From: Trypanosoma brucei
Lineage: Eukaryota
DNA length: 64,000 bases
Reading direction: 5' to 3'
Assembly: GCA_000002445.1 (NCBI GenBank)
Contig: CH464491.1
Location: forward strand, 3,872,001-3,936,000
Part shown: positions 1-64,000 of the stretch, piece after piece
Layout of the letters: every line of letters starts with the position of its first letter
How positions within the stretch are numbered: the stretch's first letter is position 1
Program-made: the position numbers and the translations under genes
The notes under the pieces: generated by a model
What the model was told of the DNA's origin: nothing
Seen by the model: only the letters and a program-made list of their open reading frames with translations
The model's database searches: none

Positions 1-79
1 AAAAAATTAACTGGTTAAGACAGATGAATACAACAAAACGCTTGCGCAAATAAAAAAGAGTGCAAATAATTGGGTAATT

Positions 80-82
<3 letters not shown>

Positions 83-110
<28 letters not shown>
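83..110. repeat. (TA)n microsatellite
   Basis: 'atatatatatatatatatatatatatat'. Confidence 0.95.
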
Positions 111-114
<4 letters not shown>

Positions 115-192
115 AAAAATAACAAGAAGAGAATCACAACTAAAAACAAACACAGAGGATGAATGGAAGGGAGGGGCACGAAAAACGATATC

Positions 193-2652
193 TCACTTGT
201 GGTGTTTCCACGTCGCACAGTACAGTGCAAGCTCCAAGACGGATGGGTTAGACGCCGAAAGGGCTTTGCCATTATTAACCATGCGTTGTAATTCTTTCCA
301 CTTCTTCCACTTTGTCTCAGCCTCCGCAACGTTGGGAAGTGACGAGGAGAAATGCAGTGCCCCGGGATGAACAGTTACCATACGGGGGGAGACATTTATC
401 ATGCGCAATTGAGAGAACTTCTTCACGCGACTCGCAGCAACATAAATGATATGGTTACAGGGAAAGAACCCCTTGCAGTCTAGCAGTATAGAATGATCCA
501 GAGTGAGTCCTTGCGTCTTGTGTACAGTAAATGCATAGGCAGGTACGAGGGGCATTGTGACGACACGTGCAGTACAAAACACTCGGTCTTGCAGATCCGG
601 TAGCGGAAGGGATAACCAAGGTATAGCCACATCCTTTCCGTCAGCGTCCATCCGCACAATGGGAACAATAACGTCGTCATAGTTGACAACGTCAAGCGCC
701 TGTTCCTTCCCATTGCCGCCGTATGAATTTTCTGATGACCCGGCCGAACTGTCACTACTAACCACTGGTCTCCGTGAAAGAGAGGCGTACACTTTCCGCG
801 AAAGTTGGGTTCTGATACCTTTGGGAAATAAATGCCGAGATTTATTTACAGGTTGAAAGCCGATGACGGTACCGGTAGAGCCGTTAACGTACTCATTGCT
901 TAAGTTTCGCAGTAGTATTACCCTACAACCGACCTTTAGTCTCTTGCTTTGGAGTACATTATCACTCTCTATCACCTTCGAGTATGCCTGCTTCAGGGAG
1001 GCGCGCAGAAAAGTACTGAGGGAGTTCTTATGTTTCACTTCAAACAGCACCCTACCAAAAAACCTTCGAGCGGATTTACTTTCGGGCGTGGTACCGTAAT
1101 AACTACGCTCCCATTCTGCTTTCATTTTAGCCACTGGATAGAGACAATCGTACTGCTTACTCACACAAAAGTGTACGTAGACTTTCAGATAGGGTTGTCT
1201 TGAACTATAAGGAGGTGCTACTACAGAAGTGGCTATACCGGAGATGCCACACCGCGTGCATATCTGTCCCACAAACTTCTTCACTTCCCGTTGCCATCTT
1301 CGGGAGGACCTCATCTTCTCTAGGAAGTGCAACACCACCACATCATTACAACCGTCGACGTTGTTTGCTCCTCGACTGTTCGGCGATGCATGACCTTTGG
1401 GGCCGGAAAGACCGGCTGACTCAACTATACTCCGAAATAGATGTTCCTCCCCGTCAAGTTCAAGCATTTTACTTTCATTAAACGCCGCCACAGATCGGCG
1501 GGTGGGATAGAGTTGGATGGCGTTAGGATCTTCCGGATTAACCAACGCAGACCGCATCATGCGACGAGTGAGAACACCTTGACGGAGCTTGTTGAGGTCA
1601 TTCAGAAATGCGGTGTCACCATGCCGCTTAACTTCGCAAAGTTGAAGGTGAAGCAAACAGGTTAAGAAGAGAGGGCTCTCGAAGATTAGACCACTGCTTG
1701 TCCGCTGACGCTCACCTACACAAATATTTTTCACCGCCGACATAATATGTCCCTGGTCTGTGACAGCAGCTGTAGAGCTTACGTCGCTTCTATTTTGTCC
1801 TGCTGTATTCTCGGTGGTTTCGTCCCCTCGGTAACCAATTTTGTTGCCTGCATCACCACCGCCATCTTGAGAAGTACAATTCTCAGTGCTATGCATTAGT
1901 TGCATGAAGTCTCCGCATAATATAACTTGAATGCCACCAAATGGAAGGTGAGGTATCCTTCCAGGTGCCCCGCGGGCGGCAATATCCAGCCCCTCCAAAT
2001 GTCTAGCGTGTAAAAGCGATACTTCATCCACAACAATAACGTCCACTTTGGCAAGAAGACTCTTGCTGTAGCGAAGGATCGAGACGGCACATGATTCGTT
2101 TGTCTCACTGTTACCAACGGAGGTAACTCGTACTCCAAATGTGCTGTGAAAAGTGCTTCCCCCAATGTTGAGTGCAGCTATTCCGGTAGATGCCGTTACG
2201 ACAACGTCAAGGTCCTTCGCCCTTAACGCTGTCACAATACTCTGGATCATATATGACTTACCGACACCAGCACCACCACCAATGAAAAGCGGAGCTCCAT
2301 CAAGGACAAGTGTGAGAGCCCTCCGCTTCTCCTCATTGAGACCGAGTGACGAAAAAGCTGACTCATCACCGCTTGATTTTTCCTTTTCCTGAAGCCCCAG
2401 GTCGTTGTGGCCAGCGCTAGACGCCTGCCGACAGGTCTTCGTGTCTCTTTCCTTGATTTCGTTGACTTCTGCAGCCCCACAACAGGAAGTACTCTCCGGT
2501 GCAGGGGAAAGCTGCCCCCCTTTTTCACCTTCTGCAGCAACGGTCCAAGCAGAAACACCTTTCGCAAGGCGGGATTGCCGTCCTTCTCGCCCCGGTGCAA
2601 AAAGCAGTCTTCCATACGTTAGCAATAGAGTCCTGGTGGAGTTGAGGAGCAT
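193..2652 (-). CDS. PIF1-family 5'-3' DNA helicase (P-loop NTPase)
   Basis: 819-aa ORF. Walker A 'GGGAGVGKSYMIQSIVTALRAKDLDVVVTASTGIAALNIGGSTFHSTFG', Walker B 'VIVVDEVSLL' and a PIF1-like C-terminal region 'AFTVHKTQGLTLD', as in Pif1/RRM3 helicases. Trypanosomatids are known to carry multiple PIF1 paralogues. Confidence 0.85.
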   Translation of the reverse strand: MLLNSTRTLLLTYGRLLFAPGREGRQSRLAKGVSAWTVAAEGEKGGQLSPAPESTSCCGAAEVNEIKERDTKTCRQASSAGHNDLGLQEKEKSSGDESAFSSLGLNEEKRRALTLVLDGAPLFIGGGAGVGKSYMIQSIVTALRAKDLDVVVTASTGIAALNIGGSTFHSTFGVRVTSVGNSETNESCAVSILRYSKSLLAKVDVIVVDEVSLLHARHLEGLDIAARGAPGRIPHLPFGGIQVILCGDFMQLMHSTENCTSQDGGGDAGNKIGYRGDETTENTAGQNRSDVSSTAAVTDQGHIMSAVKNICVGERQRTSSGLIFESPLFLTCLLHLQLCEVKRHGDTAFLNDLNKLRQGVLTRRMMRSALVNPEDPNAIQLYPTRRSVAAFNESKMLELDGEEHLFRSIVESAGLSGPKGHASPNSRGANNVDGCNDVVVLHFLEKMRSSRRWQREVKKFVGQICTRCGISGIATSVVAPPYSSRQPYLKVYVHFCVSKQYDCLYPVAKMKAEWERSYYGTTPESKSARRFFGRVLFEVKHKNSLSTFLRASLKQAYSKVIESDNVLQSKRLKVGCRVILLRNLSNEYVNGSTGTVIGFQPVNKSRHLFPKGIRTQLSRKVYASLSRRPVVSSDSSAGSSENSYGGNGKEQALDVVNYDDVIVPIVRMDADGKDVAIPWLSLPLPDLQDRVFCTARVVTMPLVPAYAFTVHKTQGLTLDHSILLDCKGFFPCNHIIYVAASRVKKFSQLRMINVSPRMVTVHPGALHFSSSLPNVAEAETKWKKWKELQRMVNNGKALSASNPSVLELALYCATWKHHK

Positions 2653-2734
2653 GACGTGGCTCGAGCATTAACCAAGCGACCAACGCGGACAGTGGAGGTT
2701 CACGACATTAGAGGTAACATGCAATGAAAGAAAA

Positions 2735-2760
2735 AAAAGAAAAGAGCAGTAAGTTGTGTG
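2735..2760 (-). promoter_or_regulatory. polypyrimidine tract (on - strand) upstream of PIF1 start; candidate trans-splice acceptor region
   Basis: + strand 'aaagaaaaaaaagaaaagagcag' is a polyY run followed by AG on the minus strand, about 90 nt upstream of the ATG at 2652. Confidence 0.35.
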
Positions 2761-3109
2761 GTGGCCTAAGCCTGCGGCAGTGACGGTGTGCAGTCCCCCT
2801 TAACAACTACAGTACACACAAACAAACAGGAAATACATGCCGTTGGGGTCATATGCACTTACTCCCCTCGGGTAGTGAAGGTAAAACAGGTGTACGAACG
2901 AATAAATAAAATTTATAACTGACCAACATGTACCAAAACAATAAAAAGATTAAACAACAATTTAGAAAATCTAAAAGTCAGCATATTTCTTCATTATGAT
3001 AACTGCATATAGGTGACAGATGTGGGGCGTGTGGGAATGGAGACAAACGTCTAAACAAGAAATATTGAGTTGAGCCTACAGCTTGTTTTCCGCCGTTTAT
3101 TCTATAAAT

Positions 3110-4531
3110 CTATCGCTGACGCAGATTGCACTGCAGTTCCGAAGTTCTATGCATCTGACCAGTTCTTCGTGTAGGCCCCGACTCGGCCCGTTGCTGCATG
3201 GGTGAACCCCGGATTCTGGGTTCCACCGGGTTCCGACTACACTGTGCTCTAAGTTTAGTGCGCAGGTCCAAGAGTTGGCGGTGTTCTTCGGGTGATAAAT
3301 ACACAGAATGACATCGGGCCTCTGGTAGTAGGTACTCCCCTGTATCACCACGAGAAACAATGACGCCGCGGAGTCTGAGAAGGGCAAAGAGCTCTGCTCC
3401 CGTTAAAATGTCCAGGACGGTTCTCTGCGGAGCCGTTTTGCGCGGCAAAACAGGGCGGACGGGGTCGCCACCGACTTGTGATGGGGTCCTTCCTCGAGGT
3501 CCTGAGTTTCCCCTAATCGTGTTTTTACACGAAACACTCTTTTCGGTAACGCGAGGAGAACCTGGAGAGTGCGGTGCGCGGGCGAAAATGGGGCGCATGA
3601 AGTTTGTGCCTTGTACTCGGTGTTGGCATGACCCACGCGAAACCAGAGGCCGAGAAACTTCAGTAACAACGGAACTGCTGCGGACTGTAGGGCGTTTATC
3701 TTCCCCAGCGCACAGATACTCTGTGTCTAACGCACACGAACCACAACCCTTGTCCACATACTGTTTGTATTGTTTCTCAGAACTTTCCCTGACTGGCCCT
3801 TGCGTTTTGTTACTAGGTGTTTCTGCTGTGGCAGTCCATGGCTCATGCAGCGGGCTGTTCTCTGCAGCACTGTTTGAGATATTTCGTTGCTCCACTGGTA
3901 GGTTGTTGACGGATCCCACAGTATCTGAAGGGTGATTACTGCTTGATACCTTTTTGCGCAGCTTCTCACGGAGACGGATCTCCATTGCCTGGAGGGGGTC
4001 AAAAGAGCCACCTACCAGATGAGTTAAGGGTTGAGACGACGACACGTGCACCTGCCTTTCCGCTTGTAAAACTCCCGCTTGTGGGGGACCCCCATTAATG
4101 TTATTATTTTTTGTGTACGGTGCTCCAAGTTGATACGTTGTTTTGATGCTCTCTTGCTCCTTTATGCCCGAGTCACACATTTCTACCTCCTCCACGAGTG
4201 CTGTGGTGCTCCCTTTCCTTCGTGAAGTGTTAAGTGTCTTTATGTTACCATCACCCGCTTCTTCACGGAGCACTGATAGTTTCTCTTCCTTCGTAAAGAT
4301 GCGCTCCGCACTTGATGAAATCGAAGTCTGGCGTTTACGGGGGAGTTCCTCATCAGCTGCGTGTGAAACGATGCTATTCCTTTCATCCTGTTGATAAACT
4401 TCAGGTGATCTGCCGGGCACAAACCCAGCATCAAATTCTTCATCACGCTGAAGGCACTGGCTTATGTTCATTAAACGATCACGCATCTCGTTAATTTTGC
4501 AGTCGACATCGGCCAAAGATTCTGAGGGCAT
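3110..4531 (-). CDS. hypothetical protein, Ser/Arg/Pro-rich (473 aa)
   Basis: Long minus-strand ORF in the same orientation as its neighbours. Low-complexity S/R/P-rich sequence with no recognisable catalytic motif. Confidence 0.5.
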   Translation of the reverse strand: MPSESLADVDCKINEMRDRLMNISQCLQRDEEFDAGFVPGRSPEVYQQDERNSIVSHAADEELPRKRQTSISSSAERIFTKEEKLSVLREEAGDGNIKTLNTSRRKGSTTALVEEVEMCDSGIKEQESIKTTYQLGAPYTKNNNINGGPPQAGVLQAERQVHVSSSQPLTHLVGGSFDPLQAMEIRLREKLRKKVSSSNHPSDTVGSVNNLPVEQRNISNSAAENSPLHEPWTATAETPSNKTQGPVRESSEKQYKQYVDKGCGSCALDTEYLCAGEDKRPTVRSSSVVTEVSRPLVSRGSCQHRVQGTNFMRPIFARAPHSPGSPRVTEKSVSCKNTIRGNSGPRGRTPSQVGGDPVRPVLPRKTAPQRTVLDILTGAELFALLRLRGVIVSRGDTGEYLLPEARCHSVYLSPEEHRQLLDLRTKLRAQCSRNPVEPRIRGSPMQQRAESGPTRRTGQMHRTSELQCNLRQR

Positions 4532-4866
4532 TCACAATGAGTCCACTAATATGTACAAAGAGGAAGGTAAACAAAATACAGTACCGGTATAAAAGTATAT
4601 GGAAAGCCTATAGAGACAAGTGACAAAGCTAGTGTGAACGGTTTAACGTTACTTGGAACTGACAACAGCCGATTTGAGTACCCATGTCAGAGCGGTTCAT
4701 GTTAAATACAGTGAAAATCGCGACACAACAACAAAAAAAAATTCTCAATACAACCTCATACAATGTCACCGTTTTCACCTAGCGCAGTGATACGCGGTTC
4801 CCGTCGTGCGCAACATACCCTCAAACCCACATCGGGAAAGAGTGGTGTACGAGTCCAAAATGCATA

Positions 4867-5808
4867 TCACTTATGATGAATGATGCGTCTCACCGCCGTC
4901 TCCAAATCCCGCCATACCGGAAAGAATTTCTTATTGTGTTTACAAACATTGATTACTTCCAACTGGGAGGTTAGTTCGTTTTCCATAATGTCACGGGAAG
5001 TTTTCCTCCCTGCTACTCGCCTCCTCTCGCTAATGGCACGAAGAAGTCCTTGGTCACCGCTCACAACAATCAAAGGCATATGAACCATTGCGTACGCAAT
5101 TTGCATAATGACACCGTCAGCTGCCTGCTGTTGACCACCACATGGTGTAAAGTGCAAACGCCCCTCGTCCGCGAGGTGCTTCCACACACTTTTCTTTCCT
5201 TGGCCCCAATTCAAGTTATTCACATCGCTATGTCTGGCATCAGCCTCGGACCCGCTGTTGCGTTGGCAAACGACATGTGCATCGGGCAACACTCCATGAT
5301 AACGTGCGAAGCATGAGCTAAAGAAACTCCACACAAATAAGTGATCCAGTACATTGATGTTACTGCCTTCACTTCTCCGCGGTGGGACGCTTTTGAATTG
5401 ATTGAAACCGTAGTTGTCTAGGTCAAGTAGCAAAACAACAGTTTTCCTACCCCCAACCCTGTCCCCTGTCGGCCTCAAATCCCTTTTAAACCGCCCCTGC
5501 AACTTTGAAAGACTCGATGACGCCTTCAACACTTCACAGTAGACACAGTGGCATTCATCACTGACCCACGAATCTCCGTTAATAAGTTTTTCATCATACA
5601 TTCTTGTGGCACCGTCAGCAGGCCCCGCCACACAGGAGAAACCTTCGCTCCCTGGGCGATGTAACTGCACCACGAGAGCGTCGTCATTAGGCGTTAGGGC
5701 AGAAGAACTGCCACTATCTTGAATCGAAGAACAAGCACACTCAGAAACACCTCCCGGTGCGGAGGAGGAATTATCTGCCTCAGCATCGAAGTCTAACTCA
5801 GCGAACAT
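4867..5808 (-). CDS. Zc3h12a/Regnase-like NYN-domain (PIN-like RNase) protein, putative
   Basis: 'RKTVVLLLDLDNYGFN' and 'DGVIMQIAYAMVHMPLIVVSGDQGLLRAISERR' align with the Zc3h12a NYN core 'RPVVIDGSNVA ... [29 protein letters not shown]', keeping the conserved Asp positions. The start is reassigned to the internal Met 'MFAELDFD' at 5808, because the upstream ORF extension 'MWSLSLSLSIYIYIY' is only a translation of the (TA)n(GA)n microsatellite. Confidence 0.5.
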   Translation of the reverse strand: MFAELDFDAEADNSSSAPGGVSECACSSIQDSGSSSALTPNDDALVVQLHRPGSEGFSCVAGPADGATRMYDEKLINGDSWVSDECHCVYCEVLKASSSLSKLQGRFKRDLRPTGDRVGGRKTVVLLLDLDNYGFNQFKSVPPRRSEGSNINVLDHLFVWSFFSSCFARYHGVLPDAHVVCQRNSGSEADARHSDVNNLNWGQGKKSVWKHLADEGRLHFTPCGGQQQAADGVIMQIAYAMVHMPLIVVSGDQGLLRAISERRRVAGRKTSRDIMENELTSQLEVINVCKHNKKFFPVWRDLETAVRRIIHHK

Positions 5809-5820
5809 ATAACTTGAATA

Positions 5821-5824
5821 TATG

Positions 5825-5868
<44 letters not shown>
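5821..5868. repeat. compound microsatellite (TA)n(GA)n
   Basis: 'tatgtatatatatatatatatatatatagagagagagagagagagag', immediately 5' (on the minus strand) of the NYN-like gene. Confidence 0.95.
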
Positions 5869-6169
5869 CCACACAAAAGAAACGTAAAACCTCCCTCTGC
5901 CGCCACTAGAGCTGGGATGCTGAAGAGAAGAAAAAAAAAGGCAGAAGGTGGTAAAATGGAAATCTGCAGTATTGGGAGCATCTTAACCGAGTAATTACGG
6001 AATGTGCATGAGAAAAAAGAAATGGAATGAGTTACAGATAAGTTTGTACGAGCGTGCGAGCACATTCATGTGTCTTCCTATGAATGCACACGAAAACAGT
6101 TGAAGGAAAGGCCCCGATAACAACTGCAATGACGTGTAGATGCATGCACAGTGCATGCAACCTTGTTGA

Positions 6170-8308
6170 TTACTCTTTACGCAGCCTTTTATAGTCTCGC
6201 TCCTCATGGCCAACATCAACATGTGTGCCATTCACCATTTGTTGCGCCCCATGTAGTGCTGATCTCCTCTCACTACTCACAGAAAAGAGGGAAACGCGGC
6301 GACTGCCACGAAGGCCTCCCTCAACAACAAAGCCAGAAGAAAGGAAATCAGTCCAGGCATCAGTGACAATGTCGCTCACTGCTGCGGGCGACAGTCGCTG
6401 AAGTGAAAGGTAGTGCCGGTGCAACTCGCAAACAAAATCATCCGCAGGTGCGTGCTCAGCACCATGTACGCGTAGAGTACGACGGAGTGAATTCAAAACA
6501 GAAGTCATGGACCCTACCCAGCTCGTCAGCAGAGTTCCATCCGCATTTTTGTCCAGTTGACTCATCTCTTTGAAACCAAGGTCAACCATGGGGAGGAGCA
6601 GCTGCCTGACGTCTACTGCGCAGGATATTCCGTGACACAAAAGAAGCAGCCTCGACTCCACAACGGAGCTCCGAACAACAATTAACATCAACGGGATGCT
6701 CAAACAAAAACGCGTTCCACTTGCACATAAATCAGAACACGCACGTCGAATACCACGAAGAAATGCGCCAATGGCCGTGTGCTTCAACCACTCAGCAACC
6801 GTGTTCCCTGCAACGCATTTAAGTTTGTCCTTCACGCTCTCCTCGCACCGCTTCGACACCACGGCAGCCTTGTACACGTCTAGGCACCGCAGGACAGAAA
6901 GGCACACAAACTGCACAGCCTCCACAGCCGAATTGTAATCCACATCGGTCTCTCCACTACAGTAAGCAGACATCACCCATTTGAGCAACTCTGTGTGTCT
7001 CTGCAACAGAAACTCCCAAAGATCCGTATCCAGAAACAATGGGATGTCGCCCCTGTGACGTTCCCCTGTGTAAGCTTCAAACCATCTCAGTAACAATGAG
7101 AGGAGAAACTCAAGACGCTCCAGGTTAGCAGAAGGTGGCGACGACGGATTACACTCCACGATGGATTGCACAGCGGTTGCAAATGCGGTCACCGATCTAA
7201 CGGCTTTACAACTAATGCAACGCACGAGTTCTTCGGGAAACTTAAGCGCTGTTGCATCAGTGCCACACGACCTCTCTTCCTCTTCAACCCCACATTCATA
7301 TTCCTCCTCAACTCCTTTTTGTTGCAATTTGCTCTGCGATTGATGTTTAACGAACTTGTCATGAGCCAGAATGCACCACAGCCCCTTAAGAGTATCCCCC
7401 GCCCTCTTCAGTAACACTCGCTGCTTCGACTCGTTGACCTCAAACGACTTGTAATCTTCAAGTAATTCACCACTAACAAGTTCCAAACTAGGGACATCAA
7501 AGTCACGCTTGAAGCTACGCCTGATAAGTACCTCTGCAGCTTCTTCATGCCGTTCCAGAAGCAAAGTGTCAGTAAGCCACAAACGCTCCGCCTTACCCAC
7601 AGAAGCATAGAAACCGAACAGATGGGCTGATTCGCAAGCAAGCCTCTGAAAACTATAAAGCTCTCGGAAGTACCGTTTTCGCAAAAGAATGGCACCCTCC
7701 CCCATATCATCCGCACTCTCCTCTGCTGCTATACGAACTTCTTCCAAGTCCGCGCCATTACCATCCATTCCGTCTCCTGCAACAGGCGAGACGGAGATAA
7801 TTTCATCTTCGTGAGGGAATCGGGAGACAAGGAGTTTCAGACGCAGCGAGCAACTATCCACAGTACCCCAGAAAGCAACAACAAATTGCTCACGCTGCTG
7901 GGAAAGAAATGCGCCACACAGAACTTCCAATTCACAACATCCTGTGTGAAGGGTGGTACTTGAACCATTACTACTGTTTCCGCCATCAGTGCCGTTGTTG
8001 TTTGTGTGATCCATAAACTCACAAAGCCCTTCTTGCCATTTTCTCCAATGCAATGGTCGAAGGACAATCAGTTGTGATGCCTTCATGTAGACGTTATGGT
8101 AATGCCTAACCGCCTCGCACACCGCTGAAGTGGGTAGTGACGCCAAGGGTGGTAAAAGGAGGGGGTCACACCGCGCAGCCTCCAGAGTTCGGAGCGTATT
8201 ATCCCACTCTTTGATGGAAAAACATACCGCGTCTCCAAGCAACGCCGAGCCCACACTGCAGAATTTGTTCACCTGTTGCTTTGAACGAACACTACGCAGA
8301 GCAGCCAT
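6170..8308 (-). CDS. hypothetical protein (712 aa)
   Basis: Long uninterrupted minus-strand ORF with no recognisable motif. Typical of kinetoplastid conserved hypotheticals. Confidence 0.55.
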   Translation of the reverse strand: MAALRSVRSKQQVNKFCSVGSALLGDAVCFSIKEWDNTLRTLEAARCDPLLLPPLASLPTSAVCEAVRHYHNVYMKASQLIVLRPLHWRKWQEGLCEFMDHTNNNGTDGGNSSNGSSTTLHTGCCELEVLCGAFLSQQREQFVVAFWGTVDSCSLRLKLLVSRFPHEDEIISVSPVAGDGMDGNGADLEEVRIAAEESADDMGEGAILLRKRYFRELYSFQRLACESAHLFGFYASVGKAERLWLTDTLLLERHEEAAEVLIRRSFKRDFDVPSLELVSGELLEDYKSFEVNESKQRVLLKRAGDTLKGLWCILAHDKFVKHQSQSKLQQKGVEEEYECGVEEEERSCGTDATALKFPEELVRCISCKAVRSVTAFATAVQSIVECNPSSPPSANLERLEFLLSLLLRWFEAYTGERHRGDIPLFLDTDLWEFLLQRHTELLKWVMSAYCSGETDVDYNSAVEAVQFVCLSVLRCLDVYKAAVVSKRCEESVKDKLKCVAGNTVAEWLKHTAIGAFLRGIRRACSDLCASGTRFCLSIPLMLIVVRSSVVESRLLLLCHGISCAVDVRQLLLPMVDLGFKEMSQLDKNADGTLLTSWVGSMTSVLNSLRRTLRVHGAEHAPADDFVCELHRHYLSLQRLSPAAVSDIVTDAWTDFLSSGFVVEGGLRGSRRVSLFSVSSERRSALHGAQQMVNGTHVDVGHEERDYKRLRKE

Positions 8309-8500
8309 TATTCGTACTTCAGTGCCCTGCTAAAACAGAAGGCCAGTATGTGTGCGAAGACCAGGGTGGTATCCTGCCGCCACTCGAGGAATATTACGTT
8401 CCAACGTCGCTGTTCGTGTGCCGGGAGGTAACGCACATGCTTCCGTAGTAATAATAGGTAGACAAATAGAAATGGCGACCGTGAAAAAAAAAAAATAATA

Positions 8501-8540
8501 ACACACACACACACACACACAGACAGAGAGGGAGAGAGAG
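8501..8540. repeat. microsatellite (AC)n followed by (GA)n-like tract
   Basis: 'acacacacacacacacacacagacagagagggagagagag', preceded by an A13 run. Confidence 0.9.
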
Positions 8541-8962
8541 CATACAATTCGAGCAAGGGCAGTGGCGCCACCACTTCAAGATAGTAAAAATGGAAGACAA
8601 ATTAGAGACTGCTCACGTAGGTTAACACCCACGGGCAGGTACAGCATTATTTTTTTAATCTACTACTTTTTTAAAAAGGTAGAGTTGTGAACTTGAGCTG
8701 CGCCAATATGAGAGCATGCGATGAGCACATACGCGCAACGCACGTCTCGTTATGCGCATTGTGGATTCACTGCTTCTGTACAGCAAAATCACACTTCAGT
8801 ACGCCCTTCAAATTTTCCCATGCATTTTCGAGATATTGTTCAACTGTTCAGCTCTGCAGAACTACTCCCTTCAAATGAAACGTCCTCCTTCTTCTTTTAT
8901 ATAACAAAAGGTTTTCAAACCAATTGTGCAAGTCTATAAATATCAGCAGTGCCCGGTGGCCG

Positions 8963-8981
8963 ATATATATATATATATATA
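8963..8981. repeat. (TA)n microsatellite
   Basis: 'atatatatatatatatata', intergenic. Confidence 0.9.
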
Positions 8982-9055
8982 ACTGTGATGACAAAAACAA
9001 AGTGCCCGGGTTAGTGGGAGGTAATGGCCCACACACACATCTAGACTCATCACCA

Positions 9056-9727
9056 TTACATCTTCCTTACACATGCCATTTTGGCAAAGAAATCGGATAA
9101 CTTCATTTGACTTTTTGGAGGTGTTGGAATGCCCCCTTGAGCACGTAAGGGAGATTTGCCAGTTGGCGTTGTATTTCCCACTCCACTAATCCCACTTTTT
9201 ATGGCATCCCCTTGTGGAAAGAGTTCGCAAACTGTGGGAACCGCAGAAGTGGAGTCATTGTTGTTTTCCATAATGTCTGTAGAGCTGGGATGGTCAGGGG
9301 AACCGGAAAATGGGCTCAGAAGTGCAGACGAGCCATGCTGTGATGACGGCGACACATCACCCTTTACCACCTTCGGCACGGTAGGTGGATTATTTCCCCT
9401 GAAACATGTGGAAGGTGTTTGTTCCTGTGATGTGGTGGCTGTTGTGGTAGTGGTGGTGGCACCACTGGGTGATGGGTGGTCTAACCGGTCGACGAGGTTC
9501 ACCTTCACGACCCCAGCGGCAAATGCAAATGCAGCCATTTTCTCCACACCATCTCCACCACGGCGTGCAATATTCAACTCCGCCGCTGAACTATTACCCT
9601 CTGCGATGACATTTGTTCTTTCGACTGGCACCCCATTATGCAACATCGAATCTGCCATAACAGGTTCAGTGCGCATAACCTTCGTTGGTGGATTGTATTC
9701 ATCGTCGTCATCCAAAAGCAAACTCAT
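9056..9727 (-). CDS. hypothetical Ser/Thr/Pro-rich protein with C-terminal PIP-box-like motif
   Basis: 223-aa ORF whose C-terminus 'KSQMKLSDFFAKMACVRKM' matches the PCNA-interacting peptide consensus Q-x-x-[LIM]-x-x-[FY]-[FY] with flanking basic residues. The remainder is low-complexity, including a poly-Thr run. Confidence 0.45.
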   Translation of the reverse strand: MSLLLDDDDEYNPPTKVMRTEPVMADSMLHNGVPVERTNVIAEGNSSAAELNIARRGGDGVEKMAAFAFAAGVVKVNLVDRLDHPSPSGATTTTTTATTSQEQTPSTCFRGNNPPTVPKVVKGDVSPSSQHGSSALLSPFSGSPDHPSSTDIMENNNDSTSAVPTVCELFPQGDAIKSGISGVGNTTPTGKSPLRAQGGIPTPPKSQMKLSDFFAKMACVRKM

Positions 9728-10573
9728 CTTCGGCCCTCTCAGCTTTCACACGTCCTTTTGTGTTTCCGTAAAAGTTTTCAGCCCTTGAACAAACGCAAAT
9801 TCTTTAAAATATAAAAATACATGTACATAAAGTGGTAAAAAAATAACAATGAAAATAGAGGGGAACATGGAAATGTTACAATGAGCATTGAAACACAGTA
9901 CAAGTAGTCACCAGAGTGTAGTGTATCGGAGGAGGTGCGATATATTCAAAAAAAATGTACACATATCTTTTTAAAAGGTACAATAAAGGTACAAATACGG
10001 GGGCACCGCCGAATGGGCACATAGTCCCGCAGTAGGAACCAAATCATGTCCTTCAAGGGAAGGGTTAGCTGCAGGGGTATAGCAAGAAAGAAAACGGGAA
10101 AAAATACAAGGCAACATAATGAAAACAACACAAACAAAATCAACCGCTCCTTTAAATAGAGATACAAAAATGCCTTTCCTTTCCCCCTTCCCTCACTACA
10201 TATTTCCTCTCATTTCCTCCCTGAACCCCAACAAAACCTCGTTTGGTAGTTGCATGCGCTCCCTGTGACGAAATAAAATCAGTGACAATACAACATTATG
10301 ATACATCACTTGACAGGTACAAAAAAATAATGGACAGACGAAGACGACTGTAACGGATCGGTTATCTCCAAATAAAAGTACAACGTATACGCATATATAT
10401 ATAATATTTTACTTAGCCACGCCGTATAACTGCGTACATAGATGGACGAGAGACAAATGTTCATGTGCCCACCTCTGTCTGCATATATTCACGCTTATGC
10501 AAAACTAAGAGCACACGTGACGATGTTTCCCTGAAAATACAAAAAAAAATCAAGAAAGACAGTCACTTCCTAC

Positions 10574-11326
10574 CTAGAAATGCAGAGGTAAACTTTCGGT
10601 AGGAGAGTCAGCTGGCGTCAATTCAAGTGTTCTTTCAAACCCCTTAAATACCGGTGGAGTAGCAAAATGGACATCACCCGCGGAGCGGCGCGTCGCTGAC
10701 CGCAGAGCGCTCGACCCATCTTCAGAAAACATGGTTGTTTTACCATCAGTTGCACAGCTTGGGCTCTGTAGCATCATATCCGAATAATCAGGTGTACCAC
10801 TTTGTGGGGTCCGAGCTCTAAGATAAGTGGCGTAGAGACAATCCCTTTCGGCTGGGTCGATTGGCATCACTACTCGTGGAGATACTCCACCGCTTTGGGG
10901 ACTGCAATACCGCGACTGCTGACGCTGTTGAGGTTTTCGTTGTTGCCCCGAAGTTGTGTTGCTAAATGCATTTAAACGCCCGCTTGCTGCTTTCTCTGAC
11001 TTCTTGGATTTCAAGTTTGCTCCGGTATCTTTGTCATCTGGCTGAATGAGTTGCAGTCCCTTCGGAAGTCGGGGGTCGACGCGAACCTTCAGTTGACTGC
11101 GGGTGGTGTTGTTAAACTTCGCTACAGCCTGCATTACTAGTTTAGCGTAGCACCGGTTGAACTGCTCACCATTCTGCCGATTAAGCGCTAATTCAACCAT
11201 ATCCGGTGCTATGAAGAACCGCTTCTGCAGAATAAAATTGAGTTTGTTTCGGTGACCGAACAGTTCCCCCGGGGTACGCGGCAACTTGCGAAGCCCTTCG
11301 AATAAGTCATCTTTCTTCCACTGCAT
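10574..11326 (-). CDS. hypothetical protein (about 250 aa)
   Basis: Minus-strand ORF. The ORF-track N-terminus 'MEKIKKKRKTKGKKKK' is translation of a pyrimidine tract, so the start is placed at the internal Met 'MQWKKDDLFEGL' (about 11326). No recognisable domain. Confidence 0.4.
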   Translation of the reverse strand: MQWKKDDLFEGLRKLPRTPGELFGHRNKLNFILQKRFFIAPDMVELALNRQNGEQFNRCYAKLVMQAVAKFNNTTRSQLKVRVDPRLPKGLQLIQPDDKDTGANLKSKKSEKAASGRLNAFSNTTSGQQRKPQQRQQSRYCSPQSGGVSPRVVMPIDPAERDCLYATYLRARTPQSGTPDYSDMMLQSPSCATDGKTTMFSEDGSSALRSATRRSAGDVHFATPPVFKGFERTLELTPADSPTESLPLHF

Positions 11327-12551
11327 TCCCTTTTCTTTTTTCTTTCTACTGTGCGATACCTTTTTCCTGGGTCTTTTCTTCTTCTTTCCTTTTGTTTTCC
11401 TTTTCTTTTTGATTTTCTCCACAATCCTTCGCTTACTTTCTTATTTTCCCACACGAGAGCTTTAGTTTCCGCTCCCCCTGTCAGTTTAACCCTTCTGGAT
11501 AAATTTATAAGTATCAGTTCTTTGTTTGCTTTTCCCAACGACTTTACAAGTTTCCTACACCACTAGTAAAGAAAAAAAGAAAATGCCGCCACGGTTTTAC
11601 AACTGAAGAAAGTTGAACGACACTCAGCACCTTTTGAGTTGTCCTTATTCTTTTTTCCGTACAGCGCTTCAGTGGAGATTTCTTTTCAGTTGTCTTTGTT
11701 CCCCTTGCGAGCACTTCCTAAAAACCCTGTTAGAAGTTTGTTTGTTTGTTTTGTTATGAATGGCAGGTGTCTTCGTAAATTTATTTTGGGAGCTTTTAGA
11801 AAAGCAGCTTAAAAAGAAAAAAGAACAAATGTTCCTCTTCTTTTTTCCCCCTTAAATTAAGGTCGAGGGAGCAACCAATGCGGAAAAAAGCAACAAAAAG
11901 GAAAATGTAAAGGGAAGTGAAGGCGTTTGATAATTGATTGAGTGAAGGACAGTAAAGTTTTGTGCGGGGGAAATCTCCAAAGGGGGGGGGGAAGAGGACC
12001 CCATGGTCTGATGAGAGAAACAATTAGAGGTTACAAGGGGGAAAAAGCGCATAGCGGCAGCGTTGCAAACATACGTGCACAAATACATTAGAGTATGCAA
12101 CATCAAAATAGTGCTATTTAGTTTGATTGCAGCGCATGGGCATGCACGCGGAAGCGCGACATTAGATGTTCTTCACACTAATTTACAGTGGTAACCGGTT
12201 CCAGCGTGACGGATCGGATGTGCCTGGTAGTTCGTGGACTCCGGTCAACCTGCTCGATGTGTATTTAAAAATCGCTTCGGCACCGGAATACTCCATAAAA
12301 AACGACGACAACAACAAAATAAAAAAGAAAAAAAAGGTCCCTACGGGAATCCCTCCGTTCCACAAACCGCCACACGTCACTGAATCAGAAAAACCCGCTC
12401 GCTACAATTGTGCAGACTGTGGACCTTCAGTTTCGTTGCAATTAACACAAATCTGCTTACCATGTTTTAGTGCTCGTGCATACAAAAAACACTAAATTTA
12501 TTAAGGTTTTCATTTCGTTAGTTGCCGTGTCAGCGGCACTTTAACAAGTAC

Positions 12552-14756
12552 TTAGCGCTCAAACAGGAAGACGCCTCGTCCGTCCCTTAAACTCATTGCA
12601 AATCGATCCCCTCCCTCAGAAATTGATACACAAGTGACTCTATTGGCGATGGGTTCTGGCAAGTGGGTTTGGTGAAACTGACCACACTCACTGTGCGTGG
12701 AACAATAAACCCCCAACCTGCGCGAAAAAGATGCCTGAAGTGTTTCTACCGTCACCCTACCCCCATTTTCCACTTCGCAGAGTAACGCTAACGGATCAGC
12801 ACGATAAAAGGTTAGGATTTCTTCACCACCAGGCCGTCCAGAGTGAAAGGGTTGCCATGCGGCCACAGCACCGTCATAGAGTCCAGTAATGATTGTTCCC
12901 GAAACATGATCTACTGCCGCTGAGAACCGATCAAAAATGGCGTCGCTTTCATAGAGTGAGCGTAAGTACGGTTCTACGTAAGGCATAAGACGGACCATGT
13001 CGCACGGTTCTGAGGTGCGGCGCAGGTCCCACAGCTTGAGGGAAAAGTAATCACGCGTTACGATGTGATCAGTACCTATAAAACCGGCGGCTGAAACACT
13101 ACATAATATTTCGCCGTAGTCTTGTAAGCGAGAGTTCCATCCTGCTCCAGCCCTCCCTCGCACATATGTACTGTAGCGACGTTGTGCGCCAGTCGCTGCC
13201 TCGCGCAAATCGCCGATGCCGAGGAACCCCGAGTTCCGACCAACGAAAAATAGGGAGTTGTGGGTTGGGTGAAACCCGGCCGTCGTGACCAACTCCACTA
13301 CGTCGTCCATGTTTCCAGAAGGTGGACGCATGTCTGCGATGCGCGATCCGTTAGAGCCGTCTGCGCACTCAAAGTTCCACCAGAACACTTCAAGATCATC
13401 CACGCTCAGAAAAGATTGATCATCAGCACAAACACTAAGACCATGTATTCGGTTGATGTGATTTCCCGAATAAACGCGTGCGGGAAGTATCAGAGACGGC
13501 AGTGTTGCGCAAGGAAAGTATTTTGTCTTGGAAAGTTCTGGTCCGACAATGGACTCCATCTCCGGAAAGGCATGGAACATTGAAAGTCCTTCACGCTGCA
13601 CCCGAAACAGCTTAATAACTCGGTCGTTTGAAGTCAAATAGCTCACCGTGCTTGGGGACAGATGGGGTCTAAGAAACTGAAAGCAGTTCACAGACTGCGA
13701 TATTGGAACCGAAGTTAAGCAATCCAACTCCTCGACATATGCCTGATGCGTGTGTTTTCGCACCGACTGTTGCTGGAATCCGAATGTGTCAAGCTGCTGA
13801 CGGGGAGAAACCGAAGGAATGGAAGTCGAAATACTCGAAACATCCATGTCGGTGCGACACTGGCTTGCTGTGGTGACAACAGATTCACTCTTCCTTTGGC
13901 TGGAAAGTGATGGTCGTGAGAGTTTTGCATCTCCTACAGGTATTTCACAGTAGTTCACTCGTCCATTGGCATCCCCGACTCCGATCGCAATAAGTGAGGA
14001 ACCGGTTGCAAAATTTGGTAGCACTGACAATGCCATGCTGTTCACTCTCGAGGGGATTGTATTCGCCACCTTTCTAAGAACGCTGCGCATGCCTCCTGCA
14101 TCTCCACTGTTGGTCACCATGAAATCTCCTATGGCTTCCAACTCGGCGCTATCAGTCGCTTCGGGTTTATGTGAACAAGGACCCCATCTGGGCATAACGT
14201 CATGTGTACTAAACGGATGGCAAAGCTTCTGAAATAGTTTGAATCCATTCCCACCACCACGACTCAAGTAAGAGGAGTTGTTATCCGAATCAGCAACATC
14301 TTTTGACCACTCGGGGGATTCAACATTTCTACCACTACTTCCGCTGGCAGTAGCAGTAACAGCAGCAGTGCCCTTGGTAGGCAACTTTCCTTCTCGATTA
14401 GAACCACCATCTCTGCGCGCGCCTCGCTTTCCCCTATTATTGTGATGACGCGGACGGTCCTTTCTAAGCTTTGTTTCCACACCTTTTGGTTCGTTTAGCC
14501 CAGTTACTTCGTTCTCCTGCACTTGCGACTTGTATAGGGAGCAACTCTCAAGGCATTTCCCCCCTCGTTTACGTTGCAGTTGCTCGTCTCGCACTCGGGA
14601 TTGGCGGTCGGACTTCGGCAGGTGCGAGCGGTGAGGCACTTCACTTTCCGCCCGCGAGCCACGGCAGGATAATGTCTCTGCACTACTTTCCATAGAACAG
14701 CATGGCGAGGGGGAAGGTGAGGGCGAGTGGTTGCCGTCCTGATCAGACATGATCAC
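12552..14756 (-). CDS. protein phosphatase 2A regulatory subunit B (B55/PR55 family) with N-terminal extension
   Basis: The C-terminal ~500 aa align with B55: 'DDLEVFWWNFE' (cf. 'DDLRINLWHLE'), 'TTAGFHPTHNSLFFVGRNSG' (cf. 'TAAEFHPNSCNTFVYSSSKG'), 'TRDYFSLKLWDLRRTSEP' (cf. 'TRDYLSVKIWDLNMENRP') and 'YLRSLYESDAIFDRF' (cf. 'YLRSKLCSLYENDCIFDKF'). The first ~230 aa form a Ser-rich extension. Confidence 0.85.
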   Translation of the reverse strand: MIMSDQDGNHSPSPSPSPCCSMESSAETLSCRGSRAESEVPHRSHLPKSDRQSRVRDEQLQRKRGGKCLESCSLYKSQVQENEVTGLNEPKGVETKLRKDRPRHHNNRGKRGARRDGGSNREGKLPTKGTAAVTATASGSSGRNVESPEWSKDVADSDNNSSYLSRGGGNGFKLFQKLCHPFSTHDVMPRWGPCSHKPEATDSAELEAIGDFMVTNSGDAGGMRSVLRKVANTIPSRVNSMALSVLPNFATGSSLIAIGVGDANGRVNYCEIPVGDAKLSRPSLSSQRKSESVVTTASQCRTDMDVSSISTSIPSVSPRQQLDTFGFQQQSVRKHTHQAYVEELDCLTSVPISQSVNCFQFLRPHLSPSTVSYLTSNDRVIKLFRVQREGLSMFHAFPEMESIVGPELSKTKYFPCATLPSLILPARVYSGNHINRIHGLSVCADDQSFLSVDDLEVFWWNFECADGSNGSRIADMRPPSGNMDDVVELVTTAGFHPTHNSLFFVGRNSGFLGIGDLREAATGAQRRYSTYVRGRAGAGWNSRLQDYGEILCSVSAAGFIGTDHIVTRDYFSLKLWDLRRTSEPCDMVRLMPYVEPYLRSLYESDAIFDRFSAAVDHVSGTIITGLYDGAVAAWQPFHSGRPGGEEILTFYRADPLALLCEVENGGRVTVETLQASFSRRLGVYCSTHSECGQFHQTHLPEPIANRVTCVSISEGGDRFAMSLRDGRGVFLFER

Positions 14757-15422
14757 GCTGGGAATTCGATGAAATAAGCTTCGCGACCAAAAAACAAGTT
14801 CCCCCCTTTTGGAACGCGATGACGTTCAACCAGCGCGGAGTCCTTGTAAAAGGAGACAAAACTGGAAAGGGGGAAGAAAGGAATAATCAACGATTAAACT
14901 AAAGATAAACAAATGTTGCTTTCTAGGCAAGTTCAAAAGAAAGAAAACGTTGAAGAAAGTGTGAATGACAGGGGAACAACACAAAAAAAAAAGAAAGCGT
15001 TCTGAGGAGGGAGCGAATGTATGTGACGGTTGTGGTCCTGATTTACTTTTTTTAAGCATTAGTTACAGCTAAGGGGATGCGTGCAAATCGTGGTCTTCGT
15101 ACGACCTACGCGCGCAGCTGGTTGGAAAAGAGAGAAGAGAAAACGGTATGAAAAACGTTGTAGAACCCACAGTCACAAACACATATTCACATGTGTATAT
15201 ACTACAACCTGGAACCGAGAAGTACAAGGGGGATGAGATTTGCAAAAAATAAATAAATAGGCCTTCTCGTGAGAAACAGCAAAGATACGTCTATGGATGT
15301 AACTTTATATATAAAAAAGGAGACAAAATATTTCGATGATTCTATACCGTTATCTATGGATGTGCACAAATTTGTGTATGTGTCAGTATGTGTATTTTTA
15401 TATACAAAGATGGGTTTGTCAA

Positions 15423-17360
15423 TTAGTTTGCGCACTGTTGGCGCACAAGTGCAAAGCTCGACGCCATTCTTCTAATATATGCCGGCGTTCGTGATATCTT
15501 TGGACGAAAGGTGGCTTGTTCAGCCATTTCTCGCTCCTTCTCACGTTCTTTTTGCTCCCTCATTTCCGCCAATCTCTCTTTCTGTCGTTTTAGATTCTCC
15601 GTGTATGCTACGAGGTGTTTGCTACTCAAGTAAGACTCCACGTTCCGGTTCCGCTCATCGTTGAGTGTTGGTTTAAATGGGTGCTTCATCTCCGCTGAGC
15701 GCGCCTTCTCCTGTGCAGCCTTTATTGAATTCCTTCGACGCACGCTATCAAGAAACAACACCTCAACACCAGAAGGTTTTGCACCACTAGAACCAGGAGC
15801 TGTTTCTGGTTTAAATGTGCACGGGTCAACATAAGGGGAACGGTGCTTTTTCACTGCCGCCGCGAGCGTAGGAGCGCTTTTCACGTTCCCAACTTCAGAT
15901 TCATTTCTCGCAAGTAGCCTCTTCGCGATCCGCACGCTGGTGTTAGTGATCTGCGGTTTGAACGATGGACGCTGAGACTCCTCAATTTGTCGCACAGTGC
16001 GTGTGCGGTTTGCTAAATGCTTGTCCTGGCGTAGCAAAAAACTATCGAAGCTCGCGCCCCTACTACTACCGCTGTCGTGATGACCTCCATTATACGAAGT
16101 TGTGCGGTTGAATGTGTTTTCATGCCTTACAGTCATAAGTTTACGCGCTAAAGGGGATTGATATTTTGTGTCGACGAATGCAGCTTTTTGTTCGTCTTTT
16201 GAGCCCAGTATATTAAACATAAACAATTCGAACGAATCCGCGCCTCCCTTTGTCGACGTCGCACCTCCATACATTTCACGCAACTGATCTTTTTCAGCTA
16301 GCAGAAGTTCCCGTACGCTACTGTTGTTGCCACCTTCCGAGCGTTTTCCCGCGAAGTTACGTTGGTACAACCGCTGAAAAACGCTGTCTCTGCTTTGCGA
16401 GCTTTTCTGAAACATGGAAACTGATGCGCGGGACAGTTGTGGGCGAAAGGTACATTCCTGTAGTTCTTTTGCCTCCCATTTCTCTTTAGTGCGCTGCCGG
16501 CGCTCCATGAGTGAATCCCCTCGGTGCTGTAGTGACGATGAACCTCCCCCGTGTTCCTCATCCGAGTCAAACACGTCAGAAACTTCTATGGTCGTTTCGT
16601 CTCGCATCAAATATTCGTTCCAACGAGTGGCTGCACGTGTAAGTGCCCCATTTTTACCAGATAAAGAGGCAGCCTCCGGTAGATTTTTTTCCCTTTTTGG
16701 CGTCATCACAAACGCTATCTGACTGCCATCTTCATGTGACCGAGAAATGCGTTCCATCTCCTGATTCTGATCTCGCCCCTCTTCCTCTTCCATTTCACCA
16801 TAAACATTCCGGAATTGTCGAAGGAATGAAGGATCCGTTCGCCCTATGCGCTCCAACTCTATGTTGAGTTGCTCAACATCCATGTGAAGAGAATCCGACC
16901 ACTTTGTCTCATTCACTCGTGCACTCCCTTTGTGAAGAGAAGTTTCGTCCAATGACGGCTCCTCCCTTTTCCTTACCGGAGAACCCTTTCCCAGCTTCCG
17001 CACTTGCACCTGACGCGATTGCTCGGTAGGATAGATGTAATGCCCGGCGCTCGTGCCATGAAATGTGTCAAACCTGCTGCCACCTTGGGAACATATCTCA
17101 CTGGCAGTTTCTGTAATTCCTTGATTGCCATAACTCCACGTGTGTTCGTTGAATTCGTCGAAACCCGATTGCTCACTCCAACTGCTGTCACTGCGCGTAG
17201 GTTCCTTGTACTGCCCCTCTGCCTTAATCCGAAGGTATGTATCCAGTAAACTGTCATCTTCGTAGTCACTCATGGTTCCCTCTGATCGTGCAGTCAGCTC
17301 ACGCTGCCTCTCAAGTGCGGCAACCGCCTCCATGATCAAGTTTTCGCGGTCCGCAAACAT
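15423..17360 (-). CDS. hypothetical protein with C-terminal coiled-coil/Glu-Lys-rich region (about 645 aa)
   Basis: Long minus-strand ORF. The start is moved to the internal Met 'MFADRENLIM' at 17360, because the upstream 'MCVCVFPSKEK' is a translated CA-repeat/polyY tract. C-terminus 'KRQKERLAEMREQKEREKEREMAEQ'. Confidence 0.5.
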   Translation of the reverse strand: MFADRENLIMEAVAALERQRELTARSEGTMSDYEDDSLLDTYLRIKAEGQYKEPTRSDSSWSEQSGFDEFNEHTWSYGNQGITETASEICSQGGSRFDTFHGTSAGHYIYPTEQSRQVQVRKLGKGSPVRKREEPSLDETSLHKGSARVNETKWSDSLHMDVEQLNIELERIGRTDPSFLRQFRNVYGEMEEEEGRDQNQEMERISRSHEDGSQIAFVMTPKREKNLPEAASLSGKNGALTRAATRWNEYLMRDETTIEVSDVFDSDEEHGGGSSSLQHRGDSLMERRQRTKEKWEAKELQECTFRPQLSRASVSMFQKSSQSRDSVFQRLYQRNFAGKRSEGGNNSSVRELLLAEKDQLREMYGGATSTKGGADSFELFMFNILGSKDEQKAAFVDTKYQSPLARKLMTVRHENTFNRTTSYNGGHHDSGSSRGASFDSFLLRQDKHLANRTRTVRQIEESQRPSFKPQITNTSVRIAKRLLARNESEVGNVKSAPTLAAAVKKHRSPYVDPCTFKPETAPGSSGAKPSGVEVLFLDSVRRRNSIKAAQEKARSAEMKHPFKPTLNDERNRNVESYLSSKHLVAYTENLKRQKERLAEMREQKEREKEREMAEQATFRPKISRTPAYIRRMASSFALVRQQCAN

Positions 17361-17379
17361 CACTAGGAGCGATCTCTTT

Positions 17380-17445
17380 TCCTTAGAGGGGAAAACACAC
17401 ACACACAAAAAAAAAGTAAACTGGAAGGGGAGGATAAAATGCGGG
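17380..17445 (-). promoter_or_regulatory. polypyrimidine tract plus AG upstream of the 15423..17360 gene; candidate SL trans-splice acceptor
   Basis: + strand 'acacacacacaaaaaaaaagtaaactggaaggggaggataaaatg' is a CA/polyY run on the minus strand, directly upstream of the inferred ATG. Confidence 0.35.
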
Positions 17446-17683
17446 TGTAACGAAGCTCTTTTCCCCCTTTTAAAGAGACATAACAGACAACTTACAGTTG
17501 CAATGAGGAAACGATGCTTAACTGCTCAACGTCCCAAGCGGACATCAATGCATGAAGGCAGCACAAAATATGCAATACTACAGACCTTATTATAGTAATC
17601 CTTTCAGCTCCTCCAGGAGGTAAAAGGTAACTGAAACATCCAACAAAGTTTAGTATTGCTGTTATTTTTTTTTTAAGTTTATC

Positions 17684-18568
17684 CTACAGGTTCACAATAC
17701 CGTTTAACTTATGGGCGTTGCGGCAGTGGGTTTCTTCACAACTTTTCATATATGCCTCAAACTGGTGACGAGCTTCAGCGGACAGTGACTTCTTTTTCAT
17801 CTCCCTTTCTCCGTTGTTGAGCTTTAAAAAGTATCCTGTGTAAAGCTCCACAAAATCGTATGGAAAGCCGAGCTCTTCCTCATCGGTTTGTCCATCCCAC
17901 AAATCAGCCGAGGGAGCGGCTTGGAGAGTATTTTCTGGTACACCAAGCTCACGCGCGACCTTAAAGACTTCACTTTTGTGCAGGTCTGATATGAGTTGCA
18001 CATCCACAACACCATCACCCGCTTTGCAAAAGTAACCAAGGTAGCCATCCTCGTCCATGTTGCCTGTGCCCATTACAATGGTCGGTGTTCCACTCTGGCT
18101 ACATAGTTGAGCTACATAATACCCGACAGGGGCACGCATGTAGCTGCGCAACTGTCCCCTCGCAAAGTCCTTGCCGTCAATGCCAACAGCGGCTTCAACA
18201 CTCAGCGACAACTGCCTATGAATATCGGTTTGGTCCACTACAACCTCCTCCGCACCGGCAGCACGAATGTTCTCACGACCACGTTCAAGTGCCCACGCGC
18301 TACTGCATATCGGTTGGCAGATGCCAACATTTCTCACGATCGGACTACCTTCCATGCGCTGGGCTCGCGAGCACAGCGACAACACAACGGCAGAATCCAC
18401 ACCACCAGAAACATTTGTTACACAACCTCGTAGCTTATTGTTCCGCATGTATTCGTTCAGTTTGGTGCATTTTTCTTCAATCCATGCAATAGGGTTGAAT
18501 GCGCGATGCCTTCGGTATTCCTCCAACCACTCACGTAACTCAGCATGAAGAATGGGCTCCTTCGGCAT
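17684..18568 (-). CDS. nadE: NH3-dependent NAD+ synthetase (NadE-type, single domain)
   Basis: 294 aa. PP-loop 'NVSGGVDSAVVLSLC' (SGGxDS), 'GTGNMDEDGYLGYFCKAGDG' (cf. E. coli NadE '[20 protein letters not shown]') and 'APSADLWDGQTDEEELGFPYDFVELY' (cf. '[29 protein letters not shown]'). There is no glutaminase/nitrilase domain. Confidence 0.88.
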   Translation of the reverse strand: MPKEPILHAELREWLEEYRRHRAFNPIAWIEEKCTKLNEYMRNNKLRGCVTNVSGGVDSAVVLSLCSRAQRMEGSPIVRNVGICQPICSSAWALERGRENIRAAGAEEVVVDQTDIHRQLSLSVEAAVGIDGKDFARGQLRSYMRAPVGYYVAQLCSQSGTPTIVMGTGNMDEDGYLGYFCKAGDGVVDVQLISDLHKSEVFKVARELGVPENTLQAAPSADLWDGQTDEEELGFPYDFVELYTGYFLKLNNGEREMKKKSLSAEARHQFEAYMKSCEETHCRNAHKLNGIVNL

Positions 18569-19685
18569 TGCGTGGCGATATGATACTTCACACCTCTCTT
18601 CGTTTAACAGTTATTTGTTGGTTTTGCTTGTGCTACTGAATCTCCGATGGAGATGCTATATGCTGTTGCACAGAGTTAACTGCGAATTACTCACTTGATA
18701 TAATAATTATCTTTAAAACGCTCTAGTGAGACCAAAATCGGAATAAATGGTTCGAAAAAGAGGGAAACATGTTACCACGAGCAAATGAAATGATGACAAA
18801 ACAGTCCTGAGGTAGTGGAGAACAGGGATTAGTACTGAGAGCAGGAAGAAGGAACAAAGTAACAATAAACAGGGGGAAAAGAAGAAAAATCGCGTGATAA
18901 GAACCAAACACAAGGCCCCATGTAATACATCTACTATATGAACTCAGTGCCGGGTACCCAAGACGAGAACACCACCAATGAACGTTCACGAATATATTTA
19001 CCCATGTGTGTATTTGTGTGTGTGCCCAGTTGTAAACGTAACGCTTCTCACTTCTTCCTTTCTACCGCAGTATCACCTTCTTAACCTCTTCTCCGCTCGC
19101 ACGTATACAAGCGAACCTGCCCAACTCTTGTCAGTGTATAAATACATTGATAGTGGTTTACATTTTCTACCCTCAGCAACAAATAAACATAACAGCCAGA
19201 GTAATAATCAATGAAGACCAGCGAAGGGGGAAGTAAAGTGGAGCAACAGAAACACGAAAGGGGAAATGAGTGCCCCCTGCAGTCCACTTAACAACAATGT
19301 TGACTTCCTTTCTTCGCTGCACGCCTACATACATCACACACACAGGCAAACAACTTTCCCTCTACTATTTGCCCAACACAATTATTGATCTCTACACCCT
19401 CCCTTTGGGAATTGCAAACAGAAAAAAATCGCCTCAGCGGGACTAATGGCCAACGACAAACGTCGTGTTAACGGCATGCCAGTAGCGGTAAACAAAATAA
19501 AAGGCGTCTGTTTCACGTGGCCACCCGCCGACTGGCGTAAGACGGGGGGCCGCGGTTAGTGCACACTGTTTGCTGTTGTCTCCCACACGCATGATATTAC
19601 TCGAGCTGTGTGAAAAAAAAAAGAAGACATCGTCCCTCCGCGAGGGAAATTTCTTTCACGAGGGGATGTAACCCGACAACCATGG

Positions 19686-20801
19686 CTACTCCTGAGCCTC
19701 CGCATTTTCTTCAGCAGGAGCATCACCCGCCGCCTCCTCTGGAGCATCTTGTGCAACCTCCTCCTGTGGTTCCTCAACGGGCTGTTCGGTAGCTTCCTCA
19801 GCAGGTTGCTCAGCCGGTTCCTCAACTGGTTGCGAAACTTCCTCAGCAGGTTGCTCCACCGGGTACGATGTTTCCTCCGCGAGTTCCTCAGTTTGCTGTG
19901 GTTCCTCTGCAGGCACCTCAGCCGGTTGTGAAGCTTCTTCCAGAGGTTCCTCAACGGGCTGTTCGGTAGCTTCCTCCACGGGTTGCTCAGCCGGCTCCTC
20001 AACTGGTTGCGAAACCTCCTCAGCAGGTTGCTCAGCCGGCTCCTCAGCTGGTTGCGAAACCTCCTCAGCAGGTTGCTCCACCGGGTACGATGTTTCCTCC
20101 GCGAGTTCCTCAGTTTGCTGTGGTTCCTCTGCAGGCACCTCAGCCGGTTGTGAAGCTTCCTCCGCAGGTTGCTCGGTTTCCTCCTCAGGTTTATCAGCTG
20201 GTTCTGGGGCCTGCTCCGCGGGTTGCTCAACTGGGTATGGATCCTCCTCTTTCTTGGGGCTCTTGAGGGCCTCTTGAATTGGTTTAGTAGAGTAGATTGA
20301 CGGCGTTATATCACATGTTGCACCCACTGGAGGAGCAGCGCTTCGAGAACCACTGACGCCAGTATAACCGATAGCCTTCACTTCGTCCGCACCAGTGCCC
20401 TTGGCTCCTTCTGTCCCTCTCTTCGTTCGGAAGCTGCTTATCAGACCTTGTTTGTAACTTGCCGCCTCTGACATGTCCCGCGTGCGCTGATCCCGCTTGT
20501 ACTCCTCCATAAACCTCTCTTGCCATTGAATTCCCTCCATGACAAGGTCCCGACGCTCAGTGTTGGATCTACGGCGCTCCTCAATGTACGCACGGAGCAC
20601 CTCCTCCTTCACCACTTCTTCCGACTCCGTTTCCTTCAGGTCGGACATGTTCACGAGCTCTGCGTGTCGCACCCACGTATCATCATTGATACAGCTTAAG
20701 TAGTCGCGGATAACCACATCATCGGGAACTAACGATTTGTGTGTCTTGTCCTCATCCACATAGAGCTGAGCAAGAGCAGTAGATGTGGGGTCAGCAGACA
20801 T
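19686..20801 (-). CDS. acidic tandem-repeat protein (EQPAEE/PVEEP repeats), function unknown
   Basis: 371 aa with a non-repetitive N-terminal ~190 aa, followed by Glu/Pro/Ala/Gln-rich 18-aa-type repeats ('EQPAEEVSQPVEEPAEQP', 'EVPAEEPQQTEELAEETSYPV'). The DNA shows a higher-order duplication of about 231 bp (19861-19938 is near-identical to 20092-20169). Confidence 0.6.
   Translation of the reverse strand: MSADPTSTALAQLYVDEDKTHKSLVPDDVVIRDYLSCINDDTWVRHAELVNMSDLKETESEEVVKEEVLRAYIEERRRSNTERRDLVMEGIQWQERFMEEYKRDQRTRDMSEAASYKQGLISSFRTKRGTEGAKGTGADEVKAIGYTGVSGSRSAAPPVGATCDITPSIYSTKPIQEALKSPKKEEDPYPVEQPAEQAPEPADKPEEETEQPAEEASQPAEVPAEEPQQTEELAEETSYPVEQPAEEVSQPAEEPAEQPAEEVSQPVEEPAEQPVEEATEQPVEEPLEEASQPAEVPAEEPQQTEELAEETSYPVEQPAEEVSQPVEEPAEQPAEEATEQPVEEPQEEVAQDAPEEAAGDAPAEENAEAQE
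19750..20230. repeat. coding tandem repeat array (54-bp subunits, about 177/231-bp higher-order units)
   Basis: Near-identical blocks recur at offsets of about 177 and 231 bp, e.g. 'gggtacgatgtttcctccgcgagttcctcagtttgctgtggttcctctgcaggcacctcagccggttgtgaagcttc' at 19861 and 20092. Confidence 0.85.
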
Positions 20802-21713
20802 GGTGATACCGAGATGCTTTGCTTTTCTTTGACCACGTTGCAGCTGCTCCAGAAAATTTTTCCTAGTTCCCTTTTGATAATCTCACTTGTTTCACTATTA
20901 CCTTTACAACTTTCGTTTTCGCCCTCTTTGACTTCTCCCTCACAACTCTTCCGAGATCCCAGTATTCTAGTTTGATATGATACGCTGCGTTGAGTTAAAC
21001 CTTTTCGCCAAGTGCCACTGCGGAAGGTGTGACAATGCGAAGGTCAGTGGGGTGTTGGAGAAAAAATGAAAAGGAGACGAATCATTTTGTAGCACATACA
21101 CAAAATAAATAGATAACATTAACGAAGCGTAGCAATACCACAGGACAACGAAAGATCCGACATAGAAGTGCCTACGACAAAGTAAGATCAGCTATAAGTT
21201 ACAGATATATCAAATACAAAAACAAATTTACATCTCACTTCTTCTGACTGCCACCAACACACCACAACCAGTAAACGAAACTTTACGGCAACGGATGGCA
21301 ATTACAAGAAGTTTGACACTTTTTAAAACTCCCTACCAATACATCGGTCATTTACAACCATCATTTCTATCATTGAAATACGCCGCACACTCAACCTACG
21401 AAGCTTACTAATTATACGAGTAAAGAAATCGGGGGGAAAAAGTGAGTGTACCGATTGCTACATTAATGAAGTGTGTACTGCTCAGAATAAACAACAAATT
21501 TATAACCTTCCGCGCAGTTGTTAAGATGAGCCCGGAGAGCTTTAAGGCAAGCAGCACAGGTGCATGTCACTGCAAGTTGCGTTCTCTATGCTTATATCTA
21601 TTTGGATTTATGTAAAAATTTGAAGGGGTTTTTTCCAAACACACGATCATTTCCCCAACACTCAAATCAGTGTGAAAACTTGGTTGAATAGGAAGGAAAA
21701 TAAATGACCTTTC

Positions 21714-23717
21714 TCACGCAGCGGCGGCGATATTAGTAAAATGAATGACGCCACATACCACTCCATTCACCTCAGACGCACCACGACACACAACACGCTC
21801 GCTATCTTCAACCGTAACCTCGGCCACACGTAGCTCAAATCGCGGCGTCGTTCGTCGGCACCACACTTCCTGGTTCACGACCATAACACCAGATGCGGCT
21901 GCTGGATCATCAAGGGCTTCCTCATTATGCTGATGCGTTACGAAGGCAAAACGCGGCCGTGTTGAGGGAAGGAACAACAAATGGGGCATCCACTCAACGG
22001 TAGAATCCTCCTCCCCGCATTTACTAAAGTTAGTAGGGTACACCAACTGGTCATCCTCCTCCTGTTTCACTCGCTTAGCCTCTTGCTTCGTATCGCCATC
22101 ACTATCCAAAGTATTCAAGACACTCGCTGCACTAAGTAGTCGAACTGCATCCCAAGTTAGAGCAGATGTGCTGATGTCCTCCTTGGGTAAACGTCCTTCT
22201 GGGTTAGGCGGAAGAAAGTCCAAACGAAGTGCCCCAATATGTTGTAGATCATGCTTCACCGCTGGAAATTCATAAAGTGGGGCATACAAACGACTTTGGA
22301 CGAGAGCTTCCACAACGCGACGGAGGCTTCCCGACTCCGTGGGCCATCGCTCTACCATCTTCTCTCGCATGTCACCGACAACATCGTCGTTGCACACGCC
22401 AATGTGAATGCCGTTTACAGCGATGCGGCATGGGTTCGAACGCACCCAAATGCTATCGGTACTCTCCAAGCTGTACATTGTGATAGGGATAGCCGGGATT
22501 TGCGTAACGTCATCTCTGTGTGGCACCAGAACCACCTTCATTCGATCCCGAGTGCGTGGGTTTTTGCTGGAAGCATAGTACTTCTCCATAGTCTCTTCTA
22601 TGGTATCCATGTACGAAGAAAGTAGCTCGTCGAACGTAAGTTGCAGCAACTTCAGTGAGTCCTTCTCGTACTCCTCGAATTCCCTTACAAGAGGCCCACC
22701 AATGATGAGGAGATCAGCGCCTCGGTGAAGAGCGTTGAGAGTTACACTGCTTAATATGTGGCCCGTCTCGCGCCGAGGGAACGGCCCACTACAGAAATGT
22801 ATGCGCGTAGGGATCGCGAAGTGTGACAACGCCGTGGGTATAGGCCTTTCGATTCCCCATGGGAACTGGGGACGTGAGGGAAGAATAAATCGACGAACAA
22901 GCACTGCAGTTAGCGCCCCCGACGAACTGCGCTTAAACGGCTCACCAACAATACCGACAACCATACCCGAATAAAGGCCCGTGAACTGCGGCGTTAAACG
23001 TGTGTAAAGAGATAACCTCGACACGGAGTGAGGGTTGTTCCTGTGATATGATGCGCCTTCCCCGCCACTTGCATCAGTTGCGCCTCCGGTTGCACCGCCA
23101 TCGTCATCATCCTCATTCTCTATTCGAAGGAAACCGCCAGTAGGAGCGACATCTTTTGTCATGGCCCGGATCGGAGCAGCGTACGTGTCATCATCATCAA
23201 CATTCACTATGGGGAAAAACTCCCATGGGAGAAGAAGTTCTTCCTCAGTTGCTAAGGGGCTGCAGAGTTGCGTCAGAATACCTCGGGCGCGATACAACGA
23301 CCCTTCGTTCGGCTTCTGCAACGAAGGAACGTCGTCCCTTTCCTCTTGTTTAATGTCGGTAGGATTTTCTTCTTCACCTTTCAATATCACTCCCCCACCA
23401 TCCGCCTCCCACAGGTTAATTTTTGAGAGCATGTAGCGATAGTAACCTGCTAAACGACGACGCGTGGTGTTGCTACCATAGTCCTGACGGTTACAATACA
23501 TTGTGTCCCTAAAATTAACGCTGTTCCGTGCATCCACAACACCCCCGTCGTTGATTTGCGACCCGGCGGTATAGTCCCTGACGATGCGAGCAGCCGGGTG
23601 GTGAATACCTAGCAACAAATCAAGGTTAGCAGCAGCCTTCCATCGCGTTGATTGTTGCATTATCTGTAGAAAATGATTGACAGTGTGAACCGAAATGTTT
23701 TTTATTTTACTTCCCAC
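21714..23717 (-). CDS. DNA polymerase B-subunit family protein (best guess: DNA polymerase alpha subunit B)
   Basis: 667 aa. 'ADLLIIGGPLV' (cf. POLA2 'PDLLILMGPFLD'), 'VVLVPHRDDV', 'SNPCRIAVNGIHIGVCNDDVV' (cf. Pol alpha B 'NPCTLEINGVVFGLTSTDLL' and Pol epsilon B 'PNPCRVQY') and 'RRVVEALVQSRLYAPLYEFP' (cf. 'SRILKHILTQRSYYPLYPP') indicate the calcineurin-like phosphoesterase fold of replicative polymerase B-subunits. The alpha versus epsilon assignment is uncertain. Confidence 0.55.
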   Translation of the reverse strand: MGSKIKNISVHTVNHFLQIMQQSTRWKAAANLDLLLGIHHPAARIVRDYTAGSQINDGGVVDARNSVNFRDTMYCNRQDYGSNTTRRRLAGYYRYMLSKINLWEADGGGVILKGEEENPTDIKQEERDDVPSLQKPNEGSLYRARGILTQLCSPLATEEELLLPWEFFPIVNVDDDDTYAAPIRAMTKDVAPTGGFLRIENEDDDDGGATGGATDASGGEGASYHRNNPHSVSRLSLYTRLTPQFTGLYSGMVVGIVGEPFKRSSSGALTAVLVRRFILPSRPQFPWGIERPIPTALSHFAIPTRIHFCSGPFPRRETGHILSSVTLNALHRGADLLIIGGPLVREFEEYEKDSLKLLQLTFDELLSSYMDTIEETMEKYYASSKNPRTRDRMKVVLVPHRDDVTQIPAIPITMYSLESTDSIWVRSNPCRIAVNGIHIGVCNDDVVGDMREKMVERWPTESGSLRRVVEALVQSRLYAPLYEFPAVKHDLQHIGALRLDFLPPNPEGRLPKEDISTSALTWDAVRLLSAASVLNTLDSDGDTKQEAKRVKQEEDDQLVYPTNFSKCGEEDSTVEWMPHLLFLPSTRPRFAFVTHQHNEEALDDPAAASGVMVVNQEVWCRRTTPRFELRVAEVTVEDSERVVCRGASEVNGVVCGVIHFTNIAAAA

Positions 23718-24192
23718 TTGTCGCTACAGCGACCTTAAACGCCTGTTTTCTCGAAGTTCACTCTTTTCACACGCTCAGTAAAGGGGGACAACTCCCTGCC
23801 ACTTGCCAGCGGTGAAACCTAAACCTGCTGTAGAGATATTAGCGGCACTTTAACACAGTTGGGAATGTCTTAAAAGAATGGGTTAGGGTTACAAATTAAG
23901 GAGGAGAAAGGAAGTCAAAGTGGAACAATATGTGCGAAAAAAACTGAGAACCAGAAGTGTTGCAAAATGCACATGAATGCTTGTGACTTTCCGCACGGAA
24001 TATTTTTTTTGGCAAAGGTGAACAGTAAACGTGACTTTCTCTTTCTTTTTTTAGTGTTTTGATGTTGAGGTTTTACCGGAATTAGGAAATAACACTCCCC
24101 CCTCCTGTTTTTCTTTTAGATGTTATCTTTCCCTCATAACCAAGAAAACTAACAACAACAAAGAAAGTAAAATTTTTTTGTTACTTTCGCCC

Positions 24193-25167
24193 CTATGCAG
24201 ATGCCGTAAATTCTTCAATAGCCGCGTCTAATGCCGCACTTGCGGCGCTGAATGAACGACTCCACGGTCCCGATGTCGCAACCGCCTGTCGTGTATAGAG
24301 ACCCGTAGAGTCTAATCCCTTTCCAGAGTGAGCTGAAATCACCGCCAAGTTAGCTGTTGTGTCCGAGTCACCAGACTTCATGGCCAATACATCAAGAAGG
24401 GTACGCTCCGCTTCGGTATATTCCCCTAGCTGTATCTGTGCAAGCGCTGTGAGATTGCTTGCGAGAACACTCTGACCGCATGACATCGTGAGTTCCTTGA
24501 ATCGTCGCAGGGCCGTTTGATAAGCTTCTTTTGTTTTGATACCCTCGTAAAGGTTCGTTATACCAGAGCACAACACCGTTAGCATAGATTCCTCATCCGC
24601 TTGCTCCATGGCCTTTACTTCGCTCCGCGCCATCTCTGTGCGTCCCATCCTCAGCAACGCCTCCACAACGATTACGCGTAGTTCCATATGTAACCTTAAC
24701 AAACTGTTTTCCCGTGAATGTCTCTGGTCGTTCAACCACTCCTTCGACAACTTAAGAGCGCCTGCATTGTCACCTACAGCGAGGAGAGCAGCGGCGGCAA
24801 GCACAGCAATTTGTGTCCGCGCAGGATCAATCACTTCAGCGGCTTCAGTTAGTTTCTTCAGCTGCATGCAAATGACTGGATCGGATTGAATATCTCCTGA
24901 TAGATTTTTCATAGCGGAGCAGAATACTGCCCACTCACGTACCGCCACCAATATTGGGCACGTTGCAGCCTTGAGTTGTGCAACCACAGCATCACCTTGA
25001 CCTAATCCCGTCTGAGCGAGTGCAAGCAATACTTCTTTCTCAGCGTGAAACGCAGCAATATCTTCGGCCTTGCGGGCATCTGTTTTCGTTCCGCTCGCTT
25101 CAGCTACGGCCTGATGATAATTTCCGAGGGCGAGAGCATTGCGTGCATCGTAAAATGGATCCGCCAT
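24193..25167 (-). CDS. coatomer (COPI) epsilon subunit
   Basis: About 325 aa. N-terminus 'MADPFYDARNALALGNYHQAV' parallels epsilon-COP 'DELFDVKNAFYIGSYQQCI', with an all-helical TPR-like body and matching length. The start is set at the internal Met (MADPF) at 25167. Confidence 0.7.
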   Translation of the reverse strand: MADPFYDARNALALGNYHQAVAEASGTKTDARKAEDIAAFHAEKEVLLALAQTGLGQGDAVVAQLKAATCPILVAVREWAVFCSAMKNLSGDIQSDPVICMQLKKLTEAAEVIDPARTQIAVLAAAALLAVGDNAGALKLSKEWLNDQRHSRENSLLRLHMELRVIVVEALLRMGRTEMARSEVKAMEQADEESMLTVLCSGITNLYEGIKTKEAYQTALRRFKELTMSCGQSVLASNLTALAQIQLGEYTEAERTLLDVLAMKSGDSDTTANLAVISAHSGKGLDSTGLYTRQAVATSGPWSRSFSAASAALDAAIEEFTASA

Positions 25168-26105
25168 GAGCTGCGGTGCAATTCTAAACGTACACACGGT
25201 AACCACTCATTCAAGAGGGAAATAGGAAAAGAGATGTTGGCAACAGTAAAGGGGGTTCAACTCCAGATAAAATCCAAATCAGTACACGACATGCAGAAAA
25301 AAAAAGATGAAACTCAAATATCAAGCAAACGAGAAGACGTACACGCTAGTGTCCATCCACACTGCTACCTAGTGCCGAAACGGAACCACATGTGGTACGA
25401 TGGCGGCACCACGCACATAGATGGAAAGAAAAGCCCTCAAGTACAAAAAAAAAACACAAGCCCGCCAAACATTCAGCACTGCAAAGGACTGTATCACTGT
25501 TATTCTAAAATTCCTTTTGTTACCCGTCATTTCCTTCTCATTTCCTTGCGTATTGCCTCCCCCCCTAAAAAAGTCCGCGAATACATTGACCAACAAACCA
25601 CCAAATGAAGTCCCCACAAAAGGAATGTACTCACATCAAAAAAAAAAAGGCAAAAGTTCATCAAACGGGTCCTACAACTCCAGAAGCGCCACCAACGTTC
25701 TTGAGTAATCAAGTGCGTTACCTTCAATAGAGAGTGAAGAAACTGAAAGAAGAAAGGGTAAAAATAAACTGTTGACCAGCCCCAATTGATCCTGCGCCTT
25801 TCCTCACGGTGTATGTATGAGTGGCGTTGCACCACTTAGTTGAGTAGGGAGCCCTCCTCCACAAGGATTAGAAGTGATCTTATATCACCGAAGCGAAAAA
25901 GACGTCAAAAGGGAGACGCATCGCTCTTCTCGAGTCTGCTTGTGTGTCCAATGACGAAAAGAAAAAAATACACCCGGTTATGGCGGAAACACTAGGGCAG
26001 GCAATTGATAAGCACAACAGAAAAGTAACGAATAACGCGCGCATAAAAAATTAACAATGACAAATGAAAAGCCGAATATACGTGCATGCGCTTCAACGCA
26101 AATGT

Positions 26106-26124
26106 TATATATATATATATATAT
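26106..26124. repeat. (TA)n microsatellite
   Basis: 'tatatatatatatatatat', intergenic. Confidence 0.9.
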
Positions 26125-26540
26125 GACCTTCAAACAGGAATCAGGGCAGCCATAGTCTCTTCTATCCTACTACCCGTTCATTAACGTGCCCTCGTTATTG
26201 AAGTATTGTTTATAGGGCGCGGTGCGTGGAAAGATGGAAAAAAACGTCAACCCTACCGTCCAACGTCAATTGTTGGTGAGGCTAAGACATACCCACATAC
26301 GTGTGCGTGTATTTGTTTATGTTTCGGTGGGAACCTTCCATCACACAACCCTCGCAAAGGCAAATGTTTGATTTTCTCTCATCCTTTCCAAACCCCACTG
26401 CCATCACAATGTCGGTAATTGCCACTTCTACCACTGTCTGCAGCCGTTAACTCCACAGACAAATTCACAACCGGGACACCTCTACCAGTCCGATTCTTCG
26501 TTCATCAGTTAGTGCTACAAGGCGAGGCTGGCGTGAGCCA

Positions 26541-26565
26541 GTGGTGGTGGTGGTGGTGGTGGTGT
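26541..26565. repeat. trinucleotide microsatellite (TGG)n
   Basis: 'tggtggtggtggtggtggtggtggtg' in an intergenic region. Confidence 0.9.
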
Positions 26566-27033
26566 TCCCCCGTGTCGCTTCCCTCTACCGTTTAGGGGCG
26601 TCACAATTATCAAACAAACTTTGGGGGAAGGGAAGATAGGGGTAAGGAGGAGGGTGAAGAAATACTTAATGACTTGTACCGTCGCAAGTCCCCTCCCCCC
26701 TCCGCCTCCACATCTCCGTGAATAAACGTGGGCAGAATGTGGGGAGTGTAAGTCCCAATTCGGAATTACGCTACATTACCTTCATTTCACCTATCTAACG
26801 TCGTCACAGCCCTCTCCCTGACAACCAAAGAAGGACAATAACGAGAGAGCGAACAGGAAGTAGTGACATGCCAACAACGACGCCTCTATTGCTCAACAGT
26901 CTGTGTACCCTCTCTTACTCATCTGCATCAACGATACTATATGTAAGTGCATCTTTCCCATTTATATCGCATCTCCGCCGCGCCCCCTAACGCTACAGAC
27001 ATCCACAATGCATCCGCATTCTCACACTTGGTT

Positions 27034-28344
27034 TCAACTCTCCTCCCCATCTTCTGCTACTAATAGTGAGTTAGTCTCTGTAACATTACTTCCAACTCGT
27101 CTGTTTTCCTCCCGGAAATCTCTACCGCCTCCGTCAGATGCAGGGCTCAGTAGAGGTAATTGTTCAGGGGACTCTGCTACGTCAGCAGCTGGGACATTAA
27201 ATTCCTCTTCTGGAGAAACAGGAGGCGATTGCTTAAATTTAACAATGACAACAGACATGTTGTCGCATCCAACACCAAAGGGATGGGGGGAAAGGCAGTG
27301 ATCCAGCAATTCCTCGGCTATTTTGTCCAAGGGGACCTGACGCTGGATGCGGAGACGCACAAACCGCACCACTTGTTCGTTGCTCAACACATCCCATATC
27401 CCATCGCAAGCGACAACCGCGAATTCATCGCGTGTGCGGTCCAAAAGAGTGCGATGAACCTCCGGAGCACTCGTAACAGCCTGTTGATCCCACGGCACCA
27501 GAGTATTTGACTTGAAACTGAAGTCACCGATAGCCCTGCTAAGAGCCAACGCTCCATTCACACGGCGGTTCCACACATAGCCGCCAGCACGTTCAATGCG
27601 GGTCTGTTCCGTAGGAAGAAAGGGCTTGTGGTCTGTGCTGAGAGGCACCGGTTCCCCATCGCTACAGAGTACCGATCGGCTGTCCCCAGCATTGCCGCAG
27701 TAGAGATTGTCACCCTTAACAAAGAGAACAACCGCTGTACAACCACTCTTTTCATCCTTAAAATTTGAATAGATGTGCTTATCTATGGTCATAAATCCGT
27801 CGTAGATAGCCCTAGAGTAGTTTCCATTTTTATATGCCTCAGTTTGCGATATGAACCCGAATATATTGCCACCACAAAACTTCGCCACATTCGCCCCACT
27901 GTGGCCGTCAAACACACCGAAAAAGCCACCGTCACAGGTCAGGAGAGTAACATGATCATCCTCCATAGCCCGACGCCAGCCCTGCATGCAGCTAAACCCG
28001 AAGGAAACCCACGCATTCTCTCCACAATCTGAGAATTTCTGATTACTAGGATGCTGCATCAAGTCCGCACGACGTAGCATATTATTATAATTTGCCTCAT
28101 TAGCGTTGACGACCACGAGGTTCAGTGCATGTCGCAGTAAGTTAAACGAGCCGAACAAGAACAGCGCCAGGGTAATTATAACTGTGATGGGCCCCATTTT
28201 GGTCCCGACCAAATAACTAGCGACTATTGAAACAGCAAACGCCGCAAAAGCGCGAGCGATAGACGCTCTTGGCACGACGCAAGGACGTACGGGCGGCTGC
28301 CGGGGAGGCATCGCGCCTTTCATACTACTACTTAAACTAACCAC
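27034..28344 (-). CDS. PP2C-family (PPM) Ser/Thr protein phosphatase with N-terminal transmembrane anchor
   Basis: 436 aa. PP2C motifs 'RRAMEDDH', 'GFFGVFDGHSG', 'SGCTAVVLFV', 'GNAGDSRSVL', 'DEFAVVACDGIWDVLSNEQV' and 'GVGCDNMSVVIV'. An N-terminal hydrophobic segment 'AFAAFAVSIVASYLVGTKMGPITVIITLALFLFGSF' precedes the catalytic domain. Confidence 0.9.
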   Translation of the reverse strand: MVSLSSSMKGAMPPRQPPVRPCVVPRASIARAFAAFAVSIVASYLVGTKMGPITVIITLALFLFGSFNLLRHALNLVVVNANEANYNNMLRRADLMQHPSNQKFSDCGENAWVSFGFSCMQGWRRAMEDDHVTLLTCDGGFFGVFDGHSGANVAKFCGGNIFGFISQTEAYKNGNYSRAIYDGFMTIDKHIYSNFKDEKSGCTAVVLFVKGDNLYCGNAGDSRSVLCSDGEPVPLSTDHKPFLPTEQTRIERAGGYVWNRRVNGALALSRAIGDFSFKSNTLVPWDQQAVTSAPEVHRTLLDRTRDEFAVVACDGIWDVLSNEQVVRFVRLRIQRQVPLDKIAEELLDHCLSPHPFGVGCDNMSVVIVKFKQSPPVSPEEEFNVPAADVAESPEQLPLLSPASDGGGRDFREENRRVGSNVTETNSLLVAEDGEES

Positions 28345-29351
28345 CGTTTAATCCACTGATGAGTACGTACGAATTGTAAGTGAAAAGGGGGAACAGCCGG
28401 TGGGTGAGTTTTTTTATTTAAAAAATCACAACGGCGGATTGTGAGGAGTCTAAGAGACGAAAAGAAGAAGTTAACCAGTAGAGTCAATTGCATTACTTTA
28501 TTCACGTAAACCACTCACTTCGCCACTTGTTGTTGCAGCCAATTGTTCTCGTCCTGTTCGAAATTCGTTACGTTGTTCAAACCAACCTTCACGTTTTTCA
28601 AGCGCATCTACCTGCTCATTGATGCACACATCATGTACTGTATAGCATAATTCTTGAATAACGTTGCAAGGCATGACACAGCACGAAAATGACATATACA
28701 GCAAACAAAAAAAGTGGAAACTGGAGCCAATAAAGTTAACACCGCAAGGGGGGGGGAGCAATAAACATTATGAGGAAATAATGAGTAACACAACTCCTCC
28801 ACGACATTGAGCCACGTGGGCAACTGAATCACGTCACACGAGCACAAACACTCAGTGGTGAGTACATATGCTCAAGAAACCACGGACATAGAAAAGTAAG
28901 GGCCCACATATCGATCCACCCTTCAAGCCTGGTCTGCCTACTGAATAGTTGCGAAAACAGAGGATGGATTTTAAAAAAAAATGATTACAAAACGAACAAG
29001 GAAACAAACAATCATATACATAAGCGAAAATAGGCACACACGTACGAATCTAAATGTGTAGTCTCATAGGGGCTTGACGAACTAGGATACCTTATACAAA
29101 CATCAAGGTCTCCGGAAATGCAGTAATGTGAACGCGGAACCTTCTCACGACAGAGTGAAAAAAGAAAACGTACCTTCGCAAAGGATGATGCTGGATAAAA
29201 AATATGAGACCTCACTTCATGCCGAATATGTACCTGAGAAAAAGCACACACTCACAACGTTCACATTATTAAACACTGTGCGGAATAACACATAATGGTG
29301 CGAGTGGGATAGATGAGAGTCACTATCAAGCATGCCACTACATCGTCGGCG

Positions 29352-32300
29352 TCACCCTGAGCACTCATCGACATCGACAGAAACTGATGAAGCGCTATAC
29401 CTTCCGGAGGTGCGGGAAATCGTGTCTGCATCGCACGCCGACTGTGTTCTAGTATCGTCTCCATATGTTGCTAGCAACTGCCCACTGTTATTTGTATCTG
29501 CTTGTTCCCCCTCGTCATCGGCTTTTGGTGGGTCAACTGAGGTATTGCCCACGTAGCAGCAGTAGTTCTCAATGGGAAGCTGGTGAAGTTGGTGTGAGGG
29601 GCCAACCGCATGGGGTAGGGTCTCGTACACAAATGCACCAAAGCGATGCGAGCGCGTCCCCAACCCTGATTCGGACTCCTGGTAACAATCAGATGATTGC
29701 TCAGAGAACTGCCCGGCGGTGGGACATGCTTCTTCCGTTTGCTCGTCGGGCTCTTGACGGTCAACATTTTCGCAGTCCAAATAACTCCTCTCTTCGCCAG
29801 CTGATTTTCCATCAGTATTTACCATCCCTTCCCCATCAGTTCCCTTAGTTCTGTTGCTGGTGCTGTGGTACCGGCAGGCGGTCGCGTTCTCACTCCCAAG
29901 GGACACAGCAGAGAGTTGATGCAAATTGACGGCTGATGACCCCAGAGACGTGGAGAAGGAATCTACGAGATACTTCACAATGTCGGTGATGACTTGTTCG
30001 TTGTCGATCAAGGAAACTAGCGGTAAAGGGTGGCGTCGACTATCATAGACCAAGTTTTTCTGCTTCGCGGGTCGGCAAGCCTTAAGGCATTCCGCTTTGG
30101 CCAATACTTCCTCGGCTATAACGGAAACGAGTAACCTGTCGACTAAGGGAACCTCATTGACATCTACTAAGGCATTCTGCATGGTGACATCGTCAAGGGC
30201 GGTTTCCAAATCGGGAAGAAATTTCAAGAGGAGATCCGTAATGTACGTATGACCACGCTCATGGTACCATAGAAGCGCTGAAACAAACGAAAGAAGTTTA
30301 CTCCACATCGGGAAGGGTGTGTGGTGCGACCGGAACAGTGACATAAACGGGAGTACAACGAGAATCTCAAAGTATTGTTGGAAAGAGAGAACGTTGTCCT
30401 CACACAAACAGCACCTATCATCTGCCGTATCCGTGCAACTGTGAAGGGAACAAACGTCAATGTCGTCCAGTCCCGGGCCAGAAAACGATCTTCCGGGATG
30501 AACACCATTCTGCTTACTCAAATCCACACGGCTAAGAAGCATTTCAACCGAGGGAACGTTGAATACCTCCGAGCACACTCGAAACAGTTCATCCAGCACA
30601 TATTTCATCCGCAACGACAAATTCTTCAGCGAACTACCAGAACCACCCGAAAACACCACTAACGACTGCTTCCACGTCTCGCCAAACAGTCCTAGACAAT
30701 CCCAGAGGGAATACACTGGTGGGCCACCAAGGTCGGCGTTGCTCCTCACAAGGTTCGTCGTGCTGTTCTCTCTGCTTTTCGATTCTTCTACGTGCAGTGT
30801 CTTGAGGACCTCCGGACTGAACCCAGCCAAATTAAGGGACACCCAGTCACATAGGAGAACCAGCTCGGAGAAGGCCAGCAGTGCCGCACTACCACTATTA
30901 TCCTGACTGAATTCACTTAAATACTTCAGCACTACAGCGGTGTTGTGCTTATAGTTACGCCCTATGGTACTGCGCAGTTCATCGTTATCCCTCTTTTGCT
31001 TTGCCGTAAGCCTTCCCTGCTGGAGGAGCACAAGTTGCACAGCTGCGCACTCCGGTAGGACGGTTAATTGGAAGGTACCCGACGAGCAGGGAGGAGGTTT
31101 GGGTATTACGTTAAGAAATTTCAAGCATCCATGTCTGTGGAAAACCGTCAGCAAGTCACATACCGAGGACCAAGCATCAGAAGCGAACAAGAGTGCGAAA
31201 CCAGCCCAGAAACATGAAACAAGGTAACTGCTTGGGAACGAGCTATTGCTTCCAAACGGGGTCGCAATTGCCAAAACCTCAGGCTTCGTTCTGTCCATCC
31301 CCTGCTTCTGAGATTCCGAGGAATAGAGAATCTCATGGATCGTTATGTCGCGCAGCAGGCACGCCAGCGTTGTTATGACAGGAATGCACGGGACATACCT
31401 TTTGTTCGTCACTATATGCTGAGGATTAGCACCCGACTGGACGGTGCTGTTCGCCCCCACACGATCCGACAAAACTGCGAGTAGGTGACGCAACAGGTTC
31501 GCTTCTGCCAGCTGCATTGACATCTTTTCCACCCACAGATGTCGGCTGCCGCAGCCGACAAGAAGGTTCTCGGTTGAGAGGGAGAGACACGTGGAGATGC
31601 TCCGAATTACCTTCATGCAGAGAAGCGAAATATGTGAATGAACTTGGTGCCTCCGTTGCCACGCCCTGTTTTCCATCATAAAACCCTGTGTCAGCCATTT
31701 CGATGAATCATGGAGGCAACGCTGAAGAAACCGTCGTCCGAACACATTTCGACCGTGCCCTGTAATTCCCATGAAAAGCTCAGCGAAAACAATATCCACG
31801 GTGGAAGAGGGGGAATGAGCATGGTTCTCATTTAATTTTGAATCGCCAAAGACCAGCGACTCTTCCAGTAGCAACGTATCCCAACATTCCCATATCTGCT
31901 GCATTTCATTCCCTTTCTGCGCCATCATCAAATCACGATGTCTTAACCTTGTGAGAGTGAGTTCCAACCAGTACTTTGTAGAATTCGGAGCACGGTACGT
32001 CGGGTCCGTTACGGTCCCCTTCAGCAACTTCTCCAACACCTTAAAAGCAAGGTCCACAACATAAAAGCGCGAGCCTGGCTCGTCCCGCTCATCTGACCGG
32101 TGCAACACACCGGAACTGAGGTGTGCGAGCAACATACATGAAAAATGGATGTGTAAAGTAAGATAATCCCTGTGCGCGACGCGATATATATCCTTCTTCC
32201 TCTTCAAGTGGTCCCGCCGCTTCCTTTCTTCGGACTGTTTGTCATCCTTTTCAACAGTAATTGTACGCTCAGCAGCAAAAGTTGTGTGAGTACCGCCATG

Positions 32301-35300
32301 AACAACTACTGTGCCGTTACTTTCAGTACTGCAGTGCTCTACAACCGATCCGTAGTCAATCACGCTCTTCTCATCAGACGCTCGGAAAGCACCCGCCTCC
32401 TCTGATTCTGAAGAGGAAAAATTACTTCCGTCGTTCTGAACGAGCGTATTATCGTCACTTTCAGAGCTTGCCTCGCTCTGTTGCACCACCGATCCCGTTT
32501 CCTGTTCATCCTCAACACAACTTCCTTCATCAGCATCAGTTGCATCGCGCTTCGCGAGGCTAATGATCACGTCACGTGATGGATAAGACGAGGATACGAC
32601 ATGCCGTTCATTCTTTACTTCGCAAGACCCTGCAACACTCGTAAATTCTCCAAGGGCAGAGAGGTCACGATAAATTTCCATCCATAGGCGTTGGCCATGC
32701 TCCTGCAGTCGCTCAATTGACCAAGATGCGAAAAATAGAACACTTACGAGTGGTTTCACAAAACTTAGCTCCAAAGAGGTCTCCACATCGTCTGGGTAAA
32801 GGGGCATCGGGGAAAGACATGTACGACCTGAACATCTCTCTCTCCGCACCGTACTAAAAGCACGGCCTCTTACTGCTTCTTGTGATAGCCTCTGAAGTCC
32901 GTGCCAGATGTTTTCCTCGGCAATCCATGCCATCTTACCTTTACCAGCAACATTAACGTTGGGACAGCGGCCGATTGACATTTCGAAATTTATGCAATTC
33001 ACCGACGACATCGCTGTGTAACTGGGTGCGATTCTATCATCTTTTGAAAACTCTGAAGCGATGTCGTTCAGCGCAGTGTCGTACTTTGTGGAACTACTTG
33101 GCGCACTTGACGCGTGCCTTTGGTTCAGAAGCCTCATTTGATATATTGAAAACAAAAAGAAATTGTAGTATGTGCTCTGTATCTGGGAGTCCAGGCTTAC
33201 ACGACCCTCTCCCACCCCCTGTGACAACTTTTCGCTGGAAATAAATCTATCAATGTAGTAGGCAATAGTGTTCTTATCAGCAATATCTATCATAGATGTC
33301 ACGAGGACTGCAATGAAGCGATCCCTTCCGGCACCTTCATATGCAATCCAACCACCCCATACTTCAGCAATGTAATTATCCGAAATTGAGTTTCGACATG
33401 CCTGAGTAACCTTTAACATAGTGCGAAGGCTTTCTTCTGTAGCTTCCACTTGTCGCACAAACAGAGACAGTAGCCTGAGTGCTATTTTTACTGAAACAGG
33501 GTGTATTGGAGCTGTAGATGAAACCGTGGCCCCTGCGGAAAGGATGATAGAGCTCGCCATTGTAAAGAAATTTTGCAAAAGCTGACCGGATACGTCCACG
33601 TTATCCCTTTGCATTCGTGTTGCGTTGAGAAGGAGGTAAAACCAACGAGCAAACCCATCCTCGCCACTTGTATCATTTATAAGCAGTTCTCCACAGAGCA
33701 ACTGCAGTAGCGCCTTCGCCTTGGAACGAACGATCGGATCAAAAACAGGTCCAACGGAAGACTCTTCGTACGAATACATCAATGCGTAAAAGATTAAGGA
33801 GCTGTTGGTTACTATCATTTTGTTCACGCCGTCGCAGCTTGTGCCGCTTCCCAGCAAACTTGCACGTGCGTCTGAGCTAGCATCAGAACGCGTTTGGTAG
33901 GATATACGCTTTACACAAACCCTCGGTGACGTCACCGTCCGCTCTAGACGACCCCACAGAACTGAAAAGGCAGTTACCATTATGGAGAACAGTGACCTGT
34001 GAACTGGGCTATCAACTGGCTCTTGGTGAAGCACACGACGCATTGATTCCCATGATGAAGCGTCAGCGACTAGAAGCGTCACCGCGATATTGAAGATACA
34101 CGGCATGTCACCCTCGAGGTTGGTGTTATTTGGCGGTAGAGCGTGCTGCAACCACTTCAGGAAATTCTCTGAAAAACTGTTTGCAATACTGGCTACGGTC
34201 GCACTCGGAGAGCCCCCTGTAAGTTGCTCCATTGATAATATAACCGTTTGCAAAGCAAGAACACCCTTCTCCATGGCAACTAGAACATTCGGATGCAACT
34301 GCGCCTCGGGGTTGTCATCGACTTGCAAAGGGTTTATGTCGAGAAACCACTGAACCTGATGTGTCAGGCTGTAAAATACTTTGAGAAGCAATATGCTCTT
34401 TAGTTGTGTTTCCAGGTACTTCGTTTCCTTTGAAAATATCAATGTCACCAAGTCGTAAAACAAACCACGAAGGAAAATAATGGTCATCGCTCCCCCAACT
34501 GTGTTACGGCTGAAAGAAGCCCTCAACTCATCACCGTTGTTCGTAGCTGGAAGACTCCGTGACAGCGCAAGCCAAGAGCGCGCGGCCACTCCATTTCCCT
34601 CGTCGAGTATTTGAAACAGAGTTTCTGCCTGAAGCTCTTGTTGTTCTTCAATGTTCTCACCAGCTTCAAACAGGCGTGTGTTACCAAGCAACAGAAAATC
34701 AATAGTCCCAACAATAATCTTCTCCATTTGCGTACGCTGTATGGCTAATTTCTCCTGCTCACGGCTTGGAATAATGGGAGGTTTTACAAAGAAGCGGCGA
34801 CCCACAACCACAAGGGTTGGCAAGAAAACAGATAAACACGCCCAGGCCTTATGTTCCGCATCCTTCGCTGAGTGGCTACAGTTGCATTTGTACAGGATAT
34901 CTCGAAGGCTCTTGATGAGGGGATGGTTACTGTCCATCACACCAGGAAAGGTAACGAGTGGCGTGTCCCGTGTCCATGTGTATTCAAGTGGTCCAAGATG
35001 AAGAAACTGCAAAACATCAAAAAAGGAGAACGTGGTAGTAGAACTCACTCCATACGTGATCAAGGGCACTGTGATGTCATCCATCAACTTGTTGTATTCC
35101 GCATATCGACTAATAATTTGCCACGTTACTTCTTTGTAGTCATCAAAATTACCCACAATCGTAGTATTTCCGCCATGCCGGTGCCCGGGTCGATTACGCT
35201 CGCCTCCAGCTGTCACGCGATTTGCATCCGGTAGGCTTTTGGTGTTATCGACAGATAATATCAAGAACCTCAAAACATAGCAAGACCTCCACAGAGGTAG

Positions 35301-38300
35301 TTTTCCCTCCATGTGGAGTTTCAAACCACGTTGGACTATTTCCCCTGCAAGGGCACACGTCACGCGCACAAGCGCGGAGCCAGGGTAGTAACAGTGGGTT
35401 GCGAGAACAAGTGCTAACGCAGACACGAATATGAGGAGATATGCCTCACTATCCGCCATCATGCAGCGGTCGCCAAGTGGAGTTGAGACCAGCGGGCTCC
35501 CCGAGTTGTTCACACGAATGTGCATTTCAACATCCGCAGGCGTCCCGCGTGAGGATTCTACTACACCTATATGCGTCCGGAATGACCTCTCTTCCACATA
35601 TCCCATTCCCTTTTGGTGCCTTTCAGACTTAGGATGCCAGCTGGTACTTGCGGGAAATGGGATGTAAGACTCCTCCAGTGATAAGTACATATCTTCGAAG
35701 CTTTCACCAACCTCCTTTAGAACCTCAGAAGCCGTGAATCGTTGATTCTGTGCTCCTTCGTGGCCATGAGTTCCCAACCTCATCCCAGCAGAAGTCCCGG
35801 GAGCATTGTGAGTCCTTCCAACAGCATCCTCATTCGTTGAGAGTTGGTCCCCACAATGGACGCGCTGCAGAGACAGTAGAGAAGCTAATATGTCCAACTG
35901 CAGGAGCGCCTGCTGCCGCACAGTGCGGCGAGTGTGACCAAGTAGAATGATAGCTAACCCTTCAAGTGCGTCCATGAGCGTTGTGCCTTCAAGTGCCCTC
36001 ACTACATACCAACCCTCTGATTCCGGCGAAGAAGAGCATGCTTCCAGTTGGTCAACATTTATGTTCATGGGTATTAACAGCCAATTCCATTTGTCTCTGC
36101 GTGAACCTACAGCACAGTTAAATGCCCCCACCTCTGCCCCCGCGGAAAAAAAATCCCATCGACGACCCAACTGAGGTGAATCCTTGACATCATCATGAGC
36201 CGTTCGCACGTACATGTCGTTGAGGGTTATGTACTCCATTTCGTCTCTAAGCTCTAGCAGGTGTGAAGTAAGATACTTCACCAACTCTTCCACACGCCCA
36301 TTATCTTCACTAACAAGTACGTCGATAACACTCTCAGCCAGCCTGTATATCGCGAAGGCACAACTACAAAGGCTTCGCCTCCCGTAACTACTCCCGTTGC
36401 TATTGTTTCCGCTCTTCAGGTAAAGCGGCAACACCACACGAGCAACGGCCTCCTTGAGTTGTGAGTCTGCGCCCACAAGAAGTTTCGGTAGCGTGAGGCT
36501 TCTATCGAGCATAGCGCATGCAGAAGTGAAAAAACCAGCGACAATAAGAACACTAACAAGTTGAAGCTTGAATTCGCTTGTACCGTTCATCGAACTCTCC
36601 TGCGCAGCATCATTTAGGTACTCAAAGGCTGCCTTACGTATATCGTTAATAGCGGTTCGTATGTTGTTCGTAAACTTTATAAAAGTAAGCAAATTTTTCA
36701 AGTGACCTTCGTGCCAAAGTGCAGTGGGTCCTTCGACCGTAGTGACGACATAGTTATAGCACGAACCGCGGTAAAATATCATTCCCATAATCTTACTTCG
36801 AATCTGTGTTTTTGTATCGGTAAAATCGTCATACAGCTCGTCAACAGTGTTGTGATACCCACAATTTAAATTACATGCAAGTACAGCGTTCTTAGTGCCA
36901 TTTTTCTTCTCAGACATCTTTGAGTCCACTGAAAAGTACTTCAACTCACAGAGCGCAGAGAGCGCGCGCATGGCAATGAGTTGGCCGTAGCAGATGGTCG
37001 GACCCTTTACACTTTTTACAGACCCTCTTGTTTTGTTCCTGCAATCGAGCAACCTTAACAGCCAACCTGTTGCTTTGAGGTAGAAGTGTTCCTGCTGCAG
37101 GCAAAACAATAACAAATCTGATGCCGCCATAATGCACGCCGGAGCACCAGTGCCTTCCCGCCACTTTTCGTTGTGTAGGTCCTTCACCAACATCTTTTCC
37201 GTATAGTAAAGAAAGCACTCGGTGCAGCTCTTTACATCTTCAGCCAATGCCGTCGCGTTTCTTAGGTGCAGATCAACAAGTAGCCCACCAACGTGTAACG
37301 TGGAGTAAAGAATGGAGCTTCTGTCTATATTATCAACCGAAGAGAACAAATTTCTCAATGTCTTCAAAAAGCTCGGCATTTTTTTCAAAAGAGATGCTGG
37401 GGACACACAACCCAGCATCGCGGCAACGGAAATAGCATACCACATGGAATATTTGCACTTTCGCCAGGAGTCTAATTCGCCTAGCAGCATCTCGGATATC
37501 GGTTGCCCCGAAGAACCCACCAACTGATCATGTATTTTGGTATTGCCGTTGTCTGGTACAGGTTGCGGAAACAAACAACCCAAAAGTAGCAATGTGACGA
37601 CACCACGTAGTCGCTTCTCCTTCTTCGCATGTGGCAGTATCTTCTTCACAAGAACGAGTAATACTACAAGTGAATCCACGCTACCTGGACCATTGTGAAA
37701 AATGTGGCACATATATAGTGCGTCGAAGAAAACAGTAACAAACATACTTTCCACGGCTTTTGTTCCTTTTGAGGCCTCAACCGACTTCAGGGATGAGCAT
37801 TTGCTGAATAATTCCGTCGCTAAGTCTTGAAATCGAGTAGATAGAAACGATGGCAGCTTTCCACTCAAAATGATTGGGAGACCCCCCACCTGTGCGTCAT
37901 TAGTCAAAGAAGTTCTACCACCCCTAGTTTTTTCAGACCAGTTGCGGTGAAAGTGCCAAAGGCATTCCAAGTCCTGCACAAGTACCTGACGGTTTGCTTG
38001 AGGAATACCCGACCTCACCCTACTTACAATATCATCCCACCTCACACTTTCCCAAGTTTCGCACGAGAGACGTGCTTCCTTCAGCAACGAAACACAAAGA
38101 CGCACCGAACTCATACAGTGCCCTCTAACAGCTTGCTCATCAATTTGAGATAAAAGGTCGTAGCAAGAGCTAGAGAGCAAGGAATAGTACACACGTGACG
38201 GTGACACAATGCTGCAACCTGCACTCTGTAGTACCGCATGGTAATGGGCCTCCAATTTCACTGCAAGATCGTGTGTCAGGAAAAACACCGGTGGGAGAAG

Positions 38301-39251
38301 TGACAACTGTGAACCGTAATCATTTTTATTGGCGCCGGAAGCATCCGCGTCGCTGCACAAAAGTCGACATGAATAAAGCAATCCACCTGCACACACGGCA
38401 GAAGCATTGTGTGCGTCAAGTACGACAGAGACACTCAACGCCCACACCAACTCAACCACACTGGCCAATAAATGAGCCTCACTCCAATCCCATTGTGCAG
38501 ATGCACCACTTGTCACGTGCGAGTCTACTGCAACCATGGACCTGGTTAGAGATCCTGGTGGGCATGTTTTCCTTAATCGTGTACAGAGTTTCGAGATTGA
38601 GTCCTTGATAGCCGCCACGACGTTTTCATGCAACACGTCTAGGAGGGAAACCGGGATGTTTCCCAATGTCCCCAGTGCCTCGTTATTGGGGACAGAAGAA
38701 GAAGGCCCTGTGGTTCCACTCATGCGTTTGAAGTCAAGAATATTGGCCATGAAAGTGTTTCGTACCATCGTGAGCTGCGCTACAACATCACTAGTTGTCA
38801 ATCGCCACCGCATGTGTGTAGAGTCCGCAGATTTTGTTTCTTCTAAAGAGGGAGCACAATATCTCCCCTTCACTATGTGAGTCCACTGAGCCAAATCCTC
38901 TCCAGCCAACCTCGTCAGCTCCGCCATCGCTGTCCCACGCAAGGGCAACCTTGACTCGGTATCATCGCTATCTTTATCAAGTAGGACAGCGTTATTATGG
39001 TTCCCCCTTTTCTTCAGCAGAAATTCGATGAGAGTTTTCTTCTCCCTGGAGTTGGATCTAAACATTTGGTTAATTGAATCATTGATATGAAGTCCATCGA
39101 CACGGACGAGAAATGCATACACAATATTGGCATATGATATACCAAAGTGCTCCGGATGACTCATATGACCCTCAAAACGACAGCTAATATAGAATGAAAG
39201 GGTACCACACAATTGCCTCCTCTCCTCTTTCAAACGTCCCTTCTTCCTCAC
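29352..39251 (-). CDS. giant hypothetical protein (3299 aa), largely alpha-helical/repeat-like with no catalytic motif recognised
   Basis: Uninterrupted 9.9-kb minus-strand ORF. No P-loop, kinase, HECT, BEACH or Sec7 signatures were seen by eye. The C-terminal ~250 aa are acidic/Ser-rich and low-complexity. Confidence 0.7.
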   Translation of the reverse strand: MRKKGRLKEERRQLCGTLSFYISCRFEGHMSHPEHFGISYANIVYAFLVRVDGLHINDSINQMFRSNSREKKTLIEFLLKKRGNHNNAVLLDKDSDDTESRLPLRGTAMAELTRLAGEDLAQWTHIVKGRYCAPSLEETKSADSTHMRWRLTTSDVVAQLTMVRNTFMANILDFKRMSGTTGPSSSVPNNEALGTLGNIPVSLLDVLHENVVAAIKDSISKLCTRLRKTCPPGSLTRSMVAVDSHVTSGASAQWDWSEAHLLASVVELVWALSVSVVLDAHNASAVCAGGLLYSCRLLCSDADASGANKNDYGSQLSLLPPVFFLTHDLAVKLEAHYHAVLQSAGCSIVSPSRVYYSLLSSSCYDLLSQIDEQAVRGHCMSSVRLCVSLLKEARLSCETWESVRWDDIVSRVRSGIPQANRQVLVQDLECLWHFHRNWSEKTRGGRTSLTNDAQVGGLPIILSGKLPSFLSTRFQDLATELFSKCSSLKSVEASKGTKAVESMFVTVFFDALYMCHIFHNGPGSVDSLVVLLVLVKKILPHAKKEKRLRGVVTLLLLGCLFPQPVPDNGNTKIHDQLVGSSGQPISEMLLGELDSWRKCKYSMWYAISVAAMLGCVSPASLLKKMPSFLKTLRNLFSSVDNIDRSSILYSTLHVGGLLVDLHLRNATALAEDVKSCTECFLYYTEKMLVKDLHNEKWREGTGAPACIMAASDLLLFCLQQEHFYLKATGWLLRLLDCRNKTRGSVKSVKGPTICYGQLIAMRALSALCELKYFSVDSKMSEKKNGTKNAVLACNLNCGYHNTVDELYDDFTDTKTQIRSKIMGMIFYRGSCYNYVVTTVEGPTALWHEGHLKNLLTFIKFTNNIRTAINDIRKAAFEYLNDAAQESSMNGTSEFKLQLVSVLIVAGFFTSACAMLDRSLTLPKLLVGADSQLKEAVARVVLPLYLKSGNNSNGSSYGRRSLCSCAFAIYRLAESVIDVLVSEDNGRVEELVKYLTSHLLELRDEMEYITLNDMYVRTAHDDVKDSPQLGRRWDFFSAGAEVGAFNCAVGSRRDKWNWLLIPMNINVDQLEACSSSPESEGWYVVRALEGTTLMDALEGLAIILLGHTRRTVRQQALLQLDILASLLSLQRVHCGDQLSTNEDAVGRTHNAPGTSAGMRLGTHGHEGAQNQRFTASEVLKEVGESFEDMYLSLEESYIPFPASTSWHPKSERHQKGMGYVEERSFRTHIGVVESSRGTPADVEMHIRVNNSGSPLVSTPLGDRCMMADSEAYLLIFVSALALVLATHCYYPGSALVRVTCALAGEIVQRGLKLHMEGKLPLWRSCYVLRFLILSVDNTKSLPDANRVTAGGERNRPGHRHGGNTTIVGNFDDYKEVTWQIISRYAEYNKLMDDITVPLITYGVSSTTTFSFFDVLQFLHLGPLEYTWTRDTPLVTFPGVMDSNHPLIKSLRDILYKCNCSHSAKDAEHKAWACLSVFLPTLVVVGRRFFVKPPIIPSREQEKLAIQRTQMEKIIVGTIDFLLLGNTRLFEAGENIEEQQELQAETLFQILDEGNGVAARSWLALSRSLPATNNGDELRASFSRNTVGGAMTIIFLRGLFYDLVTLIFSKETKYLETQLKSILLLKVFYSLTHQVQWFLDINPLQVDDNPEAQLHPNVLVAMEKGVLALQTVILSMEQLTGGSPSATVASIANSFSENFLKWLQHALPPNNTNLEGDMPCIFNIAVTLLVADASSWESMRRVLHQEPVDSPVHRSLFSIMVTAFSVLWGRLERTVTSPRVCVKRISYQTRSDASSDARASLLGSGTSCDGVNKMIVTNSSLIFYALMYSYEESSVGPVFDPIVRSKAKALLQLLCGELLINDTSGEDGFARWFYLLLNATRMQRDNVDVSGQLLQNFFTMASSIILSAGATVSSTAPIHPVSVKIALRLLSLFVRQVEATEESLRTMLKVTQACRNSISDNYIAEVWGGWIAYEGAGRDRFIAVLVTSMIDIADKNTIAYYIDRFISSEKLSQGVGEGRVSLDSQIQSTYYNFFLFSIYQMRLLNQRHASSAPSSSTKYDTALNDIASEFSKDDRIAPSYTAMSSVNCINFEMSIGRCPNVNVAGKGKMAWIAEENIWHGLQRLSQEAVRGRAFSTVRRERCSGRTCLSPMPLYPDDVETSLELSFVKPLVSVLFFASWSIERLQEHGQRLWMEIYRDLSALGEFTSVAGSCEVKNERHVVSSSYPSRDVIISLAKRDATDADEGSCVEDEQETGSVVQQSEASSESDDNTLVQNDGSNFSSSESEEAGAFRASDEKSVIDYGSVVEHCSTESNGTVVVHGGTHTTFAAERTITVEKDDKQSEERKRRDHLKRKKDIYRVAHRDYLTLHIHFSCMLLAHLSSGVLHRSDERDEPGSRFYVVDLAFKVLEKLLKGTVTDPTYRAPNSTKYWLELTLTRLRHRDLMMAQKGNEMQQIWECWDTLLLEESLVFGDSKLNENHAHSPSSTVDIVFAELFMGITGHGRNVFGRRFLQRCLHDSSKWLTQGFMMENRAWQRRHQVHSHISLLCMKVIRSISTCLSLSTENLLVGCGSRHLWVEKMSMQLAEANLLRHLLAVLSDRVGANSTVQSGANPQHIVTNKRYVPCIPVITTLACLLRDITIHEILYSSESQKQGMDRTKPEVLAIATPFGSNSSFPSSYLVSCFWAGFALLFASDAWSSVCDLLTVFHRHGCLKFLNVIPKPPPCSSGTFQLTVLPECAAVQLVLLQQGRLTAKQKRDNDELRSTIGRNYKHNTAVVLKYLSEFSQDNSGSAALLAFSELVLLCDWVSLNLAGFSPEVLKTLHVEESKSRENSTTNLVRSNADLGGPPVYSLWDCLGLFGETWKQSLVVFSGGSGSSLKNLSLRMKYVLDELFRVCSEVFNVPSVEMLLSRVDLSKQNGVHPGRSFSGPGLDDIDVCSLHSCTDTADDRCCLCEDNVLSFQQYFEILVVLPFMSLFRSHHTPFPMWSKLLSFVSALLWYHERGHTYITDLLLKFLPDLETALDDVTMQNALVDVNEVPLVDRLLVSVIAEEVLAKAECLKACRPAKQKNLVYDSRRHPLPLVSLIDNEQVITDIVKYLVDSFSTSLGSSAVNLHQLSAVSLGSENATACRYHSTSNRTKGTDGEGMVNTDGKSAGEERSYLDCENVDRQEPDEQTEEACPTAGQFSEQSSDCYQESESGLGTRSHRFGAFVYETLPHAVGPSHQLHQLPIENYCCYVGNTSVDPPKADDEGEQADTNNSGQLLATYGDDTRTQSACDADTISRTSGRYSASSVSVDVDECSG

Positions 39252-40126
39252 GGTATATTATTTAAAACCTCTACCTGCTGTTGGTGTCTTTACAATCTTT
39301 CCCCCTCCGTATCGCAACCGGACGGCGGTGAGCGATATCTCCCCCTGCTCACTCTTCACACTTTAACTTCTTCTCACCGAAAATAAGAAAAAAGGAACGA
39401 CGACTCTCCCTGAGAGAAAATTTATATAATATGAGATTCTTTTTCACGGTGAATCGTCTTCCGGCTACTAGCCGTGATGCATGAAACTTACATGCAACGA
39501 ACAAAAATACTTCACCTAACCTAGAGTTCTCTGTTGTCTCAGCCAATTTCCTACCTTTCCGTGGTAGCGCCGTATCACTCCGCTCTATATTTACTTCTTT
39601 ATAGCACTTGATGAAATACTTAACCGACGCTTCCTTTTATTTATCACGTTCGACTTGTTTTCCCCTTCTCTCGTGAGTGCGGAGCCAATGACGAAGATCA
39701 GTTGTTGTTGTTTTTTTTTTTTAATATGCTTTCTCTCGTGAGTTTTCACGCACACTACGTGTAAAAACAAGGAAATTTCTCATAGAAGAACAGATGAAAA
39801 AAAAAAAAGAAACGATAAAATTCGATACGAATATGACAATTAACATTAAAAAAAAAGAAGCAGATGATAATGTTCTCTTTTCACTGGGCAACAGAGATAC
39901 CAAAAAGCAAAAAAATATATACGGAAGAAAAGGCACAATCCACGGGGAAACGACGCAACGACTTGTGAACATAAAAAGAAACATCACACGAAAAATCATT
40001 CGGTCGCTTTCCCCCGATTTAACACCCCTCCTACTCACGCACTAACTCAATTGCACCCAACTAATCCTAAATATTTCATTTTATTGTAACGCATTGCTTA
40101 CATACTCTTCATTCATTTTTTTTTTT

Positions 40127-40146
40127 TCTCTCTCTCTCTCTCTCCT
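40127..40146. repeat. (TC)n microsatellite preceded by T12
   Basis: 'ttttttttttttctctctctctctctctc', intergenic. Confidence 0.9.
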
Positions 40147-40955
40147 TACAACTTCCTTTTTCTCCATATTTATTCTTTTCTCTCCACCTCTATGGGTCCC
40201 TCTTGCGTTGTCTCGACACTTCCCACAAGTTCTTTCGGTCATCACCCGTCATGTTGCCACTTTGAGGGCAATCAAGTAAACACATACATGCTCGATGACA
40301 TGTAATGTACGCAACTGCACACAACAGGAAGGAGAACAACGCAAGGAAAAAAGGGGGAAAACAACAACAATAACAACAAAAAACAAAACCAAAAAAATAC
40401 ACCTCCCCGAGTGCGTGACGGCGCAGTCCGCACTAATAATACGGCAACAGACACACACGCACACATTATTTCTGCCTTTAAAACAAGAAAATAAAATACA
40501 CAGAAGGGGATATATTGATGTATAAGGTGTTACGCGGGCGGTGACAGCTAAATGTAAACCACACAAAACATATTTACACCTCAAAACCTCAGGTCCGCTA
40601 CCCTCATTTGTAAACATGTGGCAGGCCGCAGAGATGTTGATTAATGGAGGGTCCACTCTTTCTTTTTCTTCCTCTTCATTCAAGCCTCATCCACATGTAA
40701 ATACAGTCCCTTCCCCCCTCTCTTTACCTTTGATGTTGAAATAACCGAAACAAATTTGTTAAATGACAGAAAAAGGAAAACAAAAAAAGAGGGGGTGAGG
40801 AGGAAACAAAAAAAAAATTAAAAAACATAAACGAGAGGGAGGGGAATACACATACAATAGCAGGTAAGAAAAAGAATTTGAGCCTCAACTACGGTAACAA
40901 AGGTGAATCATATGCGCAAATTTGCCTACATGTCCCCCAGAATATTACCTGAGCT

Positions 40956-42941
40956 TTACACATACACGTTAAACGGTGCTTTTGCCCACGATGAAGTTGT
41001 TGCGGCGGGTTTCACAGTTTTCTTTGGTGGCGTATAAAGGCGGTCGTAAACGCTTTTCTTTTGACGGAAATTACTGCCCTCCCCAGACGAGATGCTGTTG
41101 TCACCATTCATTTCCACATGAGCGTGAGTATTCATGCGACCATACGGTAGAATTTTATGGTCAACGATGTTATCCAAAGGTGATGGGACTGTTGATGTAG
41201 TGGAAACACGTGCATAATGCTCGTGCACTCCCTTGCGACGGGGTGTGCGTTCGCCATTTCTCTCCGAGCCGAATAATTTTTTTGAAACCATGAACCCCTC
41301 CTTGCCATCATTAAAAGAGCTTGAGGGGGTTTTGTCTAGCAGAATGCTCAACTCCTCGTTTAAGTTCGGCTCCTCATATTGCCGCACATCCGTATGTTTG
41401 CTCATTCCGTTAGAGCGTGTGCCAACCTGCTCATGTGGTTTCACACCCGACTTACCGGACGGTGTAATGGATGGAGAAGAGGTGGATGACGAGGGCGCGC
41501 CCACTTTGGCACGGGCCCGCTGTTTTTTCTTCAAAATGGACCGTTCGAGCATACTCTGAGCATTTGTAGATAGGCTCAAGAGGTTGAGTATAAAGGAATA
41601 ATCCGTACCGTTCCGCTGCAGAACAGAAAACGCTTCGTGGTGCCGCAGCTTCATCAGTTGTTTCAGCAGAGTTGCCACTTCAGCCTCCTCAAACGATGAG
41701 TTGGTATACCACATGGTTTCCCCACCTGAAACGGACGAAGATTCGGGAAACTGAGTTGCCGACGAGGGCATCTTAGCCCGTCGGCGACGCAATAAAATTT
41801 TCTCGACGGCTTCCGCCACTCTCACACATTGTGGTGAGCCATTTAAGTCATCAGCATTATCTTTATCCTCACTGTCGTCATCATCGCTCGAAAGTATTGT
41901 AAACTGGTGAAATTGGTTTTCATATTTTGTGGCTTTGCCTTCGGCGGGACACCATATGATGATGGCCTCCCTCTCGTCCATCGCAAAGCGCCCGATCTTC
42001 GAATAGCGACCGCGCTCACCCCTCAATAGACAAAAGACCTCCTGCTGCAACCGGCTGAGATGCGTTAAACGTTTGTCTTGAGGTGACCGTGCTGTGAGAA
42101 GTGGTGGTGCAAGTTCTGGTATCTTTCTTGTCTTCAGTATGTGGCACAAGACACTGCGAGGGAGCTCTGTCAGGAAGTTATAAAGTTCAAGCCACTCTTT
42201 TGGATCAACTTCCGGGTTTTGTACTGCCTCGATAAGTTCCATCAGCTCCCTTGCGACTCCGCCATCCAACGCTGGAGAAAGAAGAAATGACGGCAACTTC
42301 TCTCCACCAAGCAATGAGTAGCCGAGGCATAAGTCAACATCTTGCGACAAAGGTGAAGGTGTTTCCTTGCCCTGCCGTGGAATGGGGCTAATGCATCGAA
42401 GAGCATCAGTACTCACCATTTGCACGAGTGCATCATTTTCGTTAACCACTCGAAACGCGGCATCGGTTGTTTGTGTTCCCCGCTCCCGCCTCTGTGGGGT
42501 CTCGTTCATGTAAGGAGCTGTGGCAGTGGAGGGTCGCCGTGATCTTGCGGCACTGTTCAAACCACTTCCGCTAATGCGAGTAAGCCAGTGAGGATGCCTG
42601 GCGGGAGTGTTCTCGCCATTTGTGCGGGATTCCTGCGGATGAGCAGATGGCTCATGTTTACTACTGAATGTATTGTTACTTGTTGCTGTGAGGCCATTTG
42701 TACGCTCGGGTCTTGAAGACACGACGCTTCGGGAGCCCTCGCTCCGGCACGCTGCTGTTCCGGGTGTACTTCCGCTACGGTATTTATTTGGTACGGGCCG
42801 AGGAGGGGACGCGCGGGTTCCACGTGGCCGGTGAAGTCCTCGACTGCGGCGCGGTGACGAGTTTTGTATGTACAAAAAGAAAACCACCGAGACGATACTT
42901 AGTCCCGCCCACGCTAGTTTTTCCCTATCCATTGAAAACAC
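40956..42941 (-). CDS. hypothetical protein with N-terminal signal-anchor/TM segment (661 aa)
   Basis: N-terminus 'LAWAGLSIVSVVFFLYIQ' is hydrophobic and the rest is Ser/Arg/Pro-rich with no recognisable domain. Same orientation as neighbours. Confidence 0.5.
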   Translation of the reverse strand: MFSMDREKLAWAGLSIVSVVFFLYIQNSSPRRSRGLHRPRGTRASPPRPVPNKYRSGSTPGTAACRSEGSRSVVSSRPERTNGLTATSNNTFSSKHEPSAHPQESRTNGENTPARHPHWLTRISGSGLNSAARSRRPSTATAPYMNETPQRRERGTQTTDAAFRVVNENDALVQMVSTDALRCISPIPRQGKETPSPLSQDVDLCLGYSLLGGEKLPSFLLSPALDGGVARELMELIEAVQNPEVDPKEWLELYNFLTELPRSVLCHILKTRKIPELAPPLLTARSPQDKRLTHLSRLQQEVFCLLRGERGRYSKIGRFAMDEREAIIIWCPAEGKATKYENQFHQFTILSSDDDDSEDKDNADDLNGSPQCVRVAEAVEKILLRRRRAKMPSSATQFPESSSVSGGETMWYTNSSFEEAEVATLLKQLMKLRHHEAFSVLQRNGTDYSFILNLLSLSTNAQSMLERSILKKKQRARAKVGAPSSSTSSPSITPSGKSGVKPHEQVGTRSNGMSKHTDVRQYEEPNLNEELSILLDKTPSSSFNDGKEGFMVSKKLFGSERNGERTPRRKGVHEHYARVSTTSTVPSPLDNIVDHKILPYGRMNTHAHVEMNGDNSISSGEGSNFRQKKSVYDRLYTPPKKTVKPAATTSSWAKAPFNVYV

Positions 42942-43411
42942 ACAAACGAAATATCACAACAATTCTATGATTACAGTTTTATTAATCTATGGTTATTGAT
43001 ACGTGCGTTTCTTTTATGTGAAGAAAACGCTTAACGAGGAAGTATTGCTTTTAAGAAAGCTCTACTATCCTCTCTGCTGCTCCTTACCAGTACGCACCAG
43101 CTGTTGACTCAAACAGCTTACCAAAGTCTGAATAGCTGCGGTGCGTAAACCCTTGTGGCATAAAAAAAAAGGGGGGCAAAGAGAATGGGAGAAAAAGAGA
43201 CAAAAATGCACAAACGGCCAGACTACCTCGGCGCACAAATACTAGGTAACAATTATATTGCGGTACCCTCTTTGGTCTTTTTTTTTTTTACCGCAAAGTA
43301 AATATGTTAAAAAGATATTTGGAATCTTCAGGAAAACGTGAATCGTTCCCCCTCAAAAAATAAAAAAACATGGGACGTACAACCACAACTCATGATACGA
43401 TACGTGAGAAC

Positions 43412-45031
43412 CTACAGGGTCGTGATATTTGGATGCATCACCGCACTTAAACGCTGCAGAGCGATCCCGGCGGCAACTGCAACCGGCAAACCTGCCGAAA
43501 CGGTATCGGTGAAATCATGGGGAAGTACAGTTAAAATCTTTTCACATCGCTGAAGAATATGAAGCGGTGGTAATATACCCTCTTGAGGTACGACAAGCAA
43601 AACCCCTTCGCGTATTGCTTCCCTTAAAGTCTCCTCTGACTCGCATAAACTCAACATGCAGTTTGGGTCGGAATAACGAGTTTCGTACCACTTCACTGCC
43701 TCCAATGCAGCCTGACTACCTCCACTTCCCTGCAAGTCTTGCAAATCACTTACACGGCTTCTACTTGCAGAGTATAAAAATTTATGCCCACAATCCAAAA
43801 ACCACCACCTGCAGGGAACGTTTGCCTCATCGAGACGCTTTTTCATGAGGTTGAGTTGCGGTTCCATGTCTTCGATACTGCTTCCGCACCCTTCAAACAG
43901 GTCTCCCAAGTAAGTTGGTGGTGTGTAGTGCTGGGTGCCAACGGTTCCAACAACATTAATTTTACGTCGGCCAAAATAAAAGATGTTGTCAACAAGAAAT
44001 GCATTTGCACTACGAACAATACCCCCGAGGTTACGAAGATCTATTTCGTTCTGGCAGAGCACAGACAAACCGAAACAACGGCCCTTTCCAGGGCGACGTT
44101 GATCGGAGCAGGCTCGAAGCAAAAGTTTTCTCAGGTGGTTGTGAGTATCGATAATATTTTCCACATTTTTACCAAAATATAGAGGATGTATAGGCCGGGG
44201 GTCAATACGGGACGGCACGCCGTAGCCATGGGTCGTCGGAATCCGCTCTCGGAAGCAGCGTTGATAGCTAAGCAAAGCCTCCAGTTCATCATCTGTGTTT
44301 GGACAAAAGGCGCGTTTAGTTGTCTCTGTCATCAACGATCTCGAATGAGGGAAATTCTGGTCCAGAAAAGCATAAAAGAGTGCAATACCCATGGAAGTTA
44401 CTACGTTGAGTGAGCTAATCGTGCCGTATTGGGGTACGTACACAACACAGTCAGCGCATTGGCCATCACTCTCATCTGATATAGTCGCGTTATCACATTC
44501 AATATACTTGGAGCTCACACCTCGGTTCTCATGTCCGATGAGCAGCCGCGCTACCGACGAGATTCGACACGTAAAAAGGCTCTGAGACCGGTGGGTAAAG
44601 TTTTCCAGTGCCACTAGCGGGAAGTTCTCAGCCCATTGCCCCCTGAAAAACGCTTCTTTACCGAATTGGGCAACGCGATTAAGCACCAGTGATGTTGTTT
44701 CCGGATTCGAACCCGCATCGTCTGTACCACACTGGCGGTCGCGAATGTTCTTGATATCCTCTGCCTTAGAAAGCGAGAGAAACGAAGGTGGAACTGCCGT
44801 GCCATAGAACATACAAGTACGTATGGAATTCATTGCGTTAAAGGCACTGGTACAACCTTCCAAACCAACGGACAGATGTGGGAGATGACAGTGCTTCGGC
44901 CAACCCAGTCGGAGCATTTGGGACCACCGCGTCAGGGGATCATCCGTGCAAACCTTCCGCGGAGGTGCTGAGGCTTGTGGAAAACGTCTCGGTGTGACAC
45001 GCAAACGTAACAAGAGTTGATTGAAAAACAT
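43412..45031 (-). CDS. SpoU/TrmH-class (SPOUT) RNA 2'-O-methyltransferase with large N-terminal extension
   Basis: The C-terminal ~230 aa carry the SpoU motifs: motif 1 'LSVLCQNEIDLRNLGGIVRSANAFLV', motif 2 'GVLLVVPQEG' and motif 3 'LPVAVAAGIALQRL' (cf. 'SLNVSVAAGIILYE'). The N-terminal ~300 aa have no recognisable domain. Confidence 0.6.
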   Translation of the reverse strand: MFFNQLLLRLRVTPRRFPQASAPPRKVCTDDPLTRWSQMLRLGWPKHCHLPHLSVGLEGCTSAFNAMNSIRTCMFYGTAVPPSFLSLSKAEDIKNIRDRQCGTDDAGSNPETTSLVLNRVAQFGKEAFFRGQWAENFPLVALENFTHRSQSLFTCRISSVARLLIGHENRGVSSKYIECDNATISDESDGQCADCVVYVPQYGTISSLNVVTSMGIALFYAFLDQNFPHSRSLMTETTKRAFCPNTDDELEALLSYQRCFRERIPTTHGYGVPSRIDPRPIHPLYFGKNVENIIDTHNHLRKLLLRACSDQRRPGKGRCFGLSVLCQNEIDLRNLGGIVRSANAFLVDNIFYFGRRKINVVGTVGTQHYTPPTYLGDLFEGCGSSIEDMEPQLNLMKKRLDEANVPCRWWFLDCGHKFLYSASRSRVSDLQDLQGSGGSQAALEAVKWYETRYSDPNCMLSLCESEETLREAIREGVLLVVPQEGILPPLHILQRCEKILTVLPHDFTDTVSAGLPVAVAAGIALQRLSAVMHPNITTL

Positions 45032-46649
45032 CTCCCTCAGAAAGGGAGCCCAACTGCTTATTAACTAAGTAGACAGAACACTAATCAACCTCTCAAACTC
45101 AGACATGTGTTGTTTCGATGAGCCGTTATAATCAAAGTGTCCAAACAGAATCAGTTCGCAACCTTCTCAATAAAATGATCAAAATTATCCTAGTTTACCA
45201 AGCAAATGAGAAAAAAAAAGAAGAAAATAGGGAAGGAGAAATCAGAGGTAGATTGTGGCAAGTCAAAGGGATAACACCCGAAAGCGAAAAAAAAGAACAG
45301 AAGTAAAGAAACACCTATTAACCGTAGCACGATCCGGAGAGTAACCGTACTAACTCATGCTCTGTGTCCCCCTTTCCCGTACATTTAAAACATACGACTG
45401 TTTGTGTGCTTTCATGTACTCTCTCCTGCATATGTAAGCTTATGCATACTTCATCACGTCATTTCGTTCACCACCTTGTCTCCTCGCTACAACTTTCTTT
45501 TTTTTTTCTTTCCTTTTCCATTATACTCCTTCTTTCCCCCTCCCCCCTCCTTCTTATTCATTTTTGCTTTACTTGATTAAAACGGCTGGAGAGCTTTTGC
45601 TTTCGTAGTTTAACCTCTCCGCCCCACCTCCTCCCCCCTCCCTCACAAACACACACGCCGTCACCACCACCACCCACTCGCCCAGGCAAAACGGTTGGCA
45701 CCTTCTCATTTCAGTTACTTCCGCCATTATATTCGTCTCGGTCCCATCTCTTCTATTTCAATCCTTTTTTTTCTTTTTCATTTCCCCCGCCACCACCGCG
45801 GCAACTGCAACGGCAAGGGAACGGCAATGAAAGAGGTGGAAAACGACATCGCTGGTGCCGGAGGGGAAAGACGATGATGATGATGATGAAGAAACAAAAA
45901 AAAAGGAGGGAGGGAGCAACTATCAAAAGGAACAAATTCATCATGCACACACATGTACACCCCAGTGTCACCCATTCGGCAAAAGCAAGCGACTCACATA
46001 GGGAAGCAAACACGCGTACTTATCATGAATGCACCGCTTTTCCGAAGAGTTACTCGGTCATTCTTCTCTTTGATACATATACATATATATATATATATTT
46101 ATATAACTTAATCTGTTGGTTCGCTTCAACTTGTATCCCCACCCGCACAATCTTTGCTTCTTCCTTTATTTCTCCCCTTTTATGATCTATCCCCCGTTTT
46201 TACCCCTTTAAGAACGCGGCTATTAACAAGTAGCTGCTTTTTCCCCCTTACAAGTGAATCGGTTAACCATTTCATTGTATCTCCTACTTTCTTTATTGTG
46301 GTCATCTGTTGTTTTGTTTACACTCTTGCTTCCTTATCCGTTCACCCTGTTTGTACACTTGTACCTTTCAAAAAAAAAAAAGAAGTTAGTGATATATATA
46401 TATAACGAAAGCATCTTCCACGGACCACACGCAAGTCTTCATCGGAATGGCACCTCACCCATCTTCAATTTGGATCTCTTCTTCCATTCCTTCGATCACT
46501 TAACCGTCAAAATAGTAAGAAACTTTTTTTTCCTTTTTATTATACGTAACGAAAGGAACGAAACGCCAACGCTTGCGAGAAAGAACTTGAAGGAGCCAAT
46601 ACTCACATTTTCCCCACAAACATGGGTTTCACTGTTGGTGACATTGTTA

Positions 46650-47111
<462 letters not shown>

Positions 47112-48264
47112 TCAATTACGTTCGGTTAACCGGCCTGCCCCTTTTTCCTTTTTGCTCAACCTTTTAAAAAAAAAAACCTTTAAACTTATTGGATTTTTTC
47201 AACAAACCGTTTATTTCTCTATTTTCTTTTATTTTTTTTTACTTTCAACTTTTACACTCCCTTATTCCTTGTTTTCACTCTTCGCTTGAGCAAAATGAGT
47301 AGAAGATAATCCGCTTGTTTTATTACACACAAAAAGTATTTTTAGGGATACCACATCAGTATTTTCTCACGGACAACACCACCAAGGCCACTGTGAGATA
47401 TTAAAATATGAATATATAAGTGTTACCAATATTGTTATTGTTGTTATTATTTTACTCGCTGAGTTTCATGGCATTTTCGCAAATGCATACACACATACAT
47501 ACTCCCCCCCCCTTCCCCATTGTAATACCACTTTCAGGATTTGAAATTTTAGGGAAAGGGAAGAAAATGTGTGTATGGGTTGCTGATTTGGTTTGATTTA
47601 AAGTTGCCTCCTAGAAGATGGAGCAGAAGGAAGGGAAGAACGATAACGGAACAAATGAAAGTCGCCGGTTCAGTTCGGGTGCTGCTTACGCGAAGAGTTT
47701 ACCTCCTCCGACAACCTAACAGTGGTAAATGAAGTAAACATAATGAAACACGTATCTGTGATCAATAGCCCAGCAATCTAAACCGTGCTGTATCGAACTT
47801 CCATCGCGTCGGGACATACCCGCCTCACGTGTGACATTGCACAAAACAGACCCCCACTGAGCATCAAAGGTAGTTTAACTAGCATAGACAATGGGAAAAA
47901 ACCGATGCGATACGGCACCAGCATATGACGAACGAACCCTCTCCCCTCCAAGCTTCTGAAGTGTCAACACACTATCACTCGACAATTAACCGCAACCATC
48001 ACCTCTTCAGTATAATCCCTAACTTCTATTGGAGGGTATTGAAACACTTTTACCCCAACCCTAACCCCCCTTTTTCCTTATCATTATCACGTTAATACCA
48101 CAAGAGAAATAAGGCCTTGTATGTGCTCGCGCATTGATCATAGTCCCACGCTTACAACTTAAGCCCTCTACCAGAGCTGGTTACCGATATAATCGATATA
48201 ACGCGCCCTGCGTTTCGTCAACATGTGTGTGTGGGGGGTGGGTGGGAGAAGCGCACGCCTTCGT

Positions 48265-50379
48265 TCATTCGGCCGTTTTGAAAGGCCTCTTGCGGGCTGG
48301 TGACTCATGCGTGCTTTCACTTCCATTGCGGTCTTCCTTCCTTGTGCGACGTAACGTCTGCCGCAGCGTTGGGTTCAGTCCTGTTCCTTGTCCCTTTTCC
48401 TTCTCCCCAGCGCCTGTGAGCCAAGTCTCCACCTTAAGGAAAACAACATTGCTCATTGCTTCCTTCAGCTGAGCGCTTCCGCATTGCTGCATCGTTTCGA
48501 GCACGATGCGCCCTGCCCACGGAGAAATTGATAACTCAAAGACAAACGGCTTCAACTCATTCATAAGATGCTTGCGTTGCGTATCTAAACCACGCGACGT
48601 GCATTCACGTAGAAGAGCTTGGACGACATAACAGGCATGGCTGTGAAGTGAGTAGGAAACCAAAGCGTGGGAATCAACACCATAATGCTTATTTCTGTTC
48701 ATCTCCCTTATTTTTTTGCGGCTTAACCTCCTTCCCCCAACCCCCACATCCTGTTCTTCCCCCGTCTCATCTCGTCCATCTCCCCGTGCTTCATCGCCCT
48801 TTTTGTTACCTTCAGCCTGAGATGCGGCTATGAAGTCACCAGCAACACGAGCAACCACTTCGTCGGAGGCGTACGCAAGGAGTTTCTGCATTACACGAGA
48901 CCCTTGAGCATATGACAAGACATTGCGCATATCCAAGAAAGCGCCTATCAACTCTTCCACAAGCATTCCTCTCAGTTTCAGGGATCCGTGTTGTAGCATA
49001 ACTTGAATAACGTAGGATGCTGACGAGTGCAGCACAAGTTTCTGTACCTCCCCCTTAATAGATTCGAAGATAAGGAAAGTAACAGCTTCATCACTGCGGG
49101 AGCATTCCAACAATTTCTGTATCACAGGTGACGAAACAGGGTCCTGTGAGAGTGTCAGTGTCGACTCTGCCAAGTGACGTCGATGCGCAGCGGTAAATCG
49201 CTTATTATCGACCTCCATAGCAGCACGAAGGAGCATCGTTCCTACTGGATCCTGCGAAACTTCAACGACGTCACGCCCCTCATTTCCCACCAAGGCATTC
49301 CACAATGCATCTTGACTTTCTGGGTAGGACTTAAAGGCAGCAACAGCTACGTTAATTACAAACTTATGCGAAACAATATGGTCTACAAGACCCGGTGCAG
49401 CCACGATACAGTCCCATAGTTCCTTCCGCTGGGCAAAGTCGCCGTACTCAAATACAGTTACGTAAAGATGCAGGTGTCTCGGTGACCCCTGGTCATGTCC
49501 ACGAGAAGCCTTTGTAAGGGGAAGATCTCCAAACTCGGGTGCTGCGAATTCGTCATCCTCTGCCACTTTCTCCCCTTTTTGGGCTCCGGTACAAACACTT
49601 TGTGGGTTTAGGTATTCACCAGCATATTCAGAGAGGTGGGCACACAGGGCGTCCTTCACCCTCGAAGGAACAAGGGGATGCTTGAGTAGCGCCGAGAGCG
49701 TCATATTATCGTTAGTGGTTTTAATAACTTGACTAATTCGCTCTTGAAGTGTGTCATCCCCTGTTTTACCTTTCTTCAAGGTGACGTCATCGTCAAGACC
49801 GAAGAGCGCTTTACATACCTGTTTCCAACCGTCGCTGGTGACCCCAACGTATTTGGCTACGACACGTTGCCCAAACTCGTGAAGCGCAAGCTGGCCAAGG
49901 TAAGGGAGGAAACGTTCCTCAACCACTTCGCAGGAGGAAGGGTATTCAATAATCTTTTGAGCAACATAATTCCCGATTCGGTGGGTGCAGAGTCTTTTGA
50001 ACTCGTCTTCCTCAGCATTGAGAACAAATACCTCAGCAATTTCTTTTTTTTGCTTTGCAGGAAGTTTTTCCAACATTTCCCTAACGATAATATTCCCTAC
50101 ATTGGACCGGCTAAGGTCTACGAGCTTCCGCCTCAACTGGTAGAGCACTTGCACTCGTATCAAACCATCACATTTGTCCAGCAGTGTGTTCAGTAGGTAG
50201 TGCGTTGATTTGTTAAGACTCAATGCATAAACATTAGGGAGGATTTTCTGCACAATTTTTGCACGCTGAGCGGGTTTGCCGTACAGTAGGGCCGCCTCCA
50301 CTTGATGAAGAGGCATCGACCTCCCTGTTGCTAGTCGCTGGGAGACATTTTTTAAGAAGTCTAAACGCATTTTTGGCAT
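48265..50379 (-). CDS. Pumilio/PUF-family RNA-binding protein
   Basis: 704 aa with multiple Puf-repeat signatures: 'GNYVAQKIIE', 'GQRVVAKYV', 'GSRVMQKLL', 'ASYVIQVMLQHG' and 'HACYVVQALLRE'. Confidence 0.8.
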   Translation of the reverse strand: MPKMRLDFLKNVSQRLATGRSMPLHQVEAALLYGKPAQRAKIVQKILPNVYALSLNKSTHYLLNTLLDKCDGLIRVQVLYQLRRKLVDLSRSNVGNIIVREMLEKLPAKQKKEIAEVFVLNAEEDEFKRLCTHRIGNYVAQKIIEYPSSCEVVEERFLPYLGQLALHEFGQRVVAKYVGVTSDGWKQVCKALFGLDDDVTLKKGKTGDDTLQERISQVIKTTNDNMTLSALLKHPLVPSRVKDALCAHLSEYAGEYLNPQSVCTGAQKGEKVAEDDEFAAPEFGDLPLTKASRGHDQGSPRHLHLYVTVFEYGDFAQRKELWDCIVAAPGLVDHIVSHKFVINVAVAAFKSYPESQDALWNALVGNEGRDVVEVSQDPVGTMLLRAAMEVDNKRFTAAHRRHLAESTLTLSQDPVSSPVIQKLLECSRSDEAVTFLIFESIKGEVQKLVLHSSASYVIQVMLQHGSLKLRGMLVEELIGAFLDMRNVLSYAQGSRVMQKLLAYASDEVVARVAGDFIAASQAEGNKKGDEARGDGRDETGEEQDVGVGGRRLSRKKIREMNRNKHYGVDSHALVSYSLHSHACYVVQALLRECTSRGLDTQRKHLMNELKPFVFELSISPWAGRIVLETMQQCGSAQLKEAMSNVVFLKVETWLTGAGEKEKGQGTGLNPTLRQTLRRTRKEDRNGSESTHESPARKRPFKTAE

Positions 50380-51199
50380 TGCTCCCTTTAGTTCACTTCA
50401 AGTTTTGTTCTTTACGCAAGGACACACACCAGCCGTCCCCTCTCTTGTCAACCCGAGTTGATAATAGTGCTGCGAGAAATGAATGCCTCCTCCCCACGCT
50501 TAGAAAGTAAGCGGGGAAGCGCGAAGTCGGGGAGAAGGAAAAAGGTTTAAAAATAAAGGAAAAGCAGAATAGCTACAGCACGAGCTGATACAGATACAAC
50601 TAGCAGTGGCCCACATGTCCACGAATATTGCAGCGAAATATAAACAGGTAAAAACATCAAATATATGCGATGAACAAAGAAGAAGTCCCAGGGAAACAAC
50701 GACAAGAGGACAAGGACCTTTTCTAGGAAATAACTGAACGATCATCAAAAATGATGGCAGTGAATGAAGGCCACCACTCAAATTGTATACAGTTCCCCAT
50801 GCGATAATATTACGGTTGTCATATAGTAAATAAAAAAAACTGTAGGAGGGGGTGAAATGGACAAGAAGATATTTGAAAAAAGACATCAAGTAGTATTTGA
50901 AGTAAATTAGACAACATTCGTTTGCTTATAAATAACCCCGGGGAAAATAGTGGCATGCAATATCCACACCTTTACCATGTTGCGGAGGTGTGCTTTGGCC
51001 GTTGTGGACAACGAAAATTGTACAAAGTAATCCGTAAGCACAATGAGTTTTGAAGAAAAAAAAAAGAGAACAGTAACATAAGGAAAATGACAGCTGCTTA
51101 ATATATAATACATGCCGACAACAAATAGCGGATCCCTATATTTACCCTTATCTCACGCGCAAAAAAATTACCCTCACCCTGACTCAACTTTCCCCCCCC

Positions 51200-53671
51200 T
51201 TACTCCATCTCCCTTCGCTTAAGAGACTCGTTGTGTATCCGCACACCGACATAATATACATCGCCATATCCTGTGTTTGTCAGGCAACTGGCCTCTTTTG
51301 CGGCTTTGTTGTAAAGCTCCCATATAGTATCAATCTGAGTATGGATTATTTCGTTCCGCTCCCTTGCTTCCCATTGCAACAGCTGAACAGTCAGTTCTTC
51401 TACATCTTCGGAGTCAAGAGAAGAACCGGTAGAACTTTCCGTGCACCACAGCCCACGCAGAAGATACACTGGACAGAGTGGGGTATACTGCGCCTGCGCG
51501 AAAACACGAGCAATTTCCCCCACTTTTCGACCAGCGGACGCGGCAATGGTACATTCGGCTTCTCCAAGGGCGGATAGAGCGGAGTTTCCAAGCATAACAT
51601 ACGGATCTCGCTCCGCCGCGATACTCAAAACAATATTCAGCATTGGAAACATGGCAGAGTCGGGGGAGGTGCTTGGTGTTTCTCCACAACAAACACCAAC
51701 CGGTGTCCCCCGCTGAAACATACAATCTTTCACTCCTCCACCGGATAGTCGCCGCCGAAATTCAGCGTCGTTAGCCACCTGTAACTTCAATTCTTGTTCC
51801 ATCAACAAATTGAGAATCTCGTGCTCCTCCTCCAAAGAACGGACTAGTTCTGTTTGAGTTGCAGTTGCGTCACCGCTCGACTTGACGTCAGTGTCGCGTC
51901 CCTTTGACCCATTTGGCGCGCACACAACATTTCTCACACATTCGGCCACATGGCGATCCTCTGGACTCATGTTTTCGCGCATCCGTGCGCTGTCCTCAAA
52001 TACCTTTAAGACATCTAAAATGACACGCTCATCCTCCACCGAAATGGCAATATCCGTACGCTTGGAGGCGCTGCTGTCTCGGGATCTAATACTCGCCTGA
52101 AATTCTTTGAAGGCTTCTGACTCACAACTCGTTTTTAACGTGAGTGCGGCCGAGCTGGCACGCTCTAAGGGTAGACTCAGCCGTTGCTGACTACGGCCTT
52201 CAAGGCGTCCAGCAGGGCTTACGCCCCCACATTTGCTATCAGAATCGCCGGCGGTGGCACGACAATCTGGCGCTCCACCTCCGCCATGACGCAAATTGTT
52301 TTCGAACTCGATTAGGGTTTGGATGGCCTCATGTTCTTCTTGTGAATTGAGATTTGTGTACTTCCCGCAAGGTGACACCTCTTCACTGAGTTTTTCACAG
52401 TTGCGATCCTCCACAGGCGGCGAGACACTCTCTCCTTGTTTGTGTTGGATGGCATTTACCAGCTGCATCTCTTTCTCTGTTGGTTCATCCAAGAGGCACA
52501 TATTCAATTCATTTTCCCCTTTGAGAATTGACTCCTCTTTCAATTTGTCAAGTATAGCTTTGCGCTTTTCCTCCTCGATTAGAAGTTCCTTCTCCATTTT
52601 CGCTTCTTGGGTCCTCCTCTTCGCCACCTTCATCTTCACATCGCACATGCTGGCTATCGCGGCGGTGTCAAATGCAACCCTTTGAAGCAATTCTTCCATT
52701 ATGATATCATCCCTCGTCGCCACCTCTTCATTGTTTATATCGTTTATCTTCAAGGTCATGCGATGGCCAGCAAACCCTCGTTGTTTTTCCACTCTCCATG
52801 CCCGTCGTCCCTCTTCTAGAAATGCCTCTTCCAAGAAACGGTCCGTCGAATTGTCCTTATTCGAAGTATGAATAGAATCATACCTCTTGCTTCTGGTATT
52901 TGTCACTGGCTTTACCTTCCTCTTGCAAAGACTGGGAGGAAGTCGGCGCCGGTTTTTGTCCTCTTCGAAAAAGAAGGAGGGAAGAATCATGTTGAAAGGC
53001 CTATTGTCCTTGAACCATGTTAGTAGAGTCTTCAAGTCTTGCTTTTCCTCCTCAACCGCTGTTTCTCGCATCCTCTTGTAGTCGGGCATGATTTCTTCGA
53101 TCTGTTTACGTAGGTTCGCCTCGAAACGCCTCTGCATGTTGTCGGCGGTGGAGGTCATCTCAATGAAAAAACACATGTAACGTCGCTCTTCCTCACGTTC
53201 AATTAGGTTGCGTGCCTCCTCTTCCCTCAAACAGATGTCATTACTGAGGTGAATCCCAGCCTCAGCAAGATAATCTACCCATAGACGGACAGAAATCCGC
53301 TGTTCCTCAAATATAATGTCGTCTCTAGATTCTTTCTCCCTTTTACATATGTTGAGGACGCACGCATACTCGTATTCGAAGAGCGACTCGTCAGGTTTTA
53401 CTGTGCCCTTCGTACCGAAGGAGTGTAAACCCGGCCTCGCAGACGCCTCGGCCCTCACCCCTGAAACACGGGGAAGCGACTCTAATACAGTTGGATACCT
53501 ATGCCGAGGGAGGCTCGGCCTGTAGGGACTTGGTGGATTAATTGGGTCCAGTTTGATTACTGCTGGTTGATCCCACGAAGGTAAATGTGGGAGTCCGGGA
53601 CCCCTGCCCATCCCAGCCGCAGGCTGACAGTCCGCCTGCACGGTATGAGCAATTGTAGGCAACTTAAGCAT
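51200..53671 (-). CDS. hypothetical protein, coiled-coil-rich (823 aa)
   Basis: Long minus-strand ORF with Glu/Lys/Arg-rich predicted coiled-coil stretches ('KELLIEEEKRKAILDKLKEESILKGENEL'). No enzymatic motif. Confidence 0.55.
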   Translation of the reverse strand: MLKLPTIAHTVQADCQPAAGMGRGPGLPHLPSWDQPAVIKLDPINPPSPYRPSLPRHRYPTVLESLPRVSGVRAEASARPGLHSFGTKGTVKPDESLFEYEYACVLNICKREKESRDDIIFEEQRISVRLWVDYLAEAGIHLSNDICLREEEARNLIEREEERRYMCFFIEMTSTADNMQRRFEANLRKQIEEIMPDYKRMRETAVEEEKQDLKTLLTWFKDNRPFNMILPSFFFEEDKNRRRLPPSLCKRKVKPVTNTRSKRYDSIHTSNKDNSTDRFLEEAFLEEGRRAWRVEKQRGFAGHRMTLKINDINNEEVATRDDIIMEELLQRVAFDTAAIASMCDVKMKVAKRRTQEAKMEKELLIEEEKRKAILDKLKEESILKGENELNMCLLDEPTEKEMQLVNAIQHKQGESVSPPVEDRNCEKLSEEVSPCGKYTNLNSQEEHEAIQTLIEFENNLRHGGGGAPDCRATAGDSDSKCGGVSPAGRLEGRSQQRLSLPLERASSAALTLKTSCESEAFKEFQASIRSRDSSASKRTDIAISVEDERVILDVLKVFEDSARMRENMSPEDRHVAECVRNVVCAPNGSKGRDTDVKSSGDATATQTELVRSLEEEHEILNLLMEQELKLQVANDAEFRRRLSGGGVKDCMFQRGTPVGVCCGETPSTSPDSAMFPMLNIVLSIAAERDPYVMLGNSALSALGEAECTIAASAGRKVGEIARVFAQAQYTPLCPVYLLRGLWCTESSTGSSLDSEDVEELTVQLLQWEARERNEIIHTQIDTIWELYNKAAKEASCLTNTGYGDVYYVGVRIHNESLKRREME

Positions 53672-54189
53672 TGGTTAAGAGATCACACGTGCACACCTGC
53701 GCCCCTTTTCCCTTGGGTCAGAGAAGGTACAAATATATTTTGAAGGTACCGACAAACCAGAAAGAAGGGGACAAGCTGCAGGAGACGGTAGTAAGCAAAA
53801 GACACAAGCATACATGCGCGCAACAACAGCAAAAGAAAAATGGAATATTTCGTATATTTAATTGCCTTGAAAATACAAAATGTATGGGGTGTTCCTCAGT
53901 GTGAAATATATTCAAACTAAAGCTGCGGGGGGACAGAGGGGGAAAAAAAACGTGTCGACAAAGGTACCCCTCCAACCCTGTACCGTCACTCGCATGTGCG
54001 TGAAGGAAAACGAATCCCCGTAATAGAAAACGATAACACAGGTGCCGATTTTACCCGCATCTGCACCACAAACACTTCCCACACGTGTGAAATAAACGTT
54101 ACTCACCTCCAAATCCCCCACACCAATCACAGTACTTCAGCGGGGAGGAAAACCTGGTAGAGTGGTAGAAAACATTTGCTGTCCGTTTT

Positions 54190-55725
54190 CTACCGTCTGT
54201 ACGTTATGGGAACACCGTTTGCTCCTAGTGTCGTCCGTCTGGACCATAAACTCAGCATAGAGCCATCCATCATCCTTGTTGGCTCTGCTTGAGCCCAAAA
54301 AATTGGATCGTCACCAACATTTGTCGAACCATCGGGACGGTGCCGTGCCCGAACACGAAGTTCTGAAGGCTTTCGTGCATGATAGGCAAGAATCGCTTCG
54401 ATTTCCTCGTCCAAAGGAGCTGCGGGTTCCAACATCCCGCGCGATTCGTAAAACTCCTGTACTTGAATGTCCCACTTCGTTTGAAAAAACGTAACGGCAC
54501 TTGGATCAGGCGGCAAAACCTGTTCAATCCGCGAGAGCATCTCCACCGACGATGAGGGTATCCCATCACGGTGTTGAGCATGAAGTCTGAAGTTTGCTCT
54601 TGCGGCAAAGCTCGCCTTACTGTCATCCAACGCGCATGACGCACCAGATACATAACTTCTTTGCTTAAAGAGCATACAAATGTGCCGGGTGGTCCCCGCA
54701 TCCTCTGTTGGTAGCGGTGGAGTGTACGATACGATAACATCGCCTTCCTTCGCGATAGGTGCTGGGTTGCGCACAAGTTCTTCCAAGTGCTGTCTCTTTT
54801 GATTGTTCTGCCGCTGCTTACTTTCATATTCCTCAAGCACAGTGAAGTTTCCACCCCCTTTAAGATTTGACATCATATAGTTGAGGAAAAAACCTCTTTG
54901 GGTCGACGCGTCAACACTTGCAGGCACGCGGAACGGATAGTCAGGTGAGGCGATTATTAGGGTGTACCATACCTCATCACTACCCTCCTCAGTTGCGTCT
55001 TTTTCCACTGCTTTTCCTTGTCCAGTCGCTGACACCGTATCAAGAAAAAAGATGGATGGTGGATGTTGAAGATCTGCCAGTTCGATGTAGTTGCCGCAGT
55101 GCGCCGTCATCCAAAAGTTGCGATGCGTCATCCTAGACACAGGTGGTGGTGGGGGTAGTGGTTCCCCCGTTTCTTCACACAGTCGCGCTCTCGTCGCATA
55201 AACTCCTGGAAAGACTACGGAAAGGTTCACATCCTGTCGCACATGCGGCAGATAGTTGGGCAAAATTTCATGCTTGCGAAGGTACTTCAGTGAGCGCTTG
55301 CGATGCTGCTTCCACGGAGCAGACCCTGAAAGCGGCAGTAACAAGCGGTGGTCCTCTTCCGGGAGTGGAGGGTATGATGTGCGTTCAAAGTCCGACACAT
55401 TCCAATACACAAAGAAATCTGGTGGTTCAGTGATGTTGAAGAGATGCGGAGTATCCAGTTCATTTTCGTACACCGGGTACTGGAACATTGTGTCACTAAG
55501 CACAGTTTTCTCATAAGGATACTGGAAGTCGTGTAACGCTTGTGGCCGCGGAAGTTTCTCGATCTGCCGCACCTTACGATCTGCCTCGCGTTGCTCTCGC
55601 GTGCGTACATCCTTTGTACTCACCTTAGTTTTCCATCCTGGCATGTGATAAGCACGTAGTGGCATCATGTACCAAGTAGGGTGCACGTTGTAACTACATC
55701 GACGCATTACCATATACGCGTGCAC
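54190..55725 (-). CDS. PEBP-family-like protein (possible mitochondrial ribosomal protein L38 homologue)
   Basis: 511 aa. 'WYTLIIASPDYPFRVP...RHICMLFKQ' resembles the PEBP signature 'YTLVMTDPDAPSR...HWLV', and MRP-L38 is a PEBP-fold protein. The N-terminus is Arg/hydrophobic-rich, compatible with mitochondrial targeting. Weak call. Confidence 0.4.
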   Translation of the reverse strand: MHAYMVMRRCSYNVHPTWYMMPLRAYHMPGWKTKVSTKDVRTREQREADRKVRQIEKLPRPQALHDFQYPYEKTVLSDTMFQYPVYENELDTPHLFNITEPPDFFVYWNVSDFERTSYPPLPEEDHRLLLPLSGSAPWKQHRKRSLKYLRKHEILPNYLPHVRQDVNLSVVFPGVYATRARLCEETGEPLPPPPPVSRMTHRNFWMTAHCGNYIELADLQHPPSIFFLDTVSATGQGKAVEKDATEEGSDEVWYTLIIASPDYPFRVPASVDASTQRGFFLNYMMSNLKGGGNFTVLEEYESKQRQNNQKRQHLEELVRNPAPIAKEGDVIVSYTPPLPTEDAGTTRHICMLFKQRSYVSGASCALDDSKASFAARANFRLHAQHRDGIPSSSVEMLSRIEQVLPPDPSAVTFFQTKWDIQVQEFYESRGMLEPAAPLDEEIEAILAYHARKPSELRVRARHRPDGSTNVGDDPIFWAQAEPTRMMDGSMLSLWSRRTTLGANGVPITYRR

Positions 55726-56650
55726 ACCAACAGAAGCTAACCCTGCAGCTAGCTAGCACTCAATTCCAACAAAATTAAGCGATTATATGCTTCTTCCAAT
55801 GCTATGGGTGTGTGCCCTCCCTGTCACAGCACCTACCAACGCACACGTGCACTGGTAAGAAAAAATCAGTAAAGAATAGGAGAGGGGTAGGTTAAAACAC
55901 ACAATCACCTTACAACAGGAAACTTGCCCACAATATGTCCTCATGTGCAAGTACATGGGTATGTTTATACTAAAGGATATCACTCCCATTACCTACGCAC
56001 CGCACAACAAAAATAGTTTATGGTTTCCCCTTTCAACGTTCCGCTCACCTGCGCCAACACCCATCAGTGAAAAATAACAAACAATATCAGGCCTTGTCAG
56101 GTCTGCACATGCAAATACGGAGGAGAGGAGGTTGACCACCGCATTCAACTGATACGCGTTTCAGTGACGTGTGCACTGGCAGACCCCAAAAAATAAAGGA
56201 AGTGCATCACATTTAAAAGCCACTACTTTTTCGTACCACCATGTAGACATGCACATGTATGTGAATATCTAGTGGAAGGATAATGCTGACCCCCTCTTAC
56301 GTCACGACCTGAACAAAATGAGTTCGTACCATCGAACTCCAACAGCGGTAGATTTTGTTTTCACCACGACGAAGTCCTCGACCATCAGCTCCGTTACATT
56401 TGCAGTCACAAAAGTTTGAGACACAGGTAAAACGTCAAGTAAAGGCGAACTCGCCTTTACACAATCGCAAATACCGCGCAAACTACAGCCAGTCAATATG
56501 TAATAACGCCAGAAAATTAAAGGAAGATAGTCCGTCTGCTTCGGTTTGAACTAGATAATCTCAGTCACATCATTTACAACTTATTTCTCACAGCAAAGAG
56601 ACATCAGTGTCCAACTGCACAAAAATAGGAAGAGTTAATTCCTTTACCCT

Positions 56651-58465
56651 TCAAAATAATTCGTCCAGTATTGAGTCCCTCTCTACCCGTGTCCGAAGGT
56701 AGGCCAGTAACTCCTGTCGTTTCCCAGAGAGCTTAGCCATGGTGAAATATTGCTCAGATACTTCCTCCACACTGTTCTTCTCCGCTCCAAACACGGGCGA
56801 AGAAGCCGCGTACACGACAGGCACGAACCAGTCAACAGTAACTTGCTTCGCTAAAATTTCTGATGAGAGCAGCTGCGGTGGTGTAAGTAAGGGCACCCTC
56901 ATCACGCAACCCGGCTTCGGCCAATACTGCTCAACTTCCCAGTACGCCTTCAGGCGGTCCTCGAGTGAGACGACACGCCTACCGTAAGAAACGGCCTGCC
57001 GGAGGATAGCACTCATTTCTGCGTTTCCTCCATGTAAAAGTGTATGGAGCGAACTCCGGGAGTCAGTAGAAAGTTTATAGTGCTTCTCATGCGTTGCTAG
57101 AGTGAAGAGAGCCATCACCACCCGCCGGCGAATTGTTTCCTCATATGGATTCAAACCACTGTGTCCAGAAAACACACTCATTAAAAGGGGAATGAGCTGC
57201 CCAGCAACAAACGACTCATCCTGTAAATCAGTTTCAACGTGATCGTAGATGATCGGGTTATCACTCCAATGAGCACATTTTTGTAAAAAGTAAGATATTT
57301 CTTCCATAAACAAATAAGCCAGCCGTCGCTGTTCCACCATAATACAGTCATTCAACGTTACGACAATATGGGGAATGTTAGGGGGAGAAATAAGGGGTCG
57401 GCTACCGCTCTCCAGAAGGGCAACATGAATTATGGGCAACAAGGTCGGATCACCAGGCAGTGCCTCATCAGGGGTGTTGAAAATGTCTAGTGCTGCAACT
57501 TTTCCAGAAGTGGCAGACTCACCGTCATGCATAAACCAGTCGTAGCTTTCTTTTGGTCCGTACAGAAACAGCTTTACGGGAATACTCTCAGCAGTGTCAT
57601 CGACGCAGTACAACTCCCGATCAATGTCGGTAAAGTATTTGCGCTGGTTCTCGGGCAGCGTCGTCAGAGGCGGCGGCAAAAAGGTACCATTAGAAGTCTT
57701 CAGAGGTAGGGCTGTTTGCTGAACGAACTCACCCGAATCATCCAAGTGCCACCATGTTACCGCACCACGCTGTGATAAACGAGTTGCGTTGTCGCAAATG
57801 GCTCCATCCTCTAAAAAGCTGGGCCACACCAAACTTTCGCCAAGCACTGGTATAGCCGGACATTTGGAAGGATCCTCCCGATGAAACAACTGCAGATTCA
57901 GAATGTTTGGCACGACCGTATCCTCCTCCTCATCCCTAGTTTCCGCCGTGGCAGCCTCACCATCAACAGGAATATCAGGTGCTTCACTCGTCTTTTCCCC
58001 TTTAGGGGCGCGTTCGAAAACATCTTTGAACGAAGATATGAGTTGATAATAGGCCGGTGATTCCATGTGTGTGCCCGGCCCAGCCCATCCTGCCTTGAAA
58101 GCAATTTTTGGTTTCGGGAACTCATTCCAACGAGAATCAGTCACAAACTTCATACCATCGGAGCCAGTGATTCCATAAACTGCTTCACTACGCCAGCGGC
58201 CGAGGCGACAAGGAACACCCGAATCAAGGAACTTTAACGCCTCACTTTCCCCTGTTCTATCGACGCTGCAGATACCGCCACTCACGTGTTCGGACACCTC
58301 ATTAATTTTTGGAACGATGACGCAGCGCCACTTTTTTGAAACACCTGCCAGAGGACAAAGTGGAGGAAGCGGAACGCGGGAAAGCACATCAACTAAGGGA
58401 TACACTCGCAGACCGTAGTAACGGGCGTCAGTAGCCTCGTCTCTAGTACCGCCGCCCATTATCAC
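56651..58465 (-). CDS. hypothetical protein (604 aa)
   Basis: Long minus-strand ORF with no recognisable motif. Confidence 0.55.
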   Translation of the reverse strand: MIMGGGTRDEATDARYYGLRVYPLVDVLSRVPLPPLCPLAGVSKKWRCVIVPKINEVSEHVSGGICSVDRTGESEALKFLDSGVPCRLGRWRSEAVYGITGSDGMKFVTDSRWNEFPKPKIAFKAGWAGPGTHMESPAYYQLISSFKDVFERAPKGEKTSEAPDIPVDGEAATAETRDEEEDTVVPNILNLQLFHREDPSKCPAIPVLGESLVWPSFLEDGAICDNATRLSQRGAVTWWHLDDSGEFVQQTALPLKTSNGTFLPPPLTTLPENQRKYFTDIDRELYCVDDTAESIPVKLFLYGPKESYDWFMHDGESATSGKVAALDIFNTPDEALPGDPTLLPIIHVALLESGSRPLISPPNIPHIVVTLNDCIMVEQRRLAYLFMEEISYFLQKCAHWSDNPIIYDHVETDLQDESFVAGQLIPLLMSVFSGHSGLNPYEETIRRRVVMALFTLATHEKHYKLSTDSRSSLHTLLHGGNAEMSAILRQAVSYGRRVVSLEDRLKAYWEVEQYWPKPGCVMRVPLLTPPQLLSSEILAKQVTVDWFVPVVYAASSPVFGAEKNSVEEVSEQYFTMAKLSGKRQELLAYLRTRVERDSILDELF

Positions 58466-58730
58466 CCTGGACCACCTAATGACAATCTTGATATGTCACT
58501 ATGCTTCCGCTCTTAGAGGCTATTAAGAGGTAAGAGAGTAGATATAATTGCCACACCATTGTCGCTATTTACTAACAAATTAAGAGGTCACCCAATTGTA
58601 TGCAAAAACGACGAAATTCAATTTTCAACCAAATGTTACACTTGCGCATATAACCTTACTTTATTTAATGATCACACCAACTCATCACGGCGAACACAAG
58701 ACGCGCACGAACAGTACAGCCAACCAACTT

Positions 58731-59180
58731 TTAGTACAGCGACTGCGTCCTTGCTTTTGATTGTCTTTCCCTCAACGCTTTGGCTTCGCGCCCGGGATAT
58801 CTACGCGCGTCAACACGACGGTGCGACTTTGCAGCCGAGACGCTCAAACCCTCACGTACATCACCTCCCCTGGAACGCGGTGCTTTACCCTCCACTGATT
58901 CCTGGTGGTCCTGGTCTGTGCTTTGTGAAACTTCTTCAGTGTTTATTTCGGCGGCTCGCTCCGCGTCTCTTTGGGCTTTACGGCGGATTGCATACGACTG
59001 CATGATTGCGGTCATGTGAGAATCCTCTTCCCTCGCGCAGCGTTTCGCTATGACCCTACACAAACGCTTCCGCGCTCTCTGTGCCCAAGATGATGAACTA
59101 ATTTTCTTTTTTCTCTCCCGACGACGCTCTGAGCGTGTCTTCATGGGATCCCCACGACGCGCCAGACGATTGCCGCGCAT
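58731..59180 (-). CDS. small basic hypothetical protein (149 aa), uncertain
   Basis: Arg/Lys-rich ORF in the polycistron orientation. Plus-strand ORFs of similar size overlap it, so coding status is ambiguous. Confidence 0.3.
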   Translation of the reverse strand: MRGNRLARRGDPMKTRSERRRERKKKISSSSWAQRARKRLCRVIAKRCAREEDSHMTAIMQSYAIRRKAQRDAERAAEINTEEVSQSTDQDHQESVEGKAPRSRGGDVREGLSVSAAKSHRRVDARRYPGREAKALRERQSKARTQSLY

Positions 59181-59810
59181 GGCTGCTTGGGCAAACTAAA
59201 AACAACAAGATATATGCGAACTTGAAGGAGTTAACAAATGCAACTATGCACTTTAACAGGGAGACAGCGATCCTGTGTAATCTGCGGAACAAGGCGAAGT
59301 CGACCAAATCGCTTCGAACTTACGGTGCAGCGAGAAAGCTGAAGGGAGATGTAGAGAAGTGTTTATAGCAACAACGAAGATAAACCTGATGCACAGAAAA
59401 TAAACAACGGAGCAACAAGTGTACACCGGTAAAAATTACCTCAAACACTCTGAAGGAAGGGATATGAACTCTTTTTTCTTTCGATCACTATTTTACGCAG
59501 CGACAGTGTTTGGTCATTCATTGACGCAAGATATATGAAGAAAAAGAACTCCACACCCCACCTCCAGCAACATTTCCAGCTGCCGAAAAAAGCAGTCGTT
59601 AGTGTCCCACAGTTGCCGCTCACACGTGTGATAACCAGCACGAAACCGCCACAGTTTTTTCAAGTCAGCCCATCCCGCAGGTGATGGGCGACACGCGGAG
59701 GCGTGCTCTGTCTTTCATATACCTTCACGAACTCTCCCATCTCACCCCCTCACACACACACACACACGCACACACAAACATATATCCCAGTACGATGTGT
59801 AAACGCCATC

Positions 59811-60284
59811 TTACTCTCCACGAGCACGCTTTCCACCTACCTTACTCGATCCGTCACGTTTACCCACAAAATAACCTGCCTCATAACCCGCATTGAAGTA
59901 AGCCACCAACAGCTGGCGGATGTCAGCGGGAAGTCTGTCAAACATACTTTGATGCAAGACTACAGGAGCCACCGACGCATTAATGGGGGCAGCGGTAACA
60001 ATAGCCGAAGCCACCCCCGCCTCCCGCTGCCCAGACTGAAAGGAACGCAACGATGATTTTTGCTCAGACTCTGCCACTTCATCATCTTCCGTAGTGATCA
60101 AGCTTCCGTCTTCCGATACCGTCGATGGTACTGGTGCTTCATCTTCTGCCTTTTCACATTGGTCCTCTTCCAGTTGTGCATTCCACAAACGAATTAGGTC
60201 GGCATCGTCCCACAGACTGTTGTCGCCTGCACCTCGTGTGAACACAATTGTGCTTTCAGTCGACTTATTATTCCGCCGGACCAT
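59811..60284 (-). CDS. SMN: survival-of-motor-neuron (SMN)-like protein
   Basis: 157 aa. N-terminal 'WDDADLIRLWNAQLEE' resembles the SMN Gemin2-binding helix 'WDDTALIKAYDKAV'. C-terminal 'LLVAYFNAGYEAGYFVG' matches the YG-box 'LISWYMSGYHTGYYMG'. Size and layout fit the short kinetoplastid SMN. Confidence 0.7.
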   Translation of the reverse strand: MVRRNNKSTESTIVFTRGAGDNSLWDDADLIRLWNAQLEEDQCEKAEDEAPVPSTVSEDGSLITTEDDEVAESEQKSSLRSFQSGQREAGVASAIVTAAPINASVAPVVLHQSMFDRLPADIRQLLVAYFNAGYEAGYFVGKRDGSSKVGGKRARGE

Positions 60285-60410
60285 AGTCGCCCTCCTCTAA
60301 TCTCCGTCCTCACCACCCACAACTCCTTTCACGTATGCACACCGCTGCCTCTGACCCTTTGCTTAAGAGTCTTGACGATCGAAGGCAATTCGATGCCACT
60401 AATTAAACTG

Positions 60411-60440
60411 CGTTCAGAAAAGGAAAAAAAAATAGTAGTA
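60411..60440 (-). promoter_or_regulatory. polypyrimidine tract (minus strand) upstream of SMN-like gene; candidate trans-splice acceptor
   Basis: + strand 'cagaaaaggaaaaaaaaatagtagtaatcaagaaaaac' is purine-rich, i.e. polyY on the minus strand, about 130-160 nt upstream of the ATG at 60284. Confidence 0.3.
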
Positions 60441-62725
60441 ATCAAGAAAAACACGTCACTTACATATACGTGTGTTTGTGTGTAAACATACACTTCCGTA
60501 AATACTAAATATAAACAGAGAAGCACAATACAGACAGAAAGATTAATTATGTAACCACAAACTACAGAGAGGGAACAATCCACACACTCACTTACATCAC
60601 ACACAAGCTCCTACTCTTCTTTTTTTTTGCTTTCCCCTTCACCCGCCATACGCATAGAGACAACTTCACACAGTTGATTCAAGTGATTTCAAAGGTTTCA
60701 TCACAACACAACCACACACGCACGTAACATTTGTTGCGGTGCATGAGCGAAAGTGACAAAAAAGCATTACCACTGAGAATCCACATTAGGTGAGAGGAAC
60801 TATTTGTATTAAAGAGGAAGGAAGGGACTGGCGAGTGGAAACAAAAAAAGAAAAAAAAAAGAAGCGCACGACCACTGAATGGAAGGTAAACACAACCCGG
60901 AGTGAATAAATGTTATCATCCCTCGCTCATGGTTTAATAGTCCATCGAGTATTCTCATATGACACAGAGGTTTACGTGGTGAGTGTCAAAAGTTCCTCAT
61001 CTTTTATTCCTATTTGCACAACTCTTGGAAAAAAAAACAAACCGAAAAAATATGCATTGTTATTTCGCGCGTTTTCTTTGAATATTATTTCTCTTAGGAA
61101 CGTCTTAATTGTCAAGATCTGTTTCGCTACAGAGGAGAGGCTGTAACCAACTCATGTAAACTTCCGCATACCTATTTATGTGACAATGTCATAACAAAGA
61201 AACAGCAATGAAAAGAAAAAAAATGCATGGTAGAGAAAGAGAGTAAAATAATAATGATAATAATCAAAATTAGAAACAATAAGGAAAAATGGGAAGGAAA
61301 AAAAATTCAAAAATATGGAAGTAAGTAAATAAATAAACACACGGGGTAATAGTAAAAAGCGTGTAAAAAGAAAAAGGAAGGAGAAAAAGAAGATGAAGGG
61401 GATAGTAACTATTGCATGAAACCAATGGAACAAACAAACACCACCTTCTGTACCCCTCACACTCCGCATTACGCACAATAAAAAATGGGGGAGAAAATGA
61501 ACGAAGGGTAAAACAAATGAATAAAATACAACAAGAGCAGCAACAAAAGGAGAAACACTCAACGTGTTGGCCATGTACACCTTCATTTTTATTTATTCAA
61601 CCACACAAACATTGCGTAAAGAGTGAGATATATACAAGATAAAACATAAGAAAAAGAAGGATGGGGAACGCTCACGAGGGGGGGGAAGGAAAGAGCAATG
61701 CCTTTGCGTCGTTGTCCTTCGCACATAACTCCATCACACACTAACAAACATAAAAAATAAAAAAATAGTAATTATATGTAAACAATAACAATAAATAATA
61801 ATAATAATAATTACGGATTATGTGTGAATTGGGGGAGGGAAACGGAATGGAAAAAGTAAATAAAACAGTCACACTTCCGGGGCTGGAAGGAAGGGGAGAG
61901 AGAAAACGAAAATAACACCGCACTGAGATGGAGAGATGAAACAAATCAAATCAAATCAAAAATAAATAAAACGAGCTTCATGGAAAGCCATGATATACAA
62001 CAGCAACACCAGGCAACTAAATAAATAAGGTCAAAGCGAAAAGAGAAGGAAGAAAAAAGAAAAAGAAAAGGGTAAATTAAACTATCAATAAACAAATTCC
62101 CGCCATAAAGCACGGAGGCAACAGGTTTTTCCTTTTTTGAATAATTATGATAACGGCCACAGACTAACAATCCCCATGTTAGAGGAAAGTGAAAAATAGG
62201 GATGATAAATAAAATAAAGTAGGAAACGGGAGTAAAGGGAGTAAACAAAGATTTAGTTGCCACCAAAAAAAAAAAGAACAGGAGGTGATAACAACCAAAC
62301 ATGTAATTGGGGCAACTAAAATAATATGAGGTGCCTTAACATAATTAAAAAGAAAAAGAGCCTGAAAAAAATTACAAACCTGAATGTCGAACGGGGTATC
62401 TTTAAAAAAAAAAAACAATCGAAAAAGAAGTATGCTACGTTAAAGGGACGAGTTTATTTATATGCTACGGAAATTTTTGCTAGTAAAGTTAATTAAATAA
62501 ATAATTATAATAATAAATAACGATAAACATATGTTGATGTGGATAAGCTCTCGGAATACATTTAATTGCGTCTCATCCAATATCTGCACCACCTGTTCCT
62601 TTCTTTCTCTTTCCTCCCTTGCTTTAAGAACCGAAAAGGGAAAGGGTTAAAAAATAGGAAAACTAAAATATGGGAGCGTTACAGGGAGAAAAAAAAAGAG
62701 TAATAAAATAGCCTCCGTCACAAAA

Positions 62726-64000
62726 CTACCCCATGTCAAGAGTAAACATGAGGGCGGTCAGCCACCGGTCACGTTCTTCTTCAGTTTTGGTAGCAAACAG
62801 AATAGACTGCGAATGCACTGTTGAGAGCACAAATACAAACTTCTTATTGCAATCCACTTTCTCCACGCTGTTTGCCTCTGGGGAATAGAAAATTTTCATC
62901 GGCGAAACTGACTTGATTGTGTCGAGTGGCATCCTTTTACTGCGTGTGTTGCAGTTGGAGGCGCACTTTTCTTTTGCTAGTGTGACAGTTAAGTAACCGT
63001 CAGCCAAAGTGAGATACCGCTCCTTCCAACGTCCGTCAAGCGTTCCCTTAAATACAACCCCTTCCATGTGCCCGGGGATTCCCGACTCAATTTGTTTTTC
63101 AGTTTCCGACATAATCAAATTTTCCCCCTCCACTATGCCTCGCATTACGAGGACCCGCTCCTTTGCGGTGAGGTTGTAGCGGCGGCGATCCCCAATACAA
63201 TCCACAGGATTGGAAATGTAGTTCCTTTCAACTTCATCATCGGCGGCAATCATATCATACACTTGCTTTTTAAACAGGTGTAAATAGTGCTGCATCAGGG
63301 GTGTTTTCAGTAGTTGAGAAGCGCTTGGTCGTCTATCGGGATCTAACTGCAGTATATACTCAAGAAACTCTCGCATCTCAAGACTTATGCAAGGAGGAGA
63401 AGCTTTGCCATCGGTGTTAGCAGCCGAATTATTGGACTCGCCAGATTTTTGAGTTGGTGGAAGCCACATGTCACCCGATAGCACCAGTTCCTTAAGTTTT
63501 GCTGGTGAGTGTGCTTCAAAAGGGCGGCGCTTTCCTAAAAGTTCACACAACACAATACCAGCAGCCCATATGTCAGCTTTCTTTCCGTACCGCTGACCCT
63601 TTAACATCTCAGGTGAGAGGTAATAACTCGTTCCCAGGAAAGTAACAGCGATGGGGTTACTCACGCTAGTATCGTACTGTTTTGAAAAACCAAAATCACC
63701 CAGCTTCAAGAATCCGCGAGATGTGAGAAAGATGTTAGCCGTCTTAATATCGCGATGAATCATTCGCCGCCGGTGGACGTGGTCAAGACCTAAAAGTAAC
63801 TGAACAAACAACACTCCAGCCTCCCTCTCAGTAGGGAAGCGGTCGCTGGGCATGTGGTGAAGGTTGCGATACAAATCCCCTTTATCCGCGAACTCTGTTA
63901 TAATAACAATTGTTTGAAACTCGTCATCAATGTAGAAGTGCTCGTAATACCGTACAATAGCGAAATGATCAGCATTCGCCAAACACATTATTTCCGTCTG
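62726..64000 (-). CDS. NEK-type Ser/Thr protein kinase with C-terminal PH domain (N-terminus beyond window end)
   Basis: Kinase subdomains 'MIHRDIKTANIFL', 'KLGDFGFSK', 'GTSYYLSPEM' (NEK-like GT[PS]YY[LM]SPE) and 'DIWAAGIVLCELL'. The C-terminal 'VFKGTLDGRWKERYLTLADGYLTVTLAKEK ... ERDRWLTALM' is PH-domain-like. The glycine loop and VAIK lie upstream of position 64000, so the gene is partial. Confidence 0.8.
   Translation of the reverse strand, partial: QTEIMCLANADHFAIVRYYEHFYIDDEFQTIVIITEFADKGDLYRNLHHMPSDRFPTEREAGVLFVQLLLGLDHVHRRRMIHRDIKTANIFLTSRGFLKLGDFGFSKQYDTSVSNPIAVTFLGTSYYLSPEMLKGQRYGKKADIWAAGIVLCELLGKRRPFEAHSPAKLKELVLSGDMWLPPTQKSGESNNSAANTDGKASPPCISLEMREFLEYILQLDPDRRPSASQLLKTPLMQHYLHLFKKQVYDMIAADDEVERNYISNPVDCIGDRRRYNLTAKERVLVMRGIVEGENLIMSETEKQIESGIPGHMEGVVFKGTLDGRWKERYLTLADGYLTVTLAKEKCASNCNTRSKRMPLDTIKSVSPMKIFYSPEANSVEKVDCNKKFVFVLSTVHSQSILFATKTEEERDRWLTALMFTLDMG

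What the first reader, a model, noticed from the sequence alone, without database searches (positions are those of the whole stretch)
4867..5808. Regnase/Zc3h12a-like NYN RNase-domain protein, with a microsatellite abutting its start
Two sequence blocks match the catalytic core of Zc3h12a-type NYN (PIN-like) endoribonucleases, but no adjacent CCCH finger is present. Kinetoplastid gene expression is controlled almost entirely post-transcriptionally, so a Regnase-like endonuclease is a plausible mRNA-decay effector. The ORF track merges the gene with a translated (TA)n(GA)n microsatellite ('SLSLSLSIYIYIYIY'). Length variation in that repeat could shift the annotated start, or affect 5'UTR/trans-splicing.
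Basis: partly seen in the sequence, partly recalled or inferred. Interest (0 to 1): 0.6.

Follow-up and report, generated by a model that had tools for sequence, protein, structure and literature searches.

The report
Divergent NYN-type nuclease-like trypanosome gene
This is a real, conserved but uncharacterised Trypanosoma brucei gene whose protein most likely carries a divergent NYN-type (PIN-like) metal-dependent nuclease domain behind a probable zinc-binding module; it cannot be shown to be a Regnase/Zc3h12a relative, and the microsatellite next to it is ordinary, strain-variable non-coding DNA.

Summary
The gene is real. It lies on the minus strand at 4867..5808 and encodes 313 aa. It is identical to T. 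brucei TREU927 XP_829539.1/Q381V4 ("hypothetical protein, conserved") and has orthologues across trypanosomatids.

It is not demonstrably Zc3h12a-type:
- No family member hits Pfam RNase_Zc3h12a or NYN.
- BLASTP and profile-profile comparison with Regnase-1 are not significant (E 0.07-0.29).
- Fold searches return only generic Rossmann-like folds.

The only recurring sequence signal is Pfam PIN_11, the ZNF451 C-terminal domain of the NYN group. The query scores E 2.8e-4, below the curated cut-off. Fifteen of 56 relatives also match, with a best E of 2.5e-5.

Four aspartates (D129, D131, D231, D252) are invariant across 59-63 divergent sequences, and N132 and S/T250 nearly so. They sit where PIN-like active-site residues sit. 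An H50...C86-x-C88-x2-C91 cluster, probably zinc-binding, precedes the domain.

The (CT)10(TA)~15 repeat lies 10-60 nt upstream of the ATG and is not coding. It is 24 nt shorter in T. b. gambiense and absent in three other trypanosomes. It probably lies inside the 5'UTR.

Verdict: a new, small family of a known kind. Function is untested. Interest is modest.

The parts
4867..5808 (-). Coding sequence, 313 codons plus TGA stop. It encodes the conserved hypothetical protein XP_829539.1 / Q381V4_TRYB2.
   Evidence: ORF list and sequence. 100% identical to T. brucei TREU927 and T. equiperdum proteins. Orthologues at 30-50% identity in 18 other kinetoplastid sequences, all starting with MF.E..F.
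5773..5808 (-). Residues 1-12 (MFAELDFDAEAD). A conserved N-terminal aromatic and acidic motif, followed by a variable disordered linker up to residue 43.
   Evidence: M1, F2, E4 and F7 are invariant in 19 kinetoplastid sequences and kept in most distant relatives. AF2 pLDDT is about 40 for residues 1-43.
5533..5679 (-). Residues 44-92. An N-terminal module with a putative zinc site: H50 in the H-x-P-G-D motif, G78-D79-x-W81, and C86-H-C88-x2-C91-E92 at the start of a long helix (89-110).
   Evidence: Conservation counts in 63 sequences: H50 50/51, C86 55/56, C88 55/55, C91 56/56, W81 51/54. pLDDT is about 90 for residues 44-63 and 84-113 in the deeper model. Zinc binding is inferred, not shown.
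4870..5448 (-). Residues 121-313. A Rossmann-like alpha/beta domain with five parallel strands: b1 124-129, b2 157-163, b3 218-223, b4 246-250, b5 284-287. Interpreted as a divergent NYN-type PIN-like nuclease domain.
5413..5424 (-). Motif 1: D129-L-D131-N132, at and just after the C-terminal end of strand b1.
   Evidence: D129 59/59, D131 59/59, N132 58/59. Same D-x-x-N spacing as Regnase-1 D141...N144 (own reading of the sequence confirmed).
5116..5148 (-). Motif 2: T221-P-C223-G-G-x2-Q228-A-A-D231. It spans the end of strand b3 and the N-terminus of the cross-over helix.
   Evidence: T/S221 62/63, C223 56/63, Q228 59/63, D231 63/63. Aligned in register with Regnase-1 FTPS...DD and MARF1 NAAD by hhalign.
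5053..5061 (-). Motif 3: S250-G-D252, directly after strand b4.
   Evidence: S/T250 63/63, D252 63/63. Aligned with Regnase-1 S242-N-D244 and MARF1 S-T-D. The same stretch gives weak matches to the SGDxDLLQL motif of 5'-3' exonucleases.
5818..5868 (-). Compound microsatellite, (CT)10 then (TA)~15 on the gene strand, 10-60 nt upstream of the ATG. Non-coding.
   Evidence: TRF. 24 nt shorter in two T. brucei/gambiense assemblies and replaced by an N-gap in T. equiperdum. Absent upstream of the T. vivax, T. cruzi and T. theileri orthologues.
5809..5874 (-). Artefactual upstream extension of the mechanical ORF (GTG start, 'MWSLSLSLSIYIYIY...'). Not coding.
   Evidence: The conserved protein N-terminus starts at the ATG at 5808 in all orthologues. 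There is no ATG between 5919 and 5809.
5920..5951 (-). Strong polypyrimidine tract (CCACCTTCTGCCTTTTTTTTTCTTCTCTTC) directly followed by AG at 5921/5920. This is the likeliest spliced-leader acceptor. It would give a 5'UTR of about 111 nt that contains the microsatellite.
   Evidence: Sequence. Nearly invariant in four Trypanozoon assemblies. The splice-site assignment is inferred from the general polyY-then-first-AG rule, not measured.
5813..5814 (-). First AG after the (CT)10(TA)n repeat. A possible alternative acceptor that would leave a 4-nt 5'UTR.
   Evidence: Sequence. Inference only.

Best explanation
Window 4867..5808 (minus strand) is a genuine T. brucei protein-coding gene for a 35-kDa protein. 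It belongs to a small eukaryotic family that has no Pfam model.

The protein has four parts:
1. A conserved N-terminal MFxExxF acidic motif.
2. A disordered linker.
3. A probable zinc-binding module (H50, C86, C88, C91).
4. A C-terminal five-stranded alpha/beta domain. This is best read as a divergent NYN-type member of the PIN-like nuclease superfamily. Its nearest defined family is PIN_11, the C-terminal domain of metazoan ZNF451.

The likely mechanism is as follows. The carboxylates of D129 and D131 (end of strand 1), D231 (start of the cross-over helix after strand 3) and D252 (after strand 4) hold one or two Mg2+/Mn2+ ions. N132, S/T250, T/S221 and Q228 assist. The bound metal activates water to cut a phosphodiester bond, most probably in single-stranded RNA. 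The zinc module and the basic C-terminal helices would bind the substrate.

What is shown: gene reality, family conservation, the invariant residues and their place in the predicted secondary structure. What is inferred: the PIN-like assignment (probable), metal binding, nuclease activity, RNA as substrate, and any role in mRNA decay.

The microsatellite is non-coding, lineage-specific and length-polymorphic. It most probably lies inside the 5'UTR, downstream of a stronger polypyrimidine/AG acceptor.
For: Gene reality:
- Identical protein in TREU927 and T. equiperdum, and orthologues at 30-50% identity in 18 kinetoplastid sequences.
- 62 representatives at E<=1e-3 among 1.84 billion proteins.

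PIN-like/NYN assignment:
- The only Pfam match for the query is PIN_11, E 2.8e-4.
- The same family is matched by 15 of 56 relatives, best E 2.5e-5.
- Both halves of the model are matched collinearly. HMM positions 5-37 fall on the DLDN region in P0027, 41-102 on the TPCGG..AD..SGD region in others, and 21-101 in P0035.
- 3 of 19 members also give weak matches to 5_3_exonuc_N, and the profile gives a non-significant PDB match (E 2.7) to a 5'-3' exonuclease. Both matches lie on the SGD..LL motif.
- PIN_11 is described as a minimal NYN variant with at least four conserved Asp, plus conserved Cys/His (PMC5499597).
- hhalign against MARF1 NYN gives E 0.026 over 52 columns, in register at AAD and S-x-D. 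The negative controls give either only a six-residue match or nothing.

Active site:
- D231 and D252 are 63/63. D129 and D131 are 59/59. N132 is 58/59. S/T250 is 63/63.
- These residues lie at strand ends and a helix start of a confidently modelled domain (pLDDT 86.5, pTM 0.87).

Untranslated region:
- The repeat is polymorphic and absent in other species.
- There is no upstream ATG.
Against: - Every PIN_11 match I could inspect is below Pfam's gathering score of 26.6 bits.
- No match to NYN, RNase_Zc3h12a or any other nuclease family reaches significance.
- Searches of PDB sequences with the single protein and with two family profiles find nothing significant.
- I could not inspect model coordinates. 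Spatial clustering of the four Asp, and of the His/Cys ligands, is therefore not verified.
- I found no experimental data for this gene.
Confidence: 0.6

Rival explanations
1. It is a true member of the Regnase/Zc3h12a family (Pfam PF11977) that has lost the CCCH finger, and it acts as a Regnase-like mRNA-decay endonuclease.
For: In-register motif resemblance: D-x-x-N after strand 1, FTP at the end of strand 3, an acidic residue at the helix start, and VVS-x-D after strand 4. Trypanosomes rely on post-transcriptional control, and a PIN endonuclease (ESB2) is now known to tune ESAG mRNAs (PMC13056571).
Against: No PF11977 hit in any of the roughly 75 family members scanned. hhalign E is 0.29 and 0.12, with probability at or below 0.5%. 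BLASTP shows nothing in register. Regnase D225 and D248 are not conserved: they correspond to A230 and a variable residue at 256. The closest Pfam model is PIN_11, which sits in a different group (NYN) from Zc3h12a (PRORP group) in PMC5499597. MARF1 scores better than Regnase.
Confidence: 0.07
2. It is a HAD-like phosphatase or phosphotransferase, or another Rossmann-like enzyme using a DxD motif, and not a nuclease.
Against: The HAD alignment covers only 6 residues. No HAD Pfam family appears at E<=10 for the query, at E<=1 for 19 members, or at E<=0.01 for 56. There is no conserved Ser/Thr at the end of strand 2 (W-x-F-[FY]-G instead). There is also no invariant Lys/Arg that could serve as HAD motif III. 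The invariant T-P-C-G-G...Q-A-A-D block after strand 3 has no HAD counterpart but matches the NYN pattern.
Confidence: 0.08
3. The domain is PIN-like in origin but acts as a non-catalytic binding or scaffold module, or it targets DNA rather than RNA.
For: The nearest family, PIN_11 of ZNF451, has no demonstrated nuclease activity and is reported to mediate binding to p300 (PMC5499597). The S-G-D-x-x-L-L motif resembles that of DNA 5'-3' exonucleases. The gene sits two genes from a PIF1 helicase in a gene order kept in a distant relative.
Against: Near-absolute conservation of four Asp plus Asn and Ser/Thr over very divergent sequences is typical of a working metal site. Characterised NYN-type enzymes (Regnase-1, MARF1, KHNYN, Rae1/YacP) cut RNA; this is established knowledge, not tested here. 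Synteny in kinetoplastid polycistrons carries little functional information.
Confidence: 0.2

Closest known systems
PIN_11 (Pfam PF18479), the C-terminal domain of metazoan ZNF451/COASTER. NYN group of the PIN-like superfamily (Matelska et al. 2017, PMC5499597).
   Same: It is the only Pfam family matched, and the match recurs in 15/56 relatives. Both are minimal NYN-type domains with at least four conserved Asp. Both are associated with conserved Cys/His residues suggesting zinc binding. In both cases nuclease activity is predicted but unproven.
   Different: All matches I inspected are below the gathering score. PIN_11 was described as specific to Eumetazoa and fused to C2H2 fingers. Here the family is from Euglenozoa and other protists. 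The protein stands alone, and the Cys/His cluster lies N-terminal to the domain rather than inside it. I could not obtain a ZNF451 sequence for a direct profile comparison.
MARF1/LabA-type NYN domains (Pfam PF01936; PDB 6fdl, 5yaa).
   Different: No PF01936 HMM hit. The second Asp of the NYN 'D-x-D' after strand 4 is missing here, and an extra invariant Asp (D131) follows strand 1. There are no OST-HTH or RRM partner domains.
Regnase-1/ZC3H12A NYN domain (Pfam PF11977; PDB 3v32/3v33).
   Same: Motif-level resemblance in register (FTP, acidic helix start, VVS-x-D). D141, N144, D226, S242 and D244 have counterparts in D129, N132, D231, S250 and D252.
   Different: The similarity is not statistically detectable. 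There is no CCCH finger, and no counterpart of D225 or D248. It lies in a different group of the PIN-like classification.
T. brucei ESB2 (Tb927.1.1820), a PIN-domain RNA endonuclease of the expression-site body (PMC13056571).
   Same: It is a kinetoplastid-conserved PIN-like protein. It gives a precedent for endonucleolytic control of trypanosome mRNAs.
   Different: It is a different gene on chromosome 1. Its PIN domain is SMG6-like, not NYN-like. No link to the present gene is known.

Membership tests
RNase_Zc3h12a (PF11977, Regnase family) | Significant match to the family HMM or profile | tested here: not met
   No PF11977 hit for the query at E<=10, for 19 orthologues at E<=1, or for 56 relatives at E<=0.01. 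hhalign against a 25-sequence Zc3h12a profile gives E 0.12, probability 0.5%. BLASTP shows no in-register hit.
RNase_Zc3h12a (PF11977, Regnase family) | Catalytic set D141, N144, D225/D226, S242, D244, D248 (numbering recalled from the Regnase-1 literature; not checked in a paper here) | tested here: not met
   Counterparts exist for D141, N144, D226, S242 and D244 (D129, N132, D231, S/T250, D252). The D225 position is Ala/Val (A230, 47/63 Ala). The D248 position (256) is variable and hydrophobic.
RNase_Zc3h12a (PF11977, Regnase family) | CCCH zinc finger directly after the nuclease domain | tested here: not met
   The domain runs to the C-terminus at residue 313. There is no zf-CCCH Pfam hit.
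PIN_11 (PF18479) | Score at or above Pfam's gathering threshold (26.6 bits) | tested here: not met
   The query scores 21.5 bits, E 2.8e-4. P0027, P0031 and P0035 score 16.8-18.1 bits. The best E among 56 members is 2.5e-5, and no table I saw reached the cut-off.
PIN_11 (PF18479) | At least four conserved Asp in the predicted active site of a minimal NYN fold (PMC5499597) | tested here: met
   D129, D131, D231 and D252 are invariant. The domain has five strands and no helical insert detected after strand 2 beyond short turns.
NYN group / PIN-like superfamily (Pfam clan CL0280) | Three-layer alpha/beta/alpha fold with a parallel sheet, and acidic residues at the C-terminal ends of strands 1 and 4 and on the helix after strand 3 | tested here: met
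   AF2 secondary structure places D129 at the end of b1 (124-129), D231 at the start of helix 229-240 after b3, and D252 after b4 (246-250).
NYN group / PIN-like superfamily (Pfam clan CL0280) | Structural neighbours are predominantly PIN/NYN domains | tested here: inconclusive
NYN group / PIN-like superfamily (Pfam clan CL0280) | Metal-dependent nuclease activity | not testable with these tools
   Requires biochemistry.
HAD superfamily | Motifs I (DxDxT/V), II (S/T at the end of strand 2), III (K/R) and IV (acidic residues after strand 4) | tested here: not met
   Motif I-like DLDN and a motif IV-like S/T-G-D are present. There is no conserved S/T at the end of strand 2 and no invariant K/R. 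No HAD Pfam hit appears. hhalign aligns only 6 residues.

The most novel reading that the evidence does not exclude
The gene represents a previously undefined family of stand-alone 'zinc-module plus NYN' nucleases. The family is spread through Euglenozoa and at least one unrelated compact-genome protist, and is sister to the ZNF451 PIN_11 domain, which was thought to be restricted to Eumetazoa. In trypanosomes it would be an active, so far unnoticed endoribonuclease in mRNA or non-coding RNA turnover.
Probability: 0.3. Interest if true: 0.55.

Novelty: new member of a known kind. Interest (0 to 1): 0.35.

Why it matters
Trypanosomes regulate nearly all genes after transcription, yet few endonucleases acting on their mRNAs are known. 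The recently described ESB2 shows that such enzymes can have specialised roles (PMC13056571).

A conserved, uncharacterised protein with an intact-looking NYN-type metal site and its own zinc module is a reasonable candidate for knock-down and activity tests. Defining the family would also extend the PIN_11/NYN branch of the PIN-like superfamily beyond animals.

As things stand this is a sequence-based prediction about a 'conserved hypothetical' protein. It is useful for annotation but not surprising. The microsatellite is an ordinary polymorphic intergenic repeat.

Tried and rejected
Sequence searches that found nothing:
- NCBIfam scan: no hit.
- PDB sequence searches with the protein and with two family profiles: nothing significant. 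The best hits were de novo designed proteins and CNTF.

Structure searches:
- Foldseek against PDB found nothing at E<=0.001.
- AFDB50 was not available.

Further homologue search:
- A profile search of the 5.8-billion-protein collection with the enlarged alignment added no named distant relatives.

Literature:
- Searches for Q381V4, XP_829539, EAN80427, TCIL3000_11_15100, TEOVI_000858600 and PF18479 returned nothing.
- I could not establish the Tb927.11 gene number. Attempts through the neighbouring PIF1 helicase and coatomer epsilon failed. I give protein accessions instead.

Ideas considered and set aside:
- A real fusion with a PIF1 helicase, suggested by P0024 (1461 aa). That model also contains a segment of the intervening 473-aa gene, in the same order as in the window. 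It is therefore most likely three neighbouring genes merged by a gene predictor.
- ESB2 and ciliate Smg6L as identities. These are different proteins.
- A CheY-like receiver domain. hhalign gives E 0.54.
Full report
**1. What is in the sequence**

On the minus strand an ORF runs from the ATG at 5808..5806 to a TGA at 4869..4867 and encodes 313 codons. The mechanical ORF list starts it earlier, at a GTG at 5874.

Tandem Repeats Finder gives (AT)15.5 at 5818..5848 and (AG)10.5 at 5848..5868. On the gene strand this reads (CT)10 followed by (TA)~15, ending 10 nt before the ATG. Similar dinucleotide repeats occur in several other intergenic stretches of the window.

The real start is the ATG at 5808. 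Every orthologue begins with the same MF.E..F motif. There is no other ATG between the likely splice acceptor and 5808.

**2. Identity of the gene**

The protein is 100% identical to T. brucei TREU927 XP_829539.1/EAN80427.1 (UniProt Q381V4, 'hypothetical protein, conserved') and to T. equiperdum TEOVI_000858600. T. b. gambiense has a 314-aa version.

Orthologues at 30-50% identity exist in these species:
- T. congolense
- T. vivax
- T. cruzi
- T. rangeli
- T. grayi
- T. theileri
- Leptomonas
- Lotmaria
- Strigomonas
- Phytomonas

An exhaustive HMM search of 1.84 billion cluster representatives found only 62 proteins at E<=1e-3, so the family is small.
- One named member is from the euglenid Neometanema.
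- One distant member lies on a same-strand, polycistron-like contig.
- Another lies on a compact eukaryotic contig with genes on both strands, including Tsr1, ANAPC3 and an RGS protein. The family is therefore not confined to Euglenozoa.

I found no paper that mentions the gene under any accession I could derive.

**3. Is it a Zc3h12a-type NYN RNase?**

By the usual criteria it is not.
- Pfam gives a single match for the query: PIN_11 (PF18479), E 2.8e-4, 21.5 bits, below the 26.6-bit cut-off, over residues 198-257.
- Neither RNase_Zc3h12a nor NYN appears for the query, for 19 orthologues or for 56 more distant relatives.
- I checked my recollection of the Regnase-1 NYN sequence against PDB 3v32; it matched 100%. 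I then compared it with the family.
  - BLASTP shows nothing in register.
  - hhalign with the 63-sequence family profile gives E 0.29 against the single sequence.
  - hhalign gives E 0.12 against a 25-sequence Zc3h12a profile.
It is in register with the Regnase catalytic residues, but it cannot be distinguished from chance.

**4. What supports a PIN-like/NYN assignment**

*4a. Recurrent PIN_11 matches.* PIN_11 is matched by 15 of 56 relatives, with a best E of 2.5e-5. Different members match different, collinear parts of the model:
- HMM positions 5-37 on the DLDN region in P0027.
- Positions 41-102 on the TPCGG..AD..SGD region in P0031.
- Positions 21-101 in P0035.

Matelska et al. 2017 (PMC5499597) defined PIN_11 as the C-terminal domain of ZNF451. 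They describe it as a minimal NYN variant with at least four conserved Asp and with conserved Cys/His, specific to Eumetazoa. They place it in the NYN group. RNase_Zc3h12a sits in their PRORP group.

*4b. Weak matches to 5'-3' exonucleases.* Three of 19 members give weak matches to 5_3_exonuc_N, another PIN-like family. The profile's PDB search gives a non-significant hit (E 2.7) to a 5'-3' exonuclease. Both matches lie on the S-G-D-x-x-L-L motif.

*4c. hhalign against MARF1 and controls.* The MARF1 NYN sequence was verified against 6fdl.

| Comparison | E-value | Columns aligned |
|---|---|---|
| MARF1 NYN | 0.026 | 52, in register at A-A-D and S-x-D |
| HAD beta-phosphoglucomutase (control) | 0.1 | 6 (VLFDLD only) |
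| CheY (control) | 0.54 | no meaningful alignment |

*4d. Conservation.* Counts are over 63 sequences that are often only 20-30% identical.

| Residue | Conserved |
|---|---|
| D231 | 63/63 |
| D252 | 63/63 |
| D129 | 59/59 |
| D131 | 59/59 |
| N132 | 58/59 |
| S/T250 | 63/63 |
| T/S221 | 62/63 |
| Q228 | 59/63 |

*4e. Position in the fold.* The AlphaFold2 model built with the deeper alignment is confident (pLDDT 86.5, pTM 0.87). It has five beta-alpha units.
- D129 is the last residue of strand 1.
- D231 opens the helix after strand 3.
- D252 follows strand 4.

These are the positions of active-site residues in PIN-like folds. UniRef already labels the T. vivax orthologue 'NYN domain-containing protein'.

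**5. What weakens it**

- Foldseek against PDB finds nothing at E<=0.001.
- The AFDB library was not available.
- I could not read model coordinates. The spatial clustering of the four Asp is inferred from topology only.

**6. The HAD alternative**

- The family lacks a conserved Ser/Thr at the end of strand 2.
- It lacks any invariant Lys/Arg for HAD motif III.
- No HAD model is hit at any threshold.
- The invariant T-P-C-G-G..Q-A-A-D block after strand 3 has an NYN counterpart but no HAD counterpart.

**7. The N-terminal half**

The family does have a conserved module before the domain:
- H50 in an H-x-P-G-D..F motif (50/51).
- G-D-x-W81.
- C86-[HR]-C88-x2-C91-E (55/56, 55/55 and 56/56) at the start of a long helix.

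Three Cys plus one His with this spacing is the signature of a zinc knuckle. Zinc binding is my inference.

The extreme N-terminus (MFxExxF followed by acidic residues) is also conserved, although it is predicted to be disordered. This suggests a short binding motif.

**8. The microsatellite**

Alignment of the upstream region from four Trypanozoon assemblies gave the following:
- The repeat is 24 nt shorter in T. b. gambiense DAL972 and in a second T. brucei assembly.
- It is replaced by a run of N in T. equiperdum.
- The flanks are almost invariant.

The T. vivax, T. cruzi and T. theileri orthologues have pyrimidine-rich upstream regions but no such repeat. The repeat is therefore lineage-specific and polymorphic.

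About 55 nt further upstream lies a much more conventional acceptor, CCACCTTCTGCCTTTTTTTTTCTTCTCTTC followed by AG at 5921/5920. By the general rule for trypanosome trans-splicing (polypyrimidine tract, then first AG; established knowledge, not measured here), this is the likeliest spliced-leader site. The 5'UTR would then be about 111 nt and would contain the repeat.

The (CT)10 run could serve as a second polypyrimidine tract for the AG at 5814/5813. That would leave a 4-nt UTR. Only SL-mapped RNA-seq can decide between the two. Repeat length cannot change the protein.

**9. Surroundings**

All ORFs of 250 aa or more in the window lie on the minus strand, which indicates one polycistronic unit.

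The neighbours are a 712-aa and a 473-aa protein without Pfam domains, then a PIF1 helicase at 193..2652. Further upstream are NAD synthase, DNA polymerase alpha/epsilon subunit B and coatomer epsilon.

A 1461-aa EukProt model (P0024) joins three things in the window's gene order: the family domain, a piece of the 473-aa protein and the PIF1 helicase. I read this as a merged gene model reflecting conserved synteny, not as a fusion.

**10. Verdict**

The broad idea of a PIN-like/NYN nuclease domain is probably right. The specific label 'Regnase/Zc3h12a-like' is not supported.

The protein is best described as the T. brucei member of a small, undefined family of stand-alone NYN-type proteins with an N-terminal probable zinc module, nearest to PIN_11. 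Nuclease activity, RNA as substrate and any role in mRNA decay remain untested.

Novelty: a new member (a small new family) of a known kind. Interest: modest.

Noticed in passing
window 193..4531 (minus strand), and protein P0024: A 1461-aa EukProt gene model (P0024) contains three parts in order: the NYN-like family domain, a segment homologous to the 473-aa ORF at 3110..4531 (E 1e-10), and a PIF1 helicase 35% identical to the ORF at 193..2652. This is the same gene order as in the window. It is most likely three syntenic genes merged by a predictor, which means the gene order is conserved over a long evolutionary distance.
   Followed up: partly
window 5773..5808 (residues 1-12): The extreme N-terminus MFxExxF followed by an acidic run is invariant in kinetoplastids and kept in most distant family members. 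AlphaFold predicts it to be disordered (pLDDT about 40). It may be a short linear binding motif or an N-terminal recognition signal.
   Followed up: no
L001:2940-2990 (T. equiperdum CZPT02000805.1): The T. equiperdum assembly has a run of N exactly where the (CT)n(TA)n repeat lies, so the repeat broke the assembly there. Its length in that strain is unknown.
   Followed up: no
window 3110..4531 (minus strand); L002, L003: The downstream 473-aa gene, which has no Pfam domain, is called as 458 aa in T. b. gambiense. In assembly GCA_003543875.1 it is split into 176-aa and 162-aa genes. The cause is either length variation or frameshift errors.
   Followed up: no
window 1..64000: All 20 ORFs of 250 aa or more lie on the minus strand, which indicates a single polycistronic transcription unit. 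Recognisable genes include a PIF1 helicase (193..2652), NAD synthase (17684..18568), DNA polymerase alpha/epsilon subunit B (21714..23717) and coatomer epsilon (24193..25206). There is also a 3299-aa ORF at 29352..39251.
   Followed up: partly
window 19793..20078: Tandem repeats with periods of 21-45 nt lie inside the 371-aa ORF at 19686..20801. The best is two 45-nt copies at 98% identity. This is a coding repeat array in a protein with no Pfam hit.
   Followed up: no
L007 and L008 (environmental contigs): Distant family members sit on two very different kinds of eukaryotic contig. One has all genes on one strand, like a euglenozoan polycistron (L007). The other is compact with genes on both strands, including Tsr1, ANAPC3 and an RGS protein (L008). 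The family therefore reaches beyond Euglenozoa. No Leishmania protein appeared in any hit list, and I did not resolve why.
   Followed up: partly

What the first reader, a model, noticed from the sequence alone, without database searches (positions are those of the whole stretch)
9056..9727. Small low-complexity protein ending in a Cdt1/p21-like PIP-box (PIP-degron-like) motif
C-terminal 'QMKLSDFFAKMACVRK' fits Q-x-x-[LIM]-x-x-F-F. Its acidic residue before FF and basic residues after it resemble the PIP-degrons of Cdt1 ('QRRVTDFFARRR') and p21. The rest of the protein is Ser/Thr/Pro-rich and disordered-looking, including a T10 tract. This could be a PCNA-binding regulator, or a substrate of PCNA-coupled proteolysis, in an organism whose replication-licensing control is poorly understood.
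Basis: partly seen in the sequence, partly recalled or inferred. Interest (0 to 1): 0.55.

Follow-up and report, generated by a model that had tools for sequence, protein, structure and literature searches.

The report
Conserved S-phase PIP-box protein of trypanosomes
This is a real, expressed Trypanosoma brucei gene (Tb927.11.14830) for a small disordered nuclear protein that accumulates in S phase and ends in a PCNA-binding (PIP-box) motif invariant across trypanosomatids, so it is probably an uncharacterised sliding-clamp partner and not a protein destroyed through PCNA.

Summary
The minus-strand ORF 9056..9727 encodes a 223-aa protein with a canonical PIP box (QMKLSDFF, aa 207-214) nine residues from the C-terminus. 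The "T10 tract" is really T6-A-T2.

The window is T. brucei chromosome 11 and the gene is Tb927.11.14830 (UniProt Q381V2, "hypothetical protein, conserved"). One such motif in the window is about what chance gives, so the case rests on conservation. All 24 orthologues found (Trypanosoma, Leishmania, Leptomonas, Novymonas and a deeper syntenic lineage) keep Q-x-x-L-S-D-F-F at the C-terminus. It is the most conserved 8-mer (0.96 column identity against 0.32-0.37 in the linkers), and codon changes there are mostly synonymous. Two further islands are conserved: N-terminal LLLDD(D/E) and central RGG(D/N)G..KM..F.F. The rest is predicted disordered.

Published data show that the mRNA peaks in late G1, the protein rises 5-fold to a late-S peak, pT187 and pT189 are cell-cycle regulated, and the curated localisation is nucleoplasm.

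The PIP-degron reading fails. Position +4 is never basic, position 5 is Ser and not Thr, CDT2 is reported absent from Trypanosoma, and the protein rises in S phase.

Best reading: a kinetoplastid-specific PCNA-tethered adaptor or regulator. PCNA binding itself is untested.

The parts
9056..9727 (-). Coding sequence of Tb927.11.14830 (UniProt Q381V2): 223 aa, 23.3 kDa, pI 5.6, stop codon at 9056..9058. The protein is predicted to be intrinsically disordered.
   Evidence: ORF and translation. 100% identical to T. brucei / T. equiperdum 'hypothetical protein, conserved'. The ID, mass (23.288 kDa) and peptide match Benz & Urbaniak 2019. AlphaFold2 mean pLDDT 53.
9086..9109 (-). Canonical PIP box QMKLSDFF (aa 207-214), the presumed PCNA-docking motif.
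   Evidence: Present in 24/24 orthologues as Q[MLT][KNR]LSDFF. It is the most conserved 8-mer (0.96). In T. brucei vs L. donovani, 8 of 13 codons differ synonymously and 1 non-synonymously. AlphaFold2 predicts a local helix at 210-218 with pLDDT 74-82.
9059..9085 (-). Conserved post-PIP tail AKMACVRKM (family consensus x-K-M-A-C-[KT]-[RK]). Position +4 is Ala, not basic.
   Evidence: M217 and C219 are at least 90% conserved. Position +4 is A/S/T in all 24 orthologues. The tail is missing in the deepest orthologue, which ends ...FFAM.
9701..9727 (-). N-terminal acidic-hydrophobic motif MSLLLDDDD (family consensus M-x-L-L-L-D-D-[DE]-[DE]), a candidate partner-binding short linear motif.
   Evidence: Mean column identity 0.81, against 0.36 in the following linker. 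Absent from the deep-branching orthologue in L003.
9521..9562 (-). Central conserved motif RGGDGVEKMAAFAF (family consensus [RK]-G-G-[DN]-G-x-x-K-M-x-x-[FL]-x-F), a candidate second partner-binding element.
   Evidence: G57, G58, G60, K63 and M64 are invariant in 24 sequences. AlphaFold2 predicts a strand-helix-strand at 51-79 with pLDDT 65-69. The motif is retained in the deep-branching orthologue.
9371..9391 (-). Minor conserved island NPPTVPK (family consensus P-x-T-V-x-K, or TQPK[IV]VS).
   Evidence: T116 and K119 are invariant in alignment A3; the block mean is 0.56.
9161..9169 (-). Thr187 (a Thr-Pro site) and Thr189, phosphorylated in vivo in a cell-cycle-dependent way.
   Evidence: Benz & Urbaniak 2019 phosphoproteome: pT187 log2 0, -0.80, 2.11, 2.43, 3.14, -0.08; pT189 log2 0, 0.35, 2.32, 2.93, 2.92, 2.87 (cluster Phos-02). 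Positions checked.
9141..9785 (+). It is not a gene.
   Evidence: All 23 long ORFs that are not nested in a longer one lie on the minus strand. The antisense frame is interrupted in T. cruzi and L. donovani. Antisense translations of the PIP block are not conserved and contain stops.

Best explanation
Tb927.11.14830 encodes a kinetoplastid-specific, intrinsically disordered nuclear protein that is made for S phase.

Shown:
- The gene is real and conserved in synteny.
- The C-terminal PIP box is under strong protein-level purifying selection.
- The mRNA peaks in late G1 with replication genes, and the protein peaks in late S phase with a profile close to that of a PCNA phosphopeptide.
- The curated localisation is nucleoplasmic.

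Inferred:
- The invariant C-terminal Q-M-K-L-S-D-F-F box inserts into the hydrophobic pocket of the PCNA sliding clamp, as canonical PIP boxes do. The conserved K-M-A-C-K-R tail may run along the interdomain connecting loop.
- This tethers the flexible chain to DNA-loaded PCNA.
- The conserved central motif (RGG[DN]G..KM..F.F) and, in most lineages, the N-terminal LLLDD(D/E) motif bind one or more further partners.
- The protein would then work as a clamp-bound adaptor or regulator at replication forks, in the manner of PAF15/PCLAF or the disordered PIP-bearing tails of POLD3 and RNase H2B.
- Its fall after S phase implies turnover, but not through a canonical PCNA-coupled degron.
For: Motif and coordinates.

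Conservation: an exhaustive HMMER search and two profile searches gave 24 orthologue clusters, all with the PIP box 2-10 aa from the C-terminus. Column identity is 0.96 in the PIP box against 0.32-0.37 in the linkers. Substitutions in the PIP codons are mostly synonymous.

Synteny: the gene lies between the CPC2 and 712-aa orthologues in T. cruzi, L. donovani and a deeper lineage.

Disorder: AlphaFold2 predicts disorder with local structure only at the conserved islands.

Expression:
- The mRNA (old ID Tb11.01.6460) is in the late-G1 cluster of Archer 2011 (-0.16, +0.71, -0.06, -0.49), and that paper reports that late-G1 mRNAs encode many DNA replication proteins.
- Protein log2 relative to early G1: 0.65, 2.15, 2.32, 1.64, 1.20. 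It is flagged 'mRNA CCR', and the curated GO terms are nucleoplasm and nuclear lumen.
- PCNA pS211 follows almost the same curve: 1.22, 2.32, 2.15, 1.71, 1.30.

TbPCNA binds canonical PIP-box peptides in GST pull-downs (PMC5053586).
Against: - No binding to PCNA has been shown for this protein, and I could not model the complex.
- A QxxLxxFF pattern arises by chance about once per 16,000 residues by my estimate (one was found in 17,139).
- FF-containing PIP-like motifs can also serve other partners, such as Rev1 or Mlh1 (established knowledge, not tested here).
- The curated localisation also lists cytoplasm and ciliary plasm.
- The protein was not flagged as cell-cycle regulated in the second proteome, Crozier 2018 (column blank; header).
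- The partners of the other two motifs are unknown, so 'adaptor' is an inference from architecture.
Confidence: 0.62

Rival explanations
1. PIP-degron substrate. The motif recruits a CRL4-type ligase to the protein once it is bound to chromatin-loaded PCNA, so the protein is destroyed in S phase or after DNA damage, like Cdt1, p21 or Set8.
For: - The PIP box has Asp at position 6 and a Ser at position 5 that resembles Thr.
- Lys sits at +2 and Arg/Lys at +6 to +8.
- T. brucei has CUL4 and DDB1 (PMC5241021, abstract; PMC11763709).
- Protein abundance oscillates and must fall about 5-fold between late S and the next early G1.
Against: - Position +4 is A/S/T in 24/24 orthologues and position 5 is never Thr. 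Both features define the degron (Havens & Walter definition, established knowledge).
- CDT2 is listed as absent in Trypanosoma (PMC11763709 Table 5).
- The protein rises 4.4-fold in early S and 5-fold in late S, when a degron substrate should vanish.
Confidence: 0.06
2. A minimal, highly diverged third subunit of DNA polymerase delta (POLD3/Pol32/Cdc27-like), or of another polymerase. Its disordered chain would link the polymerase to PCNA through the extreme C-terminal PIP box.
For: - The architecture is similar: a long disordered chain ending in QxxLxxFF followed by basic residues within 10 aa of the C-terminus (POLD3 architecture from established knowledge).
- In the T. brucei proteome tables I could read, only the Pol delta catalytic subunit and subunit 2 are annotated.
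- The mRNA is co-regulated with replication genes.
Against: - No member hits the Pfam Cdc27/POLD3 family, even at E up to 10.
- AlphaFold2 finds no N-terminal winged-helix domain.
- The protein oscillates 5-fold, while the Pol delta catalytic subunit and subunit 2 stay within log2 +/-0.6.
Confidence: 0.1
3. The conserved C-terminal FF motif is a docking site for a partner other than PCNA (for example a Rev1- or Mlh1-type PIP-like interaction, or an unknown kinetoplastid partner), or it is part of a nuclear-targeting or stability element. The match to the PIP consensus would then be coincidental.
For: - The pattern frequency in the window is at chance level.
- Conservation extends beyond the PIP consensus: the invariant S-D pair and the nearly invariant K209 and M-A-C tail. 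This could reflect a different interface.
- There are no interaction data.
Against: - All eight consensus positions, including the Gln, are invariant in 24 lineages.
- The motif sits at a disordered C-terminus, as in many proven PCNA partners.
- The S-phase timing, curated nuclear location and PCNA-like abundance curve fit PCNA.
Confidence: 0.15
4. A Cip/Kip-like CDK inhibitor analogue, in which a cyclin-docking RxL motif plus a PIP box couple CDK control to PCNA.
For: Six orthologues (T. cruzi, T. rangeli, T. conorhini, T. grayi, T. theileri, T. melophagium) carry V-S-R-x-L-F about 30 aa upstream of the PIP box. No CKI is known in trypanosomes (my knowledge).
Against: - The RxLF is absent in T. 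brucei (CELF), T. congolense, all Leishmaniinae and the deep lineage.
- There is no Pfam CDI hit.
- The motif order differs from the Cip/Kip kinase-inhibitory domain.
Confidence: 0.03

Closest known systems
PAF15 / PCLAF (p15PAF), the metazoan PCNA-associated factor
   Same: Both are small, fully disordered nuclear proteins with one canonical PIP box. Both have mRNA and protein tied to S phase, fall after S/G2, and carry short conserved motifs besides the PIP box.
   Different: There is no sequence relationship (no Pfam PAF hit). The PIP box is at the extreme C-terminus, not central. No KEN box is present. The family is restricted to kinetoplastids.
POLD3 / Pol32 / Cdc27, the third subunit of DNA polymerase delta
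   Same: Both have a long disordered chain ending in QxxLxxFF followed by basic residues within about 10 aa of the C-terminus.
   Different: This protein lacks the N-terminal winged-helix domain that binds POLD2. It is much smaller. It oscillates 5-fold, while the T. brucei Pol delta subunits are flat.
PIP-degron proteins (Cdt1, p21, Set8, Spd1)
   Same: All have a PIP box with an acidic residue at position 6 and a hydroxyl residue at position 5, in a disordered context, and their abundance is cell-cycle regulated.
   Different: There is no basic residue at +4 and position 5 is Ser, not Thr. CDT2 is reported absent from Trypanosoma. This protein accumulates in S phase rather than being destroyed then.
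RNase H2 subunit B
   Same: It also has a C-terminal PIP box on a flexible tail that tethers a partner enzyme to PCNA.
   Different: T. brucei RH2B is a different gene on chromosome 1 (Tb427.1.4220; PMC8576533). No fold or Pfam match was found here.

Membership tests
Canonical PIP-box PCNA-interacting proteins | Motif Q-x-x-[LIMV]-x-x-[FYW]-[FYW] | tested here: met
   QMKLSDFF at aa 207-214. Q, L, F and F are invariant in 24/24 orthologues.
Canonical PIP-box PCNA-interacting proteins | The motif lies in an accessible, disordered region or terminus | tested here: met
   It lies 9 aa from the C-terminus. AlphaFold2 gives a mean pLDDT of 53, with only a short helix at 210-218.
Canonical PIP-box PCNA-interacting proteins | Physical, motif-dependent binding to PCNA | not testable with these tools
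   No interaction data were found. PCNA could not be submitted for complex prediction. TbPCNA does bind other canonical PIP peptides (PMC5053586).
PIP degron (CRL4-Cdt2 substrates) | Thr-Asp at PIP positions 5-6 | tested here: not met
   The pair is Ser-Asp in 24/24 orthologues, so Asp is met and Thr is not.
PIP degron (CRL4-Cdt2 substrates) | Basic residue four positions after the PIP box (B+4) | tested here: not met
   Position +4 is A, S or T in 24/24. The basic residues are at +2 and at +6 to +8.
PIP degron (CRL4-Cdt2 substrates) | The substrate receptor CDT2 is present in the organism | not tested
   Literature only: CDT2 is listed as absent in Trypanosoma, while CUL4, DDB1 and ROC1 are present (PMC11763709 Table 5; PMC5241021).
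PIP degron (CRL4-Cdt2 substrates) | Protein destroyed in S phase, when PCNA is on chromatin | tested here: not met
   Published SILAC time course: log2 +2.15 in early S and +2.32 in late S relative to early G1.
POLD3 / Pol32 / Cdc27 | N-terminal winged-helix domain (Pfam CDC27, PF09507) that binds the B subunit | tested here: not met
   No Pfam hit in any of 18 members at E up to 10. AlphaFold2 finds no folded N-terminal domain.
POLD3 / Pol32 / Cdc27 | Extreme C-terminal PIP box followed by basic residues | tested here: met
   The C-terminus reads ...QMKLSDFFAKMACVRKM, with family consensus ...FFSKMACKR.
POLD3 / Pol32 / Cdc27 | Stoichiometric association with the Pol delta catalytic and B subunits | not testable with these tools
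   There is only indirect counter-evidence: Pol delta subunits are flat over the cell cycle while this protein changes 5-fold.
Cip/Kip CDK inhibitors | Kinase-inhibitory domain (Pfam CDI) with an RxL cyclin-docking motif | tested here: not met
   No Pfam hit. RxLF is present in only 6 of 24 orthologues and absent in T. brucei.
PAF15 / PCLAF | Sequence family (Pfam PAF) with a KEN box and a central PIP box | tested here: not met
   No Pfam hit and no KEN box in any orthologue. The resemblance is functional and architectural only.
RNase H2 subunit B | Being the RH2B subunit of the organism | tested here: not met
   T. brucei RH2B and RH2C are chromosome 1 genes (Tb427.1.4220 and Tb427.1.4730; PMC8576533). 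This gene is on chromosome 11.

The most novel reading that the evidence does not exclude
The protein is a kinetoplastid-invented, S-phase-specific component of the PCNA hub with no counterpart elsewhere. Through its central and N-terminal motifs it would recruit a lineage-specific or 'missing' replication factor to the clamp. Candidates are a stand-in for the unidentified third Pol delta subunit, or a PAF15- or p21-like brake on clamp partners. In that case it would be needed for normal S phase in these parasites.
Probability: 0.2. Interest if true: 0.65.

Novelty: new member of a known kind. Interest (0 to 1): 0.42.

Why it matters
Kinetoplastid nuclear replication lacks many recognisable factors. 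Cdt1, Cdc6 and most ORC subunits could not be found (PMC5814967), and parasite-specific replisome proteins are being sought as drug targets (PMC12539117).

This gene is annotated only as "hypothetical protein, conserved". It nevertheless combines four features:
- an invariant canonical PIP box;
- restriction to kinetoplastids;
- curated nuclear localisation;
- a 5-fold late-S abundance peak, in a study where only 32 of 3,619 proteins changed more than 3-fold.

That makes it a cheap, well-defined candidate for a lineage-specific PCNA partner. One peptide-binding assay and one tagged cell line would settle it.

Tried and rejected
- Pfam scans of the protein, the antisense ORF and all 18 then-known family members found no family, even at E up to 10.
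- PDB sequence searches gave only chance-level hits. The full-family profile matched lentiviral integrase 'KGGLGTSPMDIFIF' against the central motif at E 0.24-0.54. The C-terminal profile matched folded proteins containing KLSDFFSKM at E about 1. Neither was pursued.
- Literature searches by accession (Q381V2, XP_829541 and others) found nothing. Searches for PCNA proximity labelling, POLD3 in T. brucei and PIP box plus kinetoplastid found nothing on this gene.
- The last paper search was wasted, because the term 'PNT2' matched a prostate cell line.
- Two kinetoplastid replication reviews say nothing on PCNA partners.
- RNase H2B was considered and rejected, because it is on chromosome 1.
- S-phase RNA motifs in the gene's own flanks: no CAUAGAA element was found, and the three UUGUACC copies upstream belong to the 3' region of the neighbouring CPC2 gene.
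- The Tb927.11.14830 row was not in the held part of the EIF4E2 preprint tables.
- No fold search was run, because the model is too low in confidence to give meaningful matches. A complex prediction with PCNA was not possible, because PCNA is neither in the window nor among the retrieved proteins.

Full report
**What is in the sequence**

The window has about 47% G+C, and all 23 long ORFs that are not nested in a longer one lie on the minus strand. This is the layout of a trypanosomatid polycistronic unit.

The minus-strand ORF 9056..9727 starts with ATG and encodes 223 aa ending ...PPKSQMKLSDFFAKMACVRKM. QMKLSDFF (aa 207-214, window 9086..9109) fits the strict PIP-box pattern. The protein is rich in Ser, Pro, Thr and Gly.

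A strict PIP pattern occurs once in the 47 ORFs of 100 aa or more in the window (17,139 residues). By my rough estimate that is about the chance rate, so the motif by itself proves nothing.

**Identity**

The protein is 100% identical to T. brucei TREU927 XP_829541.1 / EAN80429.1 / UniProt Q381V2 and to a T. equiperdum protein. Both are annotated "hypothetical protein, conserved" or "uncharacterized".

The supplementary tables of Benz & Urbaniak 2019 list Tb927.11.14830 with three matching details, each checked against the window:
- UniProt accession Q381V2;
- a mass of 23.288 kDa (the computed mass is 23,288 Da);
- the phosphopeptide QGDAIKSGISGVGNTTPTGKSPLRAQGGIPT, which is aa 172-202 here.

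The old ID is Tb11.01.6460. In Archer 2011 Table S3, the "DNA" genes Tb11.01.6420 and Tb11.01.6520 match the PIF1-like helicase (gene 1 in the window) and the polymerase B subunit (gene 11), counting in steps of 10. The gene upstream is Tb927.11.14840 / Tb11.01.6470, which is CPC2 = PNT2.

**Which strand is the gene?**

- The plus-strand frame (stop-to-stop 9141..9785) is antisense to the transcription unit.
- In T. cruzi and L. donovani the antisense frames of the orthologous locus are cut into pieces of 76-159 codons, while the sense frame stays open.
- In the 13 codons from Gln207 to Cys219, T. brucei and L. donovani differ at 8 codons synonymously and at only 1 non-synonymously. The antisense translations differ and contain stops.
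- Mass-spectrometry peptides match the minus-strand product.

The plus-strand ORF is incidental.

**Conservation**

- An exhaustive HMMER search of 1.84 billion cluster representatives found only seven clusters. Six are named Trypanosoma species and the seventh is an unnamed Logan assembly.
- Two profile searches added Leishmania, Leptomonas, Novymonas and unnamed assemblies, giving 24 sequences in alignment A3.
- Every one has Q[MLT][KNR]LSDFF 2-10 residues from the C-terminus.
- Column identity is 0.96 over the PIP box, 0.80 over PIP plus tail, 0.81 over the N-terminal M-x-LLLDD(D/E)(D/E) and 0.67 over the central [RK]GG[DN]G..KM..[FL].F. The three linkers score 0.32-0.37.
- The gene sits between the CPC2 orthologue and the 712-aa orthologue in T. 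cruzi (L002), L. donovani (L001) and a more divergent lineage with short intergenic regions (L003).
- The divergent orthologue keeps the central motif, the P-x-T-V-x-K island and the PIP box. It lacks the N-terminal LLLDD motif and the KMAC tail. The central motif plus the PIP box are therefore the ancestral core.

**Structure and family**

- AlphaFold2 on the 18-sequence alignment gives a mean pLDDT of 53 and pTM of 0.21. Only three regions rise above background: the N-terminus, a strand-helix-strand at 51-79 (pLDDT 65-69) and a helix at 210-218 (pLDDT 74-82).
- No Pfam family matches any member.
- PDB sequence searches give only chance-level hits.

The protein is a lineage-specific disordered chain carrying a few short conserved motifs.

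**Published experimental data on this gene**

- In Archer 2011 the transcript Tb11.01.6460 is in K-means cluster 4: early G1 -0.16, late G1 +0.71, S -0.06, G2/M -0.49. [quoted passage not shown]
- In Benz & Urbaniak 2019 the protein is one of 443 cell-cycle-regulated proteins. Log2 values relative to early G1 are 0.65 (late G1), 2.15 (early S), 2.32 (late S), 1.64 (early G2/M) and 1.20 (late G2/M). That is a 5-fold change, in a study where only 32 proteins exceeded 3-fold.
- The same tables flag it "mRNA CCR" and give curated GO components of nucleoplasm, nuclear lumen, cytoplasm and ciliary plasm.
- pT187 (a Thr-Pro site) and pT189 are cell-cycle regulated. pT189 falls in cluster Phos-02, which is enriched for CDK-type sites.
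- The PCNA phosphopeptide pS211 follows almost the same curve (1.22, 2.32, 2.15, 1.71, 1.30). The Pol delta catalytic subunit and subunit 2 stay within about +/-0.6.

**PIP degron?**

The degron is defined (established knowledge, Havens & Walter) by Thr-Asp at positions 5-6, a basic residue at +4, and recognition by CRL4-Cdt2 on chromatin-bound PCNA, which leads to destruction in S phase. This family fails on four counts:
- position 5 is Ser in 24/24 orthologues, and position +4 is A/S/T in 24/24;
- CDT2 is listed as absent in Trypanosoma, although CUL4, DDB1 and ROC1 exist;
- the protein accumulates through S phase;
- no KEN box and no conserved D-box is present either.

The degron reading is therefore not supported. 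The post-S decline still needs an explanation.

**Most likely mechanism**

This is inference from the anatomy and timing. The C-terminal PIP box docks on PCNA, and the flexible chain presents the central and N-terminal motifs to other partners. The protein would act as a clamp-tethered adaptor or regulator during S phase.

TbPCNA is known to bind canonical PIP peptides (PMC5053586). Binding of this particular peptide has not been tested, and I could not model the complex.

**Rivals**

- A minimal POLD3-like subunit. The C-terminal architecture is the same, but there is no winged-helix domain and the abundance pattern differs from Pol delta.
- A non-PCNA use of the FF motif.
- A CKI-like protein. 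An SRxLF motif exists in six stercorarian, T. theileri-group and T. grayi orthologues, but not in T. brucei or Leishmania.

**Novelty and verdict**

PIP-box proteins are a well-known kind. This family is unannotated, kinetoplastid-restricted and, as far as my searches reached, undescribed. It is a new member of a known kind.

It is a good, cheaply testable candidate for a parasite-specific PCNA partner. It gives no evidence for PCNA-coupled proteolysis or for licensing control.

Noticed in passing
window 10574..11326 (-), with motifs at 10316..10322, 9988..9994 and 9977..9983 (-): The gene immediately upstream is CPC2 (chromosomal passenger complex 2, Tb927.11.14840 = PNT2 / Tb11.01.6470). It is 250 aa from the ATG at 11326; the ORF list starts it at a GTG, giving 282 aa. 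Its 3' intergenic region carries three UUGUACCU copies, the PUF9 S-phase stabilisation motif. That is 3 of only 7 on the minus strand of the whole 64-kb window. This matches the 'TTGTACC x3' note in a Clayton-lab table.
   Followed up: yes
orthologues P0004, P0005, P0006, P0013, P0017, P0018 (about aa 174-197); T. brucei aa 166-170, window 9218..9232: Six Trypanosoma orthologues (T. cruzi, T. rangeli, T. conorhini, T. grayi, T. theileri, T. melophagium) carry V-S-R-x-L-F, an RxL-type cyclin-docking look-alike, about 30 aa before the PIP box. T. brucei has VCELF. T. congolense and the Leishmaniinae lack it.
   Followed up: partly
L003:3449-3955 (Logan SRR29272344): This is a deep-branching syntenic orthologue (168 aa) from an unnamed organism with very short intergenic regions (about 200 bp). 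It keeps the central motif and the PIP box but has no N-terminal LLLDD motif, and it ends two residues after FF. The organism was not identified.
   Followed up: partly
Published data, not in the window: The T. brucei PCNA phosphosite pS211 has almost the same cell-cycle curve as the abundance of this protein. Pol delta subunit 2 pT71 rises about 18-fold while its protein level stays flat.
   Followed up: no
window 193..2652 (-), 15423..17408 (-) and 21714..23717 (-): The same transcription unit holds a PIF1-like helicase (Tb11.01.6420) and a DNA polymerase alpha/epsilon B-subunit gene (Tb11.01.6520). Several nearby old IDs (Tb11.01.6380, 6490, 6570) appear beside Tb11.01.6460 in the gene lists of Archer 2011 Table S2. 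By step-10 numbering, 6490 would be the 661-aa ORF at 15423..17408. I did not test whether cell-cycle-regulated genes cluster here more than expected.
   Followed up: no
window 8960..8990, 9040..9052 and 8440..8480: The flanking intergenic regions contain (TA)n, (CA)n and (GT)n microsatellites and long T runs. These are typical trypanosome intergenic sequence and probably polypyrimidine or processing signals. They were not analysed.
   Followed up: no
aa 52-99 of the family profile (central motif); PDB 5t3a, 5m0r, 3hpg: The central motif rGGnGleKMdalaF aligns weakly (E 0.24-0.54) with 'KGGLGTSPMDIFIF' of lentiviral integrases. This is at chance level and I treated it as coincidence.
   Followed up: partly

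What the first reader, a model, noticed from the sequence alone, without database searches (positions are those of the whole stretch)
17684..18568. Bacterial-type single-domain NH3-dependent NAD+ synthetase (NadE) in a eukaryotic gene array
The 294-aa protein has the PP-loop SGGxDS and aligns along its length with E. coli-type NadE. It lacks the N-terminal nitrilase/glutaminase domain that typifies eukaryotic glutamine-dependent NAD synthetases (~700 aa). A stand-alone ammonia-dependent NadE in a kinetoplastid is a candidate for ancient bacterial horizontal acquisition. It would also be a parasite-specific enzyme architecture. The gene sits in an ordinary polycistron with host-like codon usage, so it looks long-resident.
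Basis: partly seen in the sequence, partly recalled or inferred. Interest (0 to 1): 0.55.

Follow-up and report, generated by a model that had tools for sequence, protein, structure and literature searches.

The report
Trypanosome single-domain NAD synthetase gene
This is the already annotated Trypanosoma brucei NAD+ synthase gene: a short, probably ammonia-using enzyme with no glutaminase domain, from a lineage shared with many other protists and giant viruses, so it is not a kinetoplastid-only bacterial import.

Summary
A 294-aa ORF at 17684-18568, on the minus strand, carries only a NAD_synthase domain (Pfam E 1.8e-36) and the PP-loop SGGVDS. It cannot be extended upstream, and no long ORF in the 64-kb window has a CN-hydrolase domain. 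The window is Trypanosoma brucei. Public records already name this protein "NAD+ synthase". Catalytic residues are conserved, and a confident AlphaFold model matches single-domain NH3-dependent NadE structures. It most likely amidates NaAD with free ammonia, completing the Preiss-Handler salvage route.

The evolutionary reading is only partly right. The protein is not E. coli-type. It falls in a separate NadE lineage (100% bootstrap against canonical NadE). Its closest relatives are orthologues in all three euglenozoan classes, then Blastocystis, Rhizaria, Amoebozoa and an ichthyosporean, then giant viruses (46-52% identity). The nearest prokaryotic and phage branch (about 35-47%) is typically fused or adjacent to 2OG-oxygenase, NMNAT and PRTase genes. 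The gene is long-resident: host-like codon usage, conserved synteny, and a gene tree whose order matches the euglenozoan species tree, though with weak support. A bacterial donor cannot be identified, and the architecture is not parasite-specific. It is an ordinary annotated gene with a modestly interesting phylogeny.

The parts
17684..18568 (-). Complete coding sequence (294 aa plus stop codon) of the single-domain NAD+ synthetase (NadE-type)
   Evidence: ORF. 99% identical (291/294) to a T. brucei equiperdum protein named 'NAD+ synthase'. Same synteny in the assembly record CM010682.1.
17741..18481 (-). PF02540 NAD_synthase domain (residues 30-276), the only domain in the protein
   Evidence: Pfam E 1.8e-36, 126 bits. 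TIGR00552 nadE 121.5 bits. AlphaFold2 model with pLDDT 90 and pTM 0.89. The top 48 Foldseek hits in the PDB are all single-domain NadE.
18392..18409 (-). PP-loop ATP-pyrophosphatase motif S54-G-G-V-D58-S59 (B. subtilis S46-S51; D58 aligns with the Mg-binding D50)
   Evidence: Invariant in all 116 family and canonical sequences aligned, apart from one S-to-A change.
17975..18070 (-). Catalytic core G167-T168...E173...K182...D185...D189...K198 (B. subtilis T157, E162, K170, D173, D177, K186)
   Evidence: Conserved in every eukaryotic member aligned. The alignment was anchored on the B. subtilis NadE sequence, which I verified against PDB 1ee1.
17708..17713 (-). C-terminal H286-K287 pair (B. subtilis H257-K258, NaAD phosphate contacts), followed by the clade-specific ...G-x-V-N-L C-terminus
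   Evidence: Invariant in alignments A1 and A2 and. The residue roles are recalled from the B. subtilis structural literature.
18835..18889 (-). Polypyrimidine tract (18889-18837) and first downstream AG (18836-18835), 266 nt upstream of the ATG: candidate spliced-leader trans-splice acceptor
   Evidence: Pattern scan and sequence. The assignment is an inference from the general rules of trypanosome mRNA processing, with no transcript data.

Best explanation
The ORF is the T. brucei NAD+ synthetase. It is a single-domain N-type ATP pyrophosphatase. It adenylates the nicotinate carboxyl group of deamido-NAD (NaAD) with ATP and Mg2+, then replaces the adenylate with free ammonia to give NAD+ (EC 6.3.1.5). 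With no glutaminase domain, it should use ammonia directly. It supplies the last step of the Preiss-Handler salvage route (nicotinamidase, NaPRT, NMNAT, NADS), the route on which trypanosomatids depend because they cannot make NAD de novo. In evolutionary terms it is a vertically inherited, long-resident nuclear gene present at least since the euglenozoan ancestor. It belongs to a distinct NadE lineage shared with several other protist supergroups and with giant viruses. That lineage's prokaryotic and phage sister branch is linked to NMNAT, PRTase and 2OG-oxygenase genes. Shown here: the domain content, conserved catalytic residues, fold, phylogenetic placement, synteny and host-like composition. 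Inferred: the enzyme activity, ammonia as the nitrogen donor, NaAD as the substrate, and the ultimate origin of the lineage.
For: Domain and family scores. The best sequence matches among solved structures are all NH3-dependent NadE. The PP-loop, D58, E173, R145, T168, K182, D185, K198, S220 and H286-K287 are conserved relative to B. subtilis NadE. A confident model (pLDDT 90) has single-domain NadE as its top 48 PDB matches. There is no CN_hydrolase domain in the ORF, upstream of it or in any long ORF scanned in the window. Pathway need: trypanosomatids require nicotinic acid and have the genes that convert it to NAD, and the entries listed as NAD+ synthase are these 292-293-aa proteins. Leishmania depends on nicotinamidase, and its NMNAT makes NaAD. 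An archaeal single-domain NadE is a strict NH3-dependent NADS with no use of glutamine or NaMN. Rosetta-stone and neighbourhood support: bacterial relatives are fused to an NMNAT domain (PDB E 2.6e-15), and phage-contig relatives sit next to NMNAT-like and PRTase genes. Residency: composition |z| < 1, identical synteny in T. b. equiperdum, and orthologues in Euglena, diplonemids and kinetoplastids that branch in species-tree order.
Against: I found no biochemical or genetic data on any member of this lineage in the searchable literature. Three positions that are invariant in canonical NadE differ across the family: N133 to Q139, R137 to Y143, and T169 to C181. Substrate contacts may therefore differ. 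The best structural hit is the Francisella NMN synthetase. I could not test whether a stand-alone glutaminase partner or a second, two-domain NADS is encoded elsewhere in the T. brucei genome. The phylogeny is neighbour-joining only, and the deep nodes have 20-40% support.
Confidence: 0.8

Rival explanations
1. The enzyme is an NMN synthetase. It would amidate NaMN to NMN, and the dual-specificity NMNAT would then adenylylate NMN, as in Francisella tularensis.
For: Francisella NMN synthetase (3fiu) is the top Foldseek hit and the second-best sequence hit. Leishmania NMNAT accepts both NMN and NaMN.
Against: P. horikoshii, H. pylori and B. subtilis NAD synthetases score essentially the same. 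The residues I recall as contacting the adenylyl half of NaAD (Y40, Y150, I164, D189, H286-K287) are conserved. At the Y32 position, Francisella appears to have Ser when read off the pairwise alignment, whereas the whole trypanosome family keeps Tyr. NaAD is reported to be made in Leishmania. The characterised archaeal single-domain enzyme has no NMN synthetase activity.
Confidence: 0.08
2. The protein is the synthetase subunit of a split glutamine-dependent enzyme. It would work with a separately encoded nitrilase-like glutaminase (types C/R of De Ingeniis et al.).
For: Such split systems exist in some bacteria and archaea. Many database records name these proteins 'glutamine-hydrolysing'.
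Against: No CN_hydrolase gene lies in the 64-kb window or next to the homologues in giant viruses, phage contigs or Blastocystis. The 'glutamine-hydrolysing' names look like automatic EC 6.3.5.1 transfers onto proteins with only PF02540.
Confidence: 0.06
3. The gene was acquired from a bacterium specifically in kinetoplastids.
For: The single-domain form is the prokaryotic architecture. A survey of 16 eukaryotic genomes found only fused forms. The neighbouring pathway enzyme NaPRT is reported as a gammaproteobacterial transfer in trypanosomatids.
Against: Orthologues occur in euglenids, diplonemids and at least four other eukaryotic lineages, one of them an intron-containing nuclear gene in Blastocystis. 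Giant-virus homologues (46-52%) are closer than any prokaryote found (42% or less among species genomes, 47% or less among all representatives). Two systematic transfer surveys do not list it. A much older bacterial origin for the whole eukaryote/virus lineage remains possible but is not resolved.
Confidence: 0.04
4. The lineage has a function outside NAD synthesis, namely amidation of some other carboxylate. The family-specific pocket substitutions and the 2OG-oxygenase partner in bacteria hint at this.
For: The N133Q, R137Y and T169C/G changes fall at positions invariant in canonical NadE. The role of the fused oxygenase is unexplained.
Against: The fusions and gene neighbours are NAD-pathway enzymes: a specifically NMNAT-like domain and PRTases. 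Trypanosomatids need an NADS activity, and the pathway survey lists this protein as the NAD+ synthase step.
Confidence: 0.03

Closest known systems
Single-domain NH3-dependent NAD+ synthetase (NadE, 'type N'): Pyrococcus horikoshii PH0182 (2e18), M. jannaschii MJ1352, B. subtilis NadE (1nsy/1ee1), H. pylori NadE (1xng)
   Same: One PF02540 domain of about 250-290 aa, the PP-loop SGGxDS, the same Mg, ATP and catalytic residues and the same fold (target-normalised TM 0.79-0.84), with no glutaminase domain. This is the presumed mechanism.
   Different: Only 19-27% structural-alignment identity and about 30-35% by sequence. The lineage is separate with 100% bootstrap support. Q, Y and C replace the canonical invariant N133, R137 and T169. 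There is an extra helical C-terminal segment ending in ...HK-x-x-G-x-V-N-L. It fails the full-length equivalog cut-offs (130 against 255; 78.9 against 250).
Francisella tularensis NMN synthetase (FtNadE, 3fiu)
   Same: Best structural match (E 2.4e-16, target-normalised TM 0.88) and second-best sequence match. It is also a compact single-domain NadE.
   Different: FtNadE prefers NaMN and works in a NadM-based pathway. The trypanosome family keeps Tyr at the B. subtilis Y32 position, where Francisella appears to have Ser. The substrate preference of the trypanosome enzyme is untested.
Eukaryotic glutamine-dependent NAD+ synthetase (yeast Qns1, human NADSYN1, 6ofb; 'type F')
   Same: Catalyses the same final step of NAD synthesis, and its C-terminal synthetase domain has the same fold (Foldseek rank 49, query-normalised TM 0.69).
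   Different: The trypanosome protein lacks the roughly 300-aa N-terminal CN_hydrolase glutaminase domain and so any intramolecular ammonia tunnel. Sequence similarity is marginal (E 0.006), and the score against the two-domain equivalog is 55.6 against a cut-off of 479.
NadE genes of giant viruses (Nucleocytoviricota metagenome-assembled genomes), uncharacterised
   Same: Closest relatives outside eukaryotes: 46-52% identity over the full length, the same size and the same ...VNL C-terminus.
   Different: They are encoded in viral genomes next to hallmark genes (intein-bearing RNA polymerase and RNR, aminoacyl-tRNA synthetase, NUDIX, PARG). The direction of exchange with eukaryotes is unresolved.
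Bacterial and phage NadE-like proteins with a 'HKY-x-G-SPAVHLD...PGGW' tail, often fused to 2OG-Fe(II) oxygenase, with or without NMNAT and a PRTase-like part (for example the Nannocystaceae locus L001; P0128, P0133)
   Same: Same NadE sub-lineage (35-47% identity) with the same Q and Y substitutions. The links to the NAD pathway support a shared role.
   Different: They are multi-domain or sit in gene clusters and have Gly in place of Cys181. The T. brucei protein is stand-alone and ends where the tail begins.

Membership tests
NAD synthase / NadE superfamily (Pfam PF02540; TIGR00552 nadE domain) | Profile match above the curated cut-off | tested here: met
   PF02540 at 126 bits against 21; TIGR00552 at 121.5 against 63.65.
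NAD synthase / NadE superfamily (Pfam PF02540; TIGR00552 nadE domain) | PP-loop SGGxDS and the Mg, ATP and catalytic residues (B. subtilis D50, E162, R139, T157, K170, D173, K186, H257-K258) | tested here: met
   S54GGVDS59, D58, E173, R145, T168, K182, D185, K198 and H286-K287 are all present and invariant among the eukaryotic orthologues.
NAD synthase / NadE superfamily (Pfam PF02540; TIGR00552 nadE domain) | NadE fold | tested here: met
   Model with pLDDT 90. The top 48 Foldseek hits in the PDB are all NadE, with target-normalised TM 0.68-0.88.
NAD synthase / NadE superfamily (Pfam PF02540; TIGR00552 nadE domain) | [quoted passage not shown] | not testable with these tools
   Needs an enzyme assay or genetic complementation. 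I found no published assay for this lineage.
Canonical NadE pocket (all 28 prokaryote and phage sequences sampled) | Invariant N133, R137 and T169 (B. subtilis numbering) | tested here: not met
   Q139, Y143 and C181 in T. brucei. The whole lineage has Q and Y, with C in eukaryotes and giant viruses and G in the bacterial forms.
E. coli/Bacillus-type NH3-dependent NadE (NCBIfam NF001979 / PRK00768 equivalog) | Full-length equivalog score above the cut-off | tested here: not met
   78.9 bits against a cut-off of 250. The archaeal-type model PRK13980 also falls short at 130 against 255. The lineage separates from canonical NadE with 100% bootstrap support.
Glutamine-dependent two-domain NAD+ synthetase (type F; Qns1/NADSYN1; NF010588) | N-terminal CN_hydrolase (nitrilase-like) glutaminase domain fused to the synthetase | tested here: not met
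   Pfam finds only PF02540. The frame closes 14 codons upstream of the ATG. No long ORF scanned in the window has a CN_hydrolase domain. The equivalog score is 55.6 against 479.
Split glutamine-dependent NADS (types C/R of De Ingeniis et al. 2012) | A separately encoded NADS-type glutaminase subunit, clustered or remote | tested here: inconclusive
   None is clustered in the 64-kb window. A remote gene elsewhere in the genome could not be searched.
NMN synthetase (FtNadE type) | Preference for NaMN over NaAD | not testable with these tools
   It is the best structural hit, but the specificity determinants were not available because Sorci 2009 is not held.
Bacterium-to-kinetoplastid horizontal transfer | The kinetoplastid sequences nest inside a bacterial clade, apart from other eukaryotes | tested here: not met
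   They nest among other Euglenozoa and protists (eukaryote clade 64%), beside giant viruses. The bacterial tail/fusion clade is separate (95%).

The most novel reading that the evidence does not exclude
The trypanosome enzyme may represent a previously unclassified NadE lineage that giant viruses have moved between distantly related protists. In Euglenozoa it may have replaced the ancestral two-domain glutamine-dependent NAD synthetase. Its bacterial and phage sister branch may be a self-contained NAD-building module of NadE, 2OG-oxygenase, NMNAT and PRTase. If so, 'all eukaryotes use the fused enzyme' is wrong for a sizeable part of protist diversity, and NAD synthesis in these parasites hinges on an ammonia-dependent enzyme with a pocket (Q139, Y143, C181) unlike both the human and the canonical bacterial enzymes.
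Probability: 0.3. Interest if true: 0.5.

Novelty: already known. Interest (0 to 1): 0.3.

Why it matters
Trypanosomatids cannot make NAD de novo. They route nicotinamide and nicotinate through NaAD, so this enzyme is probably the only exit to NAD+. It differs in architecture and in pocket residues from human NADSYN1, which is why such enzymes are considered as drug targets. In evolutionary terms it corrects a textbook generalisation: single-domain, ammonia-type NAD synthetases are not confined to prokaryotes. They occur in Euglenozoa, Blastocystis, Rhizaria, Amoebozoa, an ichthyosporean and giant viruses. The gene itself, however, is an annotated housekeeping gene and needs no new mechanism.

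Tried and rejected
(1) I looked for a nitrilase domain in an adjacent ORF or exon. The stop-to-stop frame, a Pfam scan of 24 other long minus-strand ORFs, and the antisense and upstream small ORFs all came back negative.
(2) Contamination or recent transfer is rejected by host-like GC, GC3 and codon usage, conserved synteny in T. b. equiperdum, and orthologues in every kinetoplastid sampled.
(3) The exact window protein is not on record in the assembly index. It differs at 3 conservative positions from the T. b. equiperdum entry.
(4) Literature. I found no characterisation of a trypanosomatid, Blastocystis or giant-virus NADS. Klein 2013 and Alsmark 2013 do not list it as a transfer. Butenko 2020 does not mention it. 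Sorci 2009, which has the NMN-synthetase determinants, is not held.
(5) Deep branching order among the eukaryote, giant-virus and bacterial tail/fusion groups could not be resolved. Neighbour-joining bootstraps there are only 20-40%, and no maximum-likelihood program was available.
The exhaustive representative search was used to bound the closest non-eukaryotic relatives.
(7) The Cyanophora and Colponema entries were set aside as evidence of wider distribution. They pair with the bodonid Neobodo (75% and nearby) and are probably prey or contaminant sequences.
(8) The PRTase assignment for the C-terminus of the bacterial fusions stays weak (E 0.0065-0.12, below cut-offs).

Full report
**Observation**

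The ORF listing finds an ATG-initiated ORF of 294 aa at 17684-18568 on the minus strand. The plus-strand reading of the same interval is full of stops. The protein carries the PP-loop S54-G-G-V-D-S59.

It matches a single Pfam family, PF02540 NAD_synthase, over residues 30-276 (126 bits against a cut-off of 21, E 1.8e-36). It also matches the NCBIfam nadE domain model TIGR00552 (121.5 bits against 63.65).

Read from stop to stop, the frame gains only 14 codons upstream of the ATG. About 1.1 kb of non-coding DNA follows. It contains a 53-nt polypyrimidine tract (18889-18837) and an AG 266 nt before the ATG, the usual look of a trypanosome trans-splice acceptor (the assignment is an inference).

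I scanned 24 other long minus-strand ORFs in the window. None has a CN_hydrolase domain. The small antisense ORFs match no family. All long ORFs without an overlapping minus-strand ORF lie on the minus strand, so this is one directional array. The gene's GC, GC3 and codon adaptation cannot be told apart from those of its 20 neighbours (z = -0.14, 0.92, 0.73).

One correction is needed (the strand), and one qualification: similarity to E. coli NadE itself is partial and weak (residues 39-243, E 3.7e-10), while the best solved relatives are Pyrococcus horikoshii (3.8e-23) and Francisella (1.9e-21).

**Identity of the locus**

The protein is 291/294 identical to a Trypanosoma brucei equiperdum entry named "NAD+ synthase". 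The gene order Coatomer-epsilon, DNA polymerase subunit B, NAD synthase, then two unannotated genes is the same on that strain's 3.65-Mb chromosome record (compared).

Orthologues of 288-297 aa and 60-77% identity are present in every trypanosomatid sampled and in bodonids. Several UniProt entries from the vitamin-pathway survey of Klein et al. 2013 are these same 292-293-aa proteins, there labelled EC 6.3.5.1. So the gene is already annotated. What was not on record in the literature I could search is its type and its relationships.

**What it most likely does**

I recalled the B. subtilis NadE sequence and verified that it is identical to PDB 1ee1. I then aligned it with 116 family and canonical sequences.

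- The T. brucei protein keeps every residue I know to bind ATP and Mg2+ or to act in catalysis. These are S54/D58/S59 (S46/D50/S51), R145 (R139), T168 (T157), E173 (E162), K182 (K170), D185 (D173), D189 (D177), K198 (K186), S220 (T208) and H286-K287 (H257-K258). The residue roles come from my recollection of the B. subtilis structural papers.
- An AlphaFold2 model built on 36 orthologues is confident (pLDDT 90, pTM 0.89).
- Its top 48 Foldseek matches in the PDB are all single-domain NH3-dependent NadE or NMN synthetase structures (target-normalised TM 0.68-0.88). Human two-domain NADSYN1 appears only at rank 49.
- With no glutaminase domain in the protein or nearby, ammonia is the expected nitrogen donor. 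The one characterised archaeal single-domain enzyme behaves exactly so, with no use of glutamine or NaMN.

Pathway context fits. Trypanosomatids are auxotrophic for nicotinate but carry the genes that convert it to NAD. Leishmania depends on nicotinamidase, and its NMNAT makes NaAD, which must then be amidated.

Independent support comes from relatives. In about 1200-aa bacterial proteins the same NadE-like domain is fused to a domain that specifically matches NMNAT structures (E 2.6e-15). In large phage-type contigs the NadE gene is immediately followed by NMNAT-like, PRTase or 2OG-oxygenase genes.

I therefore put the NH3-dependent NaAD-to-NAD+ assignment at about 0.8. Three caveats apply.

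- Three positions invariant in all 28 canonical NadE sampled differ throughout this lineage: N133 to Q, R137 to Y, and T169 to C or G.
- The top structural hit is the NaMN-preferring Francisella enzyme.
- Nothing has been assayed.

**Where it belongs**

An exhaustive HMMER search of 1.84 billion cluster representatives and two word-indexed searches give a consistent picture.

- The nearest relatives after kinetoplastids are Diplonema and Rhynchopus (diplonemids) and Euglena longa (euglenid).
- Next, at 55-60% identity to T. brucei, come four Blastocystis assemblies, a cercozoan MAG, Euglypha, the foraminiferan Nonionella, the amoebozoan Stygamoeba, the ichthyosporean Amoebidium and MMETSP transcripts.
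- The Blastocystis gene spans 1454 bp for 292 aa and lies among PTPA, TRM10 and eIF3g on a 944-kb contig. It is therefore an intron-containing nuclear gene, not a contaminant.
- At 46-52% identity come full-length homologues in giant-virus MAGs. These sit on contigs with intein-bearing RNR or RNA polymerase Rpb1, Rpb6, an aminoacyl-tRNA synthetase, NUDIX and PARG.
- Only at about 35-47% do bacterial and phage proteins appear. Most of these carry a characteristic "HKY-x-G-SPAVHLD...PGGW" tail or C-terminal fusions. Among the 150 best representatives, 57 are short, 44 have an extension of about 300 aa and 29 have 800-1100 aa.
- The best hit among 185,579 prokaryotic species genomes is a Nannocystaceae MAG at 42%.
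- Ordinary bacterial, archaeal and phage NadE sit at about 30-35%.

In neighbour-joining trees with 100 bootstraps:

- The whole lineage separates from canonical NadE at 100%.
- The bacterial tail/fusion clade has 95% support, a core giant-virus clade 90% and the eukaryote clade 64%.
- Inside the eukaryotes the order Euglena, then diplonemids, then kinetoplastids mirrors the species tree, though with weak support.
- The deep order among eukaryotes, giant viruses and bacteria is unresolved at 20-40%.

The architecture claim is right, and so is the claim of long residency. The kinetoplastid-specific bacterial acquisition and the parasite-specific architecture are not supported. The gene predates kinetoplastids and occurs in free-living relatives and in other supergroups. 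Its closest non-eukaryotic kin are giant viruses.

An ancient prokaryotic origin of the whole lineage is still possible, but neither the donor nor the direction can be read from these data.

The statement in De Ingeniis et al. 2012 that the fused form characterises all eukaryotes rests on 16 genomes, none from these groups. Two transfer surveys that covered trypanosomatids do not list the gene.

I could not test whether T. brucei also encodes a two-domain NADS or a stand-alone glutaminase elsewhere. This is the main gap.

**Verdict**

This is a real, correctly delimited and already annotated housekeeping gene. It works, with high probability, as an ammonia-dependent NAD+ synthetase. Its novelty as an object is nil.

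The modest interest lies in its lineage: a protist and giant-virus NadE clade with its own pocket residues, sister to a bacterial and phage module of NadE, oxygenase, NMNAT and PRTase. A second point of interest is its likely position as the single exit of NAD salvage in trypanosomatids.

Noticed in passing
P0128, P0133, P0151 (representative proteins); L001:3284-7567; L088:4956-6727; L089:4968-7312; L092:5001-9192; L095:4971-7345: The bacterial and phage branch of this NadE lineage forms a recurrent module. Some members are fusions of about 585 aa (NadE plus 2OG-Fe(II) oxygenase/PhyH). Others are about 1190 aa (NadE, 2OG-oxygenase, an NMNAT-like domain with PDB E 2.6e-15, and a weak PRTase-like C-terminus with the motif VLLDDDISTGET). 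The same parts also occur as adjacent separate genes in 130-390-kb viral contigs. The role of the oxygenase is unknown.
   Followed up: partly
L163:8001-9477; L164:1165-6447; L081:4678-8909: In giant-virus contigs the NadE homologue lies next to a NUDIX hydrolase (L163) and within 4 kb of a PARG-like gene (L164). This hints at a viral set of NAD and ADP-ribose metabolism genes.
   Followed up: no
L168:8001-9426 (Zophobas morio scaffold JAVQLY010000131.1; XP_063933329.1): A beetle assembly carries an intron-containing member of the protist clade (294 aa over 1426 bp, 56% identical to T. brucei), alone in a stretch with no other called genes. It could be a transfer into an insect or sequence from a eukaryotic symbiont or contaminant.
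   Followed up: partly
P0069 (EukProt Cyanophora paradoxa) and P0065 (EukProt Colponema vietnamica): Both sequences are 65-67% identical to the T. brucei protein and cluster with the bodonid Neobodo in the tree (75% for Cyanophora plus Neobodo). They are probably bodonid prey or contaminants in those datasets, not genes of the named organisms.
   Followed up: partly
L169:8001-8951 (133-kb JGI metagenome contig; P0348): A NadE 62% identical to T. brucei branches inside Euglenozoa, between Euglena and the diplonemids. It sits in a compact, apparently intron-free contig rich in MORN-repeat and zinc-finger genes. This may be a giant virus that captured the gene from a euglenozoan host.
   Followed up: no
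P0121, P0281: Two eukaryotic members carry 74-80-aa N-terminal extensions (for example MLRSLKVLPSACRLSTLSS...) that look like organelle-targeting peptides. The T. brucei protein has none.
   Followed up: no
P0138, P0163, P0202, P0218: Proteins of 553-633 aa contain two NAD_synthase domains in tandem.
   Followed up: no
Database names (for example P0015, P0050, P0056 and many JGI entries): Many 290-300-aa proteins with only PF02540 are named 'NAD+ synthase (glutamine-hydrolysing)', EC 6.3.5.1. With no glutaminase domain this is probably an annotation carry-over; EC 6.3.1.5 is the better guess.
   Followed up: partly
window 19686-20801 (-), repeats at 19793-20078: The gene upstream of NadE encodes a 371-aa acidic protein with no Pfam match. 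It has imperfect 21-, 24- and 45-nt repeats encoding P-A-E-E/Q-P-V-E-E units. A 224-aa ORF in another frame (19556-20230) overlaps it and is probably a repeat shadow.
   Followed up: partly
window 29355-39257 (-): A 3301-aa ORF with no Pfam domain at E of 0.001 or better, the largest gene in the window.
   Followed up: no
window 60001-64000: GC drops to 0.39-0.41 and AT skew rises to 0.25 between 60 and 62 kb, against about 0.47 and 0.05 elsewhere. No tandem repeats were found there.
   Followed up: partly

What the first reader, a model, noticed from the sequence alone, without database searches (positions are those of the whole stretch)
29352..39251. Uninterrupted 9.9-kb ORF encoding a 3299-aa protein with no recognisable catalytic motif
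This is one of the largest ORFs one would expect in such a genome. By eye it lacks kinase, ATPase, HECT, BEACH or Sec7 motifs and looks like a helical-repeat scaffold with an acidic Ser-rich tail. Giant scaffold proteins in trypanosomes are often cytoskeletal, flagellar or nuclear-pore associated and are poorly characterised.
Basis: seen in the sequence. Interest (0 to 1): 0.55.

Follow-up and report, generated by a model that had tools for sequence, protein, structure and literature searches.

The report
Giant helical flagellar-pocket scaffold protein
The 9.9-kb ORF is a real Trypanosoma brucei gene (inferred ID Tb927.11.14920) for a 363-kDa, all-helical, non-enzymatic protein found only in trypanosomes, which a published tagging atlas places on one side of the flagellar pocket; its function is unstudied, but it is an already annotated gene of an ordinary structural class.

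Summary
The ORF is real at 29352..39251 (-). Translation most likely starts at the first ATG (39164), giving 3270 aa rather than 3299. It is identical to T. b. brucei TREU927 XP_829550.1 / Q381U3, 'hypothetical protein, conserved'. A gene count anchored on both sides (CPC2 = Tb927.11.14840, ZFP2 = Tb927.11.14950) makes it Tb927.11.14920.

There are no Pfam, NCBIfam or PDB-sequence hits, even with a family profile, and no catalytic signatures. AlphaFold models of residues 1-1110 and 1200-2200 are 59-67% helix with almost no strand. Fold searches return only generic HEAT/ARM solenoids, with no outlier family.

Orthologues were found only in Trypanosoma (vivax, grayi, rangeli, cruzi), at about 38-41% identity to T. 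grayi against 67% for the neighbouring PP2C. An exhaustive search with the N-terminal third found nothing outside the genus.

TrypTag source data list Tb927.11.14920 among four of 119 flagellar-pocket proteins classed 'ventral'.

Best reading: a fast-evolving, lineage-restricted alpha-solenoid scaffold at the flagellar pocket. The synteny test for Leishmania orthologues could not be run. Interest is modest.

The parts
29352..39251 (-).
   Evidence: chance probability about 3e-74
29352..39164 (-). Most likely real CDS: 3270 aa plus stop (29352-29354), 363 kDa; identical to TREU927 XP_829550.1 / Q381U3; inferred gene ID Tb927.11.14920 (old Tb11.01.6560)
   Evidence: first ATG and orthologue N-termini; identity; ID from the two-sided gene count
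39165..39420 (-). Putative 5'UTR and trans-splice acceptor region: polypyrimidine tracts at 39385-39397 and 39412-39420, no upstream ATG
   Evidence: the splice-site position itself is inferred, not mapped
35865..39164 (-). Structured block 1 (residues 1-1100): all-alpha solenoid with 43 helices; the N-terminal ~60 aa are unusually conserved (52% identity to the T. cruzi fragment)
   Evidence: AF2 model m4541acec31d8, mean pLDDT 51.5, pTM 0.50; helix statistics
36165..37832 (-). Best-modelled part (residues 445-1000): stacked helical hairpins, pLDDT 70-94 for residues 445-710 and mostly 55-85 for 720-1000; contains the conserved motifs ASDLLLFxLQQE and WLLRLL
35565..35864 (-). Linker 1 (residues 1101-1200): low hydrophobicity, low pLDDT, poorly conserved (29% identity), with one conserved helix (RFTASEVLKEVGESFEDMY)
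32565..35564 (-). Structured block 2 (residues 1201-2200): all-alpha and the best-conserved block (up to 52% identity per 100 aa)
   Evidence: AF2 model mac0b559a0232, mean pLDDT 43.7
35166..35201 (-). Conserved loop motif ERNRPGHxxGGN (residues 1322-1333), conserved between T. brucei and T. grayi and present in the T. rangeli fragment
32721..32762 (-). FVKPLVSVLFFASW (residues 2135-2148): 14 consecutive residues invariant between T. brucei and T. grayi, the longest invariant run
32265..32564 (-). Acidic Ser-rich linker 2 (residues 2201-2300): pI 4.05, 22% D+E, 25% S+T, least conserved stretch (21% identity); likely disordered
29355..29864 (-). Acidic Ser-rich C-terminal tail (residues 3101-3270), pI 4.2, poorly conserved
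29550..29651 (-). Conserved island inside the tail (residues 3172-3205, SHRFGAFVYETL...QLPIENY): candidate short interaction motif
   Evidence: alignment with T. grayi; function inferred only

Best explanation
The ORF is the T. brucei gene Tb927.11.14920. It encodes a 363-kDa non-enzymatic protein made of three large alpha-helical solenoid (HEAT/ARM-like) blocks joined by two flexible linkers, one strongly acidic and Ser-rich, and ending in an acidic tail. The family is detectable only within the genus Trypanosoma and evolves quickly. In procyclic cells the tagged protein sits on the ventral side of the flagellar pocket, the only site of endocytosis and exocytosis in this parasite. The most likely role is a large passive scaffold: its extended helical surfaces and flexible acidic segments bind several partner proteins and hold them at one face of the pocket membrane or its supporting cytoskeleton, helping to make the pocket asymmetric. 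Shown here: the gene, its start codon, the lack of catalytic domains, its helical nature, its restricted distribution and its divergence. Taken from the literature: the localisation. Inferred: the ID mapping (from gene order) and the scaffold role.
Against: Both structure models are low-confidence overall (mean pLDDT 43.7 and 51.5), because only 2-5 sequences were available. Block 3 and the overall arrangement were not modelled. The gene ID comes from counting ORFs, not from a sequence-to-ID table. The identification of the ORF at 10574-11422 as CPC2 rests on the count itself plus a PUF9 motif that I recalled from memory. The localisation is one annotation from a high-throughput tagging screen in one life-cycle stage; I could not see the images or learn which terminus was tagged. 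No interaction, phenotype or expression data were found. 'Scaffold' is the default inference for any large solenoid and is not specific. Absence outside Trypanosoma was tested exhaustively only for residues 1-1150 with a single sequence. The word-indexed searches proved unreliable for this family (one search missed T. grayi even though it was in the query).
Confidence: 0.55

Rival explanations
1. It is a very diverged orthologue of a pan-eukaryotic giant HEAT-type trafficking or morphogenesis scaffold (for example Fry/Furry-Tao3, HEATR5/Laa1, Mon2/Dopey, huntingtin, spatacsin or an EFR3-like plasma-membrane scaffold). On this reading its sequence has drifted beyond the reach of HMMs, and orthologues also exist in Leishmania and other kinetoplastids.
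Against: No Pfam model of any such family (MOR2-PAG1, Dopey_N, Mon2, Sec7_N, huntingtin, spatacsin_C and others) hits any of five members, even at E<=1. A family profile finds no PDB chain at E<=10, although huntingtin, NF1, TRRAP, EFR3 and AP complexes are in the PDB. The fold-search lists are flat, with no family standing out and TM-scores of 0.1-0.2.
Confidence: 0.2
2. It is a structural component of the pocket-associated cytoskeleton (microtubule quartet, hook complex or collar neighbourhood) rather than of the membrane-trafficking machinery. It would act as a spacer or linker that fixes pocket shape.
Against: There are no coiled-coil-like repeats or tandem repeats, which are typical of many trypanosome cytoskeletal giants. 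The TOG hits are no better than dozens of unrelated solenoids. The table files it under pocket sub-compartments, not under the cytoskeletal structures.
Confidence: 0.15
3. The pocket annotation is not informative (tagging artefact, weak signal, or my ID mapping is off by one gene), and the protein works elsewhere, for example as a cytoplasmic or nuclear assembly factor.
Against: The count closes exactly from two independently anchored genes, with ten ORFs for ten IDs and no RNA genes in between. The 'ventral' class is small and specific (4 of 119), which is unlike a default or background annotation. The protein's UniProt accession (Q381U3) and the Tb927.11.149xx IDs were absent from the supplementary tables of a 2026 SSU-processome pull-down study; this is weak evidence.
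Confidence: 0.1

Closest known systems
HEAT/ARM alpha-solenoid scaffolds in general (karyopherin-beta family, CAND1, SF3B1, Nup188/192, EFR3, adaptor-complex trunk domains)
Fry/Furry (Tao3/Mor2/Pag1), ~3000-aa cell-morphogenesis scaffolds of NDR kinases
   Same: Similar length, an all-helical HEAT-like build, no catalytic domain, and action at polarised cortical sites (established knowledge).
   Different: None of the three MOR2-PAG1 Pfam domains hits any family member at E<=1. No link to NDR or MOB proteins was tested.
The TrypTag flagellar-pocket 'ventral' cohort (Tb927.10.3890, Tb927.8.8140, Tb927.9.1600)
   Same: They share the same rare localisation class in the same screen.
   Different: Nothing is known to me about the other three, and no paper text in the library mentions them. 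Whether the four interact is unknown.
Lineage-specific clathrin-associated proteins of trypanosomes (TbCAPs; Manna et al. 2017, PMC5399782)
   Same: Kinetoplastid-restricted proteins without recognisable domains that act at the flagellar pocket in endocytosis.
   Different: Tb927.11.14920 is not mentioned in that paper's main text, and its supplements are not held. No clathrin box or adaptor-binding motif was found in the disordered regions.

Membership tests
Alpha-solenoid (HEAT/ARM-like) structural class | Almost exclusively alpha-helical, with helices of about 12-30 residues paired into stacked hairpins | tested here: met
Alpha-solenoid (HEAT/ARM-like) structural class | Recognisable HEAT or Arm sequence repeats (Pfam HEAT, HEAT_2, HEAT_EZ, Arm) or internal sequence periodicity | tested here: not met
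   0 Pfam families at E<=1. There are no self-BLAST hits, no hhalign similarity within or between blocks and no DNA tandem repeats.
Fry/Furry (MOR2-PAG1) | MOR2-PAG1 N-terminal, middle and C-terminal domains detectable by Pfam | tested here: not met
   No hit in T. brucei, T. grayi, T. rangeli, T. vivax or T. cruzi sequences at E<=1.
Large regulatory enzymes and GEF-like giants (PIKK kinases, HECT ligases, BEACH, Sec7/Mon2, AAA+ such as dynein or midasin) | Presence of the catalytic or signature domain | tested here: not met
   No Pfam or NCBIfam hits. No Walker A, kinase, PI3K or RING signatures.
Bridge-like lipid-transfer proteins (VPS13, ATG2, BLTP1/2) | Chorein_N domain and a long beta-rich groove | tested here: not met
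   No Chorein_N or VPS13 Pfam hit. The modelled two thirds of the protein contain <=1.4% strand.
Giant polytopic membrane proteins (for example Piezo-like) | Many strongly hydrophobic ~20-residue transmembrane segments conserved between orthologues | tested here: not met
   Only 7-8 weak Kyte-Doolittle peaks (all below 2.0), several containing charged residues.
TrypTag flagellar-pocket 'ventral' proteins | Gene ID listed in that class in the published source data | tested here: met
   Tb927.11.14920 is listed under 'ventral' in sheet 'Figure5I'. Fig. 5i is the flagellar-pocket sub-compartment count. The link from ID to this ORF is by the two-sided gene count, which is an inference.
Kinetoplastid-wide conserved protein (as the annotation 'hypothetical protein, conserved' suggests) | Orthologues in Leishmania, Phytomonas, Bodo and others, ideally at the syntenic position upstream of the PP2C | tested here: inconclusive
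   Exhaustive phmmer with residues 1-1150 found only Trypanosoma sequences. Two metagenome motif scans were empty. Residues 1151-3270 were never searched exhaustively.

The most novel reading that the evidence does not exclude
A giant scaffold that arose within, or diverged beyond recognition in, the genus Trypanosoma and that, with three other 'ventral' proteins, defines a previously uncharacterised asymmetric domain of the flagellar pocket. This domain would organise where endocytosis or exocytosis takes place, making it a lineage-specific piece of the machinery that sustains the parasite's very high surface-membrane turnover.
Probability: 0.2. Interest if true: 0.6.

Novelty: new member of a known kind. 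Interest (0 to 1): 0.35.

Why it matters
The flagellar pocket is the only site of endocytosis and exocytosis in African trypanosomes, and it is central to immune evasion and nutrient uptake. Much of its machinery is lineage-specific and unknown. A 363-kDa genus-restricted scaffold confined to one face of the pocket would be a concrete handle on how the pocket is made asymmetric. Because it has no detectable host homologue, it would in principle be parasite-specific. For now, however, this is an already annotated hypothetical protein of an ordinary fold class with one high-throughput localisation, and nothing found here overturns current ideas.

Tried and rejected
1. Word-indexed homologue searches with the whole protein and with the family alignment returned only the brucei cluster. 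The second missed T. grayi even though that sequence was in the query, so 'no hit' from this tool is weak evidence.
2. Pfam, NCBIfam and PDB-sequence searches, by single sequence and by profile, all came back empty.
3. Synteny test. I stopped there and did not try to re-enter the proteins another way, so the Leishmania synteny question is untested. The only hint is that the T. cruzi PP2C and the T. cruzi N-terminal fragment both list a longest contig of 196,768 bp.
4. Two metagenome motif scans were empty. The first attempt failed because the alignment included fragments.
5. The AFDB50 fold library was unavailable.
6. Hydrophobic-moment periodicity did not discriminate between blocks and was discarded.
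7. A trafficking short-linear-motif scan of the disordered regions found nothing.
8. The transmembrane hypothesis was rejected.
9. Internal duplication of blocks was rejected.
10. Literature. Searches for Q381U3, Tb11.01.65xx and Tb927.11.149xx found no main text on this gene. The RIT-seq paper is not held. Supplements of four proteomics papers either do not list the gene or are not held.
11. TbCAP334 (a name recalled from memory) was considered, but the mass here is 363 kDa, not 334.

Full report
OBSERVATION. At this base composition the probability of such a frame arising by chance is about 3e-74. All but one of the 23 ORFs of at least 200 aa lie on the same strand. The exception, on the plus strand, overlaps a minus-strand ORF. 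This pattern is that of a kinetoplastid polycistronic unit. The figure of 3299 aa comes from starting at an in-frame GTG. The first ATG is codon 30 (window 39164). It is the only ATG in the ~250 nt downstream of two polypyrimidine tracts, and it matches the N-termini of the orthologues. The CDS is therefore 29352..39164 (-), 3270 aa, 363.3 kDa, pI 6.0.

IDENTITY. The protein is 100% identical to T. b. brucei TREU927 XP_829550.1 / EAN80438.1 / UniProt Q381U3, 'hypothetical protein, conserved', on chromosome 11. It differs at 26 positions from the T. b. gambiense protein.

I derived the TriTrypDB ID from gene order, anchored on both sides. The WW+CCCH ORF at 46650..47081 is ZFP2, which is Tb927.11.14950 (PMC9757043). 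The adjacent PUF/NOP9-like ORF is consistent with PUF7, Tb11.01.6600 (PMC2855960; Pfam). CPC2 is Tb927.11.14840 and is a PUF9-target mRNA (bioRxiv 10.1101/2022.05.10.491326). The ORF at 10574..11422 has three UUGUACC motifs within ~600 nt downstream of its stop codon, i.e. in its 3'UTR. That this is the PUF9 motif is from my memory of Archer et al. 2009.

Exactly ten substantial same-strand ORFs lie between these two anchors, and there are no tRNA or Rfam genes in the window. The ten IDs 14850-14940 therefore map one-to-one, and the giant ORF is Tb927.11.14920 (old Tb11.01.6560). This mapping is an inference, but a tightly constrained one.

WHAT THE PROTEIN LOOKS LIKE. Composition along the chain shows three hydrophobic blocks, at about residues 1-1100, 1201-2200 and 2301-3100. 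They are separated by a low-hydrophobicity linker (1101-1200) and a strongly acidic Ser/Thr-rich linker (2201-2300, pI 4.05). An acidic Ser-rich tail follows (3101-3270, pI 4.2).

Pfam gives no family at E<=1 for this protein or for any of four orthologue sequences. NCBIfam gives nothing meaningful. PDB chain sequences give nothing, either with the single sequence or with a family profile at E<=10. Regex checks find no Walker A, kinase, PI3K, RING or zinc-finger signatures. Hydrophobic peaks are weak and partly charged, so it is not a polytopic membrane protein. There are no DNA tandem repeats, no self-similarity by BLAST, and no profile-profile similarity within or between blocks.

STRUCTURE. 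Both AlphaFold jobs were run with the few orthologue rows available. Residues 1200-2200 gave mean pLDDT 43.7 and pTM 0.38. Residues 1-1110 gave mean pLDDT 51.5 and pTM 0.50, with residues 445-710 at pLDDT 70-94 and 720-1000 mostly at 55-85.

The evidence therefore supports the fold class (HEAT/ARM-like solenoid) but no family membership. Block 3 was not modelled, and AFDB50 was not available.

DISTRIBUTION AND RATE. The exhaustive HMMER search of 1.84 billion representatives with residues 1-1150 found five real relatives, all from Trypanosoma: the brucei cluster, a full-length protein of 3255 aa, and three fragments. There was also one spurious tandem-repeat protein. The sources name the four non-brucei sequences as T. 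grayi, T. rangeli, T. vivax and T. cruzi, so the family spans both the salivarian and stercorarian branches.

T. brucei and T. grayi are 37.5% identical over the T. brucei residues, or 41% by the tool's count. The neighbouring PP2C is 67% identical between the same two species, so the giant evolves comparatively fast. Conservation peaks at residues 1300-1600, 1900-2000, 2500-2800 and 2900-3000 and is lowest in the linkers and tail.

Notable invariant runs are FVKPLVSVLFFASW (2135-2148), WGGWIAYEG (1936-1944), CAAVQLVLLQQGR (2706-2718) and ERNRPGH..GGN (1322-1333). A conserved island also sits within the otherwise divergent tail (3172-3205).

Nothing was found outside the genus, but this is only partly tested. 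The two word-indexed searches are unreliable here (one search missed T. grayi). Two metagenome motif scans were empty.

LOCALISATION FROM THE LITERATURE. No main text in the searchable library mentions Tb927.11.14910, 14920 or 14930, or the old IDs. The TrypTag atlas (Billington et al. 2023, PMC9981465) holds one supplementary sheet, 'Figure5I', which lists 119 proteins under eight sub-localisations: distal, lumen, patches, points, proximal, region, ring and ventral. The paper's Fig. [quoted passage not shown] The text speaks of eight pocket sub-domains and names the same two 'lumen' proteins, so the sheet is the flagellar-pocket table. Tb927.11.14920 is one of four 'ventral' entries, with Tb927.10.3890, Tb927.8.8140 and Tb927.9.1600. 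Exo99, which I recall as Tb927.10.420, is under 'patches', so the ventral class is not simply the exocyst.

MECHANISM. The best-supported reading (confidence about 0.55) is a non-enzymatic alpha-solenoid scaffold that is lineage-restricted, or else extremely diverged. It would be held at one face of the flagellar pocket and offer long helical surfaces and flexible acidic, probably phosphorylatable segments for multivalent partner binding.

The rivals are as follows:
- A drifted orthologue of a pan-eukaryotic giant scaffold such as Fry, HEATR5, Mon2/Dopey, huntingtin or spatacsin (0.2). The complete lack of Pfam or PDB profile signal argues against it.
- A pocket-cytoskeleton structural element (0.15).
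- An uninformative localisation or an off-by-one ID (0.1).

COMPARISON AND VERDICT. The protein works like, and looks like, the large class of HEAT/ARM scaffolds, but it fails every family-level membership test that could be run. The gene is already annotated and already localised in a public atlas. What is added here is a corrected start codon, the domain layout, evidence for the all-helical fold class, the restricted and fast-evolving distribution, and the link between this ORF and the rare 'ventral pocket' class. Interest is modest (0.35). The most novel reading still open is a genus-specific organiser of an asymmetric pocket domain, with a probability of about 0.2.

Noticed in passing
window 9977-9994 and 10316-10322 (minus strand), downstream of ORF 10574..11422: Three UUGUACC motifs cluster in the 3'UTR of the ORF that the gene count identifies as CPC2 (Tb927.11.14840), a reported PUF9-target mRNA. 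Only six minus-strand copies occur in the whole 64-kb window.
   Followed up: partly
window 19686..20801 (-), tandem repeat 19981-20078: A 371-aa protein (inferred Tb927.11.14880) has an acidic Pro/Glu/Gln-rich C-terminal repeat (PAEEPAEQPVEE...). A 45-bp DNA tandem repeat underlies it, and the out-of-frame ORF at 19556..20230 is a by-product of the repeat. No Pfam hit.
   Followed up: no
window 27034..28344 (-): The PP2C phosphatase immediately downstream of the giant gene has a long N-terminal hydrophobic stretch (FAAFAVSIVASYLVG...ITVIITLALFLFGSF), which suggests a membrane-anchored PP2C. Its orthologues are well conserved across kinetoplastids (52-69% identity).
   Followed up: no
window 60001-64000: GC drops to 0.39-0.41 and AT skew rises to +0.25/+0.13, against about 0.47 GC elsewhere in the window. 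This may be a long intergenic or UTR stretch, or a change of region.
   Followed up: no
window 40956..42941 (-) and 51200..53671 (-): Two further proteins on the same strand, of 661 aa and 823 aa (the first inferred to be Tb927.11.14930), have no Pfam domain. The 661-aa protein is the giant's upstream neighbour and is Ser/Pro-rich.
   Followed up: no
tools: The word-indexed homologue search failed to return T. grayi P0011 even when that sequence was part of the query alignment, although the cluster look-up shows it is in the collection. Negative results from these two tools should not be over-read for this family.
   Followed up: yes
T. cruzi fragment P0015 and T. cruzi PP2C P0021: Both list a longest contig of 196,768 bp, which hints that the giant gene and the PP2C are neighbours in T. 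cruzi as well (conserved synteny). In T. grayi the two proteins are on contigs of different length (28,863 and 66,890 bp).
   Followed up: partly
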